A DNA stretch of 64,000 nucleotides from Bacteroidia bacterium (GTDB lineage: Bacteria > Bacteroidota > Bacteroidia > NS11-12g > UBA9320). The notes under the pieces were generated by a model. It was not told the origin of the DNA and did no database searches. It saw nothing but the letters and a program-made list of their open reading frames with translations. The position numbers and the translations under genes are program-made. The stretch lies in assembly GCA_965216465.1 (NCBI GenBank), contig CBDCFW010000006.1, positions 416,723-480,722 on the forward strand. The letters are read 5' to 3'. Below are positions 1 to 64,000 of the stretch, one piece after another (within the stretch, counting starts at the first letter, position 1; each line of letters starts with the position of its first letter).

Positions 1-108
1 TACTGAGTTCGCACGTTAATTTGTAAAACTCTTAAACGCAATGGTATAAGAAATGTTACAGCTTGTTTGCAGTAAAAACAAAGATGAACAAAAGATGACA
101 GATCTCAA

Positions 109-1317
109 TTATTTGCCATCCACAAAATCTTGCAAGTACGAATAAGGTTTATTCAGCTTGCCTTCAGAAGTTGTAATTGAGGCACTGTGCAAGATGTCGT
201 CTTGGTCACCATTTATCAGTAACGGAACAATGTGATCAAGCAACAACGACCCAAACTCATGGCTCGCATTCTTTGGCATTTCAGTAGGTAAGTTGGTTAC
301 GGCCATTACGTCGATAGTGTTGTCGCCATATGCTTCAACTTGTTTCTGTTCTGTCTTGCTCCAGCCAAAAGTGGGATTGTAGATATCGGTTGCTTCCATG
401 GTGATTGGAACGCTTCCTTCAACATCGCATGTTATATCGGCAATTACTTTGATTCTGAAGTTATCACGTTTGGTGTCTTCTTTTGTAAAGAGTACGGGCA
501 TATCATCTTCCCAATACATTCCATTTATCAAGATGTCGGCAGCATCTCCAAACTGGTCAAATTCACAGCAATAAGCACTGTGGTTATTATAAAAATGCTC
601 GGAAGTCCACTCGCCACCATCTCTTCTGTGGTATAGGTCCCAATTGGTTAGTTGCGTAAACACAGGAGCCACATCTTGCTGCATAATAAAATTAGTTGGA
701 GTAAGTTCTTCTACACGCATATGTTCTAGCACTTCTCTTATGCCTTTTGCAACTCTACCGTTGCCTGTAAATACGATGCGTGGATTGCCAATATCCAAAC
801 CTTTCAATAGCTCCATCGATTTTTCATAATCATCAATTTCATAGGCTGGAGGCAAATCGTATAATCCATTTTTCTTACCCCATGTCAAGAATGCATTATA
901 GGCTCCAACAATACCAGCCCACTTTCCGAATCCCAGAATTCGAACGTCTTTCTCAGGCCAAACCAAAGTTTCATAATCAATCATCCGCACCTTTTTGTTG
1001 AGCATTTCGAGCAACAGGTCACGGTTATAATCTTGTGCTTTGATCGTATGCGAAAAGAACAAATAAGTCTTGCCTGGTATAAGCTTTTCTTTAGGCACCT
1101 CTTTAACTCCAAGTAATACGTCGCAATCCGATATATCTTGAACAACCTTTACCCCAAGACGTTCATAATCAACATCTTTAAATGTTCGAACGGGCGATGA
1201 TTCAACAACCAATTCGACATCTGGATGCCTTTCCATAAAGGTTTTACATAGCTCAGGAGTGAGAGCAACTCGTTTGTCTTCAGGTTTTTTCCACTCTCGA
1301 ATTATTCCAATTTTCAT
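109..1317 (-). CDS. saccharopine dehydrogenase-like (AlaDH/PNT N-terminal domain) enzyme
   Basis: 402-aa ORF. N-terminus MKIGIIREWKKPEDKRVALTPE is typical of the AlaDH/PNT fold in lysine-forming saccharopine dehydrogenases. Confidence 0.55.
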   Translation of the reverse strand: MKIGIIREWKKPEDKRVALTPELCKTFMERHPDVELVVESSPVRTFKDVDYERLGVKVVQDISDCDVLLGVKEVPKEKLIPGKTYLFFSHTIKAQDYNRDLLLEMLNKKVRMIDYETLVWPEKDVRILGFGKWAGIVGAYNAFLTWGKKNGLYDLPPAYEIDDYEKSMELLKGLDIGNPRIVFTGNGRVAKGIREVLEHMRVEELTPTNFIMQQDVAPVFTQLTNWDLYHRRDGGEWTSEHFYNNHSAYCCEFDQFGDAADILINGMYWEDDMPVLFTKEDTKRDNFRIKVIADITCDVEGSVPITMEATDIYNPTFGWSKTEQKQVEAYGDNTIDVMAVTNLPTEMPKNASHEFGSLLLDHIVPLLINGDQDDILHSASITTSEGKLNKPYSYLQDFVDGK

Positions 1318-1754
1318 TCTTCTAGATTTCCAAAGTTTTGGGTGTATTTACGATAAAAGGATACAAGGTTTTGCGGAGCTGTGTCCATATTGTTCCATAC
1401 TACTTTCGTTACTTTTTTCTTCTCTTGAAATTTGATGTAGTAGGTCATGTTGCCTGGTGGCGTCGATTCATAATCAAAAAACTCCATGGCATACAATTCG
1501 GCAATCATAATTTCAAACTGGTCATCAAATGCCGATTCAAGTGCGGTAACTTTTGATGTTGAGTCACCCATAAAACCTGTTGTGAAAAAGCGCTGGCCAT
1601 TGGGAAAGAAGTAGTATACCTGCTCTTGTCCTGAAAATCCACCGTAAGAACCAATTTCGATGTACGACTTCGGTTTATCCTCAAGTGAATACATCTTGTT
1701 ATTGCACTGAGAGAGTGCTACAATGATTACGCCTGCGAGAAGCAAATTTTTCAT
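1314..1754 (-). CDS. hypothetical lipoprotein (start moved to MKNLLLAGVIIVALSQC)
   Basis: The ORF's internal Met begins a lipoprotein-type signal peptide with a lipobox Cys. The longer ORF would overlap the upstream gene. Confidence 0.4.
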   Translation of the reverse strand: MKNLLLAGVIIVALSQCNNKMYSLEDKPKSYIEIGSYGGFSGQEQVYYFFPNGQRFFTTGFMGDSTSKVTALESAFDDQFEIMIAELYAMEFFDYESTPPGNMTYYIKFQEKKKVTKVVWNNMDTAPQNLVSFYRKYTQNFGNLEE

Positions 1755-1779
1755 TGCGGTCAAATATAAGAAATGGTGC

Positions 1780-3849
1780 CTACTTCCGATTGTAAATATT
1801 GAATAATGGTATATCAATCAACACCGAAAAATTAATTCTACTCACGCTGGTATGCGTTTCGGTGATAATGGCATTACCCGACTCGTAAGTAATCGTTCGC
1901 AAATTTGGAATGTAATTGTACACCCCACCAATGGTAATTGGGCTCGATTTGAAGTTATAAAACAATCCTGCTCCCGGAGTAAAAAACTGCTCAAACTTTA
2001 ATCCTGAATAAGAAACCGTATCGTTATTAAGTCGTTGATTTACAATAGATCCCAGGTCTAAAATGCTGGCAAAAACGGTTACATGTCCGTTACCGAAAGT
2101 GGTTGAAATACCAATGGGAGCTGTCAAACCAACATTTGGTTTAAACTGACTGGCCTGTTCGCCATAAGCAAGTTCGTAGCCGCCTGTTAAACCACCATAT
2201 GCGTTAAGAGCTACGTTGAATTTACTGTTTCTTTTTATTGAAGAACTTCCAATGGGCAAGGCATACGATTCAATCAAATTGCGCATATCTGTTGCATTAT
2301 CAATCTTATAAAACTCAAGCAAGAATGTAACCGAGTGTAGGTTCTTTAAATGACCACCAAGATATTCTACAAAATACAATGCCATAATATTGATGGCCTC
2401 TGGGTACCGCTTGCTTCTAAATGCATTGGTCAATTCGATGGTGTGACTGGCTACTTCAAACATTTTCGGGTGAACATTATACGACTCTTGCACTACGGGA
2501 TGAGCACATAATCTTCGCAAGAAATTAAAACAAGAATTGGCTGCTTCAAGTGTTTTTTCAAGAGAATTTGAATCGGATTTCCCATACGAAAAGTTCAGAT
2601 CAGTATTCTTAAAGGGTTGAATGAGCTGATACATTTCTCTAGCCATGCCTTCGTTACTAAAATATTGACTCAGATGAGATTGCCATGTTGGATAGTTGCC
2701 TAATTCATCATAATACAATCCGTAGAAATACCTCACCTTACGTTGGTCAAATTTTTCAGGACTAACCAAATCTTCAACATCGATATAACCGGCTAAACTT
2801 ACCTCATCATAATCGAGTAAGTGAGTGACATCGTGTTTTTCAACAACCCGCGATAACATCTTACTAAAACTCAACCACGAATTGAAGTTATGGCCATCCA
2901 ACGAATCGGGAAGATAAATATTAAAAAGCATCTCTTGAGCCGTATGTGACTCGTTGATTTGCAATAACTTATTGGTCAAACTAAAGATCTCGCTCGCTAC
3001 TGGATATTCTTGAAACGCCGGAAAAATATGCTCTTTATTTTCCTCAAAAGCTTGATCGAGATTGGTGACATCCATATTGATGATTTGCCTAAGTTGAACC
3101 AAGTCTGCAGCATAATATGTTCCATCATTTAACAGCGTATTGATGTATAAAAACGTTTTAGGGAATAGGTTCGAAACGATGAGCGAATCTTCTCGCGTCA
3201 TAGTTTTAAAGATGCTGTTCAATGCCAAATTCAACGATTCTTGTTTGAGTCTATCTGCTATGAAAGACGACAAGGCATTGATCATGGTGCCCTGAAAATT
3301 GTCGAAGTTTTGAATTACACTATTCGCAAAATCAGCTTCTAGGTCAAAATAGTCAGCAACACCATCTGCATCAACATCTTCTATATAGGGATAGTATTGA
3401 CCCGATCGAGAAGGAGCAAAGTGATGATCCCAAGTCATAATGGAATCTAAAAATTGAGTGGAAACTGAATCTCGATAATGTGATCGGATATTGCTGCTGT
3501 TTAAAAACGGATTTTGATTGATTTGAATATTGCTTGTCCAAGCAAAAAGTCTGTTTCTAAATTGCTCTTCATAGTTGCGATAATAGATGCGTTGCAATTC
3601 ATACTTCTCTTTGGCCTTCATAAACATTGCTGTATCATCTTCTAAAGCAAGATCGATGCATTCTTGAAATAGCAATTGACAATCTTTAAAGTAGGCTTCA
3701 GCAGTGTCATATTTCAGTGCTAAAACTTCGGCTTTTGAGTACACATCGAGGTTGTTCTCAAAATCATCATCCATAACAATATGAATGAGCTGGGCCTGTG
3801 AAACATTAACTAAAAGAGCGAGAATACATGCAGATAAAAAAGTTCTCAT
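1780..3849 (-). CDS. hypothetical secreted protein with beta-rich C-terminal (outer-membrane-like) domain
   Basis: 689-aa ORF with an N-terminal signal peptide. The C-terminal ~150 aa has alternating beta-strand-like composition and ends with an aromatic residue. Confidence 0.45.
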   Translation of the reverse strand: MRTFLSACILALLVNVSQAQLIHIVMDDDFENNLDVYSKAEVLALKYDTAEAYFKDCQLLFQECIDLALEDDTAMFMKAKEKYELQRIYYRNYEEQFRNRLFAWTSNIQINQNPFLNSSNIRSHYRDSVSTQFLDSIMTWDHHFAPSRSGQYYPYIEDVDADGVADYFDLEADFANSVIQNFDNFQGTMINALSSFIADRLKQESLNLALNSIFKTMTREDSLIVSNLFPKTFLYINTLLNDGTYYAADLVQLRQIINMDVTNLDQAFEENKEHIFPAFQEYPVASEIFSLTNKLLQINESHTAQEMLFNIYLPDSLDGHNFNSWLSFSKMLSRVVEKHDVTHLLDYDEVSLAGYIDVEDLVSPEKFDQRKVRYFYGLYYDELGNYPTWQSHLSQYFSNEGMAREMYQLIQPFKNTDLNFSYGKSDSNSLEKTLEAANSCFNFLRRLCAHPVVQESYNVHPKMFEVASHTIELTNAFRSKRYPEAINIMALYFVEYLGGHLKNLHSVTFLLEFYKIDNATDMRNLIESYALPIGSSSIKRNSKFNVALNAYGGLTGGYELAYGEQASQFKPNVGLTAPIGISTTFGNGHVTVFASILDLGSIVNQRLNNDTVSYSGLKFEQFFTPGAGLFYNFKSSPITIGGVYNYIPNLRTITYESGNAIITETHTSVSRINFSVLIDIPLFNIYNRK

Positions 3850-4141
3850 GTTGAGGTTTTTGGTTAGGTTGGTTCAGAACGAATATAACCAAAGAACGCT
3901 CAAGGTTTTACCTAGCCTGTTAGTAAGCTAGCATATTCTTCAAATCGATGCTCGCGAATGGGCCTAATTTTTGGTTCAGTGGTGAAGTGCAAAAGCAAGC
4001 ACGGAGCAATGTCTTTATACCGGTCTACAAACTCAAAATGCAACAATTCTCCATTGTTGATTCGTTGTTTTATTCTATTGTGATATGAGTAACGCATAAC
4101 AAAAAATGGGTCGAGCTTGTACCCGACCCATCGCACCTAAA

Positions 4142-5098
4142 TTACGGTATAAGAACCTGATCTATGGCGTGAATTACGCCGTTAGAACTTTGCACATCTG
4201 CCTGAACCACTGCAGATACTCTTGACTGGCCATCCGTTACGGTTACCCCGTCAGTAGTGTTTAGTGTAATACTAGTACCTTGGTAAGTCATTGGTGTAGC
4301 ACCATCTGTAATTTCTGAAGAAGTTACATTACTTCCTGCAATTACATGATAGCTTAAAACCGCTTCCAAAGTAGCAGTAGGAATATCATCGAGGGTGTTC
4401 CAATCCATATTGCTATTTAATAATGCAGTAAAGGCATCATTCGTAGGAGCAAAAATGGTAAATGGACCATCACCTGAAAGTATCGACACAAAGTCGGCAC
4501 TTAAATTTTCGTTGGTTAACGCAGCTACAAGCGTGCTGAAATTTGGATTACTCAACGCAACATCAACTACAGATGGAATAGTAATCACTTTGTCTACTAC
4601 ATGAACAACGCCGTTGTCTGCTGCAACATCTGGAGCTGTCACCTTCGCTCTGTTGTTGATCATAATGCCATCTGTCAAGTCAATAAACATAGAAACGTTA
4701 GTCGCTTCAGGACCTGATGCCAGCGTGTTTACATAACCCGTACTTAAATCAGTACTCATAACTTTACCACTTACAACGTGGTTCATTAAAATTTCTTTGA
4801 GAACAGGAACAGGTACGTCATCTAAACTGTTAAAATTTAGTTCAGCAAGTAAACTTGTGAAAGCATCGTCTGTAGGTGCAAAAACTGTAAAAGGACCTTC
4901 CCCTTCTAAGGTCATGGTTAAATCGGCACGGTCAAGTGCATCAATTAAGATTGTAAAGTTGTTTGCATTGGCCACGTCAACAATATTGTTGGTGGTAGGT
5001 TCCGGAGTTGGAGTTGATTCCGCATCATCGGAACAAGATGTAATTGTAAAAGCCATTAGCATAAAAGCTGAAAGCAAGGCTAGATTGAATTTTTTCAT
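4142..5098 (-). CDS. fasciclin (FAS1) domain lipoprotein, two FAS1 repeats
   Basis: Signal peptide plus Cys. Two repeats of the FAS1-like blocks (TVFAPTDDAF...LNHVVSG and TIFAPTNDAF...LSYHVIAG). Confidence 0.7.
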   Translation of the reverse strand: MKKFNLALLSAFMLMAFTITSCSDDAESTPTPEPTTNNIVDVANANNFTILIDALDRADLTMTLEGEGPFTVFAPTDDAFTSLLAELNFNSLDDVPVPVLKEILMNHVVSGKVMSTDLSTGYVNTLASGPEATNVSMFIDLTDGIMINNRAKVTAPDVAADNGVVHVVDKVITIPSVVDVALSNPNFSTLVAALTNENLSADFVSILSGDGPFTIFAPTNDAFTALLNSNMDWNTLDDIPTATLEAVLSYHVIAGSNVTSSEITDGATPMTYQGTSITLNTTDGVTVTDGQSRVSAVVQADVQSSNGVIHAIDQVLIP

Positions 5099-5232
5099 TT
5101 TGATTGTTGTTTACTCTTACCAACAATAAATTTTGTTTAATGTTTTGGATAAAAAGTTAAACAATGTAAGTTGAATGTCATTTCACTAACTTGCGAAATC
5201 AAACAACCAAACACCAATTCTGTTATTAAATT

Positions 5233-5679
5233 ATGCTAACCAACTTAAAACGATCTGCAACTGCTGTGTGGAAAGGAACCGGCCTCGAAGGGTCAGGTGT
5301 AGTATCTACTCCAAGCAAGGCTTTAACTGATTTACCTTACTCTCACAAATCTCGATTTCAAAATGAAGATGGTCTCAACGGCACAAACCCTGAAGAGATG
5401 ATTGCGGCTGCACACGCAGGCTGCTTTAATATGGCACTTAGCTTTCAATTAAATGGGGCTGGTTATACTGCCAATTCATTAGAAACTGAAGCAAAAGTAT
5501 TTATGGGCAAAGAAGGATTCGACTATCATATTGCTCGCATCGATTTGATTTTAAAAGGAAGCGTTGAAGGTATTTCTGAAGATGAATTTCAGCGTTTAGC
5601 TACAGCAGCTAAAGAAGGATGCCCAATATCAATGGCTCTTTCAGCTGTGGAGATCACACTTGATGCTAGCTTAGTCTAA
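5233..5679 (+). CDS. OsmC/Ohr family peroxiredoxin-like protein
   Basis: 148 aa with two conserved Cys contexts (AHAGCFNMAL, KEGCPIS) typical of OsmC. Confidence 0.65.
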   Translation: MLTNLKRSATAVWKGTGLEGSGVVSTPSKALTDLPYSHKSRFQNEDGLNGTNPEEMIAAAHAGCFNMALSFQLNGAGYTANSLETEAKVFMGKEGFDYHIARIDLILKGSVEGISEDEFQRLATAAKEGCPISMALSAVEITLDASLV

Positions 5680-6659
5680 GCAAATTGTGAAGCTATTGCT
5701 TTGAGTACAGGAATAGAGGCACTGTTCCCAAATTGTTTGTATGCCTGATTTTTGGATGGATGAATCTTAAAATCCTCTGGGAATCCATGTAAACGAGCGC
5801 ACTCACGTGGACTTAGTTTCCTAAGCTTGCCATCTATCCAATACAAACCGGTTTTGCTTCCTACCCCACCTCCATGTGCCGATAAGGTAATGGCATGCCC
5901 AACAGGATGATAGATTCGTTCACCCTGACCACCCTTGTTCACGATACCAATTTGCACCGGGCGATTTGGGACGTTGGAGACTTCTTGAACACTTTCGGGT
6001 TGTTTGGTAAAAACCATATCGCTTCGAACAATGCTTGGCATTTCCGATTGATCTTCTAAGATTTGATGCAGAGCTATTTCCGAATTAATAGGTTCGGGAA
6101 ACTTGAAATCGACGCTACACTTATCTTGATGTGTTGCTACGATGTAAACTCTTTCACGGTTCTGCGGAAGCCCAAAGTGGCTTGTATTAAGCACCTTGTA
6201 ATGTACTTCATAATTCAATGCTTTAAGCACTTCAATAATTCTTGCAAGTGTTTTTCCCTGATCATGACCAACTAAATTCTTTACATTTTCTAGGAACAAA
6301 ATGCTAGGTTGGTGATGTTTTGCAATTCGTGCTATATCAAAGAATAATGTACCTCGTGTGTCTTCAAACCCCAATCTTTTACCGGACACTGAAAAGGCCT
6401 GACATGGAAATCCAGCACACAAAATATCATGACTCGGAATATCATTAGCAGCAATTTGCGTAATATCACCTGCTGGTTTAATATGATGGTTTTGAGTGTA
6501 AGTGAGTGATGCCGGCTGGTCAATTTCTGATGCGAATACACAAGTCGCTCCTAAATCGGAAAGGGCATAATGAAATGCTCCTATCCCAGCAAAGAGGTCT
6601 ATAAAATTGAATTGATTTAAGGGTTTATCTTCTGGCACCTTAGCACGAAGATATTCCAT
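5676..6659 (-). CDS. DNA (cytosine-5)-methyltransferase
   Basis: C5-MTase motif I FIDLFAGIGAF, motif IV GFPCQAFS and ENV motif (FLENVKNL). No adjacent restriction gene. Confidence 0.85.
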   Translation of the reverse strand: MEYLRAKVPEDKPLNQFNFIDLFAGIGAFHYALSDLGATCVFASEIDQPASLTYTQNHHIKPAGDITQIAANDIPSHDILCAGFPCQAFSVSGKRLGFEDTRGTLFFDIARIAKHHQPSILFLENVKNLVGHDQGKTLARIIEVLKALNYEVHYKVLNTSHFGLPQNRERVYIVATHQDKCSVDFKFPEPINSEIALHQILEDQSEMPSIVRSDMVFTKQPESVQEVSNVPNRPVQIGIVNKGGQGERIYHPVGHAITLSAHGGGVGSKTGLYWIDGKLRKLSPRECARLHGFPEDFKIHPSKNQAYKQFGNSASIPVLKAIASQFA

Positions 6660-6677
6660 TGCGATAAAATTGGAATT

Positions 6678-7700
6678 CTAAAACTTAGGACAGCCAATGT
6701 TTCGGAACTTACGGCTTGGTTGACGGGCACACCATTCTATAGAAGCCGATATTTCATGCGAGCCTGGTGCCGCAGTACGAGCATCAGAAACCGTAAAATC
6801 GTAGCTATATCCAAACTTGAATCGATCTTTCGTGAAGCCAACAAGAGCCATCATGGCATCTGGGTTGCGGTATTCGCCAAGTGTTTGTCTGAACCACAAT
6901 CCGGTAACCAAAGGACCTTTATTATAGTAGAAACCTACGTTTAATTGTGAAAACTTGTTTTGTCTCATGAATAACACGTTTGGCGACAACGTAGATTCAG
7001 GTCTAACACGACCATCCAACGGAATAACCATTCCTGCGTGTGCGGTGTACCTTCTGGGAATTACTGCTTGATTGTCGTAAAACGACTCATTGGGTTCAAT
7101 CAGATTGTGTACGGCAAATCCACCATAAAACTTCTCGGTATAGGCTACCATTCCCGTCGCAAAATTGGCGTAAGTAACAGGGTCGGTAATGGGCACTTCA
7201 CCAGTTGGAAGCACAAATCCTTGAACTGGGTCAATTTGATCTTCAAAGCGGAGCTTGTACCAATCGATGCTTCGTTGGCCAACCGAACCTTGCATTCCAA
7301 AGCGAATGGTAAATCGTTGCGTAACATCAAGTTGGTATGAGTAAACCGCTGATGCAACCGTTGATCTCAACAGGCCTTCACCGGCTCTATCGTCTAACAG
7401 TAGAAATCCTATTCCACCACCGATATCATCAAAATGTTGATCGTAGCTTGCTGTAGTGGTCACAAATGTTCCGGGTAAGCTCGGCCATTGATTTCGATAA
7501 TTAAGGGCTACCCTTCCACCTCCATCACATGATCCTGTACCCGCTAGAGCCGGATTAAGATACAAGGGTGAGGCATAAAATTGGGTTAATTCAGGGTCTT
7601 GGGCAATTGAGTCAAATGAGAAGGAAATTAGTACAGCGAGGAATAAGGTTGCAACTGTTTTCATGAAAGTAAGACCAATAGTGCAGGTGAGATGTTGCAC
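6678..7700 (-). CDS. T9SS PorP/SprF-family membrane protein
   Basis: 340 aa, signal peptide, LYLNPALAG motif and the size typical of the PorP/SprF beta-barrel family. Confidence 0.55.
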   Translation of the reverse strand: MQHLTCTIGLTFMKTVATLFLAVLISFSFDSIAQDPELTQFYASPLYLNPALAGTGSCDGGGRVALNYRNQWPSLPGTFVTTTASYDQHFDDIGGGIGFLLLDDRAGEGLLRSTVASAVYSYQLDVTQRFTIRFGMQGSVGQRSIDWYKLRFEDQIDPVQGFVLPTGEVPITDPVTYANFATGMVAYTEKFYGGFAVHNLIEPNESFYDNQAVIPRRYTAHAGMVIPLDGRVRPESTLSPNVLFMRQNKFSQLNVGFYYNKGPLVTGLWFRQTLGEYRNPDAMMALVGFTKDRFKFGYSYDFTVSDARTAAPGSHEISASIEWCARQPSRKFRNIGCPKF

Positions 7701-7823
7701 GTGATTGAACGACCACTAAAACAAGAACTATTAACATTTGATTCTCAGTTATACATTTTGCTTGACAATGAACCTAAACTTATGCAAATTGCAGTTTCAA
7801 ACTTCTAATAAGAAAGCACATTT

Positions 7824-8876
7824 ATGATTATAGGAATTACGGGAACACTCGCGGCAGGAAAAGGAACAATTGTTGAATATCTTCAAAAGAAAGGATTCAA
7901 ACATTTTTCGGTTAGGGCATATTTGACCAAGAAGGTGAAAGATCAAGGACTGCCTGTAAACCGCGACTCTTTTGTTCAAGTAGCAAATGCCTTACGAGAA
8001 GACAATTCGCCAAGCTTTATTGTAGAAGAATTGTATCGCGAAGCTAAAGAAGCAGGAGGCGATGTGATTATAGAAAGTGTTAGAACAGAGGGTGAAGTTC
8101 AAGCCTTAAAGTCAAAAGGAAATTTCTACCTTTTTGCTATTGATGCCGATGCTGAGATTCGCTATCCAAGAGCGGTTGCTCGAGCTAGCGAAACCGATTC
8201 CGTGAGCTTCGAAACCTTTGTTGCAAATGAAGAACGTGAATGGGCAAATACCGACCCGACCAAGGGTAACTTGAAAAGATGTATTGAACTTTCTGACTAT
8301 AAATTTACCAACAACGGAGAACTAGAAGAGTTGTTTGAACAAATCGACACGGTATTGCAAGACATCAACAACAAGTCTAAAAATGTTACCAAACGCCAAG
8401 ATTATATTTCTTGGGATGAATATTTCATGGGAGTTTCTATTCTCTCGGGAAGAAGAAGCAAGGATCCTTCAACGCAAGTAGGTGCATGCATCATAGACCA
8501 AGATAAAAAGATTATTGCCACCGGCTATAATGGGGCCCCTCGTGGAATTGATGATGAAGATTTCCCTTGGTCTAGGGAAGGAGATTTCTTAGACACGAAG
8601 TACGCCTATGTTTGTCATGCTGAGTTAAACGCAATTTTAAATGCCACCACCCAGAATTTAAAAGGCTGCACCATTTATGTAGCGCTCTTCCCTTGCAATG
8701 AATGTGCAAAATCGATTATTCAATCTGGCATAAAGAAGGTGGTATATTTATCAGATAAGTATATGGATGTCCCTGCATTTATTGCATCCAGAAAAATATT
8801 AGGCATGGCAGATATTGAATTGGTGCAAATGAAGCCATCCATTGCATCATTGAGCTTAGATTTTAGCAAAGTGTGA
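7824..8876 (+). CDS. P-loop nucleotide kinase domain fused to dCMP/cytidine deaminase domain
   Basis: N-terminal Walker A GITGTLAAGKGT. C-terminal zinc deaminase motifs HAELNAI and PCNECAKSI. Confidence 0.7.
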   Translation: MIIGITGTLAAGKGTIVEYLQKKGFKHFSVRAYLTKKVKDQGLPVNRDSFVQVANALREDNSPSFIVEELYREAKEAGGDVIIESVRTEGEVQALKSKGNFYLFAIDADAEIRYPRAVARASETDSVSFETFVANEEREWANTDPTKGNLKRCIELSDYKFTNNGELEELFEQIDTVLQDINNKSKNVTKRQDYISWDEYFMGVSILSGRRSKDPSTQVGACIIDQDKKIIATGYNGAPRGIDDEDFPWSREGDFLDTKYAYVCHAELNAILNATTQNLKGCTIYVALFPCNECAKSIIQSGIKKVVYLSDKYMDVPAFIASRKILGMADIELVQMKPSIASLSLDFSKV

Positions 8877-8877
8877 T

Positions 8878-9402
8878 ATGATTTCTTTCTCTCTTGAACA
8901 AACGATTTCATTTCTGGAACGCACTCCAGATTTACTTGAAATTTGTTTAAAAGAGAACGAGCTAGATTGGCTGCACAACAACGAAGGAGGCGAATCGTGG
9001 AGCCCCTTTGAGGTCTTGGGTCATTTAATTTTCGGTGAACAGACCGACTGGATTCCTAGGTTGAATATCATACTCAATCAACAAGCCGACAAAACATTTA
9101 TTCCATTTGATCGCTTAGGACACCAAGAACACATCTTAGACAAAACGATTGTTCAACTTTTAGATGAGTTCAGAGCAATTCGGCTAAAAAATTTGGAAGA
9201 ACTGAAGCAGCTCAATTTAACTGAAGAACAACTGAATTTGACTGGCATACACCCCGAATTTGGGGAAGTGACCGCAAGACAATTGCTCTCAACGTGGTTG
9301 GTGCATGATTTTGCACATATCGTTCAAATTTATCGGGTAATGGGCAAGCAGTACAAAGATGCTGTAGGACCTTGGGCAGCCTATATCGGAATATTGAAAT
9401 AA
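8878..9402 (+). CDS. DinB/YfiT-like metal-dependent hydrolase family protein
   Basis: 174 aa with His-rich DinB_2-like motifs (HLIFGEQTDW, HDFAHIVQ). Confidence 0.55.
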   Translation: MISFSLEQTISFLERTPDLLEICLKENELDWLHNNEGGESWSPFEVLGHLIFGEQTDWIPRLNIILNQQADKTFIPFDRLGHQEHILDKTIVQLLDEFRAIRLKNLEELKQLNLTEEQLNLTGIHPEFGEVTARQLLSTWLVHDFAHIVQIYRVMGKQYKDAVGPWAAYIGILK

Positions 9403-9733
9403 GCTCACTATCTTTGGTTGATTTGTTTCGACTACGATTCTTTAAATATGTTACGCCGTTGCGGTTGTTCGCTTTGTTTATTGTTTTGTCATCACTTCAA
9501 TTGGCCATTGTTAACTATCAAATTGTGCAACGCGGTGAGGGCCCAATTTTGTGGGGACTGAAGCCTTGGTTCGTTGCGTTGCTCGCCTTACTTCCTTTAC
9601 TCGTAGATCTCGTTTTAAGTAGGGCATTCAAAACCAAAAACGGAATCAATTGGCTGGTACAATCTTTTCTTCTCCTCAGCTTTTTTGTGTGGATATGGTA
9701 TACCTAAAATCGAATACACTACGTTTTAAAACC

Positions 9734-10585
9734 ATGAAGAACTGGCTAATCATATTAATCTTAACCCTATGCATTCATTCAAACGCCACGACCCTCACTC
9801 ATGCCCATTCCCTCCTCCACACCCAAACTCAAACTCAAACTGCCCCATCATTAACCCCATCATTAACCCCATCCTTAACCCCCTGGGATACTGCACTCTA
9901 CATCGATGCTCTTAACGATACCTTTCATATAAAAGTGCATTTGCCGGCAGGTTATGATGCAAGTAAATCGTATCCGTTGCTTTGTTATGTCGATGGAAAT
10001 TTAAATTTGGGTAAAGCAGTAGTTAATCTCTACAAATCAGATGTTAATCGTTCATTTTCAACGACTTGCATCTTGTTAAGCATAGAACATCACGGCAATA
10101 TTCCTGTGCAACGGAGAAGGGATTTTTTATTTGATGGAGCTCCTATTTTCACCGATTTGATGAAGTTGTTGTTTCTTCCTTTAACAAAAGAGAAGTTTAG
10201 CGTTGACGAAAATAATATCTGCTTCTTGGGACATTCATTCGGAGGACTAATCGGCACTTATATGATGCTGAATGACACTTTGTTTAGTCACCATATTTTA
10301 TTGAGTCCTTCATTTTGGGTTAAAGACAAAGCGATATTTCAATATTTAGAAGAATCACCTGTTAGTTCTTACTTTATTTCGTGTGGTGGCATGGAACGCT
10401 TCAACGGAATTCATGACAATGTTCTTGATTTTGTAGAATCTGCTGAGCAGTATCATGGCACGGAAAACATTCAATTAATTGTTTACCCATTCGCAAGACA
10501 TAGCTCTTATCTGGATCGTGGGGTGAGGGATGGGGTCACGTGGTGGTTGGGGAAGGCTGAAAGTAAATCTGACGGAACGCCGTAA
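9734..10585 (+). CDS. putative esterase (enterochelin-esterase-like alpha/beta hydrolase) with TQ/SLTP repeat linker
   Basis: Signal peptide MKNWLIILILTLCIHSNA, a GHSFGG nucleophile elbow, and a low-complexity TQTQTQT-APSLTPSLTPSLTP linker after the signal peptide. Confidence 0.65.
   Translation: MKNWLIILILTLCIHSNATTLTHAHSLLHTQTQTQTAPSLTPSLTPSLTPWDTALYIDALNDTFHIKVHLPAGYDASKSYPLLCYVDGNLNLGKAVVNLYKSDVNRSFSTTCILLSIEHHGNIPVQRRRDFLFDGAPIFTDLMKLLFLPLTKEKFSVDENNICFLGHSFGGLIGTYMMLNDTLFSHHILLSPSFWVKDKAIFQYLEESPVSSYFISCGGMERFNGIHDNVLDFVESAEQYHGTENIQLIVYPFARHSSYLDRGVRDGVTWWLGKAESKSDGTP
9819..9885 (+). repeat. (CAAACT)3 followed by 3 x 12-bp CCATCATTAACC repeats inside esterase gene
   Basis: Direct reading: cacacccaaactcaaactcaaactgccccatcattaaccccatcattaaccccatccttaacccc. 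Confidence 0.85.
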
Positions 10586-10593
10586 GATCCACA

Positions 10594-10680
10594 CTCTAAC
10601 TCAAACTCAAACTCCAACCAAACCTCTAGACTCGCACTCACACTCCAACTCTAACTCACACTGCCATTAACCCCAAAATA
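10594..10680 (+). repeat. degenerate direct copy of the ACTCAAACTC...GCCATTAACCCC repeat downstream of esterase gene
   Basis: ctctaactcaaactcaaactccaacc...actcacactgccattaacccc, direct reading. Confidence 0.8.
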
Positions 10681-11340
10681 CTCCTTATACCATTCCGTTT
10701 CGTGATGGTCAATTTTGGTCTCATCTACTTTGTGATTAACGTCTAGCTTTGCATAAAGAATTTCAAGCGAAGCAAAATCGCGTTGACTGATAACTTGAAT
10801 GTTGTTTCTCAACAATAGAGCGGCACATACACCGACACCTATTTGATAAACCTTGTTCTCTGCAAATCGATTTCCATCGTAGATAACTTGGCTGCCGCAT
10901 GCAGCACTGATATCCATCATCACAGCTAACTCTATGTTCTGATCTTTTGCTATTTCTAACATTTTGTGGGCGGCTGCAATCATACCTTTTGTCCAATCGA
11001 GACCAGATTCTGTTAAAACTTTGGCTTTGCCATCAAGTACATCATCGCCATTTCCACCGTGGATATCACACATTTCTCTTGGGGTACCAAACGAGAATTC
11101 TTCAGGACAAAATCGCGTGACTTTTGCATTGTCGTACTTTAATAACTGCAATGCACTGGGATACCTTCCGTTTGCTGTTCCATCGTAACCACATTCTACT
11201 CCAGCCAAGCATGCACTCATTAAAATGCGAAGTGGATTGTCTGCAGTTGGGCGACGAAGTGATTGTAGTTTTTGACGGTCAGTCATGCTCAAATTAAGGA
11301 ATAAGCATTTTAAGTATTTCTGCAAGCTTTTTGAGGTCAA
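10651..11340 (-). CDS. DUF523-family protein
   Basis: LAGVECGYDGTANG block matches the DUF523/YbbK-like family. Confidence 0.55.
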   Translation of the reverse strand: MTSKSLQKYLKCLFLNLSMTDRQKLQSLRRPTADNPLRILMSACLAGVECGYDGTANGRYPSALQLLKYDNAKVTRFCPEEFSFGTPREMCDIHGGNGDDVLDGKAKVLTESGLDWTKGMIAAAHKMLEIAKDQNIELAVMMDISAACGSQVIYDGNRFAENKVYQIGVGVCAALLLRNNIQVISQRDFASLEILYAKLDVNHKVDETKIDHHETEWYKEYFGVNGSVS

Positions 11341-11785
11341 CTTGATCCTTGAATAACTGAATCTTCAAACTTCTTTCTGGATTTGGTGATAAGCATGCGT
11401 CAATGATGCTCTGCAAGTAACGCTTAAATTCAAGCTCATCATCATCCGGAAACTTCGTAAATACAAAACCATTTTCTTTTTGTCCGATGTAAACTAAGAC
11501 ACAAGGATCAGGTAATTTTATATTGAACTGGTTGTTAATATTGATGATTAACTGAGAATATTCTTCAATCTGATTTGAATAAAAGTACAAAAGATGAACT
11601 TTTGAACCGGCATAGGCAGATAAATGCTGATTTCGAGAGTCGTCTGTAAGTAGTTTTCCTGCCTTTGAAGAAGGATGAACAAATGGAATAATTAACGCTT
11701 CATCTTCAGCCATATCCTCTAAATGGCTAATTTTATCTGCAATATCTTCAACAGATTCTTGTGAAATATAGTTAAAAGTAAACAT
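11294..11785 (-). CDS. hypothetical protein (start probably internal Met MFTFNY, adjacent to upstream stop)
   Basis: ORF in an AT-rich segment. The internal ATG at 11785 lies 1 nt after the TGA of the upstream gene, an operon-like junction. Confidence 0.35.
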   Translation of the reverse strand: MFTFNYISQESVEDIADKISHLEDMAEDEALIIPFVHPSSKAGKLLTDDSRNQHLSAYAGSKVHLLYFYSNQIEEYSQLIININNQFNIKLPDPCVLVYIGQKENGFVFTKFPDDDELEFKRYLQSIIDACLSPNPERSLKIQLFKDQVDLKKLAEILKMLIP

Positions 11786-11786
11786 G

Positions 11787-13073
11787 TCAAACTTGTAAAT
11801 AATATGCCCCCATAGCTCTTGTAAAACCAGTATTACCCAGCCATTGAGGATGTTCTCGATTCCACTTATTGTAAATATGTTTTGCAAGTAGCCTCAATTT
11901 TCTAGAACTCAGATTTTTGTTACGTTTCATGCTTACTTTAACTTTATCAATTATTGTGTTATCAAATTTAGATAAAAGCATGATATCGAGTAGGTTCTCT
12001 TCTTTTCCGGTTCCATCCAACCACTCTTGGACAAATCTACGGTATAATTGGTAGTACTTCTCAATATCGAACTTACCGTTTGTAAGCACCATTATTTGGT
12101 AAACTTCAGCTACACGACAGAGTATTGCCCAGTAAAAATCTGTTAGACGTTTTTGCTCAAGTGGCAGCCTAACTTCCTGGCTGTTAGAATATTTACGATC
12201 TGCTAGAAATCCTACTGGATCAATAGTTTCCCTGCCTATTTCTAATGCTGGAAGTGTAAATGTTTGTCTCTGAAACTTCTTACTTGATGAACTTGACAAC
12301 GCCTTTTTTAGTACATGACCTACTATTTTACCCCACTTTTGTTGACGTAAAATGTAAAACAACCTTGGATAGAGTTGGATATTCAACAGTATTGGAACAA
12401 CTTGTCGTCTATATGTTTTTAATATCATCCGTGATTTCCAAAATGTTTTGGTCTGATTAAAACTATGATAGCAGAGGTCTAAAAGTTGAGGTACTTCTTT
12501 TAAGGTGTATTGACCAGACTTAAACCTACTCAGAGCCTCTTTGATTCTTTGTGCGTCTCCATAGTTCTTCTTCTCATCTTCGGTCATTTGAGACTTGTGC
12601 ATATATGCTGCTTCTAATATTGGTGATGAGGAATAGTAAAACTTTGTATAATTCAAATAATATTTGACAATTTGTCTATCAACTAAGCGAATTCGATAGT
12701 TAGAACGTCCAAGATTTTTGTTTATCGAGCTAAAAGATAGTCGAAGAAAAATGTTTCCAATATAAAACGAATTGGAAACAACAGATTTGCTCAAGTGATC
12801 GTAATGATCCCATTCCTCTTTTAGGTAGTCGGCACTTTTGTGAATGTTAAGCACATCCTCGATGTGTTCACTAATCTTCTCTTGATTCTCTAAATCGATG
12901 TCAAGAATCTTCAATATCTCATCAGCATCTTCATCACGTATAACAATTGACTTTGTACCTGTAAGAGCTTTGATTTGGTTCTTTGTACCGGAACAAAAGT
13001 AAAAACTCATTACCCAAATATACCTAATTAAGATAAATTGTATTATGTAATTTCCTTTTGCAATATGTCTCAA
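11787..13073 (-). CDS. hypothetical protein, AT-rich accessory gene
   Basis: 428-aa ORF with no recognisable motifs. Composition differs from the flanks. Confidence 0.4.
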   Translation of the reverse strand: MRHIAKGNYIIQFILIRYIWVMSFYFCSGTKNQIKALTGTKSIVIRDEDADEILKILDIDLENQEKISEHIEDVLNIHKSADYLKEEWDHYDHLSKSVVSNSFYIGNIFLRLSFSSINKNLGRSNYRIRLVDRQIVKYYLNYTKFYYSSSPILEAAYMHKSQMTEDEKKNYGDAQRIKEALSRFKSGQYTLKEVPQLLDLCYHSFNQTKTFWKSRMILKTYRRQVVPILLNIQLYPRLFYILRQQKWGKIVGHVLKKALSSSSSKKFQRQTFTLPALEIGRETIDPVGFLADRKYSNSQEVRLPLEQKRLTDFYWAILCRVAEVYQIMVLTNGKFDIEKYYQLYRRFVQEWLDGTGKEENLLDIMLLSKFDNTIIDKVKVSMKRNKNLSSRKLRLLAKHIYNKWNREHPQWLGNTGFTRAMGAYYLQV

Positions 13074-13235
13074 ACCTTGTTCTTCTGATGTAAATGTTTT
13101 GAAGCGTTTTGCCTAAGTGGAATTCGTGAAATTCTACATAGCGTGATAGTGTATGTTGTTCTTACCCCTAATTTTTTCTAAATTTGGAAGAGCTCATTCC
13201 TAAACGACTAAGCCGTAAACCTAACCTTATCAATT

Positions 13236-16200
13236 ATGTTCAATTTTCGTTCAGTACTAACCTTACTCTTTCTGACTTCTTGTGCTACTGCATTTTCGCA
13301 ACAAACTATCATCGTTGACCACTTAGGGTCAGGCGATTACACCACAATTCAGGATGCCCTAAATTCAATTAACGGGACCACCATCACCCAAGAAACCCGC
13401 ATCCAAATCAAAGCAGGGACATACGATGAGCACCTGCAAATTGACAGCATTCAAGGTACAAGCTCAATTAACAGAGTAATTCTCGAATCATTTTCTGGCG
13501 ACACCGCTGATGTTTTAATCTTTCACGATTCAGTAGATATTTTTCCTGCCCGATCGAGTGTTGACATCAGAAAAACAAAGCATCTGCTCTTTCAAAACCT
13601 CAGTTTTAGATGTCCAGAAGATGAAGGTTATATCGTTGGTTTAGACGAAGGTGTTGGCGAACTTGAATTTAACGGTTGTCATTTTTTTAAGGGCTCAGGC
13701 ATTGACGACAAACCCGCAATCAGTTTGAACTATAGCTTTAGTGCTTCCGATTACGATTTAGGTAGCTTGTATCTAAGAAACAATCAGTGTACAGATGTTC
13801 GACTGTTTTCGCGCGATATCTCCTTGTTTAATATTGAAACGCTTGAAATAACGAACAATACTATTTCTTACGTCAACTCTACCAGTAATGATGTGCCCAT
13901 ATTGCAAGCCAAAGTGGTTGAAGTTCAAAATAACACGTTCAACAACTCTTCAGTCGGTATCGTTACTGGAGCAGATAAGATCACGATTACCGGCAATTTT
14001 TGTTCTACACGAAGTACAGCCATTTCGATCAATACAAGAACCAAAGGAGATACTTCAGCACTTGTTGCCAATAACATGATTAGTACCAAAAGAACGGTTG
14101 GAGTTCATGTTGCAACTGGAAAAGTTGACGTGCTCAACAACAACATCCATAACTACGATACCATTTCACAATCCATGGCCGTTTATCTCGGTAGTCTTGA
14201 TTCTGTTAGGGTGATAAATAACATTATGAGCAGTTTGGGAACCAAAGCAATTGGCTTCTTTTTATTCGATACGCTAATCCCTTCTAGCTTTTATTGCGAC
14301 TACAACAACTATCATTTCCCAGAAGGTAATTACACCTTGAACAACTTCACATTCCCTGCTACAACAACAAGCTCTATTGCCGAAAATATGAGCAAATACA
14401 ATATTGATTCGAACAGTGTGGCCTTTGACCCGCTCTTCGTCTCCGATTTTGACTTGCACACACGCAATGGAATTCTCAAAGGCAAAGGGATTCATTTACC
14501 CGAAGTACTCTTTGATATAGATGGCGATGCACGTGATCCTGATGAGCCCATAATTGGTGCAGATGTGATAACCGAAAGCGTAGATCTTGTGCCGAGCAGC
14601 TTTAAAAACTTTGTTGGACAATTCTATCCCGGTAAAACCATGGAAATTGAATACGAAGTTTCAAACAGTGGTGGCCTCGACCTTAGTTCTTTAACCTGGT
14701 ACGATGACATTTATTTGAGTTCAGATCAAACTCTAGACGAAGGCGACATCCGACTCGAAACCATTACCAACAACTTTACGGTAGATGCTTCGGACCTCTA
14801 TTCGAGACGTCCCTCTGTATCTATTCCCTATATTGCTGGAGGAACTTATTACTTCATTCTTCAAACCAACTCAACCAAGATTGCATTTGAAGACACCACC
14901 AACAATACGCTAGTTTCTTCAGCTAGAGTTTTGCCTGTGCCCCAATTGCCGAATTTAGAAGTAACAAGTGTTACCGTTCCTCCTTCAATCTTCAGCGGGA
15001 AGCAATTCACCCTCAGCTGGACAGTCGAAAACACAGGAAACGCAAGTACAACAGGCAGCTGGAGTGACTATGTGTATTTCGCTACCAATGAAAATATTCT
15101 CAAACTGAACAATCAAGGCATTAAAGATTCCTTGCTACGCATAAAGGTTTCTGCTCCCACAGGATTGAAAGCAGGCGAATCATACACTTCTTCTACCACG
15201 CTAGGTTTTACCTATCAAATTTTCCGGAAATGTGTACTACCGCGTGCAAACAAATGGCAATCTCAACATATTTGAACAAGACACAACGTTTGTTGACAAT
15301 GGAAAAATAAGTGCAGCACTCAATGTTATTCAATCGCCGCTTCCAGACCTTACAATCACTGGATTGAACATACAGTCTTCTGCCTTTTCTGGAGATACTG
15401 TATTAGCGAATTGGACGGTAAAAAATGTAGGCCAACAAAAGACCTACAGAACAGACCGATTCTATAAACCTACTCCACTGGAAGACAACCCAAGAATGTG
15501 GTACGATCGCTTGATTATTTCGAAGAATCCAGTATTTGATCCGAACGATAAAAACAACATTCAAAAAGCTTTCTATAGCCGTGCCGCTAATGATGAACTC
15601 GATGTTGATTCATCGTATACCGTTAATGCAAAAGTTGCCTTTAGTCGTTGTGAATATGGCAAGTATTATGTTTTTGCCGTAACCAATTACACGGCATCTA
15701 CCTTCGAGCTTCGATACGATAACAACGTGGTATTGATGGATAGCATTGAGCTGATACTTCAGCCCAACCCTGACCTCAAACCAACGTCAATCAGTGTAAC
15801 CAATGAGCCTGCTTCAGGTAAAACCATCGACATCGATTACACCATCGAAAATGACGGTTTTGATGATTGGCGTGGATTCAGTTTTAAGAACAGATTCTAC
15901 ATCCACCCTAACCCAACATTCAATGCTCAAGAAGCTCAATTTTTAGGCAGAACCTATGTTTATGATTCATTGTTGAAAGGCGATGATTTCTCAGAATCGG
16001 TAACCTTTGATGTGCCTTACCGCGTATACGGAGATCAATACGTTACAGTATTTACCGACGAAGATCAAAAGATTTGCGAGGCTCCAAACGACGACAACAA
16101 CATCCTCACTACCAGTTTAGTAGATGTCGAACTTTCGAAACAACCTGATTTGGTTCTGGAGGTAAATGAGATTCCAGACACCTTAATTCCAGGTCAAAAT

Positions 16201-19200
16201 TTACAGCTTATTATCTCTACAAAAAATCAAGGAGAAGAAGCGGCTCGCGAAGGATACTGGTACAACACCGTTCATCTGATTAGCAACATAAATTATGAGC
16301 TAAGAAAGTATAGAATATCGGATGAGTTAGGTGCCGGACTAACACGTAACGACACCTTGAACATTACCATTCCATTAGACCTAAAAGAAGGCTTTTATAT
16401 TGTTCGTCTTACTACGGATTTTACCGACCGAATTTTTGAATTTGGAGGTGAGCAAAACAACATTTTGAGCAGTGATGTGGTTCAAGTGGTGCGTGATGAC
16501 AACCGAGTTCCTGACCTTGATGTTATGAGTTTGAAGGTGCTTGAGACTGATCCTCGAGCCGGCGATGAAGTTTCGTTAGAAGTTAAAATTCTAAACCGTA
16601 GTTTAACTACATCCCAAACAGGCTGGAAAGGAAAAATTGAACTGGAAGATGCCGATGGAAACTTATATGCATTCTTCTACCCAAATCACCTTGGCCGGAT
16701 AGCCAAAGATCAAACGGTGACCGACACCGTTAAAATTAGACTGCCTTTTAGCAAAAGCGGTCAAATCACTTTCCATTATACGACCAACCACGAGAATAAG
16801 CCTATTGAGTATGTGCGAGCGAACAATACTCGGTCGATTACCCGTTCAGTGCTGGCCTATATCCCACCCGACTTAGAGCCTTCGAAGATTACTTCGCAAG
16901 TGTGTTGTAATGTATATTCATTTCAGCATGACACGCTATCAATAGAAGTTGATAATAACGGCCCTGGAGATGTTTTAGGCAGAGGATACTTTGCGAAAGT
17001 GTACTTGTCGGATGATGAAATTCTGGACAAGCACGATTATCATTTAGCCACACATCAACACTTTAGCGGTGTTCGTTCGGGTTCAACCGAAACCTTAGAT
17101 ATTCCTGTTAAATATCCTTACACCCGAGCTGGAACATTGTTTTATATCGTTGAAATAGATACAGACAATGATATTTATGAAGGTGGAAATGAAGACAACA
17201 ACAAGTACACTTCGGGTTATTCGATTAACCTTTCCAATGAGATAACCGACCTCTCATTGGACTCAATTTCAATCACCAATTATACAGGACCCGATGACCG
17301 GTATGTGTTTGTAAATTACACCTTCTCAAAACCAGCAGGCGACTCGATATATCGAAACTGGAACAACTATATCTTGCTCTCCCAAGATAAGCGTTCATTG
17401 CCGCATGCAGTGGGGACGACTCCTCATGAATATACGGCCAATCTACCGGGAAATGTAGACACCTTTATGGAAACCAAATTGGCTACCATGCCTCGAAACT
17501 TACAACCGGGTTACTATTTTATCGGGATGTTGCTAGACCGGAATAATGAGGTGTACGAAACCACGGAAGATAACAATGTACTGTTCTCTTCTGACAGTTT
17601 TTACTTCGATTTTTCGGTTCCATTAGAGTTAGACAGCATAAAAGACACTTTCTGGATAGAAGGCCAGTTTGCGAGCAGTTTGTATTACAATGTTGAACGT
17701 CCACAAGACAAAGGAATGATCGTCAACTTAGATGTTTCTGACAAAAATGCATCTACCGAAATGTATCACCGAGCAGGCTTTATTCCTTCGGCCACGGTAT
17801 ACGACAACAAGTACAACAATCCATTTCTTGCCGATCAAGAAATCTTGGTTCCGGTAACTGATACCGCTGTTAAGGATTACTTGTACGTAGTGCCCAAGTA
17901 TGTACCTCCGGTATATGACATCCACGATCGATTGGATCCCGTTCCCTATTCGATAGTTGCCAACTCTGCAGAATTTAGCATTCATTCCGTAGCACCTAAT
18001 ACAGGAAGCGTTTACGGCAATACTACAGTGCAAGTGAAAGGCTTCGATTTTGACAGCGAGACTAACTTCATATTGTTAAATGCATCGAACGATACCATCA
18101 CCCCATTTGCTGAAAAAATCTTGAATTCAAGTGAGGCGGTACTCACCTTCGACCTCCGAGAAAAAGAGCTAGGTTTCTACGACTTGTTGGCTCTAAAACC
18201 TGCGTCAAAGGCTACGCTAGATCAAGGATTTGAAGTTGACACCTTGGGATTTGAAGACCCATGGGTGAATGTTGATATACCGCACCTACACTTGACCCGC
18301 AAGCCTGCGGTGATGAACATCAATTTTGGAAATCATGCCAACACGAACGGCTACGATTATTGGCTGGTTGTGGCGATTACCAACGCCAAGCAAAATGTAG
18401 ATCACTTAGAAACCAGTTTTGTAGGTTCCTCTGAAGAGGAATTGAATGAATTGTATGATTTTACTGGTAATCCAACAGGAGATTCGACCCATGTTGATAT
18501 TGATGGTATTCGCTACTTTGTGTATTGGATTCCACAGTTATCGGCCAAAGCACAAACTACATTTACGTATACCATAAAGCATTCAGAAGAGGATACAACT
18601 ATGGTATACAGTCTGTTGTTCCGTCAACCGTTGAGTGCATTTTCAATGTCTGGACGATTTGGGGATCTGTGGGAAAGTCAGACTGTGTACGAATGGTATG
18701 AAGCCTATTCAGACAATGTTGGTTTGAAAGAAAAAGCTGGATTTGACTGCAACCGAATCGATATAAAAAATGTACAACAGGAGTTGGCGAACCAAACCAT
18801 AGAGCATGCCAAGAATGTGCATGGTGGTGTAGGAACATTTGGTGCTGCACGAGGCGGACGCGATGTGGCTAAAATTGCCTTTGAAGAATGGAAAAAAGAT
18901 GTGCGAAGCATCGGTGATTCGAAAACGCAGCAAGACATGTTGAAAGACATGGTTTTCAAGAAGAAATCGATTACAGAAACGGCTACAGACTACTTGAAAA
19001 AAATCGACCCTAGAACCAACGCAACCGAGCGATTCTACAAAAAAGATCCTCCTTTTGGCAATTTGGTGAAGGATGTATTTAGCTGTTTGGATAACGATCC
19101 TGAGTTTAAGAAAAACATCAACCGTTGTATCCATGTAAGTTCACACCCGAGGTACGGAAAGACGTATCACAACCTCTGTAAAAAGAAGAAAAAGGATAAC

Positions 19201-20337
19201 GAAGACAACTTCATTACGCGTTGGGTAAATTCAATTGACCCGAATGAGATTGAAGGCCCTCAAGGTGTTACTGATTTGCGTTATGTTGATCAAGGTGAAG
19301 ACATGAATTACATCATCCGATTTGAGAATAAGCCAGAAGCATCTGCTCCAGCGGTAACGGCGTCGATTAACAATCCACTCGATTCTGCGTTCAGATTGCA
19401 GTCTTTTGCATTGAAGGAAATTGGTTTTGGAGACACCGTAATCATTTTGAACGATGAAAATAGCTTGAACCAAGTATATGACTTAGGTCCAAAATACAAT
19501 GATCAGCAGTTGCATGTTGTTGCTGGTTTAGATGTGTTAAACCATCAAGCCGTATGGAGAATGACGACCATCAACCCTGCTACTGGAAATCCGGTGGATG
19601 ACCCATTTGGCGGCTTCTTACCACCAAATGATAGCACAGGAATTGGGGAAGGCTATGTGAAATATGTGATTAAAATGGTTGATGATGTTGAGGTTGGAAA
19701 TGAAGTATTAAATGCTGCAGATATTATCTTCGATCAGAACGAGATCATTCCTACCAATACCTGGTCGAATATAGTAACTGGAAGTGCTCCGAGCAGTCAT
19801 GTTAAAGCCCTACCTAGCAATTCAGCTAAAGAATTTACAGTGAATTGGACAGGTACAGATGGCGAATTGGGACCGGGAATACACTCCTACTCGATTTATG
19901 TATCGAAGGATGACGAAGCCTATTATGAATGGATTGCAAATTCATCGGATACCAGTGCACAATTCATTGGCGAACCGGGAAGTGTTTATCGTTTTTACAG
20001 CATCGTTAATTTAATGAATGGGGCAAGTGAAGGAATTCCGGCCACTTATGATGCAATAACGGAAATAGACCCTGCACGTATTGAACGTATTATTGAAGAA
20101 AACAGGCTGGTGATTTATCCTAATCCAGGAAGTGGAGTGATTAACATCCGTCAAGAGCATGCTAAGCAATTGCACATCACCTTACGCTCGATTCACGGAC
20201 AAGTATTGGGAGAATATGATCTATCAGAATTAGAAAACGAGATTGAAGTTTATCATCTTCCTGCAGGCTTGTACATTATTGAAATGAACCAAGATGGAGT
20301 AAGAAGAAATGTAAGATGGTTGAAAGGGGAGGGTTAA
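13236..20337 (+). CDS. giant secreted cell-surface protein (beta-helix plus CARDB-like repeats) with T9SS type-A C-terminal sorting domain; split by apparent +1 frameshift at ~15205-15275
   Basis: Signal peptide at 13236. The two ORFs (13236-15275 and 15232-20337) overlap by 71 nt in adjacent frames with continuous domain architecture. C-terminus ...VIYPNPGSGVINI...LPAGLYIIEM matches the Por_Secre_tail sorting domain. Confidence 0.6.
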
Positions 20338-20576
20338 TTGGGTGATTAATCTTCGATTCACGAAAATCGTCATTTAATTCCTATCTAAACTATTAGATTT
20401 GAGTCGTTAAACTTCGTCAAATCCTGATATAGAAATTAATTAATTTACAGTAACTTAAGTTTTAATGACGAAAAAGCAAAATTAATGAAGTATTGATATC
20501 ACTCTTCAGTAGATATTCAAGTATTATATTTACAAACTACAAAATGGCTTAATTAAGTTTTAAAATCAATAAAAAG

Positions 20577-21983
20577 ATGAAGTTTTTCTACATATTTTCT
20601 TTATTTCTAGTTTCATGTACTCATTCAATTGAGAGTGGAAATTCGCAGTGGTATACCGAAAGAGGATCCATTGGTGCATTTGGTCATTCTAAAGAAGAAT
20701 GCAATTTACCACTATTGGAATCGTGGAGATTGGATTTTCCTGATGGACCTCTTCCTCTTAATGTTACCACTAATGCTGAGCCAATTTCTGGTGATGGGAA
20801 AGTATTTTATTCAAGAAGTGATTTAATACACGCACTAGATGCCAGGAACGGCAATGAGATTTGGACGTTTTCTGCTCCGGAAAATGGATGTTTCAAGACG
20901 TGCACATATATGGAATTTGACAAAGGAGAGGCTAAAAGGATTTTTGTTACATCAGGATCGCAGTCTTCAATAAAATTGTTTTGTCTTGAGGCTGAAACAG
21001 GTTCACCCATTTGGGTAAAATCTTATTCTAATATAGGTCCTTCAATTAGTCCTTGTTGTTTTGTTTCTCCTCCGACAATTAGTGGCAACAATATATATTT
21101 TACTATGAAGGGTGCACAAAATAATGCAGCAAATGACACAAGTAACATTCAAGTGGTTTCTAGATTAATATGCGTGGATGTCAATGGGACAGAAGTGTTC
21201 AATAATGAATTTATAAACACATCCTTGAACACCAATTCTCCACCTTTAACTGGAGCAGGACAAATTTACATATCAGACATTTATAATAACGTAATCAAGG
21301 TCTTTAACATGATTGGGGACATTAAGTTCAATATTACAGAGATTTCTAGTGCTCCTTTGATAGATAATGGCATAATCGATTATACTGGGGGATCTATTAA
21401 GTATATTGTTGCTGATGCCACATATCCCTCGTCAACTATATGCATTTACCTACCATGGTTTAGGCGTAACAATTATTCAACAATACCTCAACCTGAACGA
21501 GGTTTTTTTATAACGGCATTTAACCAGTCTGGAGCTAAGTTGTGGAGAACAGAAATGCTATCAAACGATCAAAATAGTACCTATTTTGGGGTTGCGTTAA
21601 GCCAAGATCTGCTACCCAAAGATTACTTGATATACGCAGGAAGAGATAGACAGGCAACAGATACGGGCACTATAGGACAAAATGCAATCAAAGTTTACAA
21701 AATTGACAAATCAAATGGCTCAATAGTTTGGTCGACACACTTAAATGAGACGTTTTATAGGTGTAGTGCTCCTGTTATTTGGGGCTCTAATGTTTTTTTT
21801 ATGTTTGGAGCAGAGCACTTGACATTAGAGGCATTAAACTTTCATAACGGGTCTTCAGTTTGGTATGAAGAGTACCAAATTCCTCTTACCACAATGGTAA
21901 ACCAAGATCGTTTAAGTGTAATTGGGAATAAATTAGTATTCTATCAGCGAAATGGAGCGATTAGAGCTTTGGAAAGTAACTAA
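20577..21983 (+). CDS. PQQ-like beta-propeller repeat lipoprotein
   Basis: Signal peptide plus Cys. Repeated ALDARNGNEIW / WST-type PQQ-repeat motifs. Confidence 0.5.
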   Translation: MKFFYIFSLFLVSCTHSIESGNSQWYTERGSIGAFGHSKEECNLPLLESWRLDFPDGPLPLNVTTNAEPISGDGKVFYSRSDLIHALDARNGNEIWTFSAPENGCFKTCTYMEFDKGEAKRIFVTSGSQSSIKLFCLEAETGSPIWVKSYSNIGPSISPCCFVSPPTISGNNIYFTMKGAQNNAANDTSNIQVVSRLICVDVNGTEVFNNEFINTSLNTNSPPLTGAGQIYISDIYNNVIKVFNMIGDIKFNITEISSAPLIDNGIIDYTGGSIKYIVADATYPSSTICIYLPWFRRNNYSTIPQPERGFFITAFNQSGAKLWRTEMLSNDQNSTYFGVALSQDLLPKDYLIYAGRDRQATDTGTIGQNAIKVYKIDKSNGSIVWSTHLNETFYRCSAPVIWGSNVFFMFGAEHLTLEALNFHNGSSVWYEEYQIPLTTMVNQDRLSVIGNKLVFYQRNGAIRALESN

Positions 21984-22126
21984 TTTAATCAGACAAGATA
22001 ATTTGCCCTAATTTCCAGATTCAATCAAAATAGGCATTATAGTAATGATGCAAGGTGGTATAAGAAGTAATGTAAAAAGGTTAAAAGGAAGATGGCCTTA
22101 ATTAAGAGTTAATTTTATAATACTCC

Positions 22127-22702
22127 TTAATCCTCTTGGTGCTGAGCCCTTTTGATAGAATCGCGTTGTTGCCAGTACGCTTCTAAGTTTTTGCGGTATT
22201 CTTCATTTTGTGGATCTTCTTCGGTAAGGAGGATGAGTTTAATCAATTCAGGTTCACCTTTGAATTGAACATTGAGTATCACTGCGGAAGGAATGAGATA
22301 GAATGTAGATAAGAGTACGACTAATACGCCGGTTCTAATCATCATTCTTTTGTAATAGGTCTTGAGCTTATCTTGACGTTGATACATGAAGATAGACAGA
22401 CCTAATATGATTGCTGTAGCAATGAAACCAATGCCGTACATAAAATTTCCACCTGGCCAGTGTAGCAATTCAAAAAGGAATCCAACCAAACCAATAGAAA
22501 TGGCTCCTCCAGCAACAGCGGACAGCATTAGCACCGGATCTCGATCTGCTTTGGGAGTTAAAAAATGAATTCCTCCCATAAAGTAAAACATGGAGAGTAG
22601 TGACAATAAGACAACAAGGATAACAGACACACCGGTTACATCTAAGAAGAAAAGTGTGATTGCAATTGCTAGGGTTATTCCAAAACCAATTTCAGTTTTC
22701 AT
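22127..22702 (-). CDS. hypothetical polytopic membrane protein
   Basis: 191 aa with about 5 hydrophobic helices. Confidence 0.4.
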   Translation of the reverse strand: MKTEIGFGITLAIAITLFFLDVTGVSVILVVLLSLLSMFYFMGGIHFLTPKADRDPVLMLSAVAGGAISIGLVGFLFELLHWPGGNFMYGIGFIATAIILGLSIFMYQRQDKLKTYYKRMMIRTGVLVVLLSTFYLIPSAVILNVQFKGEPELIKLILLTEEDPQNEEYRKNLEAYWQQRDSIKRAQHQED

Positions 22703-22790
22703 GTAACAAAGAAAAGGAATTTAGGGAAAGTGAAGATGAATTTAGAAAGCAACTAATCATGCCCTTAAACACTCCTATATTTGTTAGACT

Positions 22791-23423
22791 ATGAAAATCA
22801 AGCTCGCTGCACTTTTCGGAAAACTGGTGTTAGGTTTTGTGTTGCTGACTATTGTTGGAACGGTTTCACACGAATTGGGCCATTACATTCCCGCATGGTA
22901 TTTTGATCTTGACCCGGAGTTACATTATGCTAGCGTATCGCATAGTGTTTACCCTCCAGTTGGAACTGCTGAATACGACCATTATGTTAAGCAAAATAGA
23001 CTGGTAAAGATCGGAGGTCCATTGCAGACCATGCTCACAGGCACTTTGGGAATAGTTATTTTATTCTATCGAAGGAAGTCCATCAGTACTTTTGGTTTGA
23101 AAACGGTCGATTGGCTAGCTATATTCTTGGCTTTGTTCTGGGCACGTGAGGTATTCAATCCGATGGTATCAATAGCCATTGAACTCTTTAACCCCAACGG
23201 TTTTTGGTTCGGCGGCGACGAAGCAAGAATATCCAGATCATTTGGTTGGCATTATGCTATTGTTCCAGTTGTTACTGGAATTCTTGGACTTTTTGCTTGC
23301 CTTTACATTTTGTCCATAATCCCAAAACGAATTCTACCTACTTTCATCCTAGGCGGACTTGTTGGATGTGCTTTGGGTTGGTTGGTTTGGATGAAGTGGT
23401 TGGGGGTGGTGGTGATGCCGTGA
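22791..23423 (+). CDS. hypothetical membrane protein
   Basis: 210 aa with several transmembrane segments. Confidence 0.4.
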   Translation: MKIKLAALFGKLVLGFVLLTIVGTVSHELGHYIPAWYFDLDPELHYASVSHSVYPPVGTAEYDHYVKQNRLVKIGGPLQTMLTGTLGIVILFYRRKSISTFGLKTVDWLAIFLALFWAREVFNPMVSIAIELFNPNGFWFGGDEARISRSFGWHYAIVPVVTGILGLFACLYILSIIPKRILPTFILGGLVGCALGWLVWMKWLGVVVMP

Positions 23424-23669
23424 TTATGATGCATTTATTAGTCAAAGATACGATTTCATACTTTGTAGTTTTACTGCAATTCTATGTCTGTTCTTGGGAT
23501 TGCAGTGAAAATAATGATGTTCGAAGGAAAATGAACAACTTGTCTTAATCCTCTCGATGCCTCTTACTGTATTGCAACAGTAAGTAGGCTTGATAAAGTA
23601 TAAGTCTATTTTCATCGAAATTCATTGGTCTGGTAAATTAATGACAATAAAAAACAGTAAATTTATTTT

Positions 23670-24323
23670 ATGAAACCTATATCTTATAATATACCTCGCA
23701 ATAAAGACTGCGTACCGTTTTATACAGATGCAGAAGGCATCACAAAGTTAAAAATTGAATTTCTTCAAGGTGCTAAAAGCTATCTGTACCTACGAAAGGG
23801 AGAGGCATTTGGAGAGATTGCCCTTATGTTACAAGAGGCTATTAATCAGGGTCCAGACCAGCTGATGCTTTTGCTCAACTCGGTTGAATCTAGTGTAAAT
23901 CATACAATAAGCAGCTTGGAAGCCCTTGATCCAAAAGAGCTATACATTTGGTACAAATTACTTAGTAAGGGTGCTGAGTTGTCTGCCAAAGCATTTTCCA
24001 ATATTTTAAAAGTTTTTAAACCAAAGAAATCAATGGCAATGAATATCGACATTAAAATTCTATGTAATCCACAAATAGAAAAAGGAGAATCCGTTGAGTG
24101 GTGGGAGAACTTAGGCCATAATAAGAAGTATTACAATGAAAGTCTTCTTGCCTCGGATTACCGAATTTTTCTTAACGACGAGCGTTATGCAACTTTTTTT
24201 AGACGTCCGAATTCAATGTTTGTAGGTCACATTGGTAAAGATAAAAAAACTAAACACGAGCTAGAGCAAATGTTTTTGGAGCAATGGAATAACCCAGAAT
24301 TTTCCAATTTCCCGAAAGAATAG
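23670..24323 (+). CDS. hypothetical protein
   Basis: 217-aa ORF followed by a strong terminator. Confidence 0.4.
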   Translation: MKPISYNIPRNKDCVPFYTDAEGITKLKIEFLQGAKSYLYLRKGEAFGEIALMLQEAINQGPDQLMLLLNSVESSVNHTISSLEALDPKELYIWYKLLSKGAELSAKAFSNILKVFKPKKSMAMNIDIKILCNPQIEKGESVEWWENLGHNKKYYNESLLASDYRIFLNDERYATFFRRPNSMFVGHIGKDKKTKHELEQMFLEQWNNPEFSNFPKE

Positions 24324-24351
24324 AAACTCAAGCCCTTACAAGTAATAACTT

Positions 24352-24399
24352 AAGGCATATGAGAGCAATCTAACAAGTTAGATTGCTCTCATATGCCTT
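24352..24399 (+). terminator. long perfect hairpin (22-bp stem) terminator-like element
   Basis: AAGGCATATGAGAGCAATCTAAC-AAG-GTTAGATTGCTCTCATATGCCTT directly after the 23670-24323 gene. Confidence 0.6.
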
Positions 24400-24643
24400 G
24401 CTATTCCCAGATTATTAGTTCCCTACAAAACCTAATTATAGTGCTAGAAGATATCTTCATCACGAGGTTATTCACTATTTCTAAGTCGGTTTTACTTTTT
24501 GAACCTAAATAGATTCGTAAATAGAAAATATGACCTTAGTAGTTGAGCGATTTTTGATTCGAAACCATCAATATCTTCACAAACCTATTTTTACTATCAC
24601 CCCCCCTTGCAATTCCACCCCACCACCCCTACCTTAGACCCAC

Positions 24644-25492
24644 ATGAAACTCCTCCTCCGCTTTCTAAAAATATTAGCTCTTCTATATATCCTCATTTGT
24701 ACCCTGCTCTACTTCTTCCAAGAAAAGCTGATTTTCTTTCCGCAGAAACTTGAACAAGACTACCAGTTTAGTTTTGAGCAAGAGCGAGAATTTGAGGAAC
24801 TGTTTTTTGAAGCAGAAGATGGAACTAAACTGCACGGCATATTCTTTAAGGGGGTTAATGCGGTTAATGGGGTTAATGGGGTTAATGGGGTTAATGGGAA
24901 AGATAGCTCCAAAGGACTTATCTTCTACCTCCACGGTAACGGAAGCTCACTCAGCTCGTGGGGAAACGTAGCTAACACCTACACCAAACTCAATTACGAT
25001 GTCTTCATCCTCGACTATCGAGGCTACGGAAAAAGTGGTGGAAGCATAACCAGTCAAGAACAACTGTATGCCGATAACCAGTTGATATACAACGACTTTA
25101 ATAAAAGATACGACGAAAACAAGATTACCCTTCTCGGCTATTCTATCGGATCTGGAATGGCAGCTCATCTTGCATCCACCAACACTCCAAAACAACTTAT
25201 CCTTCAAGCTCCGTATTATAGCTTAACAGACCTCATGAAGAAGAAGTATGCCATCATCCCTCCCTTCATTCTGAGGTATAAATTCGAAACCAATGAATAC
25301 CTCAAAGACTGCAACATGCCCATCACCGTTTTTCACGGCACCAACGATAAAGTGATATACTACAGCTCATCCATCAAACTCAAAAAGGACTTTAATCAAA
25401 TCAAACTCTTCCCGCTTGAGGGTCGAGGACACAACGGCATGACAGACAATCCTATCTACCAACAAGAAATTGAACAAATCTTAATGGAGTAA
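24644..25492 (+). CDS. alpha/beta hydrolase with in-frame (GVN)5 repeat
   Basis: GYSIGSG nucleophile elbow and a HGTND...GHN catalytic-triad context. Contains a VNAVNGVNGVNGVNG repeat. Confidence 0.65.
   Translation: MKLLLRFLKILALLYILICTLLYFFQEKLIFFPQKLEQDYQFSFEQEREFEELFFEAEDGTKLHGIFFKGVNAVNGVNGVNGVNGKDSSKGLIFYLHGNGSSLSSWGNVANTYTKLNYDVFILDYRGYGKSGGSITSQEQLYADNQLIYNDFNKRYDENKITLLGYSIGSGMAAHLASTNTPKQLILQAPYYSLTDLMKKKYAIIPPFILRYKFETNEYLKDCNMPITVFHGTNDKVIYYSSSIKLKKDFNQIKLFPLEGRGHNGMTDNPIYQQEIEQILME
24851..24898 (+). repeat. 5 x 9-bp tandem repeat GGGGTTAAT (in-frame, inside hydrolase gene)
   Basis: Direct reading: ggggttaatgcggttaatggggttaatggggttaatggggttaatggg. Confidence 0.9.
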
Positions 25493-25549
25493 GAACCAAC
25501 TTTACCCGGTTATGACACCTGCAGAACATTCCAAACCTACATTTGAGCA

Positions 25550-26104
25550 ATGAACTCTATACCTCGTATTCTTCTCGTTCTAATGTTCATCTGTCCAATT
25601 TTCTTTGTGCACTGTGGCTCCGATTGTATTGGTTTAACTACTTACCAATTCTCAGGATTAAATGCGGAGCTATCTGTTTCAACAGACCAAACAAATTTTA
25701 GTCAAATGTTCGTTGAACTACGCTTAGTAGACAGCTTCATACGTTCAGAAATGATTAGCTCTACAACAATTGGAGTAAACGAGATTTTAGCTACAGACCC
25801 GTGTCAACCACTTAATGACTATACCAACCCTGCTGATTCATTCAAAGTGATTTGTTCGAAAATCTATAATGACTCAGTTCAGACCAACATAGGTGACATT
25901 CTTTCTGAACGTCGAAAAGGGCCAATAAACAAGTTAGTGCAACAACCAGTTCGTGATGGGTACTATAGCAATGAAAATAGATATTGGCTTAACTTCACAT
26001 CACCTCCTTCTCGACTCGACACCTTCGACCTCTTATTTACCAGCTACCACTCCGATGGGCAAATTTTTAGAGACACGATCTACGATGTTATCATTTCTCC
26101 TTAG
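25550..26104 (+). CDS. hypothetical secreted protein
   Basis: Signal peptide, 184 aa. Confidence 0.4.
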   Translation: MNSIPRILLVLMFICPIFFVHCGSDCIGLTTYQFSGLNAELSVSTDQTNFSQMFVELRLVDSFIRSEMISSTTIGVNEILATDPCQPLNDYTNPADSFKVICSKIYNDSVQTNIGDILSERRKGPINKLVQQPVRDGYYSNENRYWLNFTSPPSRLDTFDLLFTSYHSDGQIFRDTIYDVIISP

Positions 26105-26150
26105 GCCTCATTTAGCAAATCAAAACTTACCTTTGACCCAGAATACCAAC

Positions 26151-26768
26151 ATGACCATCCAACAATCACTCTCCTTCTTACGTCCAGACCTGGCTGAAAA
26201 AATCATTCAAGAATCGACGGTAATGGACTTCCCAAAAGGGACCGAAATCCTTCGAGAAGCACAATACGTTAAAGTATTGCCCATTGTTATTTCTGGCTTG
26301 GTTAAGGTCTATTCGCGGTTCGACATTCGAGAGTTGCTATTGTACTACATTGAGCCATCACAAAGCTGTGTGATGTCGTTTTATGCTGCTCTTAAAAATA
26401 CGCCGAGCAAGGTGTTTGCAGTAACAGAAGAAGATTCTCAAATTCTATTGCTGCCCGTCGAATCGCTACCGAAATGGCTAAAAGAATATCCAGACCTAAA
26501 CGAGTTGTTTTATACCCAATACAACCTAAGGTATACCGAACTGCTCGACACTATTGGACATTTGCTTATTCACAGAATGGACAAGCGCGTGTACGACCAC
26601 CTCAAGAAAAAAATTGACCTTTCAGACAAAGACTCAATTAAAATGAGCCATGGTCAAATCGCTAACGAGTTGGGAACCGCAAGAGAGGTAATTACACGTG
26701 TGCTCAAAAAGCTCGAAATAGATGAAAAAATCACCCAAGAAGCTGGTGTCATTAGAATAATCAGTTGA
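26151..26768 (+). CDS. Crp/Fnr-family transcriptional regulator (start moved to MTIQQ)
   Basis: cNMP-binding-like N-terminus and a C-terminal HTH (SHGQIANELGTAREVITRVLKKLE). The ORF upstream of the internal Met overlaps the previous gene. Confidence 0.7.
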   Translation: MTIQQSLSFLRPDLAEKIIQESTVMDFPKGTEILREAQYVKVLPIVISGLVKVYSRFDIRELLLYYIEPSQSCVMSFYAALKNTPSKVFAVTEEDSQILLLPVESLPKWLKEYPDLNELFYTQYNLRYTELLDTIGHLLIHRMDKRVYDHLKKKIDLSDKDSIKMSHGQIANELGTAREVITRVLKKLEIDEKITQEAGVIRIIS

Positions 26769-26841
26769 AAGTGACTACAGTCACTGCACAGCCTTTCTCC
26801 CTATTCTACCTTTGAACTGTAATTAAAAAATAGTTTCAATT

Positions 26842-27045
26842 ATGAGAAAAAATATGGGTTCAGCAGACCGACTAATTAGAGTAATTATCGCTGCAATTAT
26901 TGGTGTTCTATATTTCACAAACGTCATTACAGGCACATTAGGAATTGTTCTCCTTGTTCTTGCTGGAGTATTCCTTTTAACCAGCTTTATCAGCTTCTGC
27001 CCACTGTATGCTCCTTTCGGATTGAGTACTTGTAAGACCAAGTAA
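26842..27045 (+). CDS. DUF2892 (YgaP-like) small inner-membrane protein
   Basis: MRKNMGSADRLIRVIIAAIIG...FCPLY signature of DUF2892. Confidence 0.6.
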   Translation: MRKNMGSADRLIRVIIAAIIGVLYFTNVITGTLGIVLLVLAGVFLLTSFISFCPLYAPFGLSTCKTK

Positions 27046-27146
27046 ATTACTTAGCCTAAAGTAAAACCCCAGGATTAATAAGTTTTAGCGACTCGGAGGA
27101 ACAAAGAGGAAAAGAGGGGTTTATCCTCACTTTCGGGTCGCTATTT

Positions 27147-28877
27147 TTATCCAAGCTCAATTCCCTCCGACCATTCCAATCCACTCGCAAGTTTTGCAGA
27201 AGAAAACTCCAAATGAAGCACCCTCCTTTTTTTGGGGTTGCTAGACTTCGAACTTTTGTGAAGCAATAAAGGCTTCATGAGCATGATCCCTCCGGCTTCT
27301 ATTTCTATCGGGATAGGATCAGTATTCTCGGTGATAAGCTTCCGTTCTGCATCACTGTGTATCTTTTTGTGTGAACCAGGAATTACCTGCAAGCCGCCAC
27401 CATTCTTTGGACTAACATCATCCAAATAAATACGCAAGGTGAATGTATTTTGATTAATCTCAATCGGTGGATTCACACTTACGATTCCTTCCTTGCTTGT
27501 CCAACCGGTGTATCCCTTCACCAACTTCTTCTTCACGACATTTATAGCTCGATCTTGATGCCAGGTAACATACCAATTAGCCTTTTCGGTCTTGTTAAAA
27601 AAAATTGATTTACACAGCTGAGCATCCTTATCGATTGATTTAATAACCTTAAGAACTCCTTTGGTAATCACCAGATCCAGTAAGTTCGGATGTTTATTCA
27701 ATAAAGCCCTTTCAGAAAATTTATCAGGATTCGCTTGAAGTTGTAAGGCTTTATCCAGAGCCCTGCTTAACCTTTTTATTTCACGCAAGCTGAGAACATG
27801 GTTTAGGATGGCATATCCCTTATGTTCTAACTGTTTGCCTGCTGCCTTAATATTCTTATCGGTTAACTCGGTAGTATAGTTGCTTACACTTTGTTTTAGT
27901 CTATCCTCAATTCTTCGTTGCAAATCAGCAGGTTGCAAAACCTTCACCGATTCACCATACGAAAGAATCTCTTTCTCCAGCTCAAAATTGTGCTGCACCT
28001 TCAGTGCTATAACTACACCAAAATTATCTCTTTTGATTACGGTTTGCGAATGGTGCAGCGGCTTGGTAATAATGTAAGGTGCATGAGCATGATCAATAAA
28101 TATTTCTACATCCATAAGTGGAGCATTGGGAGAAACCGATACCCCAATCGCATTTCTAAAATAGGCTGCAGTATCAAAACTGTCATCCATTCTATAAGCA
28201 GATTTTCCAGCAGAAAGATTAACGATACGATCCAAGGCCAGGTTCAATATCCCTTCGGCCTTATGCTTACAACCAATCACAAACCATCTATTTCTAAACT
28301 CTTTGAGTAAGTACGGATGAAAATCAAATGAATTGGCCTTTCGAGCCTTAAATGATTTATAAGTGAGGTTGATTGTTCGTTTCTTGATAATGGCATTGTA
28401 GATCGTGTCGAGGTATTCCAATCCCTTTAAGTTCTCATTCTTCTCGAAATCAATCACCGGTTTAGTAGCTGTTTTCTGCGAATAAATGTGATCTTCCAAC
28501 TTCTGAACCATGCCATCCAATTCTCTAAAGTGAGAGAATCCCTGAAACTGCTTCATAAACTCAACTGCTTCGGTGAGCTTCCCTAAATCTTGTTCAGTAA
28601 GTGGAATATTGGTAATCGAATAATCTGCATCTTCATAGGTGTAGTACTTCTTATCCAATACAATTATCGGAGCAAAGTAACCCAGCTTATCGCTTCGCAT
28701 AATTTGGATATCGGCTTGTACCGTCCGTTTACTTACCCCTTTGTCGATCCCCTCGTATTCATATAGTGCATCTGAGCATGCTTCAATCAAGTCTTCCAAC
28801 GTCCATTTTCTGTATCTGTTCTGCAGACATTGATCAATGGTTTTGTAGCGTATGAGTGCATTCTTATTTACCGACAT
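27147..28877 (-). CDS. wHTH-WYL domain regulator fused to PhyH/EctD-like Fe(II)/2-oxoglutarate dioxygenase domain
   Basis: N-terminus NALIRYKTIDQCLQNRYRKWTLEDL (wHTH) and a WYL-like block FHPYLLKEFRNRWFVIG. C-terminus has WHQD...PGSHK...R, which is the PhyH-type HxD...H...R iron/2OG triad. Confidence 0.65.
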   Translation of the reverse strand: MSVNKNALIRYKTIDQCLQNRYRKWTLEDLIEACSDALYEYEGIDKGVSKRTVQADIQIMRSDKLGYFAPIIVLDKKYYTYEDADYSITNIPLTEQDLGKLTEAVEFMKQFQGFSHFRELDGMVQKLEDHIYSQKTATKPVIDFEKNENLKGLEYLDTIYNAIIKKRTINLTYKSFKARKANSFDFHPYLLKEFRNRWFVIGCKHKAEGILNLALDRIVNLSAGKSAYRMDDSFDTAAYFRNAIGVSVSPNAPLMDVEIFIDHAHAPYIITKPLHHSQTVIKRDNFGVVIALKVQHNFELEKEILSYGESVKVLQPADLQRRIEDRLKQSVSNYTTELTDKNIKAAGKQLEHKGYAILNHVLSLREIKRLSRALDKALQLQANPDKFSERALLNKHPNLLDLVITKGVLKVIKSIDKDAQLCKSIFFNKTEKANWYVTWHQDRAINVVKKKLVKGYTGWTSKEGIVSVNPPIEINQNTFTLRIYLDDVSPKNGGGLQVIPGSHKKIHSDAERKLITENTDPIPIEIEAGGIMLMKPLLLHKSSKSSNPKKRRVLHLEFSSAKLASGLEWSEGIELG

Positions 28878-28933
28878 AAATTTTTATTGCTGATTATCAG
28901 CGTTTTACAATAATTTTTTCAAAGATAAAACTT

Positions 28934-28954
28934 CTACGCAAAAACACTGCGTAG
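28934..28954. promoter_or_regulatory. palindromic operator CTACGCA-N7-TGCGTAG (copy 1), in the divergent region between the WYL gene and the tRNA array
   Basis: Direct reading. The same 7-7-7 palindrome plus downstream AATCTTTGTA...ACAAAACG recurs at 32621-32641. Confidence 0.7.
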
Positions 28955-29019
28955 TTCGATTAAAATCTTTGTATAACAAAACGGAGGAAACTCTAAAATT
29001 ACGTTCATTTATATAAACT

Positions 29020-29043
29020 CCCTCGAGCAATCGGGCTCGAGGG
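29020..29043. other. GC-rich hairpin CCCTCGAGC-AATCGG-GCTCGAGGG, 19 nt upstream of the first tRNA
   Basis: Perfect 9-bp stem read directly. Confidence 0.5.
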
Positions 29044-29061
29044 ATTGATAAACAATACTTT

Positions 29062-29142
29062 GCCCTTATGGCGGAATGGCATACGCAGCAGTCTTAGAAA
29101 CTGTGGCCGCAAGGCATGTAGGTTCAACTCCTACTAGGGGCA
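29062..29142 (+). tRNA. tRNA-Leu (anticodon TAG), class II
   Basis: Hand-folded cloverleaf: acceptor GCCCTTA/TAGGGGC, anticodon loop CTTAGAA, long variable arm, T-loop GGTTCAACTCC. Confidence 0.75.
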
Positions 29143-29143
29143 C

Positions 29144-29217
29144 TTTGGGATGGTCTAACGGAAGGACGGGTGGTTTTGAGCCACTAAGTGGAGGTTCGAC
29201 CCCTTCTCCCAAAACCA
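29144..29217 (+). tRNA. tRNA-Gln (TTG), U1:A72, encoded CCA
   Basis: Acceptor TTTGGGA/TCCCAAA, loop TTTTGAG, T-arm GGAGGTTCGACCCCTTC, 3' ACCA. Confidence 0.7.
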
Positions 29218-29226
29218 AGTATATAT

Positions 29227-29302
29227 CTAGATGTAGGGGAGTCAGGCTTTTCCCGCTCGCTTTGGACGCGAGAGCACGTTGGTTCGAATCCAGCCATCTA
29301 GA
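29227..29302 (+). tRNA. tRNA-Pro (TGG), enlarged D-loop
   Basis: Acceptor CTAGATG/CATCTAG, anticodon stem CTCGC/GCGAG, loop TTTGGAC, T-arm GTTGGTTCGAATCCAGC. Confidence 0.65.
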
Positions 29303-29304
29303 CT

Positions 29305-29376
29305 GTGACTGTAGTATAACGGCAAATACACCAGGTTGTGACCTTGGTTATGAGAGTTCGATTCTCTCCAGTCACC
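29305..29376 (+). tRNA. tRNA-His (GTG)
   Basis: Acceptor GTGACTG/CAGTCAC with C discriminator, loop TTGTGAC, T-arm GAGAGTTCGATTCTCTC. Confidence 0.7.
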
Positions 29377-29381
29377 AAAAT

Positions 29382-29453
29382 GCTCCTATAGCATAATGGT
29401 TAGTGCAGCAGGTTTTCAACCTGAAGATTAGGGTTCAATTCCCTGTAGGAGTA
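29382..29453 (+). tRNA. tRNA-Glu (TTC)
   Basis: Acceptor GCTCCTA/TAGGAGT, loop TTTTCAA, T-arm TAGGGTTCAATTCCCTG. Confidence 0.7.
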
Positions 29454-29458
29454 CAAAT

Positions 29459-29530
29459 ACAGATGTGGCCGAACGGATAGGCACTCCGCTTCTAACGGAG
29501 CACATAAGGGTTCGAATCCTTTCATCTGTA
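29459..29530 (+). tRNA. tRNA-Arg (TCT)
   Basis: Acceptor ACAGATG/CATCTGT, anticodon stem CTCCG/CGGAG, loop CTTCTAA. Confidence 0.7.
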
Positions 29531-29533
29531 CAT

Positions 29534-29601
29534 GGGCAAGCAAGCAGGATAGAATGAGTCTTCGAAACTCTAGTCGGTAGGTTCGAATCCTACCTTGCTC
29601 A
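29534..29601 (+). tRNA. short (68-nt) atypical tRNA, anticodon loop CTTCGAA (TCG, Arg-like), reduced D-arm
   Basis: Acceptor GGGCAAG/CTTGCTC, T-arm GTAGGTTCGAATCCTAC. Only a 4-bp anticodon stem, and a ~12-nt D region. Confidence 0.45.
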
Positions 29602-29606
29602 CAAAT

Positions 29607-29680
29607 GGGGTAGATACACAAGTGGCTCGCACCTTGCACTTGCAATGCGAGGGTTGTCGGTTCAAGACCGACCTACTCCA
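29607..29680 (+). tRNA. tRNA-Ala (TGC) with G3:U70 identity pair
   Basis: Acceptor GGGGTAG/CTACTCC (G3:T70), loop CTTGCAA, T-arm GTCGGTTCAAGACCGAC. Confidence 0.75.
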
Positions 29681-29686
29681 CAAAAT

Positions 29687-29758
29687 TGAGATGTAGCTCA
29701 GAGGCAGAGCAGTCGGCTGTTAACCGTCAGGACGAGATTTCGAAACTCTCCATCTCAG
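29687..29758 (+). tRNA. tRNA-Asn (GTT), U1:A72
   Basis: Acceptor TGAGATG/CATCTCA, D-arm TAGCTCAGAGGCAGAGC, loop CTGTTAA. Mismatches in the anticodon stem and T-stem. Confidence 0.6.
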
Positions 29759-29764
29759 CAAATC

Positions 29765-29841
29765 GGTTTAGTGTGCTCTACTGGTGTAGGGATTTAGCTT
29801 GTCACGCTTCAAAAACGAGGGTTCGAAACCCTCCTAGACCG
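29765..29841 (+). tRNA. aberrant tRNA-like gene, anticodon loop TTGTCAC (GTC, Asp-like), poor anticodon stem
   Basis: Acceptor GGTTTAG/CTAGACC and T-arm GAGGGTTCGAAACCCTC are clean. The D region contains an extra hairpin CTCTAC-TGGT-GTAGGG, and the anticodon stem has only 3 bp. Confidence 0.4.
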
Positions 29842-29848
29842 CAAATAT

Positions 29849-29922
29849 TCCTCTATAGCTCAGATGGTGGTAGCACTCGGCTTTTAACCGAGGGGTCCTA
29901 GGTTCAAGTCCTAGTGGGGGAA
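29849..29922 (+). tRNA. tRNA-Lys (TTT), U1:A72
   Basis: Acceptor TCCTCTA/TGGGGGA, anticodon stem CTCGG/CCGAG, loop CTTTTAA, T-arm CTAGGTTCAAGTCCTAG. Confidence 0.7.
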
Positions 29923-29930
29923 CATTTTAT

Positions 29931-30007
29931 TGAGTAGTAACCGCCCAGTCTGATATGCTGGAGTTAGGTAATGGTTGTAAATGTTGGTTCGAATCCGACC
30001 TACTCAA
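29931..30007 (+). tRNA. aberrant tRNA-like gene (perfect acceptor and T-arm, no canonical D/anticodon arms); isotype undetermined
   Basis: Acceptor TGAGTAG/CTACTCA, T-arm GTTGGTTCGAATCCGAC. The interior holds a CCAG-N9-CTGG hairpin and no 5-bp/7-nt anticodon arm. Confidence 0.35.
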
Positions 30008-30016
30008 CTTAAATAT

Positions 30017-30093
30017 TGTGGAGTGATTACGATTGGTAAGTAGGCGGTCTCATAAGCCGAGGTATGTGGATTCGATTTCCACCTCCGCAACCA
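30017..30093 (+). tRNA. tRNA-Met (CAT), encoded CCA
   Basis: Acceptor TGTGGAG/CTCCGCA, loop CTCATAA, T-arm GTGGATTCGATTTCCAC, 3' ACCA. Confidence 0.6.
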
Positions 30094-30094
30094 T

Positions 30095-30165
30095 GCGAGT
30101 GAAGCATTTCGGTAATGCACCTGCCTTCCAAGTAGGAGAGCTAGGTTCGACTCCTAGTACTCGCA
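30095..30165 (+). tRNA. tRNA-Gly (TCC)
   Basis: Acceptor GCGAGTG/TACTCGC, anticodon stem CCTGC/GTAGG, loop CTTCCAA, T-arm CTAGGTTCGACTCCTAG. Confidence 0.7.
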
Positions 30166-30170
30166 CTTAT

Positions 30171-30244
30171 TGGCCTTTAGCTTATGCGGTAGAAGCCCCT
30201 CACTCATAATGAGGAGATAGATGGTTCGAATCCATCAAGGCCAA
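30171..30244 (+). tRNA. tRNA with CAT anticodon (Met or Ile2/lysidine), U1:A72
   Basis: Acceptor TGGCCTT/AAGGCCA, D-arm GCTT...AAGC, anticodon stem CCTCA/TGAGG, loop CTCATAA. Confidence 0.7.
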
Positions 30245-30249
30245 CATTT

Positions 30250-30324
30250 AGTTCACTAGCCCAAATGGAAGAGGCAACGGGTTTAAGCCCCGTACAGGTC
30301 TGAGTTCGAATCTCAGGTGAACTA
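30250..30324 (+). tRNA. class-I-shaped tRNA with anticodon TAA (reads UUA, Leu) - atypical short variable arm
   Basis: Acceptor AGTTCAC/GTGAACT, anticodon stem ACGGG/CCCGT, loop TTTAAGC, a 5-6 nt variable region, T-arm CTGAGTTCGAATCTCAG. Confidence 0.55.
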
Positions 30325-30329
30325 CAAAC

Positions 30330-30399
30330 ATACTTCTGGCGATGGCAGCCGTTTGGTCTCCAAAACCAAAAGAACAAGGTTCGATTCCTTGGGAGTATG
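30330..30399 (+). tRNA. tRNA-Trp (CCA), short D-arm
   Basis: Acceptor ATACTTC/GGAGTAT, anticodon stem TTGGT/ACCAA, loop CTCCAAA, T-arm CAAGGTTCGATTCCTTG. Confidence 0.65.
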
Positions 30400-30404
30400 C
30401 ATAA

Positions 30405-30478
30405 GATAGGATGGCTGAGTGGTTTAAAGCGGCAGACTGCAAATCTGTTATTCAGGAGTTCGAATCTCCTTCCTATCT
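30405..30478 (+). tRNA. tRNA-Cys (GCA) with U73 discriminator
   Basis: Acceptor GATAGGA/TCCTATC plus T, anticodon stem GCAGA/TCTGT, loop CTGCAAA, T-arm AGGAGTTCGAATCTCCT. Confidence 0.7.
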
Positions 30479-30483
30479 CACTT

Positions 30484-30556
30484 GCGACTTAAGCTAACCT
30501 GGTGGAAGCATTGGTCTGAAAAACCAAAGGGCGAGGATCGTAACCTCGAAGTCGCA
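30484..30556 (+). tRNA. tRNA-Phe (GAA), unusual T-loop ATCGTAA
   Basis: Acceptor GCGACTT/AAGTCGC, anticodon stem TTGGT/ACCAA, loop CTGAAAA, T-arm CGAGGATCGTAACCTCG. Confidence 0.65.
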
Positions 30557-30562
30557 CAATAT

Positions 30563-30634
30563 GGGTTATGGTAGTGGCATCCAGCCGAGACTGTAAATCT
30601 CTAGCCTTGTAGGGTTCGAATCCCTGCTAACCCA
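30563..30634 (+). tRNA. tRNA with GTA anticodon (Tyr) but short variable arm and irregular D-arm - atypical for bacteria
   Basis: Acceptor GGGTTAT/CTAACCC (one mismatch), anticodon stem GAGA/TCTC, loop CTGTAAA, a 7-nt variable region, T-arm TAGGGTTCGAATCCCTG. Confidence 0.5.
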
Positions 30635-30639
30635 CACAA

Positions 30640-30711
30640 GCTATCTAAGCATTAATGGTGATGCACTGGCCTTGTAAACCAGATAAATAGGTTCGATTCC
30701 TATAGGTAGCT
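30640..30711 (+). tRNA. tRNA-Thr (TGT)
   Basis: Acceptor GCTATCT/AGGTAGC, D-arm GCAT...ATGC, loop CTTGTAA, T-arm ATAGGTTCGATTCCTAT. Confidence 0.6.
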
Positions 30712-30716
30712 CATTT

Positions 30717-38916: not shown

Positions 38917-39957
38917 GTGAAAAAAAAATTTAGTGAATATTATAGTATCAGTAAAGATCGATTAGAAGAACACTGGGAAAAGGATACCTTTAGTTTTGAC
39001 GCTAATGTTCTTTTGAATCTATATAGATATACTCCTAAGACTAGAGATGCTTTTTTCGCTTTATTTGAAAAGATTAAAGAACGAATTTGGATCTCTTACC
39101 AAGCCGCATTTGAATATCAAAAAAATAGACTTGTTGTTATCAACGCCCAAAAAGAAGCTTATAAGGAAATAAGGGATACTTTAAAAAAGAAGAAAGGTGA
39201 GATTGAAGCCAAACTTAATGGTTTTAAAAAACATCCATACCTACAGACTAGTGAATTAAAAACTCAAATAGAGTCGGCATTTCAATCTATCAGTAAAGAT
39301 TTAGACAAATTAGAGAAAAATCACCCTGACTACTTGGTAAAAGACCCTATATGGGAGCGATTAACGGAGTTACTGGATTCGAATGTTGGAGACGATTTTA
39401 ACAAAGAGGAATTAGAAAAAATATATAGAGAAGGTAAGAAACGATATGATGAAAAAGTTCCTCCAGGATATATGGATTTAAAAGATAAAAAAAACGAAGG
39501 AAATAGATCTTTATACGGAGATATAATTGTTTGGAAACAAGTTATTGCCAAAGGCAAAGAAATCGACAATTCAATAATTCTAATAACGGACGATTTAAAG
39601 GAAGATTGGTGGTATAAGTTTAAAGGAAAAACAATTAGCCCCAGACCAGAACTAATCAAAGAATTCAAAGAGGAGGCCAACAAGCAAATTAACATCTATC
39701 AAGCCGATCGATTTTTAGAATTGGCTAATAAAAATTTAGAACAACGTACAACGTTGGAAGCAATTGAGGAAGTTCGAAAGGTAAGGTTGGCAGATGAAAA
39801 AGATATAGAAAAAGAAATAAGAGCATTCGAAATGCTCTTAGAGGATAATGGAGATGAGAATTTTAGAGAAAATGCTAGAATATTAGCAAACGTTGAAAAA
39901 AGCTCCTTTGAAAATGCAATCGAAAATAGTATCGCGGATAATAAAAAAAATAAATGA
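38917..39957 (+). CDS. PIN-like (DUF4935-type) domain protein with coiled-coil C-terminus
   Basis: N-terminal FSFDANVLLNLY(R) acidic PIN-like motif. The C-terminal half is charged and helical. Confidence 0.4.
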   Translation: MKKKFSEYYSISKDRLEEHWEKDTFSFDANVLLNLYRYTPKTRDAFFALFEKIKERIWISYQAAFEYQKNRLVVINAQKEAYKEIRDTLKKKKGEIEAKLNGFKKHPYLQTSELKTQIESAFQSISKDLDKLEKNHPDYLVKDPIWERLTELLDSNVGDDFNKEELEKIYREGKKRYDEKVPPGYMDLKDKKNEGNRSLYGDIIVWKQVIAKGKEIDNSIILITDDLKEDWWYKFKGKTISPRPELIKEFKEEANKQINIYQADRFLELANKNLEQRTTLEAIEEVRKVRLADEKDIEKEIRAFEMLLEDNGDENFRENARILANVEKSSFENAIENSIADNKKNK

Positions 39958-40316
39958 GTAACGACTTTGAAAATTCAATTGACGGATTTCATCAAGATCA
40001 GCCCCAAAGAGACGCAAAAGCTATCTTTTCAAGGTTAATTCAAGAAGATCAATATTTAGGAGACATATTCTCAATTAATTATGAACTGTCTAAAGTTTTG
40101 GTTCATGATTTCCATAGACAAAAAGTAGGAGGAATTCCGAGTCTTTGTTTTCTTATTGCAACTAGAATAAATGTAAATGAAAATATTGATTTCAAAGATG
40201 AAGATGCCTCAATTATTCTATTAAGAGTTATGGATGCTGCATCCATTCCGCAAGATCGAGAAGCAGAAAAAATAAGAGTTGAAACAGCTCAGCTGTATGA
40301 CGTCAACCAAATCTGA
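39954..40316 (+). CDS. hypothetical protein; stop codon lies inside the IS3 left inverted repeat
   Basis: ATGA start overlap with the upstream gene. Its TGA at 40314-40316 is the first 3 nt of the IS terminal repeat. Confidence 0.35.
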   Translation: MSNDFENSIDGFHQDQPQRDAKAIFSRLIQEDQYLGDIFSINYELSKVLVHDFHRQKVGGIPSLCFLIATRINVNENIDFKDEDASIILLRVMDAASIPQDREAEKIRVETAQLYDVNQI

Positions 40317-40350
40317 ACTTTTTAGTTAAAAAATTAAGATAGAGTTGGTA

Positions 40351-41325
40351 CTAATTTAAGTTAATTTTCTGATACTGTTTTTTTCTTGCTTTAAGCGTTC
40401 TTGTTTTCGTTTTACTTCTCTGCATCAATTTCTGTTCTGCTTTGCCATAATATACCTCAGCTGGTGTAAGGTTGTCTAAGGATTCATGGTAGCGTTTGTA
40501 GTTGTAATACTCCACGAACTCTTTCAACTTTCTTTCTAATTGTTCTGGACTAAAATAGTTATCTAACTTCACTACGTTTTTCATAGATCGGTGATACCGT
40601 TCTATTTTTCCTTGTGTTTGAGGGTGTAATGGTCTTCCTCTTACATGTTTCATATTTTGAACTTGAAGATAATCAGCAAGTTCGCCTGATATGTAACAAG
40701 AGCCGTTGTCTGATAGTAGCTTTGGTCTGCTATTATCGGAGACTCCAGAAGCCAATAAAGCCTCATCTAAGGTGTCTTTTACATCCTCTGCCTTCATGGT
40801 AGAACATAACTTCCAGTTAACAATAAACCTGGAGTAATCATCCAATACAGTGGAGAGGTAATACCATCCCCAACCAAAGACTTTAAAGTAGGTGAAGTCT
40901 GTCTGCCACATCTGATTTACATGAGTGGTTTTATCGTAAAAACTATCTGATGCACTCATAATCCTAAAGGCTGGAGTGGAGATTAATCCATTAGCTTTAA
41001 GAATACGATATACACTAGACTCACTAATGAAATAGCTGTAGGTGTCTGTAATATGCCAGGCTACTTCTCTTGCTGAAAGCTCTGGTTTTTCTAATGCTAT
41101 TTCAAGGACCTTGTCTCGGTCTTGCTCATTAATCCTGTTCCATGAGCCTTTTCTTCTACTAGGTTTACGAGCAAGGCCTTCAAAGCCTAGTTCATTATAA
41201 GCTCTATACCAGTTGTAGAAAGTAGTCTTATTAATCTTAAGCTCCCTTAGCGTGCGTATAACGCCCAGATCTGATTGTTCTACAAGCCTTATTAGCTCGT
41301 ACTTCTCTTGTTGACTGTAATGCAT
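40351..41325 (-). CDS. IS3 transposase OrfB (DDE integrase core), expressed via -1 frameshift from OrfA
   Basis: DDE rve core (DFTY..., DNGSCYIS, HPQTQGKIERYHRS). The OrfB frame is open upstream through AAAAAAAC in the -1 frame relative to OrfA. Confidence 0.85.
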   Translation of the reverse strand: MHYSQQEKYELIRLVEQSDLGVIRTLRELKINKTTFYNWYRAYNELGFEGLARKPSRRKGSWNRINEQDRDKVLEIALEKPELSAREVAWHITDTYSYFISESSVYRILKANGLISTPAFRIMSASDSFYDKTTHVNQMWQTDFTYFKVFGWGWYYLSTVLDDYSRFIVNWKLCSTMKAEDVKDTLDEALLASGVSDNSRPKLLSDNGSCYISGELADYLQVQNMKHVRGRPLHPQTQGKIERYHRSMKNVVKLDNYFSPEQLERKLKEFVEYYNYKRYHESLDNLTPAEVYYGKAEQKLMQRSKTKTRTLKARKKQYQKINLN

Positions 41326-41339
41326 ATACTTCTTCCTTT

Positions 41340-41687
41340 CTACTCTTCGCCACTTAAGTTTTTTTTCAATTCTCGATTCTTCAAGGATAACTCTGCTACA
41401 AGCTCCTTTAAAGACTGATTCTCCCTCTTTAGGTCTTTCACCTCTGAGGTGTTGGCTTCTCGCATGGTATCGCCTGTTAATCGACGCTTACCTGCTTCCA
41501 TGAAGTCTTTACTCCACTTGTAATAGTTCGCCTGGCTGATGCCTTCTTTTCTGCATAATTCAGCAACGGAGGTCTCTCCACGTATGCCTTCAATAATGAT
41601 GTGAATCTTTTCTTCTGATGAATACTTCTTTCTTGTCTTTCTTTTTAAGTCACTAATTAGTGAACTCGCACTTTTCTTGTTTGCCAT
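41340..41687 (-). CDS. IS3 transposase OrfA (HTH)
   Basis: SVAELCRKEGISQANYYKWSKDF helix-turn-helix and a leucine-zipper-like tail. Ends in an A7 slippery run. Confidence 0.8.
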   Translation of the reverse strand: MANKKSASSLISDLKRKTRKKYSSEEKIHIIIEGIRGETSVAELCRKEGISQANYYKWSKDFMEAGKRRLTGDTMREANTSEVKDLKRENQSLKELVAELSLKNRELKKNLSGEE

Positions 41688-41774
41688 TAAGGTTTCTTTA
41701 AAAGGTTATAAATTTATTAAAACCTCTATCTTATTAATTTAACCTAAATAGTTCACTTTTTGCTGACTTTAAAC

Positions 41775-42893
41775 ATGGAAGATTTGATATTTGATAAACT
41801 TAAATGTACCATTGAAATAAATCCTAAATCACTAAAACACCAAAAAGTATATAATTTAGAAATTCAAAACGTTTCTCTTGAAAATCTTGATATTCTAAAT
41901 AAACTTATCAGCACATTTGAAAATTTTAAATTTAAAACGATCTATTGGAAGGCTGAATCTCAATACCTTATTTCACAACCAATTAATATTCAGCAATTTG
42001 CAGCTGACCCAACAAAATCAATACCTCTACAAAATTGTTTTAGTTTAGCAGGATATTCTGATTTATCCACTCTCACAACCGACCTGTCTGAGTCTACCGA
42101 ACGGGAACGAATTAGAGATCTATTGGGCTCTGCAGTTACAAAACATATTAAAAGTGTTTGGAAAGATCATAAGATTAAAATCACTTTCGATATTTCTGAT
42201 GGTTTAATTAATTTTCATATTAAAGATAGCAACTCAAAAGAACGTGCTAAAACTTCTGATCAAAGAAGTGACGGATTTAGACAATTCATTTCTTTTTTAT
42301 TGACTCTTTCTGCTCAATATCAGAACAAGGAACTTCAGAACACACTAATTCTTTTAGATGAACCTGAAACCCACTTGCATCCTACGGCTCAATTGAATTT
42401 GCTGAGGGAAATTATTGAAATATCAAAAGGTCAGTCAAATAATGTTCTCTTTTTTGCAACCCATTCAAATTATTTAGTGGACAAAGAATGTCTAGAAAGA
42501 AACTACAAAGTGATTAAGGATAAAGATAGAACTAAAATTCATCGGTTTGAACAACATTACTCATCTTATGCTAGCGTGAATTACGAAGTTTTTGAAATTC
42601 CAACTTCAGACTATCATAATGAGCTTTATGGAAAATTATATTCTCTTTCAGAGATTGAAAATCTAACAAAATTTGATGAATATATTCAAGAAAAAGTTGA
42701 AGGATCAACAGTTAAAAAAGGTTACAAACATACAAATGGTAAAGAGTTTGATTGTTCCTTAAGTACTTACATTCGCCATCAAATTCATCACCCTGAAAAT
42801 GACAAGAACAAACGTTATACTTATGATGAGCTCTCAACTTCGATCAAAATAATGCTGGAACACATAAACTTGCTTTTGCAAAACAAAGCTTAG
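41775..42893 (+). CDS. ABC/OLD-type (AAA_15/21-like) ATPase lacking its N-terminal Walker A segment - probable 5'-truncated gene
   Basis: Signature-like RSDGFRQFISFLL, Walker B LILLDEPETHLH, H-loop FATHSN. No P-loop anywhere in the ORF. Begins 20 nt after the IS3 right end. Confidence 0.5.
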   Translation: MEDLIFDKLKCTIEINPKSLKHQKVYNLEIQNVSLENLDILNKLISTFENFKFKTIYWKAESQYLISQPINIQQFAADPTKSIPLQNCFSLAGYSDLSTLTTDLSESTERERIRDLLGSAVTKHIKSVWKDHKIKITFDISDGLINFHIKDSNSKERAKTSDQRSDGFRQFISFLLTLSAQYQNKELQNTLILLDEPETHLHPTAQLNLLREIIEISKGQSNNVLFFATHSNYLVDKECLERNYKVIKDKDRTKIHRFEQHYSSYASVNYEVFEIPTSDYHNELYGKLYSLSEIENLTKFDEYIQEKVEGSTVKKGYKHTNGKEFDCSLSTYIRHQIHHPENDKNKRYTYDELSTSIKIMLEHINLLLQNKA

Positions 42894-42929
42894 CATCAGT
42901 TTTTTATATAAATATTTAAGAAGAAAAAT

Positions 42930-43145
42930 ATGATTATGACATTAAGATACCTTGGCTCAAGTGACGAATATTTCGAAACAGATGAAAACTATGAAGTTAA
43001 AATTGAATGGACTGGCAATTTAGAGCCGCTTACCATAGTGCGAACTGACGATCATCTGAAAAGCAAATTCTATCGTATGGCAAAACAAGCACATAGAGAT
43101 TGGGATCTAAATGATTGTCCATATTTCATAAATACAAATAAATAA
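42930..43145 (+). CDS. hypothetical protein
   Basis: 71-aa ORF. Confidence 0.3.
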   Translation: MIMTLRYLGSSDEYFETDENYEVKIEWTGNLEPLTIVRTDDHLKSKFYRMAKQAHRDWDLNDCPYFINTNK

Positions 43146-43147
43146 AT

Positions 43148-43684
43148 ATGCCTATCGCCAGCGAACTCTCTAACTTAATCGTACCCAAACAGGTCCTTGA
43201 ATCAAAGTATCAAGGTGGCATCTCTCAATTTAAAAAGGACTTCAATTTTGAAAGCTCTAAACATAATGCTGAGGATCATGAAGTAATCAGAATTGGGGCT
43301 ATGAATAGTGATGAGTTTGATCTAGATCTACTTATTACTAGAGGACTTGAATACAACTCCAATACAAACTCAACCGAAGACTTCGTAATAGTTAGCCGAT
43401 ACGGAGGTGCTCTTTGGAAAACAGAATGGCTTCATGAGAATGGAGTTTTTCTGTGGCACTTCTATGCTGATCCTAGATCACATAGAGAAGCTAAGGATAG
43501 AGGACTATGTCCGATGAATGAAATAGAAAAGAGATATGGCAGCTATGAAAATTTCTACTCTCCAATAATGCATGATGAAATTGAAGATACATTAAGCTAT
43601 GAAGAACTTAAAAGAATAGCAATTGAAGTAGTGGATATTATGTCTGATGATGATAATAAAAAATCAAGTAAGAATATTACTTAA
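43148..43684 (+). CDS. hypothetical protein
   Basis: 178-aa acidic ORF, 2 nt after the previous stop. Confidence 0.35.
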   Translation: MPIASELSNLIVPKQVLESKYQGGISQFKKDFNFESSKHNAEDHEVIRIGAMNSDEFDLDLLITRGLEYNSNTNSTEDFVIVSRYGGALWKTEWLHENGVFLWHFYADPRSHREAKDRGLCPMNEIEKRYGSYENFYSPIMHDEIEDTLSYEELKRIAIEVVDIMSDDDNKKSSKNIT

Positions 43685-43688
43685 CATT

Positions 43689-44681
43689 CTAATTTCGCAG
43701 TTTAGCTATGGATTCTGAAATGCTTTTTAAGGATTCCAAGATTGGTCCTTTGTCATTATGAGAATTACTATCAAGTGTATCACTTGGGTTTTCACCTACC
43801 ACTTTTAATATGGTCTCTATCAGCTCTAACTTAAGATCTTTTCCTATTCTGGAATCACCTAAGTCTTCTAATTCTTGCTTTAGTCCATAATATATTTTGG
43901 CAACATCTTCTTTGTAGGCATACTCCTGTTGTAATCTCTTATTTTGGCTTCTTTGCTTGCTTGCAAAAACAGCTAACCAAATTGCACCTCCCAAAAATGG
44001 CAAGTTGCCTAAAGTGTATTTCCAAACTTCGGATAGCTCATAATTAACATTCTTGAATGTTATTATTGAGAAAGTCATCAAGGCACCTATTGATATAAAG
44101 AATAACAAAATCCACAACCTGTTGGAAATCACAAATGACTGCTTATGATCATTAAATGCCTTGGCTAATGCTACTGTGCTTGCTCCCTTCAATAAACTTT
44201 CAATTCTCTTAAATAGCTCACTTTGCTTTTTGGAATTATTTTGATATAACTCACTTGTACTTGACAAAAATCCTTCGATGCGAGACTTAATTCCTTCTAT
44301 ATGAATTCCTTCATCATTTCTGTATCCATTCAGCTCAGATTCATACTCTGAAATGTCCTCAAGCGTTTTTTGAATTTCAATCTTATATTGTTCAAATTCA
44401 GAAGCAAAACCTTCAATATCCTCTCCTATCACATAGCCAGATTCATTTTCTTCGAAAACCTTGTCATGAATTTTCGATATGTCTTTAGAAACAATTTCCG
44501 TCTGGTCTTTAATCTCATTTGTTTGATTGATTAAATCATTCATCACTGCTAAGCTCTTTTCAGCAGATTCTCTCAATTCGTCAATCTCTTTAATCTTTAG
44601 TTCAGCCTTTTTCTTAAATTCGTTGATATTCCTTGTAATCCAAGCCTTATGACCAGATGAGAAATCTTCCTCCTTTTTCAT
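43689..44681 (-). CDS. coiled-coil protein with two C-proximal transmembrane helices
   Basis: A heptad-rich N-terminal ~160 aa. Hydrophobic segments LWILLFFISIGALMTFSIITF and LPFLGGAIWLAVFA. Confidence 0.4.
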   Translation of the reverse strand: MKKEEDFSSGHKAWITRNINEFKKKAELKIKEIDELRESAEKSLAVMNDLINQTNEIKDQTEIVSKDISKIHDKVFEENESGYVIGEDIEGFASEFEQYKIEIQKTLEDISEYESELNGYRNDEGIHIEGIKSRIEGFLSSTSELYQNNSKKQSELFKRIESLLKGASTVALAKAFNDHKQSFVISNRLWILLFFISIGALMTFSIITFKNVNYELSEVWKYTLGNLPFLGGAIWLAVFASKQRSQNKRLQQEYAYKEDVAKIYYGLKQELEDLGDSRIGKDLKLELIETILKVVGENPSDTLDSNSHNDKGPILESLKSISESIAKLRN

Positions 44682-44786
44682 AGTTATTATTATTTAGACC
44701 TTTTCTTATAGGCCGCTAGCTTCGATACGAATTTAAGGATTATTAAATGATTTATAGCATAACCAAATGCTCAGAATGCCATTGCT

Positions 44787-45692
44787 CTATATCCCATCCA
44801 TTTTATCCAGTCCAAGATTTTTAACATACTGTTGCTTTAATCTATACCTAATAAAAGAGCTTAAAACACAATTGTCTTTTGTTTTGTCAAATGGGCTGTC
44901 ATAATTGTATTTTGGTTCATATGATCCGATTGTAAATACATAACCATCCTCTTCTGTGTTAAAGTAAGCTCCAGATCTAAACCCTAAACACAGTTCAATA
45001 ACATAAGCTTTAGTTTCCCATCTTAAAACTGTTGTTTGAATTAACTCAGAGTTCTCATCCTCGATACCAGAATTTGTAAATATTTGTCCATCCTTAAACG
45101 TGTACAGAGTATGGTAGTCTGTAGTGTATTCTCGAGGCTCGCCATATTTAGCAGTATATTTAGTAACCACAACATCAACGATATCTTGTCTTACAGTGCT
45201 AGAAATTGTTTTAACTGGAAAACTCATCCCGGTCACAGTTGACTGAATAGACAGAGGATTAAACCACTCTTGAGAATAGGTTGTGTTGTTGGATGAAACT
45301 AGAATAACATCAACGGCCCTTATTTTATCATTCTGCATTGTAGGATAGATAATACCATAATGCGAAATATCAACCTGACCATTTTTAAAGTTGTAGTTGT
45401 CGAAATTAAGAACATTTGAAGTCCAGAGGTTTATTCCATTCTTTTGTTCTTTAATGTAGTCTCCTCGCCAAAAATTATTTGTGTAAAACGTAGAAAGTCC
45501 TAACTCTAATGAATCAAAGGTGCTAACTTTAGAACCTAGCATTATTTGGTCTATTATAGTTACTTCTTCTTGACTTAGACTGCTACATCCCGTAAAAAAT
45601 AAAACAACTATTACCGATGCGAAGTAGTTAAATGATGTCTTCATATTGCTTATAATTAAATCAAAAATATAGGCATTCATGCTTATAGGCAA
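44787..45692 (-). CDS. hypothetical lipoprotein
   Basis: Signal peptide with Cys (FFTGCSSL). Confidence 0.4.
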   Translation of the reverse strand: MPISMNAYIFDLIISNMKTSFNYFASVIVVLFFTGCSSLSQEEVTIIDQIMLGSKVSTFDSLELGLSTFYTNNFWRGDYIKEQKNGINLWTSNVLNFDNYNFKNGQVDISHYGIIYPTMQNDKIRAVDVILVSSNNTTYSQEWFNPLSIQSTVTGMSFPVKTISSTVRQDIVDVVVTKYTAKYGEPREYTTDYHTLYTFKDGQIFTNSGIEDENSELIQTTVLRWETKAYVIELCLGFRSGAYFNTEEDGYVFTIGSYEPKYNYDSPFDKTKDNCVLSSFIRYRLKQQYVKNLGLDKMDGI

Positions 45693-45704
45693 GCGTGCCT
45701 TGAA

Positions 45705-45944
45705 ATGGAATTTTACAGCGTGAATAATTTGCGAGATGACGAGTTCCTAAATAAGCTTGGAAAGAGGTTAAAAGAGCTAAGAACAGCTCAGGGTTTGACT
45801 CAGGAAAAACTTGCATTTGCTATCGGAGTTGAAATCTCACAGATAAGTCGAATTGAACGAGGAATAATCAATCCAACAATTTCAACTCTCCTGGTTATCT
45901 CTAAACATCTGAACATTAATTTGAGTGAATTCTTAGAATTCTAA
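45705..45944 (+). CDS. XRE-family helix-turn-helix transcriptional regulator
   Basis: LTQEKLAFAIGVEISQISRIERG is a Cro/C1-type HTH. Confidence 0.7.
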   Translation: MEFYSVNNLRDDEFLNKLGKRLKELRTAQGLTQEKLAFAIGVEISQISRIERGIINPTISTLLVISKHLNINLSEFLEF

Positions 45945-46026
45945 TTCACTAAACCCGAGTGCAGAATAGTTATCTTTGGAAGTGTGAAACTCGAGTTCAT
46001 CTCTTTAGCACTTTGTTCTTATTGTT

Positions 46027-47178
46027 ATGTATAACCCTTATGCGTTATATATAAACTGTGATGGAGCTATGGATTACGATTCCAGAAGTTCTGGAGGAAT
46101 AGGTTATGTCATTACCTTTCCAGACAATATTGATATGGAACAAATTTTAATCTCCAAAGGTACGTATGTTGGAGGTAATCCAGAAACAATGGAAATGGAA
46201 GCGTTAATCCAAGGAATTAAAGAAACCATCTCATTATTCCAACAACACAGTGCTATACTAAAAAGTATTTCCCAAATAATATTTATTTCTGATAGGTACA
46301 ATCTTCAAGACTCAGAACGAACATCTCCGTTCAGAATTGCAAGACTCAGACGAAACAAATGGAAAACTTATGAAGGGAAGCCAATCAAGAATCACAAACT
46401 GCTCGATGAATTGGATAAAGAAAGACAAAAGTTAGGCCATGTTTCTAAAGCAAGAATAAATATTGAGTTTAGGCCAAGGAAAAAGAATAAAATTGCAGAC
46501 AAACTTTCAAAGAAAGGAAAGGCAAATAACCTTATAAACCAAAAGCTTTGGAAAAAGGGGGAAAAAATTGGTCGAAGACGATTTGACGGTCCAGAAGTAA
46601 ACTATCGTAATTTTAAATCAGGAGTTAAAATCCACATTTCAGTCTTCAGGAAGGACCCAGTGCAGGATGAGTGGGAAGTATGGGGTGAAATCTGTAACGG
46701 ACCAGAGCATTCTAAAAAAGTAAAAATATACGCAGAGAATGAACTCGCATCAAATCTTTCAAGGGGCAATGAATATATCGTGACTATTTTTGCTAAGTAC
46801 TCTAACTTCTTAAGGATATATGGTTCAATAAATGAAGTAAAAAGAATGACCCTAAAAGAATTTAAGAATAAATATTACCTCAAAAGGGATTATAAACGTT
46901 CAGATGAAAATAACTATAGTTGCGATTTGCACATTTGCTCTAAACATGATAACAAAGTTGTAATGACTAATTCCAGTACTATCAAGATTGATCCCTGTGC
47001 CGAAATTGACCAAGATTTGTCATCTTATCCTATTAGCACAACTTCTTTGTTAAATGAAACACTTGTAACCCTCTTTAATCTTACTCTCTTGCGTTTTGGA
47101 ATAACTGAAACAGTTAAGGGCAACAGCAAAAAAGAGATTGCTACGTTCTTCAAAGGTGTTTCATTTAAGCTTGACTAG
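46027..47178 (+). CDS. protein with N-terminal RNase H-like domain and unknown C-terminal domain
   Basis: RNase H1-like motif order: CDGA..GGIG, ETMEMEAL, FISD, NKIADKLSKKG. Confidence 0.4.
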   Translation: MYNPYALYINCDGAMDYDSRSSGGIGYVITFPDNIDMEQILISKGTYVGGNPETMEMEALIQGIKETISLFQQHSAILKSISQIIFISDRYNLQDSERTSPFRIARLRRNKWKTYEGKPIKNHKLLDELDKERQKLGHVSKARINIEFRPRKKNKIADKLSKKGKANNLINQKLWKKGEKIGRRRFDGPEVNYRNFKSGVKIHISVFRKDPVQDEWEVWGEICNGPEHSKKVKIYAENELASNLSRGNEYIVTIFAKYSNFLRIYGSINEVKRMTLKEFKNKYYLKRDYKRSDENNYSCDLHICSKHDNKVVMTNSSTIKIDPCAEIDQDLSSYPISTTSLLNETLVTLFNLTLLRFGITETVKGNSKKEIATFFKGVSFKLD

Positions 47179-47222
47179 ATTTCTAAAAATGGCATCTCAA
47201 TAATCCCAACCGTACAATAAAC

Positions 47223-47663
47223 CTACTCATCTCTAATCGAATAATACCCCTCATTACTAATAATAAGGTGATCCAACAAAGCAATATCTAGCAAATTCGC
47301 ACCACTCTTAATCTTCTCCGTCAAATAAATATCTGCTCTACTTGGTTTTAAATTTCCGCTAGGATGATTATGCATAAGAATAATACTTGAAGCTCCTACT
47401 TTAAGTGCAATAGCGAAGATGACCTTAGGGTCGCAATAAGTTCCGCTTACCCCTCCCTTACTTACCGAATAATATCCAAGCAACCGATTATTCCTATTTA
47501 AGCAAACCAAAATCATTTCCTCAACCCAATTAAACGTATCCTGGTCAAATATCTGCCTTGATAGCTCAAACGCATCGTCAGCATTTCTAATCTGGTATAA
47601 ATCATCCTTATTTACTGGAGGATCATATACAACAGACATTTTGATTTTAGGTATAAGTAGCAT
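47223..47663 (-). CDS. RadC-like JAB/MPN domain protein
   Basis: JAMM motif HNHPSG...PSRAD and a RadC-like C-terminal core. Confidence 0.75.
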   Translation of the reverse strand: MLLIPKIKMSVVYDPPVNKDDLYQIRNADDAFELSRQIFDQDTFNWVEEMILVCLNRNNRLLGYYSVSKGGVSGTYCDPKVIFAIALKVGASSIILMHNHPSGNLKPSRADIYLTEKIKSGANLLDIALLDHLIISNEGYYSIRDE

Positions 47664-47712
47664 GGTTTGTATAATTTTGTTGAGGGAAGGACTAAGCTAA
47701 TCACAAATTGTC

Positions 47713-47955
47713 ATGGATAAATACGGAATTGCTGCTGTTGTTGTACTTGTAATCTTTGCAATTTTGGAGTTGAATTCAAAACAGACTTTCAAGACTAAAG
47801 AACCTAGCGAGCTAGAGAAAGCCAAGAACGGTTCTTTTAAGATAAGAAAGGAATTTGCTGAAATTTTGAAGATGAAAGGTGACCAACAGGAGCTATCAAG
47901 AGAAGAGAAGGACTTTTTATCAGATTTCTATGAAGAAGAGAACAATAGAGATTAA
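47713..47955 (+). CDS. small hypothetical protein with N-terminal TM helix
   Basis: 80-aa ORF. Confidence 0.3.
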   Translation: MDKYGIAAVVVLVIFAILELNSKQTFKTKEPSELEKAKNGSFKIRKEFAEILKMKGDQQELSREEKDFLSDFYEEENNRD

Positions 47956-48026
47956 ATTCATCAATGTGACGCTGTGAGCATTGATTAAATAATTAAAAAG
48001 AAGATTGCAAACCTGCAAATTTTAAA

Positions 48027-48782
48027 TCATGGATAAACCTTATCATCAAAATGGAGTTTCCAGTCAAAATATGAAGGCTCACCACCAACGTATTCTATAT
48101 TGTCTTCGGGCCAAAGTTGAGTATAGTGCTTGAGCCATACCCCCTCATAAATATTAGTAAAGTCGTTTACAACCTGCTTGACCAGTTCTAAATCATGTTT
48201 TCTATAGATAGAATTGTCAGTATACTCTGACAATATTACGCCATCATAGAAGTCATCACCTGCGTTTGCCATAAAATCCGCCATCAGATATTCATAGTAC
48301 TGCCCATCACTTGGATCTTTCTTAACTGAATAATATCTTTTCAACTGAGTGTCAAACCTTATCCAACCAGACTTTGCATTACGAATATAACTTGTATCCG
48401 TTTCTAAATTAGACCAATTGTGTTTTATTCTTTTACTATTAGCTCTTAGTACTTTGTATTCTTTAATCTGCTCACTCATAGTGTCGGCTAAATCTCTAGA
48501 GCTAGTATAGTTAAAAACAATCTCCTTAGTGGTCAAATCTTCTGTTCCATCGAAGTAGAATGTGTCAAAAAATGCTAACGTATACTCGATAACCCCTGAA
48601 GGAGGGTTAGTATAGTTTCTTGGACTATCAATATATGTCCAATAAGCGTCTTCCATTGGATAAAAATCGAATGGTGGATCTAAGTCAACATTATCTTTAT
48701 CTTTACATGCTTCAAATGCAAGAATGATAGTTGTCGCAACCACTATCTTAACAAATAAACAATTTCGTTTAAGTATTCCCAT
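48027..48782 (-). CDS. hypothetical lipoprotein
   Basis: Signal peptide plus Cys (AFEACKD). Confidence 0.4.
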   Translation of the reverse strand: MGILKRNCLFVKIVVATTIILAFEACKDKDNVDLDPPFDFYPMEDAYWTYIDSPRNYTNPPSGVIEYTLAFFDTFYFDGTEDLTTKEIVFNYTSSRDLADTMSEQIKEYKVLRANSKRIKHNWSNLETDTSYIRNAKSGWIRFDTQLKRYYSVKKDPSDGQYYEYLMADFMANAGDDFYDGVILSEYTDNSIYRKHDLELVKQVVNDFTNIYEGVWLKHYTQLWPEDNIEYVGGEPSYFDWKLHFDDKVYP

Positions 48783-51580
48783 TTATCACTATTGGTTTTT
48801 GCACGTATTAAAACAGAATAAGTTCCCTGAGTTGCCTCTTCTCCATCTATAGTTCCGTCCCAGTACGAGTTTTCCTCATCAAATACTTTTTCACCCCAAA
48901 AATTGTAGATCGTTAATCTATAATTTTTGACTCCAAGTACAATGGGCTTAAAATAATCATTAATTCCATCACCATTTGGGGTAAAAGAGTTCGGTACGAA
49001 GATAGTGGGATTATATGGCACAAATATCACGTTACTGTAACTTTGCTCTCCCGTATTTAGGTTGTTAGCTTCAATTCTATAATTTAGCCCCAACTTCTCA
49101 TCGGGAATAATAAAATCAGTAAAGGAACGGTCTCCAAATCCGCACATTCTCCACAATAAATCAGCGTCACTTCTACCAACCTTATGGTCTACTAAATCAG
49201 TAGACCAATTTGAATCTATGTTCCATAATAATTCCACCCTTGAATTATCATTACCCATTTGTCCGTTTAAGACTATGTTATTACTAGCTTCACTTCTATT
49301 ACTATAAGCACCACACAAGTTTTCAGCAACTACAACATAAGTATTCTTATCTGTGACTTCAGCCCGCTCATCTATGTATTCCAAATCTAATGTGGAATCA
49401 ATCATTTCATCGTTCCTATAAATGAGATACTTGCGTGTATAATCTAGCTTGTCCCATTTCACTTTTATCCTATTGTCTTCTACCGTCACCTTTTTAATCA
49501 CAACAAGATCGGACGAGTTAAAACTCTGCCTAACATGGATAAAGCTCGAATCTATAGATACGCACCCTGTTGACCCATAAAGCAATTGATAAATTTTAAC
49601 TTGGTCTGAGCCCGTGGTGTTTTCATTAAATGTATGTTCATCTTCACCTGAAAAGCTTAATGATCTATCTGAATTACCCCATATATATACCGCACTATCA
49701 ACGTCAGACAAGTACTTCATTTTAACAGAGATTTGTAAAGGAGTGCACCCTCCTGTATCACTTAGAATCATTCCAGGTCTAGGTGCTGGAATAACTTTGA
49801 TTTGGCTTGTTGAATCTAAGATGTCAGTACAATACCCATCATTAACTTCAAGCAAAATTGGGAACGATCCTATAGTGTTAAAAATTTTGTGTGTTTCACT
49901 CGGGATATCTTCAATTGAGGAGTAACTAAACATGCTATCAGTGCCATCTCCATAGATAAACCTATAAGTTATAGGTCTTCCTTTAAACTCCACTCTTGAT
50001 AAATCCCTAATTGTGGTGAAACTCCATTGACATGTTTGAGAGTCTCTTAAAGAAATCTGAGCATGCGGTTTAAAATGTTTAAAGGAAATTGAAACAGTAT
50101 CTAAAAACCATCTTGAATATCCCTTTTCTGTATAAGCAATAAGTTTTACAGATTTGGTTCTTGTCTCAGTTAATTTTAATCTTACGGCATCTCCAACTAA
50201 AGTGTCGGTCTTATTAATTACCCAAACATAATGCCTAAAGAAGGTTGTATCGGCATTTTGACGAAGTAAAAGTATACTGTCGCAGGTTTGTTCGCTTGTG
50301 AATCCAAGATTTGCGTATCGATGTAGACCCTGTTGCGTGTGGCCATACACTCTTATGTTCCTTGTAAGATAACCTCCTTTAATAGTTCCGTTTTCAATGT
50401 CTCCTTCTATGGTGTAGGTCTCAATATTTATAATATCTCCTGAAACATAGTCTTTGTCAAGATAACCATGTAAATAGTCATTTCCTTCAGTATGCGAGCT
50501 CCATGCACTAAACATTAATTTACCATTAGGAGAAAAATGAAAATTTGAAAGCTCATAGAAAGACTCTAATCTTCTAGATGGGGTCATTTTGATGTTACGT
50601 GCCTTGTCAGAATCTAAGTCGTATAAAAGCAATGAATTTATATGATCTTTTGACCCTGAAGTCAAATTCGAATTAACCGCACCAAGGACTAGTTTATCTT
50701 CAAAATTATTGAGGAAAGTGAAATCTTGAATTGCATAATATCTAATTCCATCAACAATTTGACTCAAGTTGTTATACTTGAAGGTGTTTCCTGTTCTAAT
50801 AAACTCTCCGGTTTCTTGATTAAAAGTAAAAAAATCAATGAAATTATCCTGATTTGATGACAAATTGTGACTTTTAACATACCTCAAAGCAAAAGTTTTT
50901 CCAGATTTTGAAAAACGTGAAGTGATAGCTGTGTTAACATATTGATTGAATCCATCTATGCTTGTTGCAATTGGTGAATTGATTCCTTCAGAATCAATTA
51001 GGTAAGCATACAATGAGTCAAGACGTTGAGTTACGAGCCATACATCCTTTTTGTTTCGATGCCATGTAAAGGATAGTGTATTGTCATCGGTATAATTAAG
51101 CTCAACTTCATCAGAGACATTCTCTGCATTCTTAGTTGCATCTATTATGAAATAGGAAAGTCCTTTTTCATATTGTAAATCTCCATGTTGACCCTTATAT
51201 CCTCCACTTACAAAAAGATAGAACAAATTATCACCTTTGTGAAGCAAGTAAATTGAATTACTCGAATAATCTGATGGATGCAAATCACGAACTTCTATAA
51301 CATCAATTAAACTCATTTCAGAGTTGTAGATTCTAAGTTTAACAAAATCATTCTCGAACAACAAGGGTATAACGTATAAAGCTATAGACCCATCGGCATT
51401 TCCTACAATATGTCCTTCAAGATTAGGGGTCTCATACCCTTGCAAATTAAGATTCGCATTTGGGATGATAGAATCTCCAACCCATTTGCAAGGTCGATTT
51501 TCTAGAAAATAATCATACCGCTGTGCTTTGCACCCAAGTGCATAAAAAAGAATAAGAGATATGATAAAATGTAACCGCAT
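48743..51580 (-). CDS. large secreted protein with T9SS type-B (CHU_C, gliding-motility-associated) C-terminal domain
   Basis: C-terminus PNSFTPNGDGINDYF...YNFWGEKVF...GTYSV matches the TIGR04131-like domain. Confidence 0.65.
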   Translation of the reverse strand: MRLHFIISLILFYALGCKAQRYDYFLENRPCKWVGDSIIPNANLNLQGYETPNLEGHIVGNADGSIALYVIPLLFENDFVKLRIYNSEMSLIDVIEVRDLHPSDYSSNSIYLLHKGDNLFYLFVSGGYKGQHGDLQYEKGLSYFIIDATKNAENVSDEVELNYTDDNTLSFTWHRNKKDVWLVTQRLDSLYAYLIDSEGINSPIATSIDGFNQYVNTAITSRFSKSGKTFALRYVKSHNLSSNQDNFIDFFTFNQETGEFIRTGNTFKYNNLSQIVDGIRYYAIQDFTFLNNFEDKLVLGAVNSNLTSGSKDHINSLLLYDLDSDKARNIKMTPSRRLESFYELSNFHFSPNGKLMFSAWSSHTEGNDYLHGYLDKDYVSGDIINIETYTIEGDIENGTIKGGYLTRNIRVYGHTQQGLHRYANLGFTSEQTCDSILLLRQNADTTFFRHYVWVINKTDTLVGDAVRLKLTETRTKSVKLIAYTEKGYSRWFLDTVSISFKHFKPHAQISLRDSQTCQWSFTTIRDLSRVEFKGRPITYRFIYGDGTDSMFSYSSIEDIPSETHKIFNTIGSFPILLEVNDGYCTDILDSTSQIKVIPAPRPGMILSDTGGCTPLQISVKMKYLSDVDSAVYIWGNSDRSLSFSGEDEHTFNENTTGSDQVKIYQLLYGSTGCVSIDSSFIHVRQSFNSSDLVVIKKVTVEDNRIKVKWDKLDYTRKYLIYRNDEMIDSTLDLEYIDERAEVTDKNTYVVVAENLCGAYSNRSEASNNIVLNGQMGNDNSRVELLWNIDSNWSTDLVDHKVGRSDADLLWRMCGFGDRSFTDFIIPDEKLGLNYRIEANNLNTGEQSYSNVIFVPYNPTIFVPNSFTPNGDGINDYFKPIVLGVKNYRLTIYNFWGEKVFDEENSYWDGTIDGEEATQGTYSVLIRAKTNSDKWEYLNEIVYLLR

Positions 51581-51583
51581 ATT

Positions 51584-54500
51584 TTAACGAATTACCATCG
51601 CCTTCATTGACTTTAGTCGAACTCCAAATGAGTCCATAACGTTCACATAGTACAATCCTGAAGATAGCCCAGTGAAATCTAGAACTATGCTTCCTGTACC
51701 AACAAAGTTATTACTTGTAGTGATAACATTCCCAATTTGATCGACAATTTCATACTTGCACTGTTGATTTTTAGAGGCAAACTTAAGCACCATCAAACCA
51801 GTTGTTGGATTTGGATAAAGACGGAAATCATAATTGTCCACAGCCTTATGATTTAAACCGGTTGAAGAGCTATTTGAACTGGAACCGGTGTACTTAAACG
51901 TACCTATATTGCTGTAATTCCCAGCCAACAACGCATCAAGCAAGTCACAAGCAATTCTTTTGTCATCTGAATCTCCGTTCTCCGAGCTACATGAAGCAAT
52001 CAAATTTACAGTATCACGAGCATAGAATGACTCAATATATTGGTCAAGTAGAGTATTCCCCAATTCCTTTTCTTCTGAACTTCGTGAACCCTCACCTCCG
52101 CCACTTCCTTCAGGGCAAAATACGTCCTGATATGTTACCCCAGCTGGGTCACAAGTATACGTTGTAGTAGTTGGAGTCACAAAATCATCGTATGGTGCGT
52201 GAAATAACAACCCTGCTGGATCAAATATCTGATTAACATGATATTTATCCTTATGGTTAATATTGGTTGGATCAAATACAAAAGTTGGAAAGATATTAAA
52301 CAAATTTCCAGGATCTTTAAGATCATGCAGCTGATTACCGATTATCGTGCTTGAACCATTATCATACTCCCAGACTACAGGATTAAAATCATAAATATTA
52401 CAAAGTATCTGAGTTTGAGAGTTATCATCTATTAAATAATTTGCGACCGACTCATATTCTGGATTTGCTGACCCACTAGGTATTGAACTAGTTATATGAT
52501 TGTAAATGACTTTTGAAGTTTCTACTCCAAATGTATTATTTGTATGAATGCCTTCTAGCCGCAGTAGCGAAGAGTATTCTCCAGTGGGGGTAAGTTGCTC
52601 AAGGTCACTAAAGTCTATTCTGTTTCCAATGATATTAAGCTCATCTGTTCCAGTTGTATGGATGGCCCTAACAGTATTGATTGTTGGGTTTAGTTTGAAA
52701 TCTTGATCACAAGTTACATCAATGTCATAAATAGTAGGATTTGAGTAATCCGAAATTTGAATTGCTGTCGCATTGTTATGAAAATCAGCGTCGTAAATTG
52801 TTACAATATCACTCGTGTTCTTGCTCCCTGCAGTAAAGGCTTGGACACCGATGTCATAACCCTCAAAATAACAAGGATTAGGAATTGAAGGAGCACCACA
52901 AGGTTCTACTATAGGAGGATTGGGATCCAATTCTCCAGGATAAACTGACACCGGAGCATCTAGTGCGGAAATGGCTACGCCTCTTCCAGTAAATGTTGTT
53001 CCTTGATACAACAATTTGTTTTTTGTTGTGTTAATAAACTTGCATCCAACTATCGGAATTGTTGTCACTCCCCATAGTTTGACATCAACTATCACGCCTG
53101 ATCCGGCCCTATTTGAATAATTAAGATCTGAATTACTTCTAAATTCACAATTTTCGATGCTACTTATGTTAACATAAGAATACGGATAGAAACTAACACT
53201 GTGCCTGTTGTTTGTAAATTTTGAATCTTTAAGCAAACAAATACCCCCAGAAGTATTAAACGGATTGCCATAAAGATCACCCATGGTTATTGCATCTAGT
53301 GCATACAATATTTCAGATCCATTACGTATTTCGAGTTGACCATGATTTAAACTTCCGAGTACATGCTGTGAATTTGCATCTCCGAGCACTATTATTCCCT
53401 TCCATAACTCTTCGCATTTCTTTGTCAGAATTGAATTGTCTATTATGAGCTTACCACCGCTTTCAACAATAATCTTTACATCAGGTGCCATTCGCACAAA
53501 TGAATTGGTGATTTCTAGCACATATCCAGGTAATATCCTAATATCCTGATTTACGGTATGTTGTGAATTTGACCAAGTAACATAATTCTCAATTTTATAT
53601 TCTTCTACATTTTTGGGACAACAAGGAAGTCCGCTAGACCATATTCCATTTCCAAAAACAGAGCAATACACTTTCCCATTTTTATAATCAACTTCAATAT
53701 CTTGAATTTTACCACGTGGCAAGCTAGGCTTTTGCTTACCTGAAGGACCATCATTTATTGATTTGTCATATCTCACCCAATTGCCGGCTCCTCTTCTAAA
53801 CCATAGGCCATTCATTGTTGCTACAAATAATTCATCTGGGTCATCAATATTGTCAAGAGATTTACTGTTATATTTAACCTTTTTAATTTTATAGGCTGAA
53901 AAAGGAAACATTCCGTTCCAGTTGGGTCCTGTACCTGAATACCAACCTGATGAGAAGTCGTTGAATTCAACTGACCCTATTGCTGCTTTGGCATTTATAC
54001 TTCTAAGCACAATGCTACGGTCTGTTCCCACTCGATCTTTAATTGCCAAGGTTAAGTAAACAATATTGCCATCATTCTCATCCAATTCAATATCTGTTAT
54101 GGCTTGATGCCAGTTTACACCAAGATTTGAACCAACACCTCCTTTTATGTTTGATACATTTACTGCTTCCCAAACAGGTGAAGTTGCTGTTATATCTAAG
54201 CACCTAAACAGTCTACTCCCCCCACTTGGATCTTGACTTAGATAGACATCCCTTAATGCAAGCCACATAACTTCGGGAGATTCTTCTGAAATAGCAATAG
54301 TTTCAACAAGCTTGTTGGTATAGCTAGGGTCTATCATCGTAAAGTCAAATATCGTTACTGGGGTTGTGCCATCTTTTATTACTTTCGATCCAGCATCGCT
54401 AATGTAAAACAACTCGTCCGAACTGTTAAGGTGAAAGAGTTCCTTGGTTGTTGGCAAAGTTTGTTTTTGAAATGTTGTTAAACCTTTGTAAGAACCATTA

Positions 54501-56848
54501 TTTTCTATTAGTCTCGCACTACTTCCTGCTGCATAAGCATATTGAAAGTTTTGTTTACCATAAATCGCATCCCAACCATCACCTGTGGATTCATCACTCC
54601 AATAATCTGATTCCGTATGCCTTGTAAATATACCAAAGTCTAAATGCCCAAATTTTATATCATTTTCACCATTTATGTCGAAATTAAATCCGTTAGAACA
54701 ATGGAGGCCGAAACCATTGATAAATTTAGCAGGTGTTCCTGGGTCTATAGCTGTGACCCCTCCGTCGGAAGCATAAAATGCATCTCCTCCTCGTGTATAA
54801 ATATCTCTAATATCAACATGAATATCAGATCTGTTTATTTCTTCATATTTAACAACACCATTATCTGTATATACAAATCCTGAATGCAAGGCCCCACAAT
54901 AGATATAAGGGTCTTGACCTTGAATTGAAATTCCCTGAATTTTGAACAAACTTGCTTGTGCTCCCGTATTAAAACCAAAAGTTTTACCTAAATGTTGACT
55001 AAACGTTTGGCCTCCATTTGAGCTCTTAGACACATAAAAAGATGGACCAGCATCGGAACAATGAACTATATAGTAGTTTCCAGTCAATTGATCGACATAG
55101 GTGCTGGAACGCCGCAACTCAGGTTGTTTCTTCATTTCTATATCTTTTAATACTATGGGATCAACGCCTGCATATTGGTTATTTGCTACTGCCTCAAGGA
55201 CCAAATAGTCGTACTTATTGTTCGCTGGGATTACAAGGGCTATAGTTTCCCCATTTGTGCTCAACAAACTACTGAAATTTGATTTGGTAATGGTTTGAAT
55301 TAGTTGAGTAGAGCTAAAATCAGAATTTGCAAACTTTATTGCAAGTTCACAGTCGTCAGGGAAAGGAAAGTCATCGGGTTGGAAGTGCAATTTTATTTCA
55401 TATGAAAGATCTTTTCTAATTTTCATTGAACTAGCCAGTTGATTTCCTTTTCTTTGAGAAGTGTATGTCGAAGACGGTGTTGTTGTCGGAATTATTTCCA
55501 GCACTCTTTGAGGAAATACAGAGCCTGGCCTTGGCTTATTAGAATTCATATGCCATTCTCCAGCAGAGGGGTTTGACAAAACCACATTTTTCCAAATCTT
55601 TTCCAGTATCTCTGCTCTATCATTTCCAAACTTGTTAAACAATTGAACATGAATTGAGGTTGGATAAACAGGCTTTACTTTATCCGTAATATCAGTCCAA
55701 GAAGTACCAGCTGTTGCAGTTCTAAATACCCTATGCGAGGAAATGATCCAGGTATTGTCAGGATCAGACACATCATAATCAAAATCATAAATTAATGATT
55801 CAGGATCAAAACCTTGAATTATATTCCAGTTAATTCCACCATCAACTGAGTAAAACAAATCCTTCGACGTGATACACCAAAGTTTTAATTGATCAGACGG
55901 ATGAGTTATTATTTTTCGCACAAAACCTTTACCTCCTGTTGCAGGACTTCTTATTGTATTTAGGAAGTTTGATAAATATGTCCAAGTAACCCCTCCATCA
56001 TCAGAACGGAATATCCCTAAACTAAAGGGATTTGATTGCAAAATCCCAAATGGCTCACCTACTGAAATGAAAATATAACTTCCATCATAGCTTTCTTCAA
56101 TATCAAGCACAGCTAGTTCTGGCGGAAATATATCTATTGAGTTTATTGGAGGAGCAAACGGCAGTTCAACTCTAAACGCTAACTTCTCCCAGCTCTCCCC
56201 TCCATTTTCGCTTTTGAAAATACCAGTATTAGATCCAGCATACAAATCTCCAGAACTACTCTTCATTACACAGTTTATTCGTCCTATACCATACTGAAGC
56301 GATGCAACCTCAACTGATTCCATGGGACCCTCAGCTCTCCAGTTGCTAAAAAAAGCAGGGTTGTCACATTCCTCGGTCGAAATTGCAGTAGTGCTCATGG
56401 TATATGAAGAAAGCTGGTTAAAATCAGTTTCATTTAACATTTCAAATGAAGCGGCATCTATTAAGTGTTCCAATGTTCCATTACTATCAAGTATGAACTT
56501 ATTGTGGCTATACCATCTCTCAAAGTATTTATAACCATATGAACTATCATTTGCTAGACTGTCATAATAAACAAAAAAAGAATCAATCTCAGCAAACTTT
56601 TGACTATTCGAACTAGTATCTCCTTCATCAGACAAATAACTTTCATACCAATATTGTGCATTGGCAATAGAGCTTATTGAGATAAAAAATAGGAATAAAT
56701 AGAATTTCAGATAATAACGTTTTTTCATAGTACAATAAAGTTGATATTCACGGACAGAAATACTGGCCAGTAATTTTTTTAGTTGTCCAAATCTTACATT
56801 ATTAAACCACTTTGACTCTATCAAAAAGCACTTAAAATTTGTATGCAA
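51584..56848 (-). CDS. very large (1754 aa) secreted BNR/Asp-box repeat and beta-helix protein with T9SS type-A C-terminal sorting domain
   Basis: Several SxDxGxTW repeats (SENGGESW, SDDGGVTW, SVDGGINW, SSNGGQTF). C-terminus YPNPTTGLMVLK...GLYYVNV. Confidence 0.65.
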   Translation of the reverse strand: MHTNFKCFLIESKWFNNVRFGQLKKLLASISVREYQLYCTMKKRYYLKFYLFLFFISISSIANAQYWYESYLSDEGDTSSNSQKFAEIDSFFVYYDSLANDSSYGYKYFERWYSHNKFILDSNGTLEHLIDAASFEMLNETDFNQLSSYTMSTTAISTEECDNPAFFSNWRAEGPMESVEVASLQYGIGRINCVMKSSSGDLYAGSNTGIFKSENGGESWEKLAFRVELPFAPPINSIDIFPPELAVLDIEESYDGSYIFISVGEPFGILQSNPFSLGIFRSDDGGVTWTYLSNFLNTIRSPATGGKGFVRKIITHPSDQLKLWCITSKDLFYSVDGGINWNIIQGFDPESLIYDFDYDVSDPDNTWIISSHRVFRTATAGTSWTDITDKVKPVYPTSIHVQLFNKFGNDRAEILEKIWKNVVLSNPSAGEWHMNSNKPRPGSVFPQRVLEIIPTTTPSSTYTSQRKGNQLASSMKIRKDLSYEIKLHFQPDDFPFPDDCELAIKFANSDFSSTQLIQTITKSNFSSLLSTNGETIALVIPANNKYDYLVLEAVANNQYAGVDPIVLKDIEMKKQPELRRSSTYVDQLTGNYYIVHCSDAGPSFYVSKSSNGGQTFSQHLGKTFGFNTGAQASLFKIQGISIQGQDPYIYCGALHSGFVYTDNGVVKYEEINRSDIHVDIRDIYTRGGDAFYASDGGVTAIDPGTPAKFINGFGLHCSNGFNFDINGENDIKFGHLDFGIFTRHTESDYWSDESTGDGWDAIYGKQNFQYAYAAGSSARLIENNGSYKGLTTFQKQTLPTTKELFHLNSSDELFYISDAGSKVIKDGTTPVTIFDFTMIDPSYTNKLVETIAISEESPEVMWLALRDVYLSQDPSGGSRLFRCLDITATSPVWEAVNVSNIKGGVGSNLGVNWHQAITDIELDENDGNIVYLTLAIKDRVGTDRSIVLRSINAKAAIGSVEFNDFSSGWYSGTGPNWNGMFPFSAYKIKKVKYNSKSLDNIDDPDELFVATMNGLWFRRGAGNWVRYDKSINDGPSGKQKPSLPRGKIQDIEVDYKNGKVYCSVFGNGIWSSGLPCCPKNVEEYKIENYVTWSNSQHTVNQDIRILPGYVLEITNSFVRMAPDVKIIVESGGKLIIDNSILTKKCEELWKGIIVLGDANSQHVLGSLNHGQLEIRNGSEILYALDAITMGDLYGNPFNTSGGICLLKDSKFTNNRHSVSFYPYSYVNISSIENCEFRSNSDLNYSNRAGSGVIVDVKLWGVTTIPIVGCKFINTTKNKLLYQGTTFTGRGVAISALDAPVSVYPGELDPNPPIVEPCGAPSIPNPCYFEGYDIGVQAFTAGSKNTSDIVTIYDADFHNNATAIQISDYSNPTIYDIDVTCDQDFKLNPTINTVRAIHTTGTDELNIIGNRIDFSDLEQLTPTGEYSSLLRLEGIHTNNTFGVETSKVIYNHITSSIPSGSANPEYESVANYLIDDNSQTQILCNIYDFNPVVWEYDNGSSTIIGNQLHDLKDPGNLFNIFPTFVFDPTNINHKDKYHVNQIFDPAGLLFHAPYDDFVTPTTTTYTCDPAGVTYQDVFCPEGSGGGEGSRSSEEKELGNTLLDQYIESFYARDTVNLIASCSSENGDSDDKRIACDLLDALLAGNYSNIGTFKYTGSSSNSSSTGLNHKAVDNYDFRLYPNPTTGLMVLKFASKNQQCKYEIVDQIGNVITTSNNFVGTGSIVLDFTGLSSGLYYVNVMDSFGVRLKSMKAMVIR

Positions 56849-57173
56849 ATAGATACATGCAACTATAGGAAAGCATATTGCTCTTCATCTGATAAGTTGA
56901 GAATACCAACCAAGAATAATGAACTAACTAACTATGCAATCTCAAAAAATAAATAAGAATACAATTTACTATTGATATCATACAAGATGATGTGCTCCTT
57001 ATCCATAAACACTTCATCAACAGCATAGCTCCCTCCTTCCTTAATACAAGAAAGCGTTGTGTTGCTTCTAACATAAAAAGGACAGACTTTACGTGAAAGC
57101 TGCCCTTTTTCGTTTATAACCAGTATGCTCTTGCTATTGAGCCAATATAGGCTCTTTTTAAACGGTTTGCTCA

Positions 57174-58094
57174 TTAATTTAAATACCAACTGTTGGTTTT
57201 GTTAGCTATGGCTTCAGATAAGCTCTGAATACCTTCAAATATGGAAACATTACGATCCAGAATCGTATCGATGTAGCTTGATTTATTTGCTCCTGTAAAG
57301 AGGTTGTATACTCGCCATAAATCGATTGATCCATCATCTGTTCGAGCATGACTTTTATCTTTATAATAGTCTTCAGCTACAACAGATAACTGTGAGTCAG
57401 TTACACCTAAGTTTGGGATGCCAGATTTTAGGTTTCTAGGCATAGCATTGAACATTTTACCTCTTCCTAAAAGATGTGCAAACTCAGTTTCGGATAAGAC
57501 CAACTTGTTCATTTGTTTGTAAGTTGAAAGACTTCGTTCTAGACTAAAAGCTTGAAATAACTGTCTTGCACTTTGAACCAACATTTCAGTTGTATTAGCC
57601 CTAATTGAAGACATATACCCATCGGTTGAAATACACAGATTAGTACAAACCTGATTCTTGAACCCCACAAACACCTTGAATTGCTCTAAGTTATCTTTAG
57701 TGGAGTACAAATTATCTAAGCTGTAGGATTTAACTCCTCCAATAGATAACTCAAGCACATCATCACCTACTTTAAAGGTATGTTCTGGAAATGATGCTAC
57801 CCAAGCCATTCGTTCGTAATACAAAGTTGTCTCATCAGGAAGTAGCTCTTTGGCAGGTTTATGTTTTGCTGAAGCTATTCTACCTTTTATTGGATGACTA
57901 ACTCTAACTAAAGGTTCAGAACTAGATCCAAATAAACCTTTTGCTCCATCTAAAACACCATCAATAAACTGATGATGAGCAATACAAGGCTCGTTGTCCT
58001 TGATGTGTACTGGAATGAGGTGTTCTTGTTCTATCTCAGCTAGATCCATTTCAATGGTATTGGCTGTTATAAACTGATTGTACTTATTAGACAT
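57174..58094 (-). CDS. hypothetical protein, co-operonic with AAA_24 ATPase
   Basis: 306-aa ORF overlapping the upstream gene by 8 nt. Confidence 0.4.
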   Translation of the reverse strand: MSNKYNQFITANTIEMDLAEIEQEHLIPVHIKDNEPCIAHHQFIDGVLDGAKGLFGSSSEPLVRVSHPIKGRIASAKHKPAKELLPDETTLYYERMAWVASFPEHTFKVGDDVLELSIGGVKSYSLDNLYSTKDNLEQFKVFVGFKNQVCTNLCISTDGYMSSIRANTTEMLVQSARQLFQAFSLERSLSTYKQMNKLVLSETEFAHLLGRGKMFNAMPRNLKSGIPNLGVTDSQLSVVAEDYYKDKSHARTDDGSIDLWRVYNLFTGANKSSYIDTILDRNVSIFEGIQSLSEAIANKTNSWYLN

Positions 58095-58965
58095 GATTCA
58101 CCCCCCTTTCATCTTCAAAGCTTTGAACTGGTGTATTGTTTATTGCTGAGTTTGTATGCTCAAGCTCTCTTCTTCTTGAAGTAAATGCATCTTTAAACTG
58201 TTTTTGCTTTCCTGGATTGTCTTTGTAAAGCAGCATAAGTTCCTTCATCGTTTTAGATGCAGTTATCTGCTCTTTAAATGAAGGCTCTTTTTCTCCTGAA
58301 TTACACCAAGCCAGTATCTGCTCTCCAGTTGCATTATCGATCACAAAAGGTGGCTTATCTACAAACAAACCCGTTCGGTCTTTAGAAGCCGTTATATAAT
58401 GCTTAATGTCGATATCAAATACAATGGTGAACTCATAATCGACCCCATCTCGTTGAACGACCTTTAATCCTACCTTTTCAGGGACGTATTTGCCATTCTT
58501 TTGATTGAGCACATAATCTTGTTTAGTTCTGAGCGTAGCTACAATATGCAGATCAGCACTTAAGATCTTTTGAATCAAAGCATTTTGTCTTGGAGTTATT
58601 TTACTCCAATTAGTAAAGGAGTTACCAGCCATTGCACTGTGTTGTTCAAGCAAGTATTCCCAGCAGTGAGACAGTGAATCAATGATCAGTACTTTGATGC
58701 CTTTGCTTTCAGCTAGTTCAATTGCTTGGATATATCGTTCTGGAGAATAAGGGGGAGTAAGCGTTATTACGTTGTAAGCTCCTAAATGAGCATATAAATC
58801 ACTTGAACCGTTTTCTGTATCAATAACAGCTATTTGGTTCCAGTCTTCTGTCATTCCTTTAGCTAAAAGAAGAGAAGAATATGTCTTACCAGAGCCACTA
58901 GGCCCTGCTATACCAAGCTTAATCTTGGCTTGTTTTCTATTGGATTTTCTAAATTGTAAATTCAT
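58087..58965 (-). CDS. AAA_24-family (phage Sak4-like) P-loop ATPase
   Basis: KIKLGIAGPSGSGKTYSSLLLA Walker A, then AVIDTENG and LIIDSLSH, typical of AAA_24. Confidence 0.55.
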   Translation of the reverse strand: MNLQFRKSNRKQAKIKLGIAGPSGSGKTYSSLLLAKGMTEDWNQIAVIDTENGSSDLYAHLGAYNVITLTPPYSPERYIQAIELAESKGIKVLIIDSLSHCWEYLLEQHSAMAGNSFTNWSKITPRQNALIQKILSADLHIVATLRTKQDYVLNQKNGKYVPEKVGLKVVQRDGVDYEFTIVFDIDIKHYITASKDRTGLFVDKPPFVIDNATGEQILAWCNSGEKEPSFKEQITASKTMKELMLLYKDNPGKQKQFKDAFTSRRRELEHTNSAINNTPVQSFEDERGVNHV

Positions 58966-59053
58966 AATTTTAATTATTATTAATAATTCTAATTATTAAA
59001 AAAGGAGCAGCCAATACGACCACTCCTTTAATTAATGCATGAAAGTATGGAAA

Positions 59054-59401
59054 CTATAGTGCAAGCTCTTGTGCACTTTCAAATACAGCTTCTTCCATAC
59101 TTTGAACAACTGGGTTATACTCATAACGATGAGATAACTCAACTTCTTCACCTGTCTCTTCAATAACATAAGAGTAAGGATCAACTTTGACCCTTTCAAC
59201 AGCACCAGGAATTTTGGTACCGATTAAACTTTTGCAAGTCTGTTCATCAAACGTAGATGAAACGGTTGCTTTCTTTGCAGTTAAATAAAATCGTCCAGTC
59301 TCCTTGGATTGAACTGATTCAACACCACCTTGAACAATGAGCATGTAAAACTCATCACCCTCTGCATTAATGGCTGGTTTGTAATTTGTAATTGTTACCA
59401 T
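59054..59401 (-). CDS. hypothetical protein, first gene of the AAA_24 operon
   Basis: 115-aa ORF. Confidence 0.35.
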   Translation of the reverse strand: MVTITNYKPAINAEGDEFYMLIVQGGVESVQSKETGRFYLTAKKATVSSTFDEQTCKSLIGTKIPGAVERVKVDPYSYVIEETGEEVELSHRYEYNPVVQSMEEAVFESAQELAL

Positions 59402-59456
59402 AAAAAATTGATTATTGAGAGTTGTACCCTATAGAAAATCCCATCTAATTATTAGA

Positions 59457-64000: not shown

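What the first reader, a model, noticed from the sequence alone, without database searches (positions are those of the whole stretch)
9819..10680. Esterase gene bracketed by direct ACTCAAACTC...ATTAACCCC micro-repeats that also occur inverted in a second hydrolase gene
The same 9-12-bp unit (CATTAACCCC, reverse complement GGGGTTAATG) forms tandem arrays at 9845-9880 (3 x 12 bp, coding SLTP) and 24851-24898 (5 x 9 bp, opposite orientation, coding GVN). A single copy with the ACTCAAACTC leader recurs at 10594-10680, overlapping the 3' end of the DUF523 gene. Two different hydrolases thus carry in-frame, length-variable linkers built from one dispersed repeat family. This may be a contingency or VNTR locus, or the footprint of a small repeat element.
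Basis: seen in the sequence. Interest (0 to 1): 0.5.

Follow-up and report, generated by a model that had tools for sequence, protein, structure and literature searches.

The report
Dispersed 9-bp repeat inside three genes
One short DNA repeat (GGGGTTAAT) has expanded in frame inside two hydrolase genes and at the end of a third gene of a Bacteroidota bacterium; it belongs to an already described kind of scattered bacterial micro-repeat, so it is ordinary rather than a new switch or mobile element.

Summary
The esterase gene carries a 12-bp x3.3 array (9843-9882, PSLT). A second alpha/beta hydrolase carries the reverse-complement 9-bp x5.9 array (24846-24898, GVN). A single unit (10666-10674) supplies the last codons of the DUF523 gene. 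A CA-rich hexamer tract joined to the unit by ACTGCC occurs twice, directly repeated 772 bp apart, bracketing the mature esterase domain.

The same DNA is read as PSLT on one strand and GVN on the other, so the shared identity lies in the DNA, not the protein. All units are multiples of 3 and sit at tolerant places: a linker after a likely signal peptide, a disordered surface loop absent from 120 homologues, and a C-terminal tail.

Most lie between co-directional genes, just 5' of start codons, with the C-rich strand as sense. This matches the positional bias published for G-quadruplex-type heptamer repeats and TAACTGA repeats.

Best reading: local members of a slippage-prone dispersed repeat family, tolerated in coding DNA. 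Frameshift phase variation is excluded. No mobile-element features were found. Length variation among strains could not be tested. Interest is modest: a new member of a known kind.

The parts
9734..10585 (+). Secreted serine esterase ORF (283 aa), PF00756/IroE-like, with GHSFG nucleophile motif. It has an N-terminal hydrophobic segment that looks like a signal peptide (judged by eye, no prediction tool), then a repeat-encoded linker.
   Evidence: ORF list. Pfam Esterase E=1.2e-5, domain from residue 59. Weak PDB matches to BES/IroE/Fes esterases. Only one remote homologue in 5.8 billion proteins.
9816..9841 (+). Copy A of the 26-nt CA-rich hexamer tract (TCCACACCCAAACTCAAACTCAAACT). It encodes ...HTQTQTQT.
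   Evidence: the repeat finder family D1, 24 of 26 identical to 10588-10613. TRF (CAAACT)3.
9843..9882 (+). 12-bp array CCCCATCATTAA x3.3, which is ATTAACCCC plus 3 nt. It encodes (PSLT)3P. It carries four C-tracts, giving a relaxed G4 motif on the minus strand.
   Evidence: TRF score 73. Translation. G4 motif scan with 1-12 nt loops, 9843-9883 minus strand.
10588..10662 (+). Copy B: a degenerate hexamer array (ACTCNA x11.5). It fills the whole spacer between the convergent esterase and DUF523 genes and contains the DUF523 stop codon (10651-10653).
   Evidence: TRF, the repeat finder D1, sequence. No terminator-like hairpin in this spacer.
10660..10674 (+). Junction ACTGCC plus a single ATTAACCCC unit. 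On the minus strand this reads GGG GTT AAT GGC AGT = G V N G S, the start of the GVNGSVS tail of DUF523 (Val-Ser and the stop follow at 10651-10659).
   Evidence: Sequence, motif search, the repeat finder D2.
10651..11286 (-). DUF523 / 2-thiouracil desulfurase family ORF (211 aa). Its conserved ...WY..YFG end is extended by VNGSVS*, read from the repeat.
   Evidence: Pfam PF04463 E=1e-26. Exact protein present in the public collection. Homologues stop 0-3 residues after YFG.
24644..25492 (+). Alpha/beta hydrolase ORF (282 aa) of a large, conserved Bacteroidota family whose members are about 266 aa.
   Evidence: Pfam Hydrolase_4/Abhydrolase_1. More than 4000 homologues, best 63% identity by BLASTP; 62-67% in the MAFFT alignment A1.
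24846..24898 (+). 9-bp array GGGGTTAAT x5.9. The GVNAVNGVNGVNGVNG segment (codons 70-85) lies in a 16-column insert between strands beta2 and beta3. It holds the only canonical G4 motif in the 64-kb window (24869-24898).
   Evidence: TRF score 92. Insert absent from all 120 best homologues. AlphaFold pLDDT below 50 for residues 76-86 while the fold scores 85 overall. G4 motif scan.
24600..24641 (+). C-rich, G-poor leader that ends 2 nt before the hydrolase-2 start codon. It may be a degenerate relative of the repeat. Its link to the repeat family is an inference.
   Evidence: Sequence. Relaxed G4 motif on the minus strand. Predicted pairing with the G-rich array is no better than in shuffles, z=-0.1.
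10520..10536 (+). G-rich segment GGGGTGAGGGATGGGGT inside the esterase 3' end, 88% complementary to the 12-mer unit. It may be a degenerate inverted copy or a chance match.
   Evidence: the repeat finder inverted pairs I2/I3. My rough estimate is about 0.2 such pairs by chance in this region.

Best explanation
These are three local instances of one short-tandem-repeat family that exists at the DNA level: the nonamer GGGGTTAAT/ATTAACCCC (with a 12-bp variant) plus a companion CA-rich hexamer, ACTCAA.

The family belongs to the class of G-tract micro-repeats that occur scattered through some bacterial genomes, mostly in short spacers next to start and stop codons.

In this Bacteroidota genome, copies have expanded (inferred: by replication slippage or local duplication) inside or against coding sequence. 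They persist because every unit is a multiple of three, four of the six reading frames through the unit are open, and each copy sits where extra residues are harmless:
1. After a likely signal peptide of a secreted esterase. Here it acts as a Thr/Gln/Pro/Ser-rich tether, TQTQTQT-A-(PSLT)3-P.
2. In a surface beta-hairpin loop of an alpha/beta hydrolase, as a disordered 16-residue GVN insert.
3. At the extreme C-terminus of a DUF523 protein, giving six extra residues and a new stop.

Shown: the anatomy, the reading frames, the lineage-specific insertion, the disordered loop, the C-terminal extension, and the distribution and positional bias of the 9-mer elsewhere.

Inferred: the slippage origin, neutrality or tolerance, and that the esterase linker and the tract 3' of the esterase descend from one composite sequence.
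For: - The same unit is translated as PSLT on one strand (esterase) and as GVN on the other (hydrolase 2, DUF523). Selection on the protein therefore cannot explain the identity.
- The hexamer tract, the ACTGCC junction and the unit recur together 772 bp apart.
- Hydrolase-2 insert: none of the 120 best homologues has it. In 101 of them the segment between the two flanking motifs is 9 residues, against 25 here. AlphaFold gives pLDDT below 50 for residues 76-86 and places the insert between strands E62-68 and E92-96.
- DUF523 homologues end at YFG plus 0-3 residues; this protein adds VNGSVS.
- The esterase Pfam domain starts at residue 59, just after the array, which ends at residue 50.
- A 19-nt double unit is expected about 4 times by chance in the 596-Gb genome collection.
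- Among those 86 arrays, 36 have a credible start codon within -12 to +60 nt on the C-rich strand, 22 of them within -6 to +8 nt. About 9 are credible on the G-rich strand (my count after setting aside in-array ATG artefacts among the 19 the script listed). The binomial p is 7e-5. In addition, 37 abut the end of an upstream co-directional ORF.
- The same positional bias is published for GGGNATC G4 heptamers in Xanthomonas and Nostoc (PMC4692102). TAACTGA heptamers, which also occur in Bacteroidetes, show the same preference for sites just upstream of start codons, and their coding copies sit at protein ends (PMC4679880).
- The only canonical G4 motif in the window is the hydrolase-2 array.
Against: - Only 64 kb of the source genome could be read, so 'dispersed in this genome' rests on three sites.
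- 42 kb from a related metagenome-assembled genome (JGI sample 3300050572; one gene product 77% identical, another in the same 90%-identity cluster) contains no copy.
- All three window copies touch coding sequence: two lie wholly inside ORFs and the third overlaps the DUF523 stop. In other genomes about three quarters of arrays are non-coding or at gene ends.
- The hexamer component and the ACTGCC junction were found in none of the 120 other loci searched, so the composite may be a purely local duplication.
- No length polymorphism, slippage or G4 formation was observed directly.
Confidence: 0.62

Rival explanations
1. Selected VNTR or contingency locus. Copy-number changes in the arrays tune or switch the two hydrolases, for example through tether length or loop length, as an adaptive hypermutable system.
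For: Perfect or near-perfect tandem units (96% and 93% matches) suggest recent expansion. The esterase appears to be secreted (judged by eye from its N-terminus), and simple repeats near N-termini are a known feature of variable genes (Lin & Kussell, cited in PMC4692102).
Against: Units of 6, 9 and 12 bp keep the frame, so no on/off frameshift switching is possible. Copy numbers are low (3-6). None lies between promoter hexamers. Rehm et al. found repeats of this class not associated with surface or adaptation genes (PMC4692102). No alleles could be found to show variation.
Confidence: 0.12
2. Footprint or boundary of a mobile cassette. The esterase domain was inserted, or can be deleted, by recombination between the two composite direct repeats, or the repeats are remnants of a MITE-like element.
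For: A 24-of-26-nt direct repeat plus a shared ACTGCC-ATTAACCCC junction bracket exactly the mature esterase domain. The esterase is a near-orphan. MacGregor noted intergenic heptamer arrays at sites of gene rearrangement (PMC4679880). A minisatellite-bearing MITE exists in Porphyromonas gingivalis (PMC4596501).
Against: No terminal inverted repeats: the best pair is 17 nt at 88%, about chance level. The nearest transposase is 30 kb away. No other copy of the composite occurs in the window or in the 120 other loci searched. The repeat is itself a simple-sequence tract, not a target-site duplication of fixed length. Region 9734-10585 shows no clear compositional break (coarse).
Confidence: 0.1
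3. Functional nucleic-acid element. The arrays act as G-quadruplexes, or as C-rich unstructured leaders, that regulate transcription or translation. The coding copies would be regulatory (an RNA G4 in the hydrolase-2 mRNA, a template-strand G4 in the esterase gene).
For: The hydrolase-2 array is the only canonical G4 motif in 64 kb, and all three relaxed motifs lie in or next to the same two genes. With G4 energies the fold improves from -15.8 to -22.7 kcal/mol for the hydrolase-2 mRNA segment, and from -13.9 to -28.6 for the strand complementary to the esterase array (RNA parameters). In other genomes the arrays sit right at start codons with a strong strand bias. The modal number of consecutive G-tracts is 4-5, as for the G4 heptamers (PMC4692102).
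Against: Many units in related arrays lack G-tracts (GTGATCAAT, GTGGTCAAT). The two coding arrays in the window have opposite strand orientation relative to their genes. Pairing of the leader with the array is no more stable than in shuffles. There are no experimental data.
Confidence: 0.12
4. Independent low-complexity linkers that resemble each other by chance or by convergent selection on the protein.
For: Pro/Thr/Ser/Gln-rich tethers are common in secreted enzymes (general knowledge).
Against: The peptides differ (PSLT versus GVN) while the DNA is identical in reverse complement. By my estimate, two arrays sharing one 9-mer by chance has odds of about 1e-4. Shuffles never reach the observed motif counts.
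Confidence: 0.03

Closest known systems
G-quadruplex-forming heptamer repeats GGGNATC / GGGGA(C/T)T of Xanthomonas and Nostoc (Rehm et al. 2015, PMC4692102), which I take to correspond to the cyanobacterial STRR heptamers (own knowledge; the paper does not use that term)
   Same: Short G-tract units in tandem, scattered through the genome in both orientations. They are commonest between co-directional genes, within about 50 bp upstream of an ORF with the G-rich strand antisense, or overlapping stop codons. About four G-tracts are preferred. They are not linked to transposable elements or to surface genes. The Bacteroidota 9-mer arrays show the same bias.
   Different: The unit here is 9 bp (or 12), not 7, with a different sequence and a different phylum. 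Because 9 is a multiple of 3, these arrays can sit in frame inside genes, which heptamers cannot do at arbitrary copy number. In the window all three copies touch coding sequence, two of them wholly inside ORFs. G4 formation was not measured here.
TAACTGA heptamer direct repeats of Beggiatoaceae, Cyanobacteria and five Bacteroidetes (MacGregor 2015, PMC4679880)
   Same: Arrays lie a few nucleotides upstream of start codons, inside operons, and often supply or overlap the stop codon of the upstream gene. Coding copies are confined to the very beginning or end of proteins, outside recognised domains. The distribution across phyla is patchy and no transfer mechanism is known.
   Different: The unit sequence and length differ. 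TAACTGA has stops in all forward frames, whereas GGGGTTAAT is open in 4 of 6 frames. No candidate binding protein was examined here.
Coding VNTRs / minisatellites used for MLVA typing, and SSR contingency loci of Haemophilus and Neisseria
   Same: Near-perfect tandem units inside ORFs that are expected to change copy number by slipped-strand mispairing.
   Different: Contingency loci rely on units that shift the frame or alter promoter spacing; these do not. Variation among strains, the defining property of a VNTR, could not be examined.
Pro/Thr-rich interdomain linkers of secreted hydrolases
   Same: The esterase segment TQTQTQTAPSLTPSLTPSLTP lies between a likely signal peptide and the catalytic domain, like a flexible tether.
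   Different: Here the tether is built from a DNA repeat that also occurs, reverse-complemented, in unrelated contexts. Its origin is therefore at the DNA level rather than from selection for a linker peptide.

Membership tests
Dispersed G-tract short tandem repeats (GGGNATC type / STRR-like) | Tandem arrays of a 6-9 nt unit that contains a G-tract of at least 3 | tested here: met
   GGGGTTAAT x5.9 at 24846-24898 and its 12-bp variant x3.3 at 9843-9882.
Dispersed G-tract short tandem repeats (GGGNATC type / STRR-like) | At least four consecutive G-tracts with short loops (sequence able to form a G4) | tested here: met
   Canonical motif at 24869-24898(+). The esterase array meets it only with 8-nt loops. 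The single unit at 10666-10674 does not. Actual folding was not measured.
Dispersed G-tract short tandem repeats (GGGNATC type / STRR-like) | Many copies spread over the same genome, in both orientations | tested here: inconclusive
   Three sites in both orientations in 64 kb, enriched over shuffles. The rest of the source genome could not be retrieved. No copy in 42 kb of a related genome.
Dispersed G-tract short tandem repeats (GGGNATC type / STRR-like) | Over-represented in non-coding spacers next to start/stop codons, with the G-rich strand antisense upstream of ORFs | tested here: inconclusive
   Met for the same 9-mer in other genomes: 36 credible starts on the C-rich strand against about 9 on the G-rich strand, and 65 of 86 arrays not internal to long ORFs. 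In the window only the copy at 10588-10674 is of this kind; the other two are internal to ORFs.
SSR contingency (phase-variation) locus | Repeat unit not a multiple of 3 inside an ORF, or a repeat that sets promoter -35/-10 spacing | tested here: not met
   Units are 6, 9 and 12 bp and all in frame. No promoter-like hexamers flank the arrays.
SSR contingency (phase-variation) locus | Copy number differs within populations or between strains and switches expression | not testable with these tools
   No second strain, reads or alleles are available. The metagenome scan for alleles gave only two chance matches.
VNTR (coding minisatellite) | Tandem repeat whose copy number varies among strains | not testable with these tools
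   Tandem structure shown; variation could not be examined.
MITE / small mobile element footprint | Terminal inverted repeats and a fixed-length target-site duplication | tested here: not met
   No terminal inverted repeats around 9816-10674; the best inverted pair is 17 nt at 88%. The 26-nt direct repeat is itself simple sequence.
MITE / small mobile element footprint | Multiple full-length copies, or a cognate transposase | tested here: not met
   The composite (hexamers + ACTGCC + unit) occurs only twice in the window and in none of the 120 other loci searched. The nearest rve transposase is at 40351-41325.
Collagen-like Gly-X-Y repeat | Long uninterrupted Gly-X-Y run recognised by the Collagen model, able to form a triple helix | tested here: not met
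   Only 5 triplets, one of them with Ala in the Gly position (GVN AVN GVN GVN GVN). No Pfam Collagen hit. Predicted as a disordered loop.

The most novel reading that the evidence does not exclude
(GGGGTTAAT)n and its degenerate relatives (constant ATGGG plus 4 variable nt) may form a Bacteroidota-wide class of operon-internal spacer arrays. They would be placed with the C-rich, G-free strand as mRNA directly against start codons and would act in Shine-Dalgarno-independent translation initiation or coupling, or act as template-strand G-quadruplexes. Because the unit is 9 bp, these arrays could repeatedly be captured into proteins as linkers, loops and tails. Under this reading the esterase would be a gene whose former leader array was fused in frame to a signal-peptide exon, and the two flanking arrays could mediate deletion of the domain.
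Probability: 0.15. Interest if true: 0.6.

Novelty: new member of a known kind. Interest (0 to 1): 0.3.

Why it matters
For this locus the result is mainly a clean-up. The repeats are real, but they are not a phase-variation switch and not a mobile-element scar.

Two points have some wider value.

First, this is a clear case where one DNA micro-repeat is read in two frames or strands. It yields a tether, a surface loop and a C-terminal tail in three unrelated proteins. That illustrates how repeats whose unit is a multiple of three can seed new low-complexity protein segments.

Second, the same nonamer forms arrays just 5' of start codons, with a strong strand bias, in many rumen Bacteroidales and Saprospiraceae genomes. 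This extends to Bacteroidota, and to a 9-bp unit, a pattern described so far for heptamers in Xanthomonas, cyanobacteria and Beggiatoaceae, whose function is still unknown.

Tried and rejected
- Retrieving the source genome or strain variants failed. Exact look-ups of both hydrolases found nothing. The 100%-identical AlaDH record (P0122, on a 1.3-Mb NCBI/ENA contig) has no gene-position entry.
- A relative from JGI sample 3300050572 was fetched (L119, L120). It is not syntenic at the esterase locus and has no motif copies.
- The metagenome scan for hydrolase-2 alleles with 3-6 units gave two unrelated chance matches.
- A phage origin is not supported: no megablast match of window 1-25000 to 50,697 phage records.
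- A literal-sequence literature search for GGGGTTAAT returned only primers and the like. Searches for 'nonanucleotide' and '9-bp' returned nothing relevant.
- Rfam found only tRNAs in the window.
- A terminator role for the hexamer spacer is rejected: there is no hairpin and the plus strand is almost G-free and unstructured (-0.5 kcal/mol).
- Long-range pairing between the C-rich leader and the G-rich array appears in the MFE and centroid structures, but z = -0.1 against shuffles, so it is not evidence.
- The collagen-like reading of GVN is rejected.
- The hexamer/ACTGCC composite was searched for in all 120 loci held at that point and was absent.
Full report
**1.

Reading the sequence and Tandem Repeats Finder give the following features:
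- (CAAACT)3 at 9824-9841.
- CCCCATCATTAA x3.3 at 9843-9882 (96% matches).
- A degenerate ACTCNA hexamer array x11.5 at 10593-10662.
- GGGGTTAAT x5.9 at 24846-24898 (93% matches, one GCGGTTAAT variant).
- A single ATTAACCCC at 10666-10674.

The repeat finder shows a 26-nt direct repeat, TCCACAC(C/T)C(A/T)AACTCAAACTCAAACT, at 9816-9841 and 10588-10613 (24 of 26 identical). In both places the hexamer tract is joined to the unit through the same ACTGCC junction (9839-9844 and 10660-10665). The two copies are therefore one composite sequence present twice, 772 bp apart.

The motifs exceed every dinucleotide shuffle:
- GGGGTTAATG with up to 1 mismatch: 12 matches against 3.0 expected.
- TTAACCCC: 9 against 1.6.
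- The hexamer leader: 16 against 4.0.

**2. The genes.**

The window comes from a Bacteroidota chromosome. Evidence: a PorP/SprF gene and a CHU_C type IX secretion domain, and about 38% G+C.

ORF 9734-10585(+) is a 283-aa serine esterase.
- It matches Pfam PF00756 from residue 59, has a GHSFG motif, and has weak PDB matches to IroE/BES/Fes esterases.
- Its N-terminus, MKNWLIILILTLCIHSNA, looks like a signal peptide. I judged this by eye; no signal-peptide tool was available.
- Residues 30-50, TQTQTQT-A-PSLT-PSLT-PSLT-P, are encoded entirely by the hexamer tract and the 12-mer array.
- No in-frame Met follows the array until about residue 150, so the array is truly coding.

ORF 24644-25492(+) is an alpha/beta hydrolase of a very large family: more than 4000 homologues, the best 63% identical, almost all 262-273 aa long.

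ORF 10651-11286(-) is a DUF523/2-thiouracil-desulfurase family protein (Pfam E=1e-26). This exact 211-aa product is in the public protein collection.

**3. What each repeat copy does to its gene.**

Hydrolase 2:
- The array encodes GVNAVNGVNGVNGVNG (residues 70-85), a 16-column insert in the alignment between ...LHGIFFK and the conserved strand GLIFYLHGN.
- None of 13 aligned homologues has the insert.
- In 101 of the 120 best hits the segment between the two flanking motifs is 9 residues, against 25 here. Three more hits matched the pattern too early in the sequence, and the other 16 of these homologues did not fit the search pattern but are only 265-266 aa long, so they cannot carry the insert.
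- AlphaFold on this alignment gives a confident fold (mean pLDDT 85, pTM 0.86). The insert lies between strands E62-68 and E92-96 and has pLDDT below 50 for residues 76-86. It is a disordered surface loop.

DUF523:
- Members of this subfamily share a C-terminal ...DHHE..WY..YFG motif and stop 0-3 residues later. One aligned homologue (P0249) instead has a 10-residue tail.
- The window protein reads YFG-VNGSVS*. The extra codons and the stop come from GGGGTTAAT-GGCAGT-GTGAGT-TAG, which is the repeat read on the minus strand.
- The 65 nt between the two convergent stop codons consist entirely of the hexamer tract. The spacer has no terminator-like hairpin, and its plus strand is almost G-free and unstructured.

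**4. The shared identity is in the DNA, not the protein.**

The same unit is read as (P)SLT on one strand and as GVN on the other. Convergent selection for a peptide cannot explain this.

All units (6, 9 and 12 bp) are multiples of three. GGGGTTAAT is open in four of its six frames. Copies can therefore persist in frame wherever extra residues are tolerated.

All three sites fit that description: after a likely signal peptide, in a hairpin loop, and at a C-terminus. MacGregor noted the same for the coding copies of TAACTGA repeats, which sit at the very start or end of proteins and outside recognised domains (PMC4679880).

**5. The same nonamer elsewhere.**

I scanned one genome per prokaryotic species for two adjacent units. 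A 19-nt pattern is expected only about 4 times by chance in that collection (my estimate).

Of the 86 period-9 arrays found, 75 are in class Bacteroidia. These are mostly rumen Prevotellaceae and other Bacteroidales, plus several Saprospiraceae MAGs, and Rudanella and Parapedobacter. A 12-bp variant, GGGGTTAATGGT, recurs on at least 8 contigs of one Ignavibacteria MAG.

The flanking units are degenerate, with a constant ATGGG plus four variable bases (GGGTTTGAT, GGGCTTTAT, GTGATCAAT and so on).

Position and strand:
- 36 arrays have an ATG that opens an ORF of at least 80 aa within -12 to +60 nt downstream on the C-rich strand. In 22 of them it lies within -6 to +8 nt. Their N-termini are credible (MKK... 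signal peptides, a LolD-type MISIQGIKKSFGNLE, a LytTR regulator MIRCLLVDDEP).
- The script listed 19 such starts on the G-rich strand. After setting aside ATGs that lie inside the array itself, I count about 9 as credible.
- The binomial p for 36 of 45 is 7e-5.
- 37 arrays also abut the end of an upstream co-directional ORF.

Examples read base by base:
- A LytS-type kinase stop (the TAA of the first unit), then the array, then the ATG of the response regulator (L103).
- nqrE, array, nqrF (L082).
- An aminopeptidase, array, a glycyl-radical enzyme (L030).

At most 21 of the 86 arrays (24%) lie inside long open frames, with no strand preference. The number of consecutive G-tracts peaks at 4-5.

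The unit also occurs on 13 viral contigs, four or five of which show extended arrays of related units.

**6. Comparison with what is known.**

This is the behaviour described for GGGNATC / GGGGA(C/T)T heptamer repeats in Xanthomonas and Nostoc. Those repeats are scattered and over-represented between aligned ORFs. They lie within 50 bp upstream of an ORF with the G-rich strand antisense, or at or over stop codons. Four units are preferred, they form G4s in vitro, and they are not tied to surface genes or mobile elements (PMC4692102).

It also matches TAACTGA heptamers, which sit a few nucleotides upstream of start codons in Beggiatoaceae, cyanobacteria and five Bacteroidetes. No spreading mechanism is known for them (PMC4679880).

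I found no description of the nonamer itself. I therefore file the window's repeats as a new member of this known kind. The difference is that the 9-bp unit allows in-frame residence in genes.

In line with the G4 theme, the hydrolase-2 array is the only canonical G4 motif in the 64 kb. The three further relaxed motifs all lie in or next to the same two genes: 9843-9883(-), 9792-9824(-), and the leader at 24600-24641(-). This is suggestive but unproven. Many related units lack G-tracts, and the two coding arrays have opposite orientation relative to their genes.

**7.

- Contingency locus: a frameshift switch is impossible with these unit sizes, and none lies in a promoter spacer.
- VNTR: structurally plausible, but variation could not be examined.
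- Mobile-element footprint: no terminal inverted repeats, no nearby transposase, and no further copies of the composite.

The bracketing of the esterase domain is real. One reading consistent with the family's usual position is that both tracts began as ordinary spacer arrays, one 5' of the esterase and one at the DUF523 stop. The upstream array would later have become fused in frame to a signal-peptide-encoding start. This is inference only. The two 24-of-26-nt repeats could also mediate deletion of the domain; that was not tested.

**8. Limits.**

- Only the window of the source genome could be read. Its proteins are in the public collection: 14 of 18 other window proteins tested are exact members, on a 1.3-Mb NCBI/ENA contig. 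No DNA record could be fetched.
- The two repeat-bearing hydrolases are absent from that collection, even as close homologues. I cannot explain this and do not read it as polymorphism.
- A related metagenome-assembled genome (one gene product 77% identical, another in the same 90%-identity cluster) is not syntenic at this locus and has no copies in 42 kb.
- The allele scan of metagenomes returned only chance matches.

**Verdict.**

The best explanation, at confidence about 0.6, is in-frame, tolerated expansions of a dispersed G-tract nonamer repeat family. Interest is modest (0.3): a new member of a known kind.

Noticed in passing
window 29062-30712 (+), with neighbours 27147-28877 and 31446-34657: An array of 17 tRNA genes with 17 different anticodons packed into 1.65 kb. 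It is flanked by a WYL/WCX-PhyH regulator and followed by Band-7, RtcB and RlaP RNA-repair genes. This looks like a tRNA gene array linked to an RNA-repair module.
   Followed up: partly
window about 36000-64000: G+C drops to 0.32-0.37. The genes look like a mobile or defence island: PIN_8, zeta-toxin-like, an rve-family IS transposase (40351-41325), AAA_21/AbiEii-like ATPase, RNase H-like, DUF3871, AAA_24 and a type I restriction HsdR (61663-63912). Two very large ORFs (15232-20337 and 51584-56848) were not examined.
   Followed up: partly
window 9734-10585: The esterase is a near-orphan. It has one hit (24% identity, E=7e-5) among 5.8 billion clustered proteins, and only weak similarity to IroE/BES/Fes siderophore esterases.
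   Followed up: partly
window 9734-10585 and 24644-25492: Both repeat-bearing hydrolases are missing from the public protein collection, even as close homologues. By contrast, 14 of 18 other proteins of the window are exact members from one 1.3-Mb NCBI/ENA contig. The cause is unknown; a filter in the collection is possible.
   Followed up: partly
window 24600-24641 and 24352-24399: A C-rich, G-poor tract (CACCCCCCCTTGCAATTCCACCCCACCACCCCTACCTTAGACCC) ends 2 nt before the hydrolase-2 start codon. A perfect 23-nt inverted repeat (hairpin) follows the upstream gene. The leader is predicted to pair with the G-rich array, but no better than in shuffles.
   Followed up: partly
window 10520-10536: GGGGTGAGGGATGGGGT inside the esterase 3' end is 88% complementary to the 12-mer unit at 9866-9882. 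It may be a decayed inverted copy or a chance match.
   Followed up: no
loci L001-L118 (for example L001, L014, L029, L023, L062, L113): The genome loci that carry the 9-mer are extremely rich in other short tandem repeats (periods 7, 9, 11, 12, 14): 461 arrays in 820 kb. Arrays of different units often adjoin each other, and one 332-nt array shows higher-order structure.
   Followed up: partly
L082, L103, L009, L116, L076: Arrays lie inside operons: nqrE-array-nqrF, and after LytS-type kinase genes in two unrelated genomes. A ProA homologue (L116) carries an internal PST-rich insert. In L076 two opposed arrays form a hairpin.
   Followed up: no
window 7824-8876: A dCMP deaminase fused to an N-terminal AAA_18 kinase-like domain. 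A JGI metagenome protein falls in the same 90%-identity cluster, but its gene neighbourhood is different.
   Followed up: no

Follow-up and report, generated by a model that had tools for sequence, protein, structure and literature searches.

To our knowledge, the sensing of RNA damage in bacteria is known in detail for one system only, RtcR-CARF of Proteobacteria, with TrcR of cyanobacteria as a second regulator. RtcR is a CARF-AAA+-HTH protein that acts in Proteobacteria as a sigma54 activator of rtcBA and rsr-yrlBA-rtcBA. Among the regulators built as HTH-WYL-WCX, DriD of Caulobacter and PafBC of Actinobacteria are transcription activators, with ssDNA as their signal and DNA-damage genes as their targets. 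Damaged tRNA was found to activate RtcR (PMC7790460), and in Anabaena a tRNA array is repressed by TrcR together with rtcB and a slipin gene (PMC8421152, PMC10272220). WYL factors have also been predicted to sense cyclic-ended RNA and to regulate RNA repair (PMC9503650).

The window analysed here, meaning the whole stretch of 64 kb, encodes a 576-aa protein with the module order wHTH-WYL-WCX-PhyH (Table 1). This protein is probably the dedicated transcription factor of an RNA-damage regulon in Bacteroidota and probably regulates its own gene as well, with the PhyH domain functionally part of the response. The RNA-repair operon next to it and a cluster of tRNA genes are most likely the regulated set, as predicted from the arrangement of the locus. 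The HTH-WYL-WCX architecture is shared with the YafY/COG2378, PafBC, DriD, BrxR and CapW class. However, identity to DriD and PafBC is only 14-16%, the operator sequence differs, the predicted regulon comprises RNA-repair and tRNA genes instead of DNA-damage genes, and a PhyH domain is carried where DriD and PafBC have no enzymatic C-terminal domain.

RtcR is a functional analogue, being a dedicated regulator divergent from an RtcB operon that can include Ro60, but its architecture is unrelated. Profile searches of the 576-aa protein returned WYL, WCX and PhyH only, with no CARF + sigma54-type AAA+ + HTH architecture, and the protein, lacking CARF, AAA+ and sigma54 dependence, is not of the RtcR family. 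TrcR governs a long tRNA array, rtcB and a slipin/SPFH gene by way of a short repeated operator (PMC8421152, PMC10272220). This gene set is found together in one place in the window, whereas the Anabaena array is carried on a megaplasmid, away from rtcB. TrcR is furthermore a small ribbon-helix-helix (RHH) protein without a sensor or enzyme domain, and its operator is made up of direct repeats that overlap the -10 element, in contrast to the WYL regulator and the predicted palindromic operator of the window.

Table 1. Features of the regulator locus (positions in the 64-kb window)
Feature	Position	Strand	Description	Basis
Regulator gene	27147..28877	-	576-aa wHTH-WYL-WCX-PhyH protein	ORF, domain profiles, homologues, structure model, fold matches
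PhyH-type Fe(II)/2OG dioxygenase domain	27219..27827	-	residues 351-553	
R551 codon	27225-27227	-		
H540 codon	27258-27260	-		
D442 codon	27552-27554	-		
H440 codon	27558-27560	-		
WCX domain	27891..28115	-	residues 255-329	Pfam PF25583, E 9.6e-10
WYL domain	28215..28418	-	residues 154-221	Pfam PF13280, E 2.4e-13
N-terminal winged helix-turn-helix	28623..28877	-	~residues 1-85	AF2 secondary structure, Foldseek
Predicted operator copy 1	28934..28954	.	perfect palindrome CTACGCA-N7-TGCGTAG	
17-tRNA gene array	29062..30712	+		ARAGORN
SPFH/Band_7 (slipin-like) gene	31446..32546	+		Pfam PF01145, E 5.7e-25
Predicted operator copy 2	32621..32641	.	perfect palindrome CTACGCA-N7-TGCGTAG	
RtcB RNA ligase gene	32682..33842	+		Pfam PF01139, E 3.6e-112
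RlaP (RNA-ligase-associated Pol-beta nucleotidyltransferase) gene	33896..34657	+		Pfam PF10127, E 6.2e-71

Domain architecture and catalytic residues of the fusion

The regulator ORF is a genuine gene. No HTH model was matched in the Pfam search of its product at E<=1; in the AF2 model the N-terminal wHTH is formed by helices 5-19, 27-42 and 50-61 and strands 71-74 and 78-81, and DNA-bound DriD (8tp8) is a full-length Foldseek match to the protein (343 columns, E 1.2e-14), with the DriD C-domain aligned by family profile at residues 214-330. The pTM of the model is 0.60, a value at which its inter-domain geometry is not reliable. The PADLOC WYL model also matches (E 7.7e-28); the PADLOC matches are generic WYL models, and the candidacy of the protein as a recognised defence gene was rejected. 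The NCBIfam search gave matches at noise level only. Within the WYL domain, the motifs SFKAR and LKE[FY]RNRW are invariant among 24 close homologues, and the basic stretches SFKAR and RNRW appear compatible with binding of a nucleic-acid or nucleotide ligand.

An initial sequence-only reading had proposed a fusion of a wHTH-WYL regulator with a PhyH-type dioxygenase, and this is borne out by Pfam, the PhyH fold, the AF2 model and Foldseek, with WYL on the N-terminal side and a dioxygenase fold of the PhyH type at the C-terminus. The same reading had the dioxygenase replace the WCX domain; instead, WCX is present (Table 1), and PhyH follows as a fourth module behind a complete HTH-WYL-WCX regulator. 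Nor is the fusion unusual, as had been thought. All 120 of the best 120 homologue clusters, at 57-100% identity and from across Bacteroidota, carry WYL, WCX and PhyH, so the fusion is widespread in the phylum. The nearest genome locus belongs to a Bacteroidia MAG (75% identity), and one homologue has already been annotated by JGI as 'YafY / ectoine hydroxylase-related dioxygenase'. A full-text literature search found no description of a WYL-PhyH fusion, with a mention in Burroughs & Aravind 2016 being possible; as far as could be found, the fusion is undescribed so far.

The PhyH domain has the double-stranded beta-helix fold of the PF05721 family, which it has in common, together with the HxD...H, H-x-S and 2OG arginine elements, with human PAHX, EctD, proline hydroxylases, SnoK and AviO1/EvdO/HygX, at ~13-21% identity. 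These known members are standalone or biosynthetic small-molecule enzymes, whereas the window domain is fused to a transcription factor; no described PhyH member fused to a transcription factor or tied to RNA repair was found. From knowledge of the PhyH family, the metal-binding set is assigned to H440-x-D442 and H540 and the 2OG residue is R551. A signature WHQD...PGSHK...R had been noticed at the outset and is partly wrong: H440-x-D442, H540 and R551 are invariant, but the histidine of PGSH (H503) is replaced by Q or Y in 5 of the 24 close homologues and, judged from this alignment, is no metal ligand, the true distal histidine being H540.

H540 and R551 align with the conserved segment 'lvHgS...RR' of AviO1, and the spacing of H540, S542 and R551 is the same as that of His264/Ser266/Arg275 in human PAHX. 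The three metal ligands are invariant in 24/24 close homologues and intact in 28/40 fusion loci; S542 (H540+2, the H-x-S motif) and R551 (H540+11) are likewise invariant in the close homologues. Throughout the window's clade (57-100% identity) K423, H440, D442, W459, H540, S542 and R551 are all unchanged, which points to purifying selection on catalysis. The domain is apparently an active Fe(II)/2OG oxygenase.

RNA-repair genes, the tRNA array and a predicted palindromic operator

The regulator gene is accompanied by genes for an SPFH protein, RtcB and RlaP, and no Ro60/TROVE, PrfH, PNKP or Rnl gene is present in the 64 kb. RlaP extends RNA 3' ends with nucleotides in vitro (preprint PMC12776372). 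Among orthologue loci for which 3 kb or more of upstream sequence was available, 55/66 have RNA-repair neighbours (RtcB, SPFH, RlaP, Ro60/TROVE, PrfH or PNKP+RNA-ligase), namely 30/36 loci of the long form and 25/30 of the short form. RtcB itself was found in 23/36 and 15/30 of these, respectively, and the other neighbours are SPFH, RlaP, RlaP-like, TROVE/Ro60, PrfH and PNKP+Rnl. The orthologous clusters of RtcB and SPFH are present in 40 and 28 loci, respectively. The repair genes lie nearly always upstream of the orthologous regulator gene and divergent from it.

A 21-bp palindrome with the consensus CTRCGCA-N7-TGCGYAG is conserved among the orthologue loci and is the predicted operator. At up to 2 mismatches the 64 kb contain two matches only, both perfect, against 0.21 expected. 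Copy 1 sits between the regulator gene and the 17-tRNA array, its centre 67 bp from the regulator ATG and 118 bp from the 5' end of the first tRNA, upstream of both, and the centre of copy 2 lies 51 bp upstream of the rtcB ATG, an arrangement of the L-array regulon type that predicts co-regulation of array and rtcB. In 57/81 loci the motif occurs within 400 bp upstream of the orthologous regulator gene, the operator-to-ATG distance being most often 47-54 bp, a constant spacing of about 48 bp. The first gene downstream of the 105 perfect-core sites is a WYL gene (57 times), rtcB (27 times) or TROVE (11 times), and across the loci 27 perfect-core sites fall within 300 bp upstream of rtcB. The conserved palindrome thus has the hallmarks of a sequence-specific operator at the regulator's own promoter and at target promoters, and as a predicted site it connects the regulator gene with rtcB, Ro60 and tRNA genes.

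The tRNA array is divergent from the regulator gene and runs in the same direction as the repair genes. Its Rfam tRNA scores are mostly 30-67 bits, and there are 4 additional weak tRNA-like matches; a candidate Y RNA (YrlA match, 30937-31001) was rejected, as its score does not reach the threshold and derives from a tRNA-type T-arm. The early suggestion that proximity to the tRNA array is meaningful has held up well. In 10 loci the operator is followed, after 77-135 bp, by a tRNA gene that faces outward, and the adjacency of regulator and tRNA genes is therefore no coincidence of the window. This placement suggests that tRNA replacement and repair are induced together.

Exchange of the C-terminal module and the role of the PhyH domain

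Among the orthologues the C-terminal module takes four states: none, intact PhyH, degenerate PhyH, or the RNA 2'-phosphotransferase Tpt1/KptA, an enzyme that uses RNA 2'-phosphate and NAD+. The Tpt1/KptA form is found in Mucilaginibacter orthologues, in the position of PhyH (PF01885, E 1.2e-51). In Chitinophaga and Flavihumibacter, a standalone PhyH is encoded in an RlaP-RlaP2-PhyH operon beside a short regulator; at the stringency used, no operator was detected upstream of the Chitinophaga operon. PhyH, degenerate, short and Tpt1 forms are intermixed in an NJ tree built from the first 335 residues, computed with no support values, and the module appears to be evolutionarily labile. Because Tpt1 holds the same position in other orthologues and the Chitinophaga PhyH lies in an RlaP operon, the PhyH domain would belong to the RNA-damage response. 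Short orthologues without any C-terminal module have the same RNA-repair gene neighbours and are predicted to regulate the same genes, so that PhyH would be dispensable for the core function.

In the proposed mechanism, the wHTH, presumably dimeric, would bind the 21-bp palindrome, with one bound copy at the regulator's own promoter facing the divergent tRNA array and the other directly upstream of rtcB-rlaP. By analogy with DriD and PafBC, which respond to ssDNA, and with the WYL prediction for RNA repair, the WYL-WCX core may sense a nucleic-acid damage signal, for which cleaved tRNA or RNA ends are the likeliest candidates. The signal would then alter transcription of the spare tRNAs, the SPFH gene, RtcB and RlaP, by either activation or repression. 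The PhyH domain, as a presumably competent Fe(II)/2OG oxygenase within this response, would most likely serve as a 'trigger enzyme', an input or accessory module of enzyme type that binds or oxidises a damage-related substrate and so tunes the regulator. Ada, PutA and BirA are alike in concept only, each combining a repair or metabolic enzyme with a DNA-binding domain in one polypeptide that controls its cognate regulon; they have no homology to the 576-aa protein, for which a coupling of catalysis to DNA binding is hypothesised by analogy. A narrower version, in which PhyH is an RNA-directed oxygenase (on tRNA, aminoacyl-tRNA or RNA ends) and a trigger enzyme whose engagement or turnover of damaged RNA switches the WYL regulator and induces RtcB, RlaP and spare tRNA genes, is tentative and, taken as a whole, rather unlikely.

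Alternatively, PhyH could be an enzyme in its own right that repairs or modifies, for example, damaged RNA, aminoacyl-tRNA or a protein of translation; its fusion to the regulator would then merely secure stoichiometric co-production, and DNA binding would not be affected by it. Such an enzyme would fit the separate PhyH gene of Chitinophaga, the intact catalytic residues, the short orthologues that do without the domain and the division of the fusion into two adjacent ORFs in one locus (L012). This explanation is nevertheless unlikely. A full-length but degenerate, catalytically dead PhyH domain is kept in 12 fusion loci, which is hard to reconcile with a pure enzyme and argues for an additional non-catalytic, regulatory or structural role, and the residues Y334, T336 and E337 of the WCX-PhyH linker, conserved among the 24 close homologues, suggest a fixed geometry and not a loose tether.

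The domain could also be a small-molecule or metabolic sensor that binds or converts 2OG, Fe(II), O2, a ribosome-targeting antibiotic or another metabolite and so signals translational or oxidative stress independently of RNA chemistry. All close structural relatives in the fold search act on small molecules, including ribosome-targeting antibiotics (AviO1, EvdO and HygX on orthosomycins and hygromycin B, KanJ on kanamycin), and such antibiotics induce the Rtc and TrcR regulons. The neighbourhoods of standalone PhyH relatives (35-48% identity) are also unrelated to RNA repair: a repair context was sought around those of a Flavobacterium (L081), an acidobacterium (L082/83) and a cyanobacterium (L084/85), and housekeeping neighbours were found instead. 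A gene adjoins each of the closest standalone forms (P0279 and P0275) on the upstream side, and these two partners are mutually unrelated and match no Pfam family. From these neighbourhoods, the ancestral PhyH substrate was probably not RNA. For the fused domain such a sensor role is still quite unlikely, as Tpt1/KptA in the same orthologue position points to RNA-end chemistry and PhyH shares an operon with RlaP nucleotidyltransferases.

The RNA-linked role first proposed was that of an AlkB-like demethylase or hydroxylase repairing alkylated or modified RNA. The RNA-repair gene context fits, and AlkB-type enzymes do repair RNA, but the PhyH domain has neither an AlkB-type fold with a nucleotide-recognition lid nor AlkB-type sequence membership, and we know of no PhyH-clade enzyme that acts on nucleic acids. 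An AlkB-like function is thus very improbable, whereas the link to RNA stands in the form of membership in an RNA-damage response, as indicated by synteny, the operator and the Tpt1 exchange. That the PhyH domain of the 576-aa protein has lost its activity and persists for structural reasons only, e.g., for oligomerisation, is scarcely credible in view of the residues invariant in the window's clade, despite the degenerate versions of related lineages.

Implications for Bacteroidota and the PhyH family

With the 576-aa protein read as a dedicated regulator of RNA-damage genes, Bacteroidota gain a third regulator of the gene set that RtcR and TrcR control, unrelated to either and with a clearly defined predicted operator. 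The tRNA genes directly behind this operator, from single genes to arrays of 17, are one unusual property. The enzyme domains plugged into the regulator, PhyH or Tpt1, are another and may reveal the chemistry of the damage signal. The locus is also a first starting point for assigning function within a very large family of small PhyH oxygenases (over 1,300 clusters at 50% identity, E<=1e-10). If the RNA-directed trigger-enzyme reading is true, the fusion would be without precedent in two ways, as a PhyH-clade enzyme that acts on RNA and as a WYL regulator with an enzymatic domain as input. It would then represent a third and chemically informative solution to RNA-damage sensing beside RtcR-CARF and TrcR, and the exchange of the module for Tpt1 would give a clue to what the signal is chemically.

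Architecture of the regulator-dioxygenase protein

The gene boundaries, minus strand, ATG start, and 576-aa product agree exactly with the sequence-only reading. Pfam recognized three domains in the protein, each passing its curated cut-off (see table), and an AlphaFold2 model computed from 24 homologues (mean pLDDT 82.7, most of the C-terminal domain above 90) revealed a winged HTH of three helices and a β-hairpin at the N-terminus. The comparison list given alongside this model contains SnoK (20.3), trans-proline hydroxylase (20.0), AviO1 (19.8), human phytanoyl-CoA hydroxylase (18.6), and DriD (16.0). Together, the domain assignments, the model, and this list demonstrate that the fusion of a WYL regulator with a PhyH domain is real. 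The dioxygenase had been thought to stand in place of WCX; since WCX is present, the regulator is complete and PhyH is an extra, fourth module. Nor is the fusion unusual, as had been supposed: WYL, WCX, and PhyH occur together in every one of the 120 best-scoring clusters, at 57-100% identity and lengths of about 570-620 aa, and these clusters span Flavobacteriales, Cytophagales, Saprospiraceae, and numerous MAGs of Bacteroidota.

The proposed WHQD...PGSHK...R signature holds for H440-x-D442, which is invariant among 24 close homologues, but not for the "PGSH" histidine (H503), replaced by Q or Y in five of them. The other invariant residues are H540, S542, and R551, whose spacing (H, H+2, H+11) we take to be that of His264/Ser266/Arg275 in human PAHX; the conserved "lvHgS...RR" segment of AviO1 aligns with H540 and R551. 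The protein has every testable hallmark of HTH-WYL-WCX regulators and of PhyH-family oxygenases, and lacks those of AlkB-type enzymes and of RtcR. In the clade of the window, PhyH is very likely catalytically active as an Fe(II)/2OG oxygenase.

Features of the window and domains of the regulator
Feature	Position	Strand	Pfam E-value	Remark
T9SS-sorted surface protein	15232-20337	+
α/β hydrolase	24644-25492	+		internal GVN tandem repeat (NAVNGVNGVNGVNGK)
Regulator gene	27147-28877	-
WYL	residues 154-221		2.4e-13
WCX	residues 255-329		9.6e-10
PhyH	residues 351-553		3.7e-16	entire 213-position profile covered
Operator copy 1	28934-28954			67 bp upstream of regulator ATG, 118 bp before first tRNA
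Hairpin	29019-29044	+		perfect, 10 bp, GC-rich, CCCTCGAGCC/GGCTCGAGGG-type; predicted -20.1 kcal/mol; about 18 bp before first tRNA
tRNA array	29062-30712	+		17 genes
Weak tRNA-like Rfam matches	29534-29601, 29931-30007, 30017-30090, 31098-31168
tRNA-Ala	29607-29681			array member
tRNA-Trp	30330-30400			array member
YrlA (Y RNA-like) Rfam match	30937-31001	+		35 bits (gathering score 69)
SPFH/Band_7	31446-32546	+	5.7e-25
Operator copy 2	32621-32641			after SPFH stop codon, 51 bp upstream of rtcB ATG
rtcB	32682-33842	+	3.6e-112
rlaP	33896-34657	+	6.2e-71
DnaJ-domain protein	35519-35932	+		short
Protein without Pfam family	36114-37106	+		330 aa
PIN_8 (PIN-like nuclease)	38917-39957	+	2.1e-66	about 4 kb past repair genes
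Small ORF	39954-40316	+		overlaps end of PIN_8 gene
T9SS-sorted surface protein	48743-51580	-
T9SS-sorted surface protein	51584-56848	-
Restriction helicase	61663-63912	-		type I R-subunit-like (ResIII, EcoEI_R_C)

RNA-repair genes, operator, and tRNA genes

The tRNA array, SPFH, rtcB, and rlaP genes all lie on the plus strand, divergent from the regulator gene. ORFs were called and clustered in 80 related loci from species-representative genomes, and the clusters were named by Pfam. Two length classes of the regulator emerged, namely long forms with the C-terminal extension and short forms of about 335-350 aa, which end directly after WCX and are 56-62% identical across residues 1-334. Where at least 3 kb of upstream sequence was available, RNA-repair neighbours occur in 30/36 long-form and 25/30 short-form loci, nearly always upstream of and divergent from the regulator gene. 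The neighbours are (long-form and short-form loci, respectively) RtcB (23, 15), SPFH (18, 10), RlaP (7, 7), an RlaP-like nucleotidyltransferase (7, 6), TROVE/Ro60 with vWA (6, 6), PrfH (5, 1), and PNKP plus T4-type RNA ligase (0, 4). Beyond rlaP in the window, the same strand carries the DnaJ-domain and 330-aa proteins; further on, the PIN_8 gene and its small downstream ORF may form an RNase or toxin module close to the repair genes. The restriction helicase and three very large surface proteins (Por_Secre_tail or CHU_C) confirm that the setting is a Bacteroidota chromosome.

Counting k-mers in the 300-bp upstream regions of all orthologues brought out a 21-bp palindrome, CTRCGCA-N7-TGCGYAG, the putative operator, situated at most 400 bp upstream of the regulator ATG in 57 of 81 loci, with its centre most often 47-54 bp from that codon. 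In the 64-kb window there are two copies and no more, both of them perfect, where 0.21 would be expected even with two mismatches allowed. The 105 perfect-core sites of all loci together are followed first, at up to 300 bp, by the regulator (57), rtcB (27), or the Ro60 gene (11), and a few times each by RNA ligase, RlaP, or SPFH. This predicted in-silico regulon is self-consistent, comprising the regulator itself and RNA-repair genes. The hairpin between operator copy 1 and the first tRNA could be a terminator, processing site, or roadblock.

tRNA genes are putative members of this operator-linked regulon as well. They occur in 27 loci (at least three in 14), amounting to 104 in the 1.4 Mb of locus sequence, presumably several-fold over the genome average as estimated from typical Bacteroidota genomes. 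In 10 loci (the window, L001, L009, L011, L013, L015, L023, L027, L029, and L033) a tRNA transcribed away from an operator has its 5′ end 77-135 bp downstream of it, most commonly tRNA-Tyr(GTA) (five times), otherwise Lys, Phe, Asn, Gly, or, in the window, Leu. Across loci, the prevailing tRNAs are Tyr, Gln, Pro, Lys, Asp, Arg, His, and Asn, many of them classic anticodon-nuclease targets.

The 17 tRNAs of the window array were called by ARAGORN; their Rfam scores, mostly 30-67 bits, are low for housekeeping tRNAs, Rfam did not recover tRNA-Ala and tRNA-Trp, and it added four weak tRNA-like matches. Sitting between the operator of the regulator and the SPFH-rtcB genes, the array has the appearance of a stress-type "L-array". 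The cyanobacterial L-arrays that it resembles stay unexpressed until translation comes under stress, and the repressor TrcR controls them jointly with rtcB and a slipin gene (PMC8421152, PMC10272220). The YrlA match was rejected as a Y RNA, being sub-threshold and resting on a tRNA-type T-arm (GGTTCGAATCC); because the 64-kb window has no Ro60/TROVE gene, it is probably a tRNA remnant.

A variable C-terminal module

Alignment of the long forms separated three C-terminal classes. Intact PhyH, retaining H440, D442, H540, S542, and R551, was found in 28 loci including the window. Twelve further loci (L017, L026, L028, L032-L039, and L047) have a full-length domain in which at least one of these residues is lost; the loss of Fe/2OG ligands and the missing Pfam PhyH match mark these as pseudo-enzyme versions. 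In three Mucilaginibacter genes (L069 ~10001-11608, L071 ~1750-3354, and L073 ~8919-10523), PhyH is replaced by a Tpt1/KptA RNA 2′-phosphotransferase (PF01885, E 1.2e-51); a fourth Mucilaginibacter orthologue (L067) is truncated. Chitinophaga and Flavihumibacter (L060-L062, L064) combine a short regulator with a PhyH encoded on its own in the same locus, where it stands in third position of an RlaP / RlaP-like / PhyH operon (L060 3782-6323, for example) and shares 35% identity with the PhyH domain encoded in the window. Next to this operon are RNaseH_like (PF04308), tRNA-Gln, tRNA-Ile(TAT), SPFH, and the short regulator, and no operator precedes it at the stringency used. In another locus (L012 10001-11713), the fusion seems to be divided between a 333-aa regulator ORF and a neighbouring PhyH ORF, while the tblastn match is continuous over residues 1-572, reflecting either gene fission or a sequencing frameshift. 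Module states are interspersed in an NJ tree (without support values) of the common N-terminal part; the implied history is one of repeated gain, loss, or degradation of the module. The standalone ~235-aa PhyH family exceeds 1,300 clusters (50% identity, E≤1e-10), with no RNA-repair context in the sampled lineages.

Proposed role in the RNA-damage response

On the best-supported reading, the protein would do in Bacteroidota what RtcR or TrcR does elsewhere, as an RNA-damage-responsive regulator that functions similarly to these proteins and is related to neither. As a one-component regulator, it would bind the palindrome at the promoters of its own gene, of the tRNAs, and of rtcB; its WYL-WCX core would respond to an RNA-damage signal. 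In DriD and PafBC, ssDNA binds the WYL domain. From this precedent, and from an earlier prediction in which WYL factors recognize RNA ending in cyclic phosphates and control RNA repair (PMC9503650), a link therefore already drawn in the literature, we infer that the WYL domain senses damage.

The exchange with Tpt1, the co-operon with RlaP in Chitinophaga, and the retention of dead copies link PhyH to the RNA-damage response and suggest that it has a role inside the regulator. On the same grounds we favour PhyH as an enzyme-type input module, or "trigger enzyme", although with far less confidence than the regulator assignment. That the fusion is there solely for co-expression is unlikely. Slightly less likely still is a PhyH domain that senses a small molecule or the metabolic state, yet this is more than a formality, because ribosome-targeting antibiotics are what its closest sequence relatives with solved structures act on. 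An inactive relic is contradicted by the invariant catalytic residues and is highly improbable. Control of RtcB taken by itself is strongly favoured, and a regulator of RNA-repair genes bearing a PhyH trigger enzyme is, as a combined statement, somewhat probable.

In the searchable literature, outside which the key 2016 RNA-repair survey lies, no description was found of the PhyH fusion, of the Tpt1 and degenerate variants of the regulator, of the operator palindrome, or of the operator-linked tRNA genes. With this protein, what signals RNA damage becomes directly testable in a third phylum.

Follow-up and report, generated by a model that had tools for sequence, protein, structure and literature searches.

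A palindromic predicted operator of a WYL-domain regulator at tRNA-array and rtcB promoters in Bacteroidota

A perfect 21-bp palindrome occurs twice in the window (the whole 64-kb stretch of DNA analysed here), once between a WYL-domain regulator gene and a divergent tRNA array, and once upstream of the RNA ligase gene rtcB. The motif is conserved across the phylum Bacteroidota, where we confirmed that it is confined to a cluster of WYL and RNA-repair genes, and it stands in fixed register to a promoter element. Judged from the sequence, it is very probably the operator of the WYL regulator encoded next to it. We put at roughly 60% the reading in which this regulator works there in the manner of DriD, i.e., as a ligand-dependent activator.

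A conserved palindrome confined to WYL and RNA-repair gene clusters

The first-pass annotation had described a perfect 7-bp inverted repeat with a 7-nt A-rich spacer, present in two copies of which the second lies upstream of rtcB, and this is what the window contains (Table 1). The pattern CTACGCA-N7-TGCGTAG matched exactly twice, and still only twice when two mismatches were allowed, whereas shuffled versions of the window gave a mean of 0.05 matches, with two matches in none of 100 shuffles. Copy 1 sits between the WYL-domain gene and the tRNA array, toward which its A-rich spacer points, while copy 2, at a distance of 3,687 bp from copy 1, is followed after 40 nt by the rtcB start codon. 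When a position weight matrix built from 82 sites of other genomes was run over the window, the two copies scored 30-31 bits and the rest of the window no higher than 12 bits.

Table 1. Features of the window bearing on the palindrome and the genes that it may control
Feature	Position	Strand	Remarks
Regulator gene, 576 aa	27147..28877	-	wHTH-WYL-WCX fused to a PhyH-type 2-oxoglutarate/Fe(II) dioxygenase; Pfam WYL, WCX, PhyH
Candidate -7 box, WYL gene	28920..28927	-	perfect TATCTTTG, 6 nt from palindrome
Operator copy 1 (predicted)	28934-28954		CTACGCA-AAAACAC-TGCGTAG = CTACGCAAAAACACTGCGTAG; common to the back-to-back WYL-gene and tRNA-array promoters
Predicted -7 box, tRNA-array promoter	28964..28971	+	AATCTTTG; matches TAnnTTTG in its TTTG core
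Leader hairpin, 10-bp, GC-rich	29019..29044	+	between predicted start and first tRNA; -23.9 kcal/mol, z-score -5.5
tRNA array	29062..30800	+	about 21 closely spaced genes, with roughly one for each amino acid
tRNA-like elements and YrlA (Y RNA-like) matches	30884..31168	+	slot of the Band-7-associated tRNA of relatives
Band-7/SPFH protein gene	31446..32546	+	Pfam Band_7
Terminator-like hairpin and T-run after Band-7 gene	32562..32589	+	seen in the sequence; missing from the terminator-scan list
Operator copy 2 (predicted)	32621-32641		CTACGCA-GAAATAC-TGCGTAG = CTACGCAGAAATACTGCGTAG; A-rich spacer toward rtcB
Predicted -7 box, rtcB promoter	32651..32658	+	AATCTTTG
rtcB, RNA 3'-phosphate ligase	32682..33842	+	Pfam RtcB, E 3.6e-112
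rlaP, RNA-ligase-associated Pol-beta nucleotidyltransferase	33896..34657	+	Pfam RlaP, E 6.2e-71

We scanned 80 genomic loci in which a relative of the WYL regulator is encoded (the dioxygenase domain is present in 39 and absent in 41) for the pattern CTRCGCA-N7-TGCGYAG with at most one mismatch. The motif was found in 61 of these loci, at 82 sites, and all of these lie on the divergent side of the regulator gene, in 619 kb of upstream sequence. At the same stringency it was absent from the interior of the regulator gene and from the 657 kb downstream of it in the 80 loci, and locally shuffled loci gave a mean of 0.35 sites. The nearest site was about 36-60 bp from the regulator start codon in most loci, usually 36-39 bp; 19 of the 80 had no site with one mismatch or fewer. 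In these relatives the sites precede genes for RtcB, RlaP, a Band-7 protein, Ro60 (with TROVE plus Ro60-vWA domains) or a T4 Rnl1-type RNA ligase, or else single tRNAs or tRNA arrays, targets that belong together functionally; second sites upstream of RtcB were common.

Public metagenomes were also searched independently of the regulator, using the exact pattern with the downstream TTTG described below, and at least 120 loci were recovered. Among the matches listed, 71 of 124 sites had a gene for a WYL protein, RtcB, Ro60, RlaP, Band-7, Rnl1 or a partner within a few kb. The remaining listed sites were mostly on short contigs or had spacers that were not A-rich, as expected of chance matches, and for many of those listed there was no WYL gene within the short contig. 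Viral contigs yielded three matches, none beside repair genes, which we took to be due to chance. It had been foreseen that the motif might turn out to be a generic repeat, occurring at many unrelated sites. We rejected that idea because the motif is restricted to regulator and repair clusters: there are two copies in the window against the 0.05 expected, all of the sites in relatives are upstream of the regulator gene and none is in its downstream flanks, and 71 of the 124 listed metagenome sites are near WYL, repair or partner genes.

Promoter register and the genes placed downstream

We aligned 83 sites, each oriented by its spacer, including both copies from the window and both from its closest relative, L001. 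Twelve positions were invariant, among them T2, C4-G5-C6-A7 and T15-G16-C17-G18. The spacer had the consensus AAaAgAc, with the A-rich strand always reading toward the target gene, and the promoter-distal half-site was better conserved than the proximal one. Downstream of the palindrome, a TTTG was present at exactly 12 nt in 72 of the 83 sites and at 13 nt in four, i.e., at one of these fixed distances in 76. The four are the two copies of the window and the two of L001, and the 13-nt spacing is a 1-bp shift found throughout this lineage. The extended pattern CTRCGCA-N7-TGCGYAG-N12-TTTG provides a sequence handle for members of the regulon across the phylum; those met together with the motif included Ro60, an Rnl1-type ligase and a pair of RING-domain proteins.

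The bases before TTTG read tAnC, which yields the Bacteroidota sigma-A -7 box, TAnnTTTG, with the TA only partly conserved. Because this box spans -12 to -5 (PMC9723704) and the TTTG lies at a fixed 12 nt downstream, the palindrome would cover about -41 to -21 of the predicted promoters (-42 to -22 in the window), where it would replace the -33 element. No -33 TTTG element was present at the aligned sites. The predicted start position was occupied by a purine in 78 of 83 sites, and just ahead of the palindrome an AT-rich tract was kept both at regulator-adjacent sites and at internal sites without a divergent gene.

In the window, each copy is followed by 9 unconserved nucleotides, then by AATCTTTGTA (28964-28973 and 32651-32660) and then by TAACAAAACG, with a 6-nt insertion (GTACAT) between these two elements after copy 2 only. 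The first-pass annotation had treated this downstream extension as belonging to the repeated site. The extension is indeed present after both copies, but it appears not to be part of the operator: AATCTTTG is instead a predicted promoter -7 box, because its TTTG core and fixed position match TAnnTTTG, and ACAAAACG would be the start of the transcript. Transcription of the tRNA array is thus predicted to begin at about 28976, the first A of ACAAAACG, and that of rtcB at about 32663. ACAAAACG is itself conserved only in the lineage of the window, the region being merely A-rich elsewhere; its status as a conserved element holds only for the window and L001.

The placement of copy 1 had also been taken to suit control of the WYL gene as well as of the tRNA array. 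The part concerning the array stood, the orientation and spacing of the sites being tied to the predicted promoters of the tRNA array and of rtcB. They are not tied to the WYL gene, and for this reason autoregulation from copy 1, although possible, is not indicated by the sequence. The candidate -7 box on the minus strand would place the start of the WYL transcript at about 28915, and its equivalent is only weakly conserved in relatives. A scan of the window for the sigma-70 consensus gave 8 matches vs 8.8 expected, and is uninformative because Bacteroidota promoters follow a different consensus.

Two transcription units can be predicted from this arrangement. The first would run from the start near 28976 to the terminator-like hairpin and T-run, which separates it from the second, and would comprise the leader hairpin, the tRNA array, the tRNA-like and YrlA-like elements and the Band-7 gene, probably its last gene. 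The second would begin near 32663 and contain rtcB and rlaP, the latter probably co-transcribed with rtcB. RlaP adds nucleotides to damaged tRNA ends ahead of ligation (PMC12776372). Hairpins of differing sequence occupy the same place in the leader at other loci. Within the roughly 2 kb of the array, ARAGORN detected 17 tRNA genes by default and 21 when its threshold was relaxed (the definition of an L-array calls for 20 or more tRNA genes, with 2 or more per kb); Rfam adds weak tRNA matches, and several of the array tRNAs are degenerate. Downstream of the array, an Rfam scan by E-value matched YrlA with 35 bits at 30937-31001 and with 26.7 bits at 31045-31159, all the YrlA matches being below the gathering score of the family, and tRNA at 31098-31168.

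The order of operator, tRNA(s) and Band-7 is kept in relatives, in which the slot between operator and Band-7 gene holds no detected tRNA, a single one, in many cases a tRNA-Tyr (anticodon GTA), or an array whose size ranges from 3 to 14 or more. [quoted passage not shown]

The WYL regulator and its mode of action

More than 7,000 homologues share the WYL-WCX-PhyH architecture of the regulator, and all the named ones are from Bacteroidota; NCBIfam provides no name for it. When the PDB was searched with the single regulator sequence, only the oxygenase domain found a match, whereas a profile of the family detected just DriD and PafBC among the solved WYL structures, with E-values of about 2e-4. 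Foldseek, run with the AlphaFold (AF2) model of the regulator (mean pLDDT 76, with the linker helices at low confidence), placed DriD at ranks 1-11 and PafBC at ranks 12-16. The C-terminal domain matched DriD with a TM-score of 0.77-0.78 (target-length normalised), at about 3 A rmsd and 14-17% identity. The similarity to DriD is remote, and the linker with which DriD contacts RNA polymerase has a counterpart here that is modelled with low confidence. The structures of BrxR and CapW were not among the relatives detected by either the profile search or Foldseek.

The resemblance to DriD extends to the binding site. For DriD the published box is ATACGAC-N7-GTCGTAT, in which the CG core is conserved and the gap is AT-rich (PMC10853764). 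Like the motif described here it is a 7-N7-7 palindrome with CG at half-site positions 4-5 (ATACGAC vs CTRCGCA) and an AT-rich gap, and both regulators are wHTH-WYL-WCX proteins whose genes are divergent from a target operon; ours, for which DriD is the best structural match, is likewise predicted to be a homodimer. The distance between the DriD box and the -10 element is fixed, and the box extends over a non-consensus -35; DriD binds it asymmetrically, makes contact with RNA polymerase at the alpha C-terminal domain and at the beta subunit and, in Caulobacter, activates the operon divergent from driD, not driD itself (PMC13004042). An asymmetry is evident here too, in the A-rich spacer that points to the target.

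At the didA promoter, the optimal -35 hexamer that was engineered takes the place of box positions 7-12. From this the box spans -41 to -21, and the -10 hexamer falls on positions 30-35 as counted from the start of the box. The predicted -7 box at our sites starts at position 30, so that the register is that of didA within about 1 bp, a figure no finer than the comparison itself, because it is derived from a single published promoter and takes the spacer to be 17 bp. Unlike the DriD system, the one described here has the half-site CTRCGCA, Bacteroidota sigma-A promoters with a -7 box of the type TAnnTTTG, and an additional dioxygenase domain; its targets are RNA-repair genes and tRNAs, whereas those of DriD are DNA-damage genes, and it is known from sequence. 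Taken with the phylum-wide conservation and the restriction to one gene cluster, this DriD-like architecture and register strongly support the original suggestion that the tRNA array and rtcB have in common a dimeric-regulator site connected with the WYL gene.

PafBC of actinobacteria, the second-best structural match, is also a WYL/WCX activator, and it acts at RecA-NDp promoters that lack a normal -35. It differs in being a fused pseudo-heterodimer, in its motif, which is not palindromic, and in its DNA-damage regulon. DriD, PafBC and CapW have each been shown to have single-stranded DNA as their ligand (DriD: PMC10853764), and it has been proposed that WYL factors regulating RNA repair sense RNA with cyclic-phosphate ends (PMC9503650). 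A ligand of the latter kind would fit the regulon described here, as we infer from its genes. To our knowledge, no ligand other than single-stranded DNA has so far been shown for a WYL transcription factor.

In the mechanism that we favour, the wHTH-WYL-WCX(-PhyH) regulator would bind the 21-bp palindrome as a homodimer, the operator taking the place of the -33 element at two sigma-A promoters, one for the tRNA array, the tRNA-like RNAs and the Band-7 gene and the other for rtcB and rlaP. A nucleic-acid ligand would fill the WYL domain, and the dimer would then bind the box and recruit RNA polymerase to a weak promoter with no -33 element. The ligand would probably be a product of RNA damage, e.g., tRNA fragments, although single-stranded DNA is also possible. 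Repair, by RtcB and RlaP, and replacement, by the spare tRNAs, would in this way be switched on together. The promoters have features of the activator type, i.e., no -33 TTTG, a -7 box with a partly conserved TA, and an AT-rich tract upstream of the box.

The same regulator at the same operator could instead be a repressor. The unliganded dimer would then sit on the -33 region of both promoters and block RNA polymerase, and release of the dimer by the ligand would derepress the tRNA array, rtcB and the regulator gene. CapW and BrxR, which also belong to the WYL family, are repressors that act on palindromes of roughly 20 bp in bidirectional promoters, CapW being released by single-stranded DNA, and the Anabaena regulon of tRNA array, rtcB and slipin is under repression; moreover, the two divergent promoters both have a core region that overlaps with the operator, and a dimer over -33 could equally well block sigma. 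However, the spacing to the -7 box that is fixed across the phylum, the directional spacer and the lack of a -33 element are typical of class-II-type activation and are not needed for steric repression. The architecture and register of the box also match DriD rather than BrxR, the box of which (11-N5-11, i.e., with 10-11-bp arms and a 5-bp gap) lies downstream of -10 as a steric block, whereas the arms and gap here are each of 7 bp and the centre is near -31. Neither of these repressors is among the structural relatives detected, and their targets are phage-defence systems, whereas here they are RtcB, RlaP, Band-7, Ro60, the RNA ligase and tRNAs. Repression seems to us the main rival to activation, and less probable than it.

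We think it very improbable that the protein binding the palindrome is some other dimeric transcription factor with its gene elsewhere, and that the WYL gene lies nearby by chance. The relatives' loci that have a WYL gene and no recognisable site (19 of 80), and the many listed metagenome sites with no WYL gene on their short contigs, would be compatible with such a factor, but the position of the site, in most loci of the phylum about 36-60 bp upstream of the start codon of the WYL gene, the empty flanks downstream of the regulator and an architecture matching that of the structurally characterised box of a WYL regulator all point to the WYL protein. We give almost no credence to a hairpin acting as a terminator or RNA processing signal, or to a dispersed repeat element, in place of a protein-binding site. 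The terminator scan does list the palindrome on the minus strand, with an 8-pair stem and then a T-containing tail, but no minus-strand gene is placed to be terminated by it, and the palindrome lies upstream of the predicted transcription start. Nor do its arms behave like those of a functional hairpin, because they are invariant and do not covary: there are no compensatory changes accompanying the 12 invariant positions, and at the variable stem pair 33 of 84 combinations are non-Watson-Crick (26 A/C and 7 G/T). A minus-strand terminator was ruled out on the two grounds of absent covariation and absence of a gene to terminate, and two copies in 64 kb, with none outside the gene cluster, is not what a dispersed element would give. 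DriD-like activation by the WYL regulator remains the reading that we favour.

Relation to known RNA-repair and tRNA-array circuits

In Salmonella and E. coli, the rsr-yrlBA-rtcBA operon is under a dedicated sensor-regulator, RtcR, which acts with sigma-54 and turns on RtcB together with Ro60 and tRNA-like Y RNAs. The signal to which this circuit responds is damaged tRNA (PMC7790460). Ro60, a component of that operon, also occurs in the version of the present regulon found in relatives. RtcR is a CARF-domain sigma-54 enhancer-binding protein that works at upstream activating sites, whereas here a WYL factor would act at a predicted sigma-A promoter; inspected by eye, the region upstream of rtcB (32547-32681) contained no GG-N10-GC element of the TGGCAC-N5-TTGC type.

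In Anabaena PCC 7120, the ribbon-helix-helix protein TrcR represses a 26-gene tRNA array, rtcB and a slipin (Band-7) gene, and this regulon is induced by translational stress (PMC8421152, PMC10272220). As in the window, where palindromes with identical half-sites stand upstream of both, a single operator is common to tRNA array and rtcB. In the TrcR operator, direct repeats cover the -10 box and the start of transcription, whereas the one described here is an inverted repeat at about -31 with a WYL regulator, and the TrcR-regulon genes are dispersed around the Anabaena genome. By analogy, the TrcR regulon is the closest functional precedent for that of the window, which may be regarded as the Bacteroidota counterpart, in function, of the RtcR and TrcR circuits, while resembling DriD in mechanism.

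Burroughs and Aravind were probably those who in 2016 first linked WYL factors and b7a-tRNA to RtcB clusters. The Band-7/b7a-tRNA/RtcB gene neighbourhood that they reportedly described (as cited in bioRxiv 10.1101/312249) has the same gene content as the present clusters, with genes for RtcB, RlaP and Band-7 and a tRNA-like gene beside them. That RNA repair is regulated by WYL factors has already been stated as a general idea (PMC9503650). Our search of the literature found no description of the operator, of its promoter register, of the expansion of the tRNA slot into arrays, or of the control of tRNA arrays by WYL proteins.

We know of only two forms of RNA-repair operon control characterised until now, i.e., RtcR with sigma-54, and TrcR in cyanobacteria. 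The arrangement reported here makes testable how such operons are controlled outside Proteobacteria, what purpose is served by bacterial tRNA arrays and by the Band-7-associated tRNA, here standing behind the predicted operator that also precedes the RNA ligase gene, and whether WYL domains can report RNA damage. If the DriD-like register does signify activation, the unusual sigma-A promoters of Bacteroidota would be a further setting for WYL-dependent recruitment of polymerase of this kind. More speculatively, these clusters may constitute a Bacteroidota "tRNA damage response", in which a WYL regulator fused to an apparently active 2-oxoglutarate/Fe(II) dioxygenase would sense RNA (e.g., cleaved tRNA with cyclic-phosphate ends) rather than single-stranded DNA and, from a DriD-type box at -33, would turn on the ligation and end-healing of RNA (RtcB, RlaP, Ro60, Band-7) along with a nearly complete spare set of tRNAs, expanded repeatedly from the slot of the Band-7-associated tRNA. 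If this tentative view were true, the WYL domain would be a sensor of RNA damage, and tRNA arrays would gain a defined, inducible role in surviving tRNA-cleaving toxins.

Operator spacing, leader and tRNA array

The gap between the palindrome CTACGCA-N7-TGCGTAG, the putative operator, and TTTG, the core of the predicted -7 box, is 13 nt, not 12, at four of the four sites of this lineage, i.e., those at 28934 and 32621 in the window and at 403 and 9928 in L001, the window's closest relative. This coordinated 1-bp shift is confined to the window and L001, no other site showing 13 nt. A GC-rich hairpin of 9-10 bp lies after the predicted start not only in the window but also in loci L009, L013, L022, L033, L043 and L047; its position is constant across loci, while its sequence varies. 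A T-run comes after it at L022, so that there the hairpin could serve as an attenuator.

In the window's array, amino acids are represented by about one gene each, the anticodons are mostly U34, the genes are separated by spacers of 4-6 nt, and CCA is not encoded. Neither Val nor a separate Ile gene was called within it. Tyr(GTA) and Leu(TAA) were called at just 73 and 76 nt, whereas the Tyr(GTA) genes of relatives span 83-86 nt, and several members are degenerate (e.g., 29534-29601 and 29931-30007, with Rfam scores of 31-34 bits). The stretch that separates the array from the Band-7 gene contains tRNA-like elements, with Rfam matches to YrlA (Y RNA-like) of 35 and 26.7 bits, below the gathering score of 69; despite these sub-threshold matches, a Ro60 gene is absent from the 64-kb window.

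Features of the window and of other loci carrying regulator relatives or operator matches (L-numbers)
Feature	Location	Remarks
Regulator gene with fused PhyH-type dioxygenase	window 27147-28877	residues 340-576
GC-rich hairpin	window 29019-29044	just 3' of predicted transcription start, tRNA/Band-7 unit
tRNA array	window 29062-30800	
tRNA-like elements	window 30884-31168	YrlA matches
DnaJ-domain protein gene	window 35519-35932	137 aa
Zeta-toxin/AAA_33-like kinase gene	window 37284-37931	minus strand
Operator, three tRNAs, Fic/DOC-family protein	L016 1400-3100	labelled Glaciecola MAG
Flavo-1 RNA (RF01705)	L009 5565-5641; L015 6221-6296	
Protein pair, ~720-740 aa each	L028 2585; L059 8623; L081, L091, L097, L156, L175, L188, L193; others	

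Neighbouring genes and RNAs

tRNA arrays recur beside operator sites on seven metagenome contigs (L082, L083, L121, L136, L157, L175 and L188). Such arrays often include Gln(TTG)-Ile(TAT)-Pro(TGG) as a block, Ile(TAT) being an unusual anticodon in bacteria. Some of them are encoded on the other strand or are situated beyond the regulator gene. At L016, the three tRNAs precede the Fic/DOC-family protein, which replaces Band-7. Flavo-1 RNA scores above the Rfam gathering threshold at two loci; in both, the motif falls in the interval that separates Band-7 from the rtcB operator and is called antisense to the genes. Downstream of the window's repair genes are the kinase gene and a gene whose product has a DnaJ domain only; no operator was found near either.

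A recurrent protein pair is encoded directly downstream of operator sites or adjoining RtcB. It belongs to the MXAN_6230/SCO0854 RING-domain family (NCBIfam NF041916), with a weak TerD match in one protein, and may represent an unrecognised member of the regulon.

The dioxygenase domain of the regulator

The HxD...H...R motif of the PhyH-type dioxygenase is invariant (H440, D442, H540 and R551). At the Chitinophaga and Flavihumibacter loci (L060-L064), the regulator has no dioxygenase domain, and a separate gene near RlaP encodes a homologous dioxygenase (35% identity). Because this stand-alone homologue occurs near RlaP where the regulator is without the domain, its placement suggests that the dioxygenase is part of the RNA-repair set.

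Follow-up and report, generated by a model that had tools for sequence, protein, structure and literature searches.

The eight genes between positions 42930 and 47955 of the window (the whole 64,000-nucleotide stretch of a Bacteroidia bacterium contig that was analysed) form a patchwork of accessory genes that are independent and exchangeable, and not one system. We lean towards reading them as a mosaic defence and mobile accessory island, in which a 383-aa protein joining an RNase HI domain to an OB-fold (RNase H-OB) is a candidate single-gene nuclease of RNA:DNA hybrids.

Gene content of the cluster and its flanks

An earlier note on this DNA had described eight consecutive ORFs without housekeeping assignments and had proposed family and defence-system annotation as a check. 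All eight ORFs are present in 42930-47955, and for each of them the annotated frame has the best codon-usage log-odds (0.14-0.33, with the other five frames at -0.14 or lower). Searches of the Pfam, PADLOC v2, NCBIfam and phrog type placed none of the eight among core, metabolic or housekeeping genes, which bears out the description. The PADLOC v2 models matched no ORF except for generic HTH models, which matched the XRE regulator, and a non-significant DruC match to the 330-aa protein (E 0.013). GC content is low across the cluster (0.31-0.35), and the genes lie on both strands, giving four or more transcription units.

Upstream on the forward strand (38917..42893) are an intact PIN_8 gene (match 2e-66), a 120-aa fragment, an IS3 element, and a truncated ATPase. 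The 120-aa ORF is the downstream partner of the PIN_8 gene and is cut off by the IS3 element (about 40314-41755), which has orfA/orfB genes and imperfect terminal inverted repeats. The IS-linked AAA_21/AAA_15 ATPase is truncated at its N-terminus; it matches only the C-terminal half of the AAA_15/AAA_21 models and of the AriA, GajA, and Old models. Farther downstream, on the reverse strand (56932..58965), a mobile-element module comprises an AAA_24 ATPase, a DUF3871 gene (Pfam AAA_24 and DUF3871), and an 85-aa ORF. A homologous AAA_24-DUF3871 block in locus L008 runs directly into RadC, and DUF3871 is also found on a 15.5-kb circular Bacteroides element with integrases. Neither element borders nor an integrase were found within the window.

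Scaffold genes and exchangeable cargo

The cassettes were compared with those of one genome, represented by L024, a related and partly syntenic contig. The 178-aa gene, the XRE gene with its promoter, and RadC are common to both, at 73-88% protein identity. Three DNA blocks (43163-43458, 45665-45934, and 47234-47679) align at 80-87% identity, the first of them at 80%, and the sequence separating these blocks is unalignable. The RNase H gene is cleanly replaced in L024 by an unrelated 295-aa gene, located exactly between the XRE stop codon and RadC. Unrelated genes also stand where the window has the pair encoding the 330-aa and 301-aa proteins.

The XRE-family regulator (45705..45944, forward strand; Pfam HTH_3, 5.9e-17) probably starts at GTG 45720, judging from the conservation of this start in L024. 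Its protein is 88% identical to the L024 XRE, and the coding DNA 87%. Similarity to L024 begins abruptly at about 45665 and stops within about 10 nucleotides of the XRE stop codon (the blastn block ends at 45934, and the alignment breaks down shortly beyond the stop at 45944). The promoter/operator-like block between 45665 and 45719 on the forward strand is nearly 100% identical to L024 and contains a TATAGGCA direct repeat and an AGGCA/TGCCT inverted repeat. Transcribed away from the regulator is an orphan lipoprotein gene (301-aa ORF, 44787..45692, reverse strand; probable start ATG 45644), which scores as coding in its own frame and carries the lipobox signal MKTSFNYFASVIVVLFFTGC. The family, plasmid, and locus searches made returned no homolog of this lipoprotein. 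The divergent arrangement of repressor and lipoprotein gene had been recognized correctly in the earlier note.

The 178-aa near-orphan ORF (43148..43684, forward strand), part of the scaffold shared with L024, has one homolog only among 5.8 billion clusters: P0242, with 73% identity, on L024. Neither this ORF nor the 71-aa ORF before it (42930..43145, forward strand) matched any family in Pfam, PADLOC v2, NCBIfam, or phrog. The 71-aa ORF scores as coding in its own frame, and its sole relative is a 40% tblastx match in L024 that adjoins RadC and not the 178-aa homolog. The 80-aa ORF at the other end of the cluster (47713..47955, forward strand) lies in a coding frame and has an N-terminal TM helix (aa 1-24); the searches returned no homologs for this orphan.

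The 330-aa protein (43689..44681, reverse strand) belongs to a stand-alone family and consists of an N-terminal coiled coil, about two TM helices, and a short C-terminal region. The coiled coil has weak SMC/Rad50 matches over aa 15-165. One helix is strongly hydrophobic (aa 188-210); the second, at about aa 225-243, is weaker and was read from the sequence. With that qualification, the assignment as a coiled-coil protein with two TM helices is confirmed. None of the 181 homologs of 320-355 aa carries a Pfam domain. Three of six loci from this family have defence-like contexts (NACHT/DUF3644, DUF6088-AbiEii, and type I R-M), one is a Crp/SUKH neighbourhood, and two are housekeeping; about half of the contexts are thus not defence-like, ordinary housekeeping neighbourhoods among them. 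The gene is missing from the equivalent position in L024.

The idea that the eight ORFs form one undescribed abortive-infection module, in which a regulator would act with an RNase H nuclease, a JAB protease, and a membrane effector, had been raised in the earlier note. It would fit the contiguity of the genes, their low GC content, and the lack of housekeeping functions among them; XRE, RNase H, and RadC also recur within a few kb in locus L015, and in L009 RadC is again close to the RNase H gene. Against it, L024 interleaves the conserved 178-aa, XRE, and RadC genes with different cargo and has its relative of the 71-aa ORF elsewhere, and the genes of the window are divided among several transcription units on both strands. 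Across 76 non-redundant RNase H loci, none of the window genes recurs as a fixed partner (RadC occurs in 4 loci and XRE in 7, duplicates included), and the same holds for the six 330-aa loci, which have no neighbour in common with the window. Comparative genomics has already largely refuted the single module, and we regard it as very improbable.

The RNase H-OB protein

The RNase HI catalytic domain spans aa 1 to about 168 of the 383-aa protein (46027..46530, forward strand) and was recognized by Pfam RNase_H, Foldseek, and a PDB profile. The Pfam score is barely above threshold (26.8 bits versus a cutoff of 25.8), which counts against our reading; the protein also matches phrog_531, annotated as RNase H (5e-11). 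Structure prediction, proposed earlier as a check, gave an AF2 model with a pLDDT of 93.8, for which Foldseek gives E. coli RNase HI as the best match among solved structures (E 4.6e-9, target TM 0.75). The match to the PDB RNase HI profile covers the basic handle W..WK..GKPIKN. All 71 family members compared have D12 and D89, and at least 90% of them have E56 and D158; at the level of sequence, the DEDD site and the basic handle of the window protein are intact. The protein scores 28 bits against an NCBIfam rnhA equivalog cutoff of 160, and for this reason is not the housekeeping enzyme.

The RNase H1-like domain of the earlier note is therefore confirmed, and the domain of unknown kind said to be fused to it can be refined to an OB-fold and a tail. 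The family-specific OB-fold domain (aa about 175-272; 46549..46842, forward strand) is highly conserved, with 55% mean column identity and invariant basic and aromatic residues. This OB-fold is confined to the RNase H-OB family, with 39 representatives among 1.84 billion. The model of the two domains together has a pTM of 0.87, which suggests that their arrangement is fixed. The lineage-specific C-terminal tail of 109 aa (46849..47178, forward strand) is missing from all aligned homologs and had no homolog in any fetched locus; this lack of homolog support counts against our reading. The probability that 109 codons in a row lack a stop by chance is about 2.5e-4, and the codon score of the tail equals that of the protein core.

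These features bear on the proposal that the 383-aa protein has no part in conflict and is an RNase H paralog, redundant or in decay, that removes R-loops or primers and is a mere passenger of a junk-rich variable region whose genes have no collective or defensive function. Regional decay through the IS3 insertion and truncated flanking genes, the orphan ORFs, the tail found in no homolog, and the housekeeping RNase HI as the family's nearest structure are all compatible with this proposal. The retained catalytic residues, the conserved OB domain, the normal codon usage and improbable stop-free length of the tail, and the score far below the rnhA cutoff speak against decay and redundancy. As will be seen, the non-random link to type I R-M genes and its long-lived synteny further argue for a selected, specific role. 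We consider the proposal improbable.

Distribution and neighbours of the RNase H-OB family

The family is rare and patchily distributed: it comprises 133 clusters at 90% identity and occurs in 14 of 185,579 species representatives. Its members come from Bacteroidota, Ignavibacteriales, Fibrobacteres, one Deltaproteobacteria MAG, and one Kuenenbacteria MAG. No match was found in IMG/VR, GenBank phages, or PLSDB, and no viral structure carries both the RNase H and the OB domain.

RNase H-OB genes have strong ties to type I R-M operons and to further defence or mobile genes. Of the non-redundant loci, 43 were informative, with 3 kb or more of flanking sequence; in 9 of these the RNase H gene has an hsd gene no more than 4 kb away. 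In most of the R-M-linked members, the RNase H gene (RNH) is directly beside or between type I hsd genes on the same strand, and in several of these loci its reading frame overlaps or nearly abuts them. The order in L047 is hsdR, RNH, hsdM, hsdS, with RNH and hsdM overlapping; in L048, RNH is embedded between hsdR and hsdM, and the hsdM frame overlaps it; in L013 the order is hsdM, RNH, an unknown gene, hsdS, Fic, hsdR. The hsdR-RNH-hsdM synteny is kept down to 62% protein identity. AbiC (L048), Fic (L013), and RelA_SpoT (L083) are embedded in R-M operons together with the RNase H gene. Cas12a, Shedu SduA_C, AbiJ, resolvases, and integrases are among the other genes directly next to family members.

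Several observations count against a defence role. Most neighbours across the RNase H loci are without annotation, and the R-M-embedded members belong mainly to a single clade, with two or three other arrangements besides, so that the independent associations are few. The window gene itself does not adjoin R-M genes (the sole hsdR-like ORF is 14.5 kb away); it is flanked by XRE and RadC, as is typical of the establishment regions of mobile elements. Because no PADLOC v2 model matches the RNase H-OB protein, its assignment to defence is one of guilt by association.

The RadC gene and the link to mobile elements

The RadC-like JAB/JAMM protein of the window is short (146 aa; 47223..47663, reverse strand; Pfam RadC, 1.1e-36). 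The JAMM motif HNHPSGNLKPSRAD is visible in its sequence, the HhH N-terminus is absent, and it scores below the NCBIfam cutoffs for full-length RadC. It shares 84% identity with the RadC of L024. Homologs are carried by 16 plasmid records, almost all of Bacteroidota origin, where they adjoin ArdC-like or ArdA genes; in L008 and MT839478, they adjoin DUF3871. Conjugative elements characteristically carry RadC domains (PMC5512222). RadC lies within about 2 kb of the RNase H gene in the four loci counted above, three of which are non-redundant (the window, L015, and L009, with L038 a duplicate), and at about 5.4 kb in L008; of the seven loci with a nearby XRE gene, about five are non-redundant.

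This RadC is better read as a marker of a mobile-element backbone than as a defence component. The earlier note had taken a RadC-like JAB protein as typical of mobile or defence islands, and the RadC/JAMM assignment and the mobile-element side of that statement stand. Its reading of the cluster as a defence island holds in part: support comes from the ties that RNase H-OB has to type I R-M operons and other defence or mobile genes, from the upstream PIN_8 gene and IS-truncated ATPase, the latter with AriA, GajA, and Old as its best PADLOC matches, and from the lack of core or metabolic genes.

The RadC genes near RNase H loci are also compatible with a mobile-element function. RNase H-OB and RadC could together be an establishment or anti-defence factor of an integrative or conjugative element, which would act on the RNA primers of the incoming single strand or degrade guide RNAs paired with the DNA of the element, to counter CRISPR or Argonaute R-loops. 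The short RadC beside the RNase H gene in the window and L015, the RadC of L008 that is contiguous with AAA_24-DUF3871, the ArdA/ArdC neighbours on Bacteroidota plasmids and conjugative transposons, the RadC domains characteristic of conjugative elements, and the resolvases and integrases next to RNase H genes all point this way, and an OB-fold binding ssDNA would suit DNA that enters single-stranded. However, RNase H-OB is on none of the plasmid records, in contrast to its putative RadC partner, and is likewise missing from phages and IMG/VR; L024 keeps the RadC scaffold but lacks the RNase H gene; and insertion between hsdR and hsdM, the latter overlapping it (L047 and L048), with AbiC, Fic, and RelA_SpoT in such operons, is a position of host defence and not of anti-restriction. 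An establishment factor is a possible but unlikely explanation.

Comparison with known systems and proposed mechanism

RNase H-OB resembles bacterial RNase HI of the E. coli RnhA type in its fold, its DEDD residues, and the W..WK..GKP.KN handle that grips RNA:DNA hybrids. It differs in having about 18% identity to that enzyme, in not keeping His124 of E. coli RnhA, in a C-terminal OB-fold found nowhere else and, in this genome, the 109-aa tail, and in its patchy occurrence in variable regions and not in the core. As in eukaryotic RNase H1, the RNase H domain is tethered to an extra nucleic-acid-binding domain; here this is a C-terminal OB-fold and not an N-terminal HBD, and no homology is implied.

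The PrrC anticodon nuclease, a HEPN/ABC protein, is the paradigm of the accessory effectors that type I R-M loci can carry. RNase H-OB is similar in that about a fifth of its informative loci are within 4 kb of hsd genes. Unlike PrrC, it has an RNase H fold, an unrelated catalytic domain; any functional coupling to the R-M enzyme is putative, and the window gene is not R-M-embedded. The window RadC resembles the short RadC-like JAB proteins of conjugative and integrative elements in its Pfam domain, its intact JAMM motif, and its homologs beside ArdA, ArdC, and DUF3871, whereas chromosomal RadC/YicR has the HhH N-terminal part that it lacks. Hotspots with a conserved scaffold and swappable defence cargo are known in P2/P4-like prophages and satellites. 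The cluster is like them in its conserved flanking genes, in homology that breaks off sharply where genes end, and in a slot that holds unrelated cargo in a related genome; it is unlike them in lying on a Bacteroidota-type chromosome with an XRE/RadC scaffold in place of phage genes, as seen against a single comparison genome.

For the mosaic island, we propose a scaffold derived from an integrated mobile element, consisting of the 178-aa gene, an XRE repressor that would regulate itself through its operator, and the short RadC/JAB gene, with exchangeable cargo placed between them. The 330-aa coiled-coil protein, the lipoprotein, and the small ORFs would be cargo separate from the RNase H gene. 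The slot directly 3' of XRE would be filled by a stand-alone effector composed of RNase HI, the family OB-fold, and the 109-aa tail. The OB-fold and a basic linker may hold this protein on single-stranded nucleic acid, where the DEDD site would cleave the RNA strand of neighbouring RNA:DNA hybrids, for instance primers paired with single-stranded invader DNA or R-loops at replication origins. Cleavage of these hybrids would stop incoming phage or conjugative DNA from replicating. Elsewhere, RNase H-OB takes the accessory slot of type I R-M operons that AbiC, Fic, and RelA/SpoT-type effectors also use, and there it would act as a second line beside restriction. The RNase H-OB protein may thus be an undescribed anti-invader nuclease.

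Gene content of the cluster

All eight ORFs between positions 42930 and 47955 were present and coding: the codon log-odds of the annotated frames ranged from 0.14 to 0.33, and those of the other five frames were -0.14 or lower. GC content is low (0.31-0.35) in the stretch around the cluster, where accessory and decaying genes abound. The domain assignments made in an earlier note held up. The XRE regulator matched Pfam HTH_3 (5.9e-17, amino acids 22-76) and is divergent from the lipoprotein gene, a 301-aa ORF that bears a lipobox signal peptide and runs in the opposite orientation. The RadC/JAB protein matched Pfam RadC (1.1e-36) with its JAMM motif intact, and the 330-aa protein gave coiled-coil-type matches at amino acids 15-165, followed by two transmembrane helices, one strong (188-210) and one weaker (near 225-243). 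The RNase H-like domain at the N-terminus of the 383-aa protein (RNase H-OB protein; 46027-47178, forward strand) barely passed the Pfam RNase_H threshold (26.8 bits, cutoff 25.8) and matched the PHROG family "RNase H" at 5e-11. Family annotation, used to check the alternative that these are core or metabolic genes, classed none of the eight as housekeeping.

Defence annotation against PADLOC-DB v2.0, of the kind proposed earlier as a check on the defence-island reading, matched no system-specific model. Six of the eight proteins, the RNase H and RadC proteins included, had no match; the XRE protein matched generic HTH/control-protein models, and the single match of the 330-aa protein, to DruC, was not significant (E 0.013). 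The vicinity of the cluster contained no CRISPR array and no Rfam family, retron-like RNAs included.

The lipoprotein and the 71-aa and 80-aa ORFs are orphans or near-orphans. The 330-aa protein has 181 full-length homologs, none with a Pfam domain, and every one of its distant homologs in plasmids and phages is labeled hypothetical. We considered this family as a defence-island marker and rejected it, as the contexts were defence-like in only three of six loci (NACHT/DUF3644; DUF6088-AbiEii; type I R-M); the remaining contexts were one Crp/SUKH neighborhood and two that were plainly housekeeping. None of the six loci had a neighbor in common with the window. That the 330-aa protein acts as a membrane effector is a guess.

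Conserved blocks and exchangeable genes

The 178-aa protein is a near-orphan, with one homolog in 5.8 billion clusters, sited on L024, a related and partly syntenic contig. L024 and the window have three DNA blocks in common, containing the 178-aa gene (43163-43458, 80% identity), the XRE gene with its upstream region (45665-45934, 87%), and RadC (47234-47679, 83%); the sequence between the blocks could not be aligned. In L024, two unrelated ORFs occupy the slot of the 330-aa and lipoprotein genes, and an unrelated 295-aa gene occupies that of the RNase H gene. Because the blocks are conserved while the genes between them differ, we regard XRE and RadC as a scaffold and the gene between them as exchangeable cargo.

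The similarity to L024 starts sharply about 55 nt upstream of XRE and stops just past the XRE stop codon. This upstream stretch (45665-45719) is conserved near-perfectly and holds a TATAGGCA direct repeat together with an AGGCA/TGCCT inverted repeat; this conservation, repeats included, hints that XRE may bind its own putative operator and control the downstream cargo gene. A scan for sigma-70 promoters and terminators returned counts equal to the shuffled expectation, the sigma-70 model being a consensus from which Bacteroidota promoters differ. No att-type direct repeats or tRNA-end duplications delimiting an island were found in the window.

RadC and mobile elements

The window RadC (47223-47663, reverse strand) contains the motif H-x-H-x7-S-x2-D (HNHPSGNLKPSRAD). 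Unlike full-length RadC/YicR, it is only 146 aa long and is without the N-terminal HhH region; it covers model positions 107-208 only and scores 108.6 bits against a cutoff of 180. Homologs occur in 16 plasmid records, almost all from Bacteroidota; one adjoins an ArdC-like gene in Pontibacter and another adjoins ArdA and tra genes in a conjugative transposon of Bacteroides ovatus. RadC domains typify conjugative elements (PMC5512222), and the plasmid and transposon contexts of the window-type RadC agree with this published link. RadC is a marker of a mobile element.

In L008, a Bacteroidota MAG locus that bears the RNase H-OB family, homologs of the window AAA_24 ATPase, DUF3871 protein, and small ORF are followed directly by RadC. 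The adjacency of DUF3871 and RadC is repeated in a faecal viral-fraction contig, and DUF3871 is also carried on a circular 15.5-kb Bacteroides element with two integrases. The module of AAA_24, DUF3871, and small ORF is contiguous with RadC in L008 (36-2545); in the window it lies at 56932-58965, about 9 kb from RadC, with three T9SS-type genes (48027-56848) between them and the module following in that order downstream of the cluster. This separation suggests insertion or rearrangement within a mobile-element backbone. L008 also encodes, between RadC and the RNase H-OB gene, a 1256-aa Cas12a-like protein (2714-6484; RuvC_1, REC1, NUC, Cpf1 REC2); a ParA-like ATPase and a SIR2-like pair come after (9838-11732).

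The RNase H-OB protein

The structure prediction that the earlier note had called for gave a confident AF2 model of amino acids 1-285 (pLDDT 93.8, pTM 0.87). The N-terminal domain of the model can be superposed on E. coli RNase HI (Foldseek E 4.6e-9, target TM 0.75) and has the RNase H fold. The family shares with E. coli RNase HI the fold, the DEDD carboxylates, and the basic protrusion. In an alignment of 71 family sequences, D12 and D89 were invariant and E56 and D158 were kept in at least 90%; in a PDB profile search, D89 and D158 corresponded to D70 and D134 of the E. coli enzyme via the DR and NKxADKL motifs. The same search aligned the basic handle (W..nkWkn.egkpiKN in the family, W..rgWkt.dkkpvKN in E. 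coli), at which position the window protein carries W..WK..GKPIKN. The protein differs from housekeeping rnhA, scoring 28.2 bits on NCBIfam PRK00203 against a cutoff of 160, which excludes it from that equivalog. Based on these residues and the model, the protein is predicted to cleave the RNA strand of RNA:DNA hybrids.

The second domain is a five-stranded closed beta-barrel resembling OB folds of the SSB/RPA/MCM type, and it is covered by no Pfam model. A profile of this domain found just 39 representatives among 1.84 billion proteins, all with the RNase H and OB architecture or fragments thereof, bar one chimera. The conserved basic and aromatic residues in the family alignment (K180, R184, Y193, K209, W216, K233, Y235, R246) point to putative binding of ssDNA or RNA. 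The chimera (P0243, a metagenomic protein of 219 aa) joins the N-terminus of a KAP-type P-loop NTPase to the OB domain at the usual RNase H end; it is either a defence-island recombination junction or an assembly artefact.

The homologs fall into 133 clusters, nearly all 270-300 aa in length, and span only the first 70% of the window protein. The final 109 aa occur in this genome alone, and no homolog of this tail was found. The tail is probably translated, since a stop-free run of this length is improbable by chance (about 2.5e-4) and the codon scores of tail and core are equal. The idea that it is a fused remnant of a neighboring or displaced gene was rejected, as it has no similarity to the 295-aa gene of L024, to genes downstream of RNase H in other loci, or to anything elsewhere in the window.

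Genomic context of the RNase H-OB family

The family was present in 14 of 185,579 species representatives, every one a MAG, with hosts scattered across Bacteroidota, Ignavibacteriales, Fibrobacteres, one Deltaproteobacteria MAG, and one Kuenenbacteria MAG. We added 80 further metagenomic loci for neighbor clustering; across 76 non-redundant RNase H loci, no window gene was a constant partner. Within 4 kb, RadC occurred in four RNase H loci (three non-redundant) and XRE in seven (about five non-redundant). The earlier note had suggested that the eight genes may form an abortive-infection module. As a single module, this is essentially excluded: partners are inconstant both in these 76 loci and in the six loci of the 330-aa family, the cargo is swapped in L024, and neither the co-occurrence nor the order of the components expected of one multi-gene defence or Abi operon is conserved across genomes.

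The commonest neighbors were type I R-M subunits: among the 43 non-redundant loci whose flanks reached at least 3 kb, nine had one within 4 kb, and in many of these nine the link is operonic. The RNase H-OB gene is inside or abuts an hsd operon, on the same strand, in L009, L013, L047-L049, L051, L056, L083, and L100. In L047, hsdR (3584-5974) is followed by the RNase H-OB gene (5992-6846), an overlapping hsdM (6839-8149), and hsdS; in L013 the order is hsdM, RNase H-OB, a 210-aa gene, hsdS, a Fic gene, and hsdR. At least three arrangements occur, and the order hsdR, RNase H-OB, hsdM is retained between members of only 62-84% identity. Other genes embedded with it in hsd operons encode a putative AbiC (L048), Fic/DOC (L013), and a RelA/SpoT-like protein (L083), and further immediate neighbors are Cas12a, a Shedu SduA_C protein, AbiJ, resolvases, and integrases. 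The window copy lies outside an R-M operon, 14.5 kb from the nearest hsdR-like ORF (61663-63912).

The main rival to a defence function is that the protein, alongside RadC, would help the mobile element to establish itself or to counter defences. This alternative is weakened because the family sits inside hsd operons and is absent from plasmids and phages: IMG/VR, GenBank phages, and PLSDB plasmids gave zero matches, and no viral predicted structure combined both the RNase H and OB domains. In its genomic associations, the RNase HI-OB family looks like a defence or R-M accessory gene.

In one clade (L072-L075, L063, and L033 (~5250-5830)), the RNase H-OB gene comes after a 190-aa serine resolvase/invertase gene and an XRE gene of opposite orientation, and a translationally coupled 194-aa ORF follows it; this arrangement may be a small mobile or invertible cassette.

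Other features of the window

The window is of the Bacteroidota chromosomal type: it encodes PorP/SprF as well as large proteins that end in T9SS C-terminal domains. Upstream of the cluster (38917-42893), the stop codon of a PIN_8 gene is overlapped by the next ORF, of 120 aa, which enters an IS3 element (~40314-41755) with imperfect terminal repeats and without a clean target duplication. Past the IS3 element lies an ABC-type ATPase (AAA_21/AAA_15) whose Walker A-containing N-terminal half is missing and whose best PADLOC matches are AriA, GajA, and Old. The layout resembles a defence-like locus of two genes that an IS-mediated deletion has destroyed. A link between the ATPase fragment and the OLD-type ATPase upstream of RNase H in another family locus (L014) was rejected; the two are 37% identical over 101 aa, and their similarity is confined to the generic ABC signature region. 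A zeta-toxin/AAA_33-like P-loop kinase (Pfam 1e-6) is encoded at 37284-37931 (reverse strand), on the border of the low-GC island; none of the called genes was an obvious epsilon-type antitoxin.

An array of 17 ARAGORN tRNAs and two Rfam-only tRNA hits occupies 2.1 kb (29062-31168). It is preceded by a divergent WYL-WCX-PhyH regulator (27147-28877) and followed by genes for a Band7/SPFH protein, the RNA ligase RtcB, and RlaP of the RNA-repair Pol-beta family (31446-34657). The array matches the "L-arrays" of tRNAs, which are horizontally spread and whose neighborhoods are enriched in rtcB (PMC8421152); the region may serve as an island for tRNA back-up and repair.

The type I HsdR-like ORF at 61663-63912 (reverse strand) starts at the helicase Walker A motif (MATGSGKT), without the N-terminal nuclease region. 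Truncation or a frameshift may account for this, or the window may end before the rest of the ORF; the window showed neither hsdM nor hsdS. Across the whole window, the sole long repeat was a 48-nt near-perfect palindrome (24352-24399, 96% self-complementary). An orphan-looking C-5 cytosine DNA methylase (5676-6659, reverse strand) and an AAA_18 kinase-like domain fused to a dCMP/cytidine deaminase domain (7824-8876, forward strand) may represent, respectively, a solitary methylase and an enzyme that modifies or depletes nucleotides.

Discussion

The best-supported picture of the region is a mobile-element-derived scaffold with cargo slots, one of which holds a putative stand-alone RNase HI-OB nuclease. 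Judging from the folds and conserved residues, the OB-fold would anchor this protein on single-stranded nucleic acid, the anchored enzyme could cut the RNA of adjacent RNA:DNA hybrids, and this cleavage may block priming or replication of invading DNA. We put forward only tentatively, and consider rather unlikely, the fuller reading in which RNase HI-OB is an undescribed immune effector that partners type I restriction, binding single-stranded invader DNA or R-loops by means of its OB-fold and removing RNA primers or hybrids on which conversion or replication of that DNA depends, with the window copy as XRE-controlled cargo of a mobile island. Were this partnership real, it would deal with single-stranded and hybrid substrates, to which restriction enzymes are blind.

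The combination of RNase H and OB domains and its association with R-M have no counterpart in the PADLOC v2 models or the searched literature, which held nothing relevant on an RNase H/OB-fold defence protein or an R-M-linked RNase HI. RNase HI-OB is easily testable because it is a single gene of about 275 aa with a confident structural model.

Should the protein turn out to have no part in defence, the region amounts to an ordinary accessory-gene mosaic. If it is a defence effector, RNA:DNA-hybrid cleavage would be added to the known bacterial immune mechanisms, type I R-M operons would gain a new accessory component, and the effector could target single-stranded phages and conjugative DNA, which escape restriction. 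The XRE/RadC scaffold with its swappable cargo points to a cargo hotspot in little-studied mobile elements of Bacteroidota, which may be mined for further systems.
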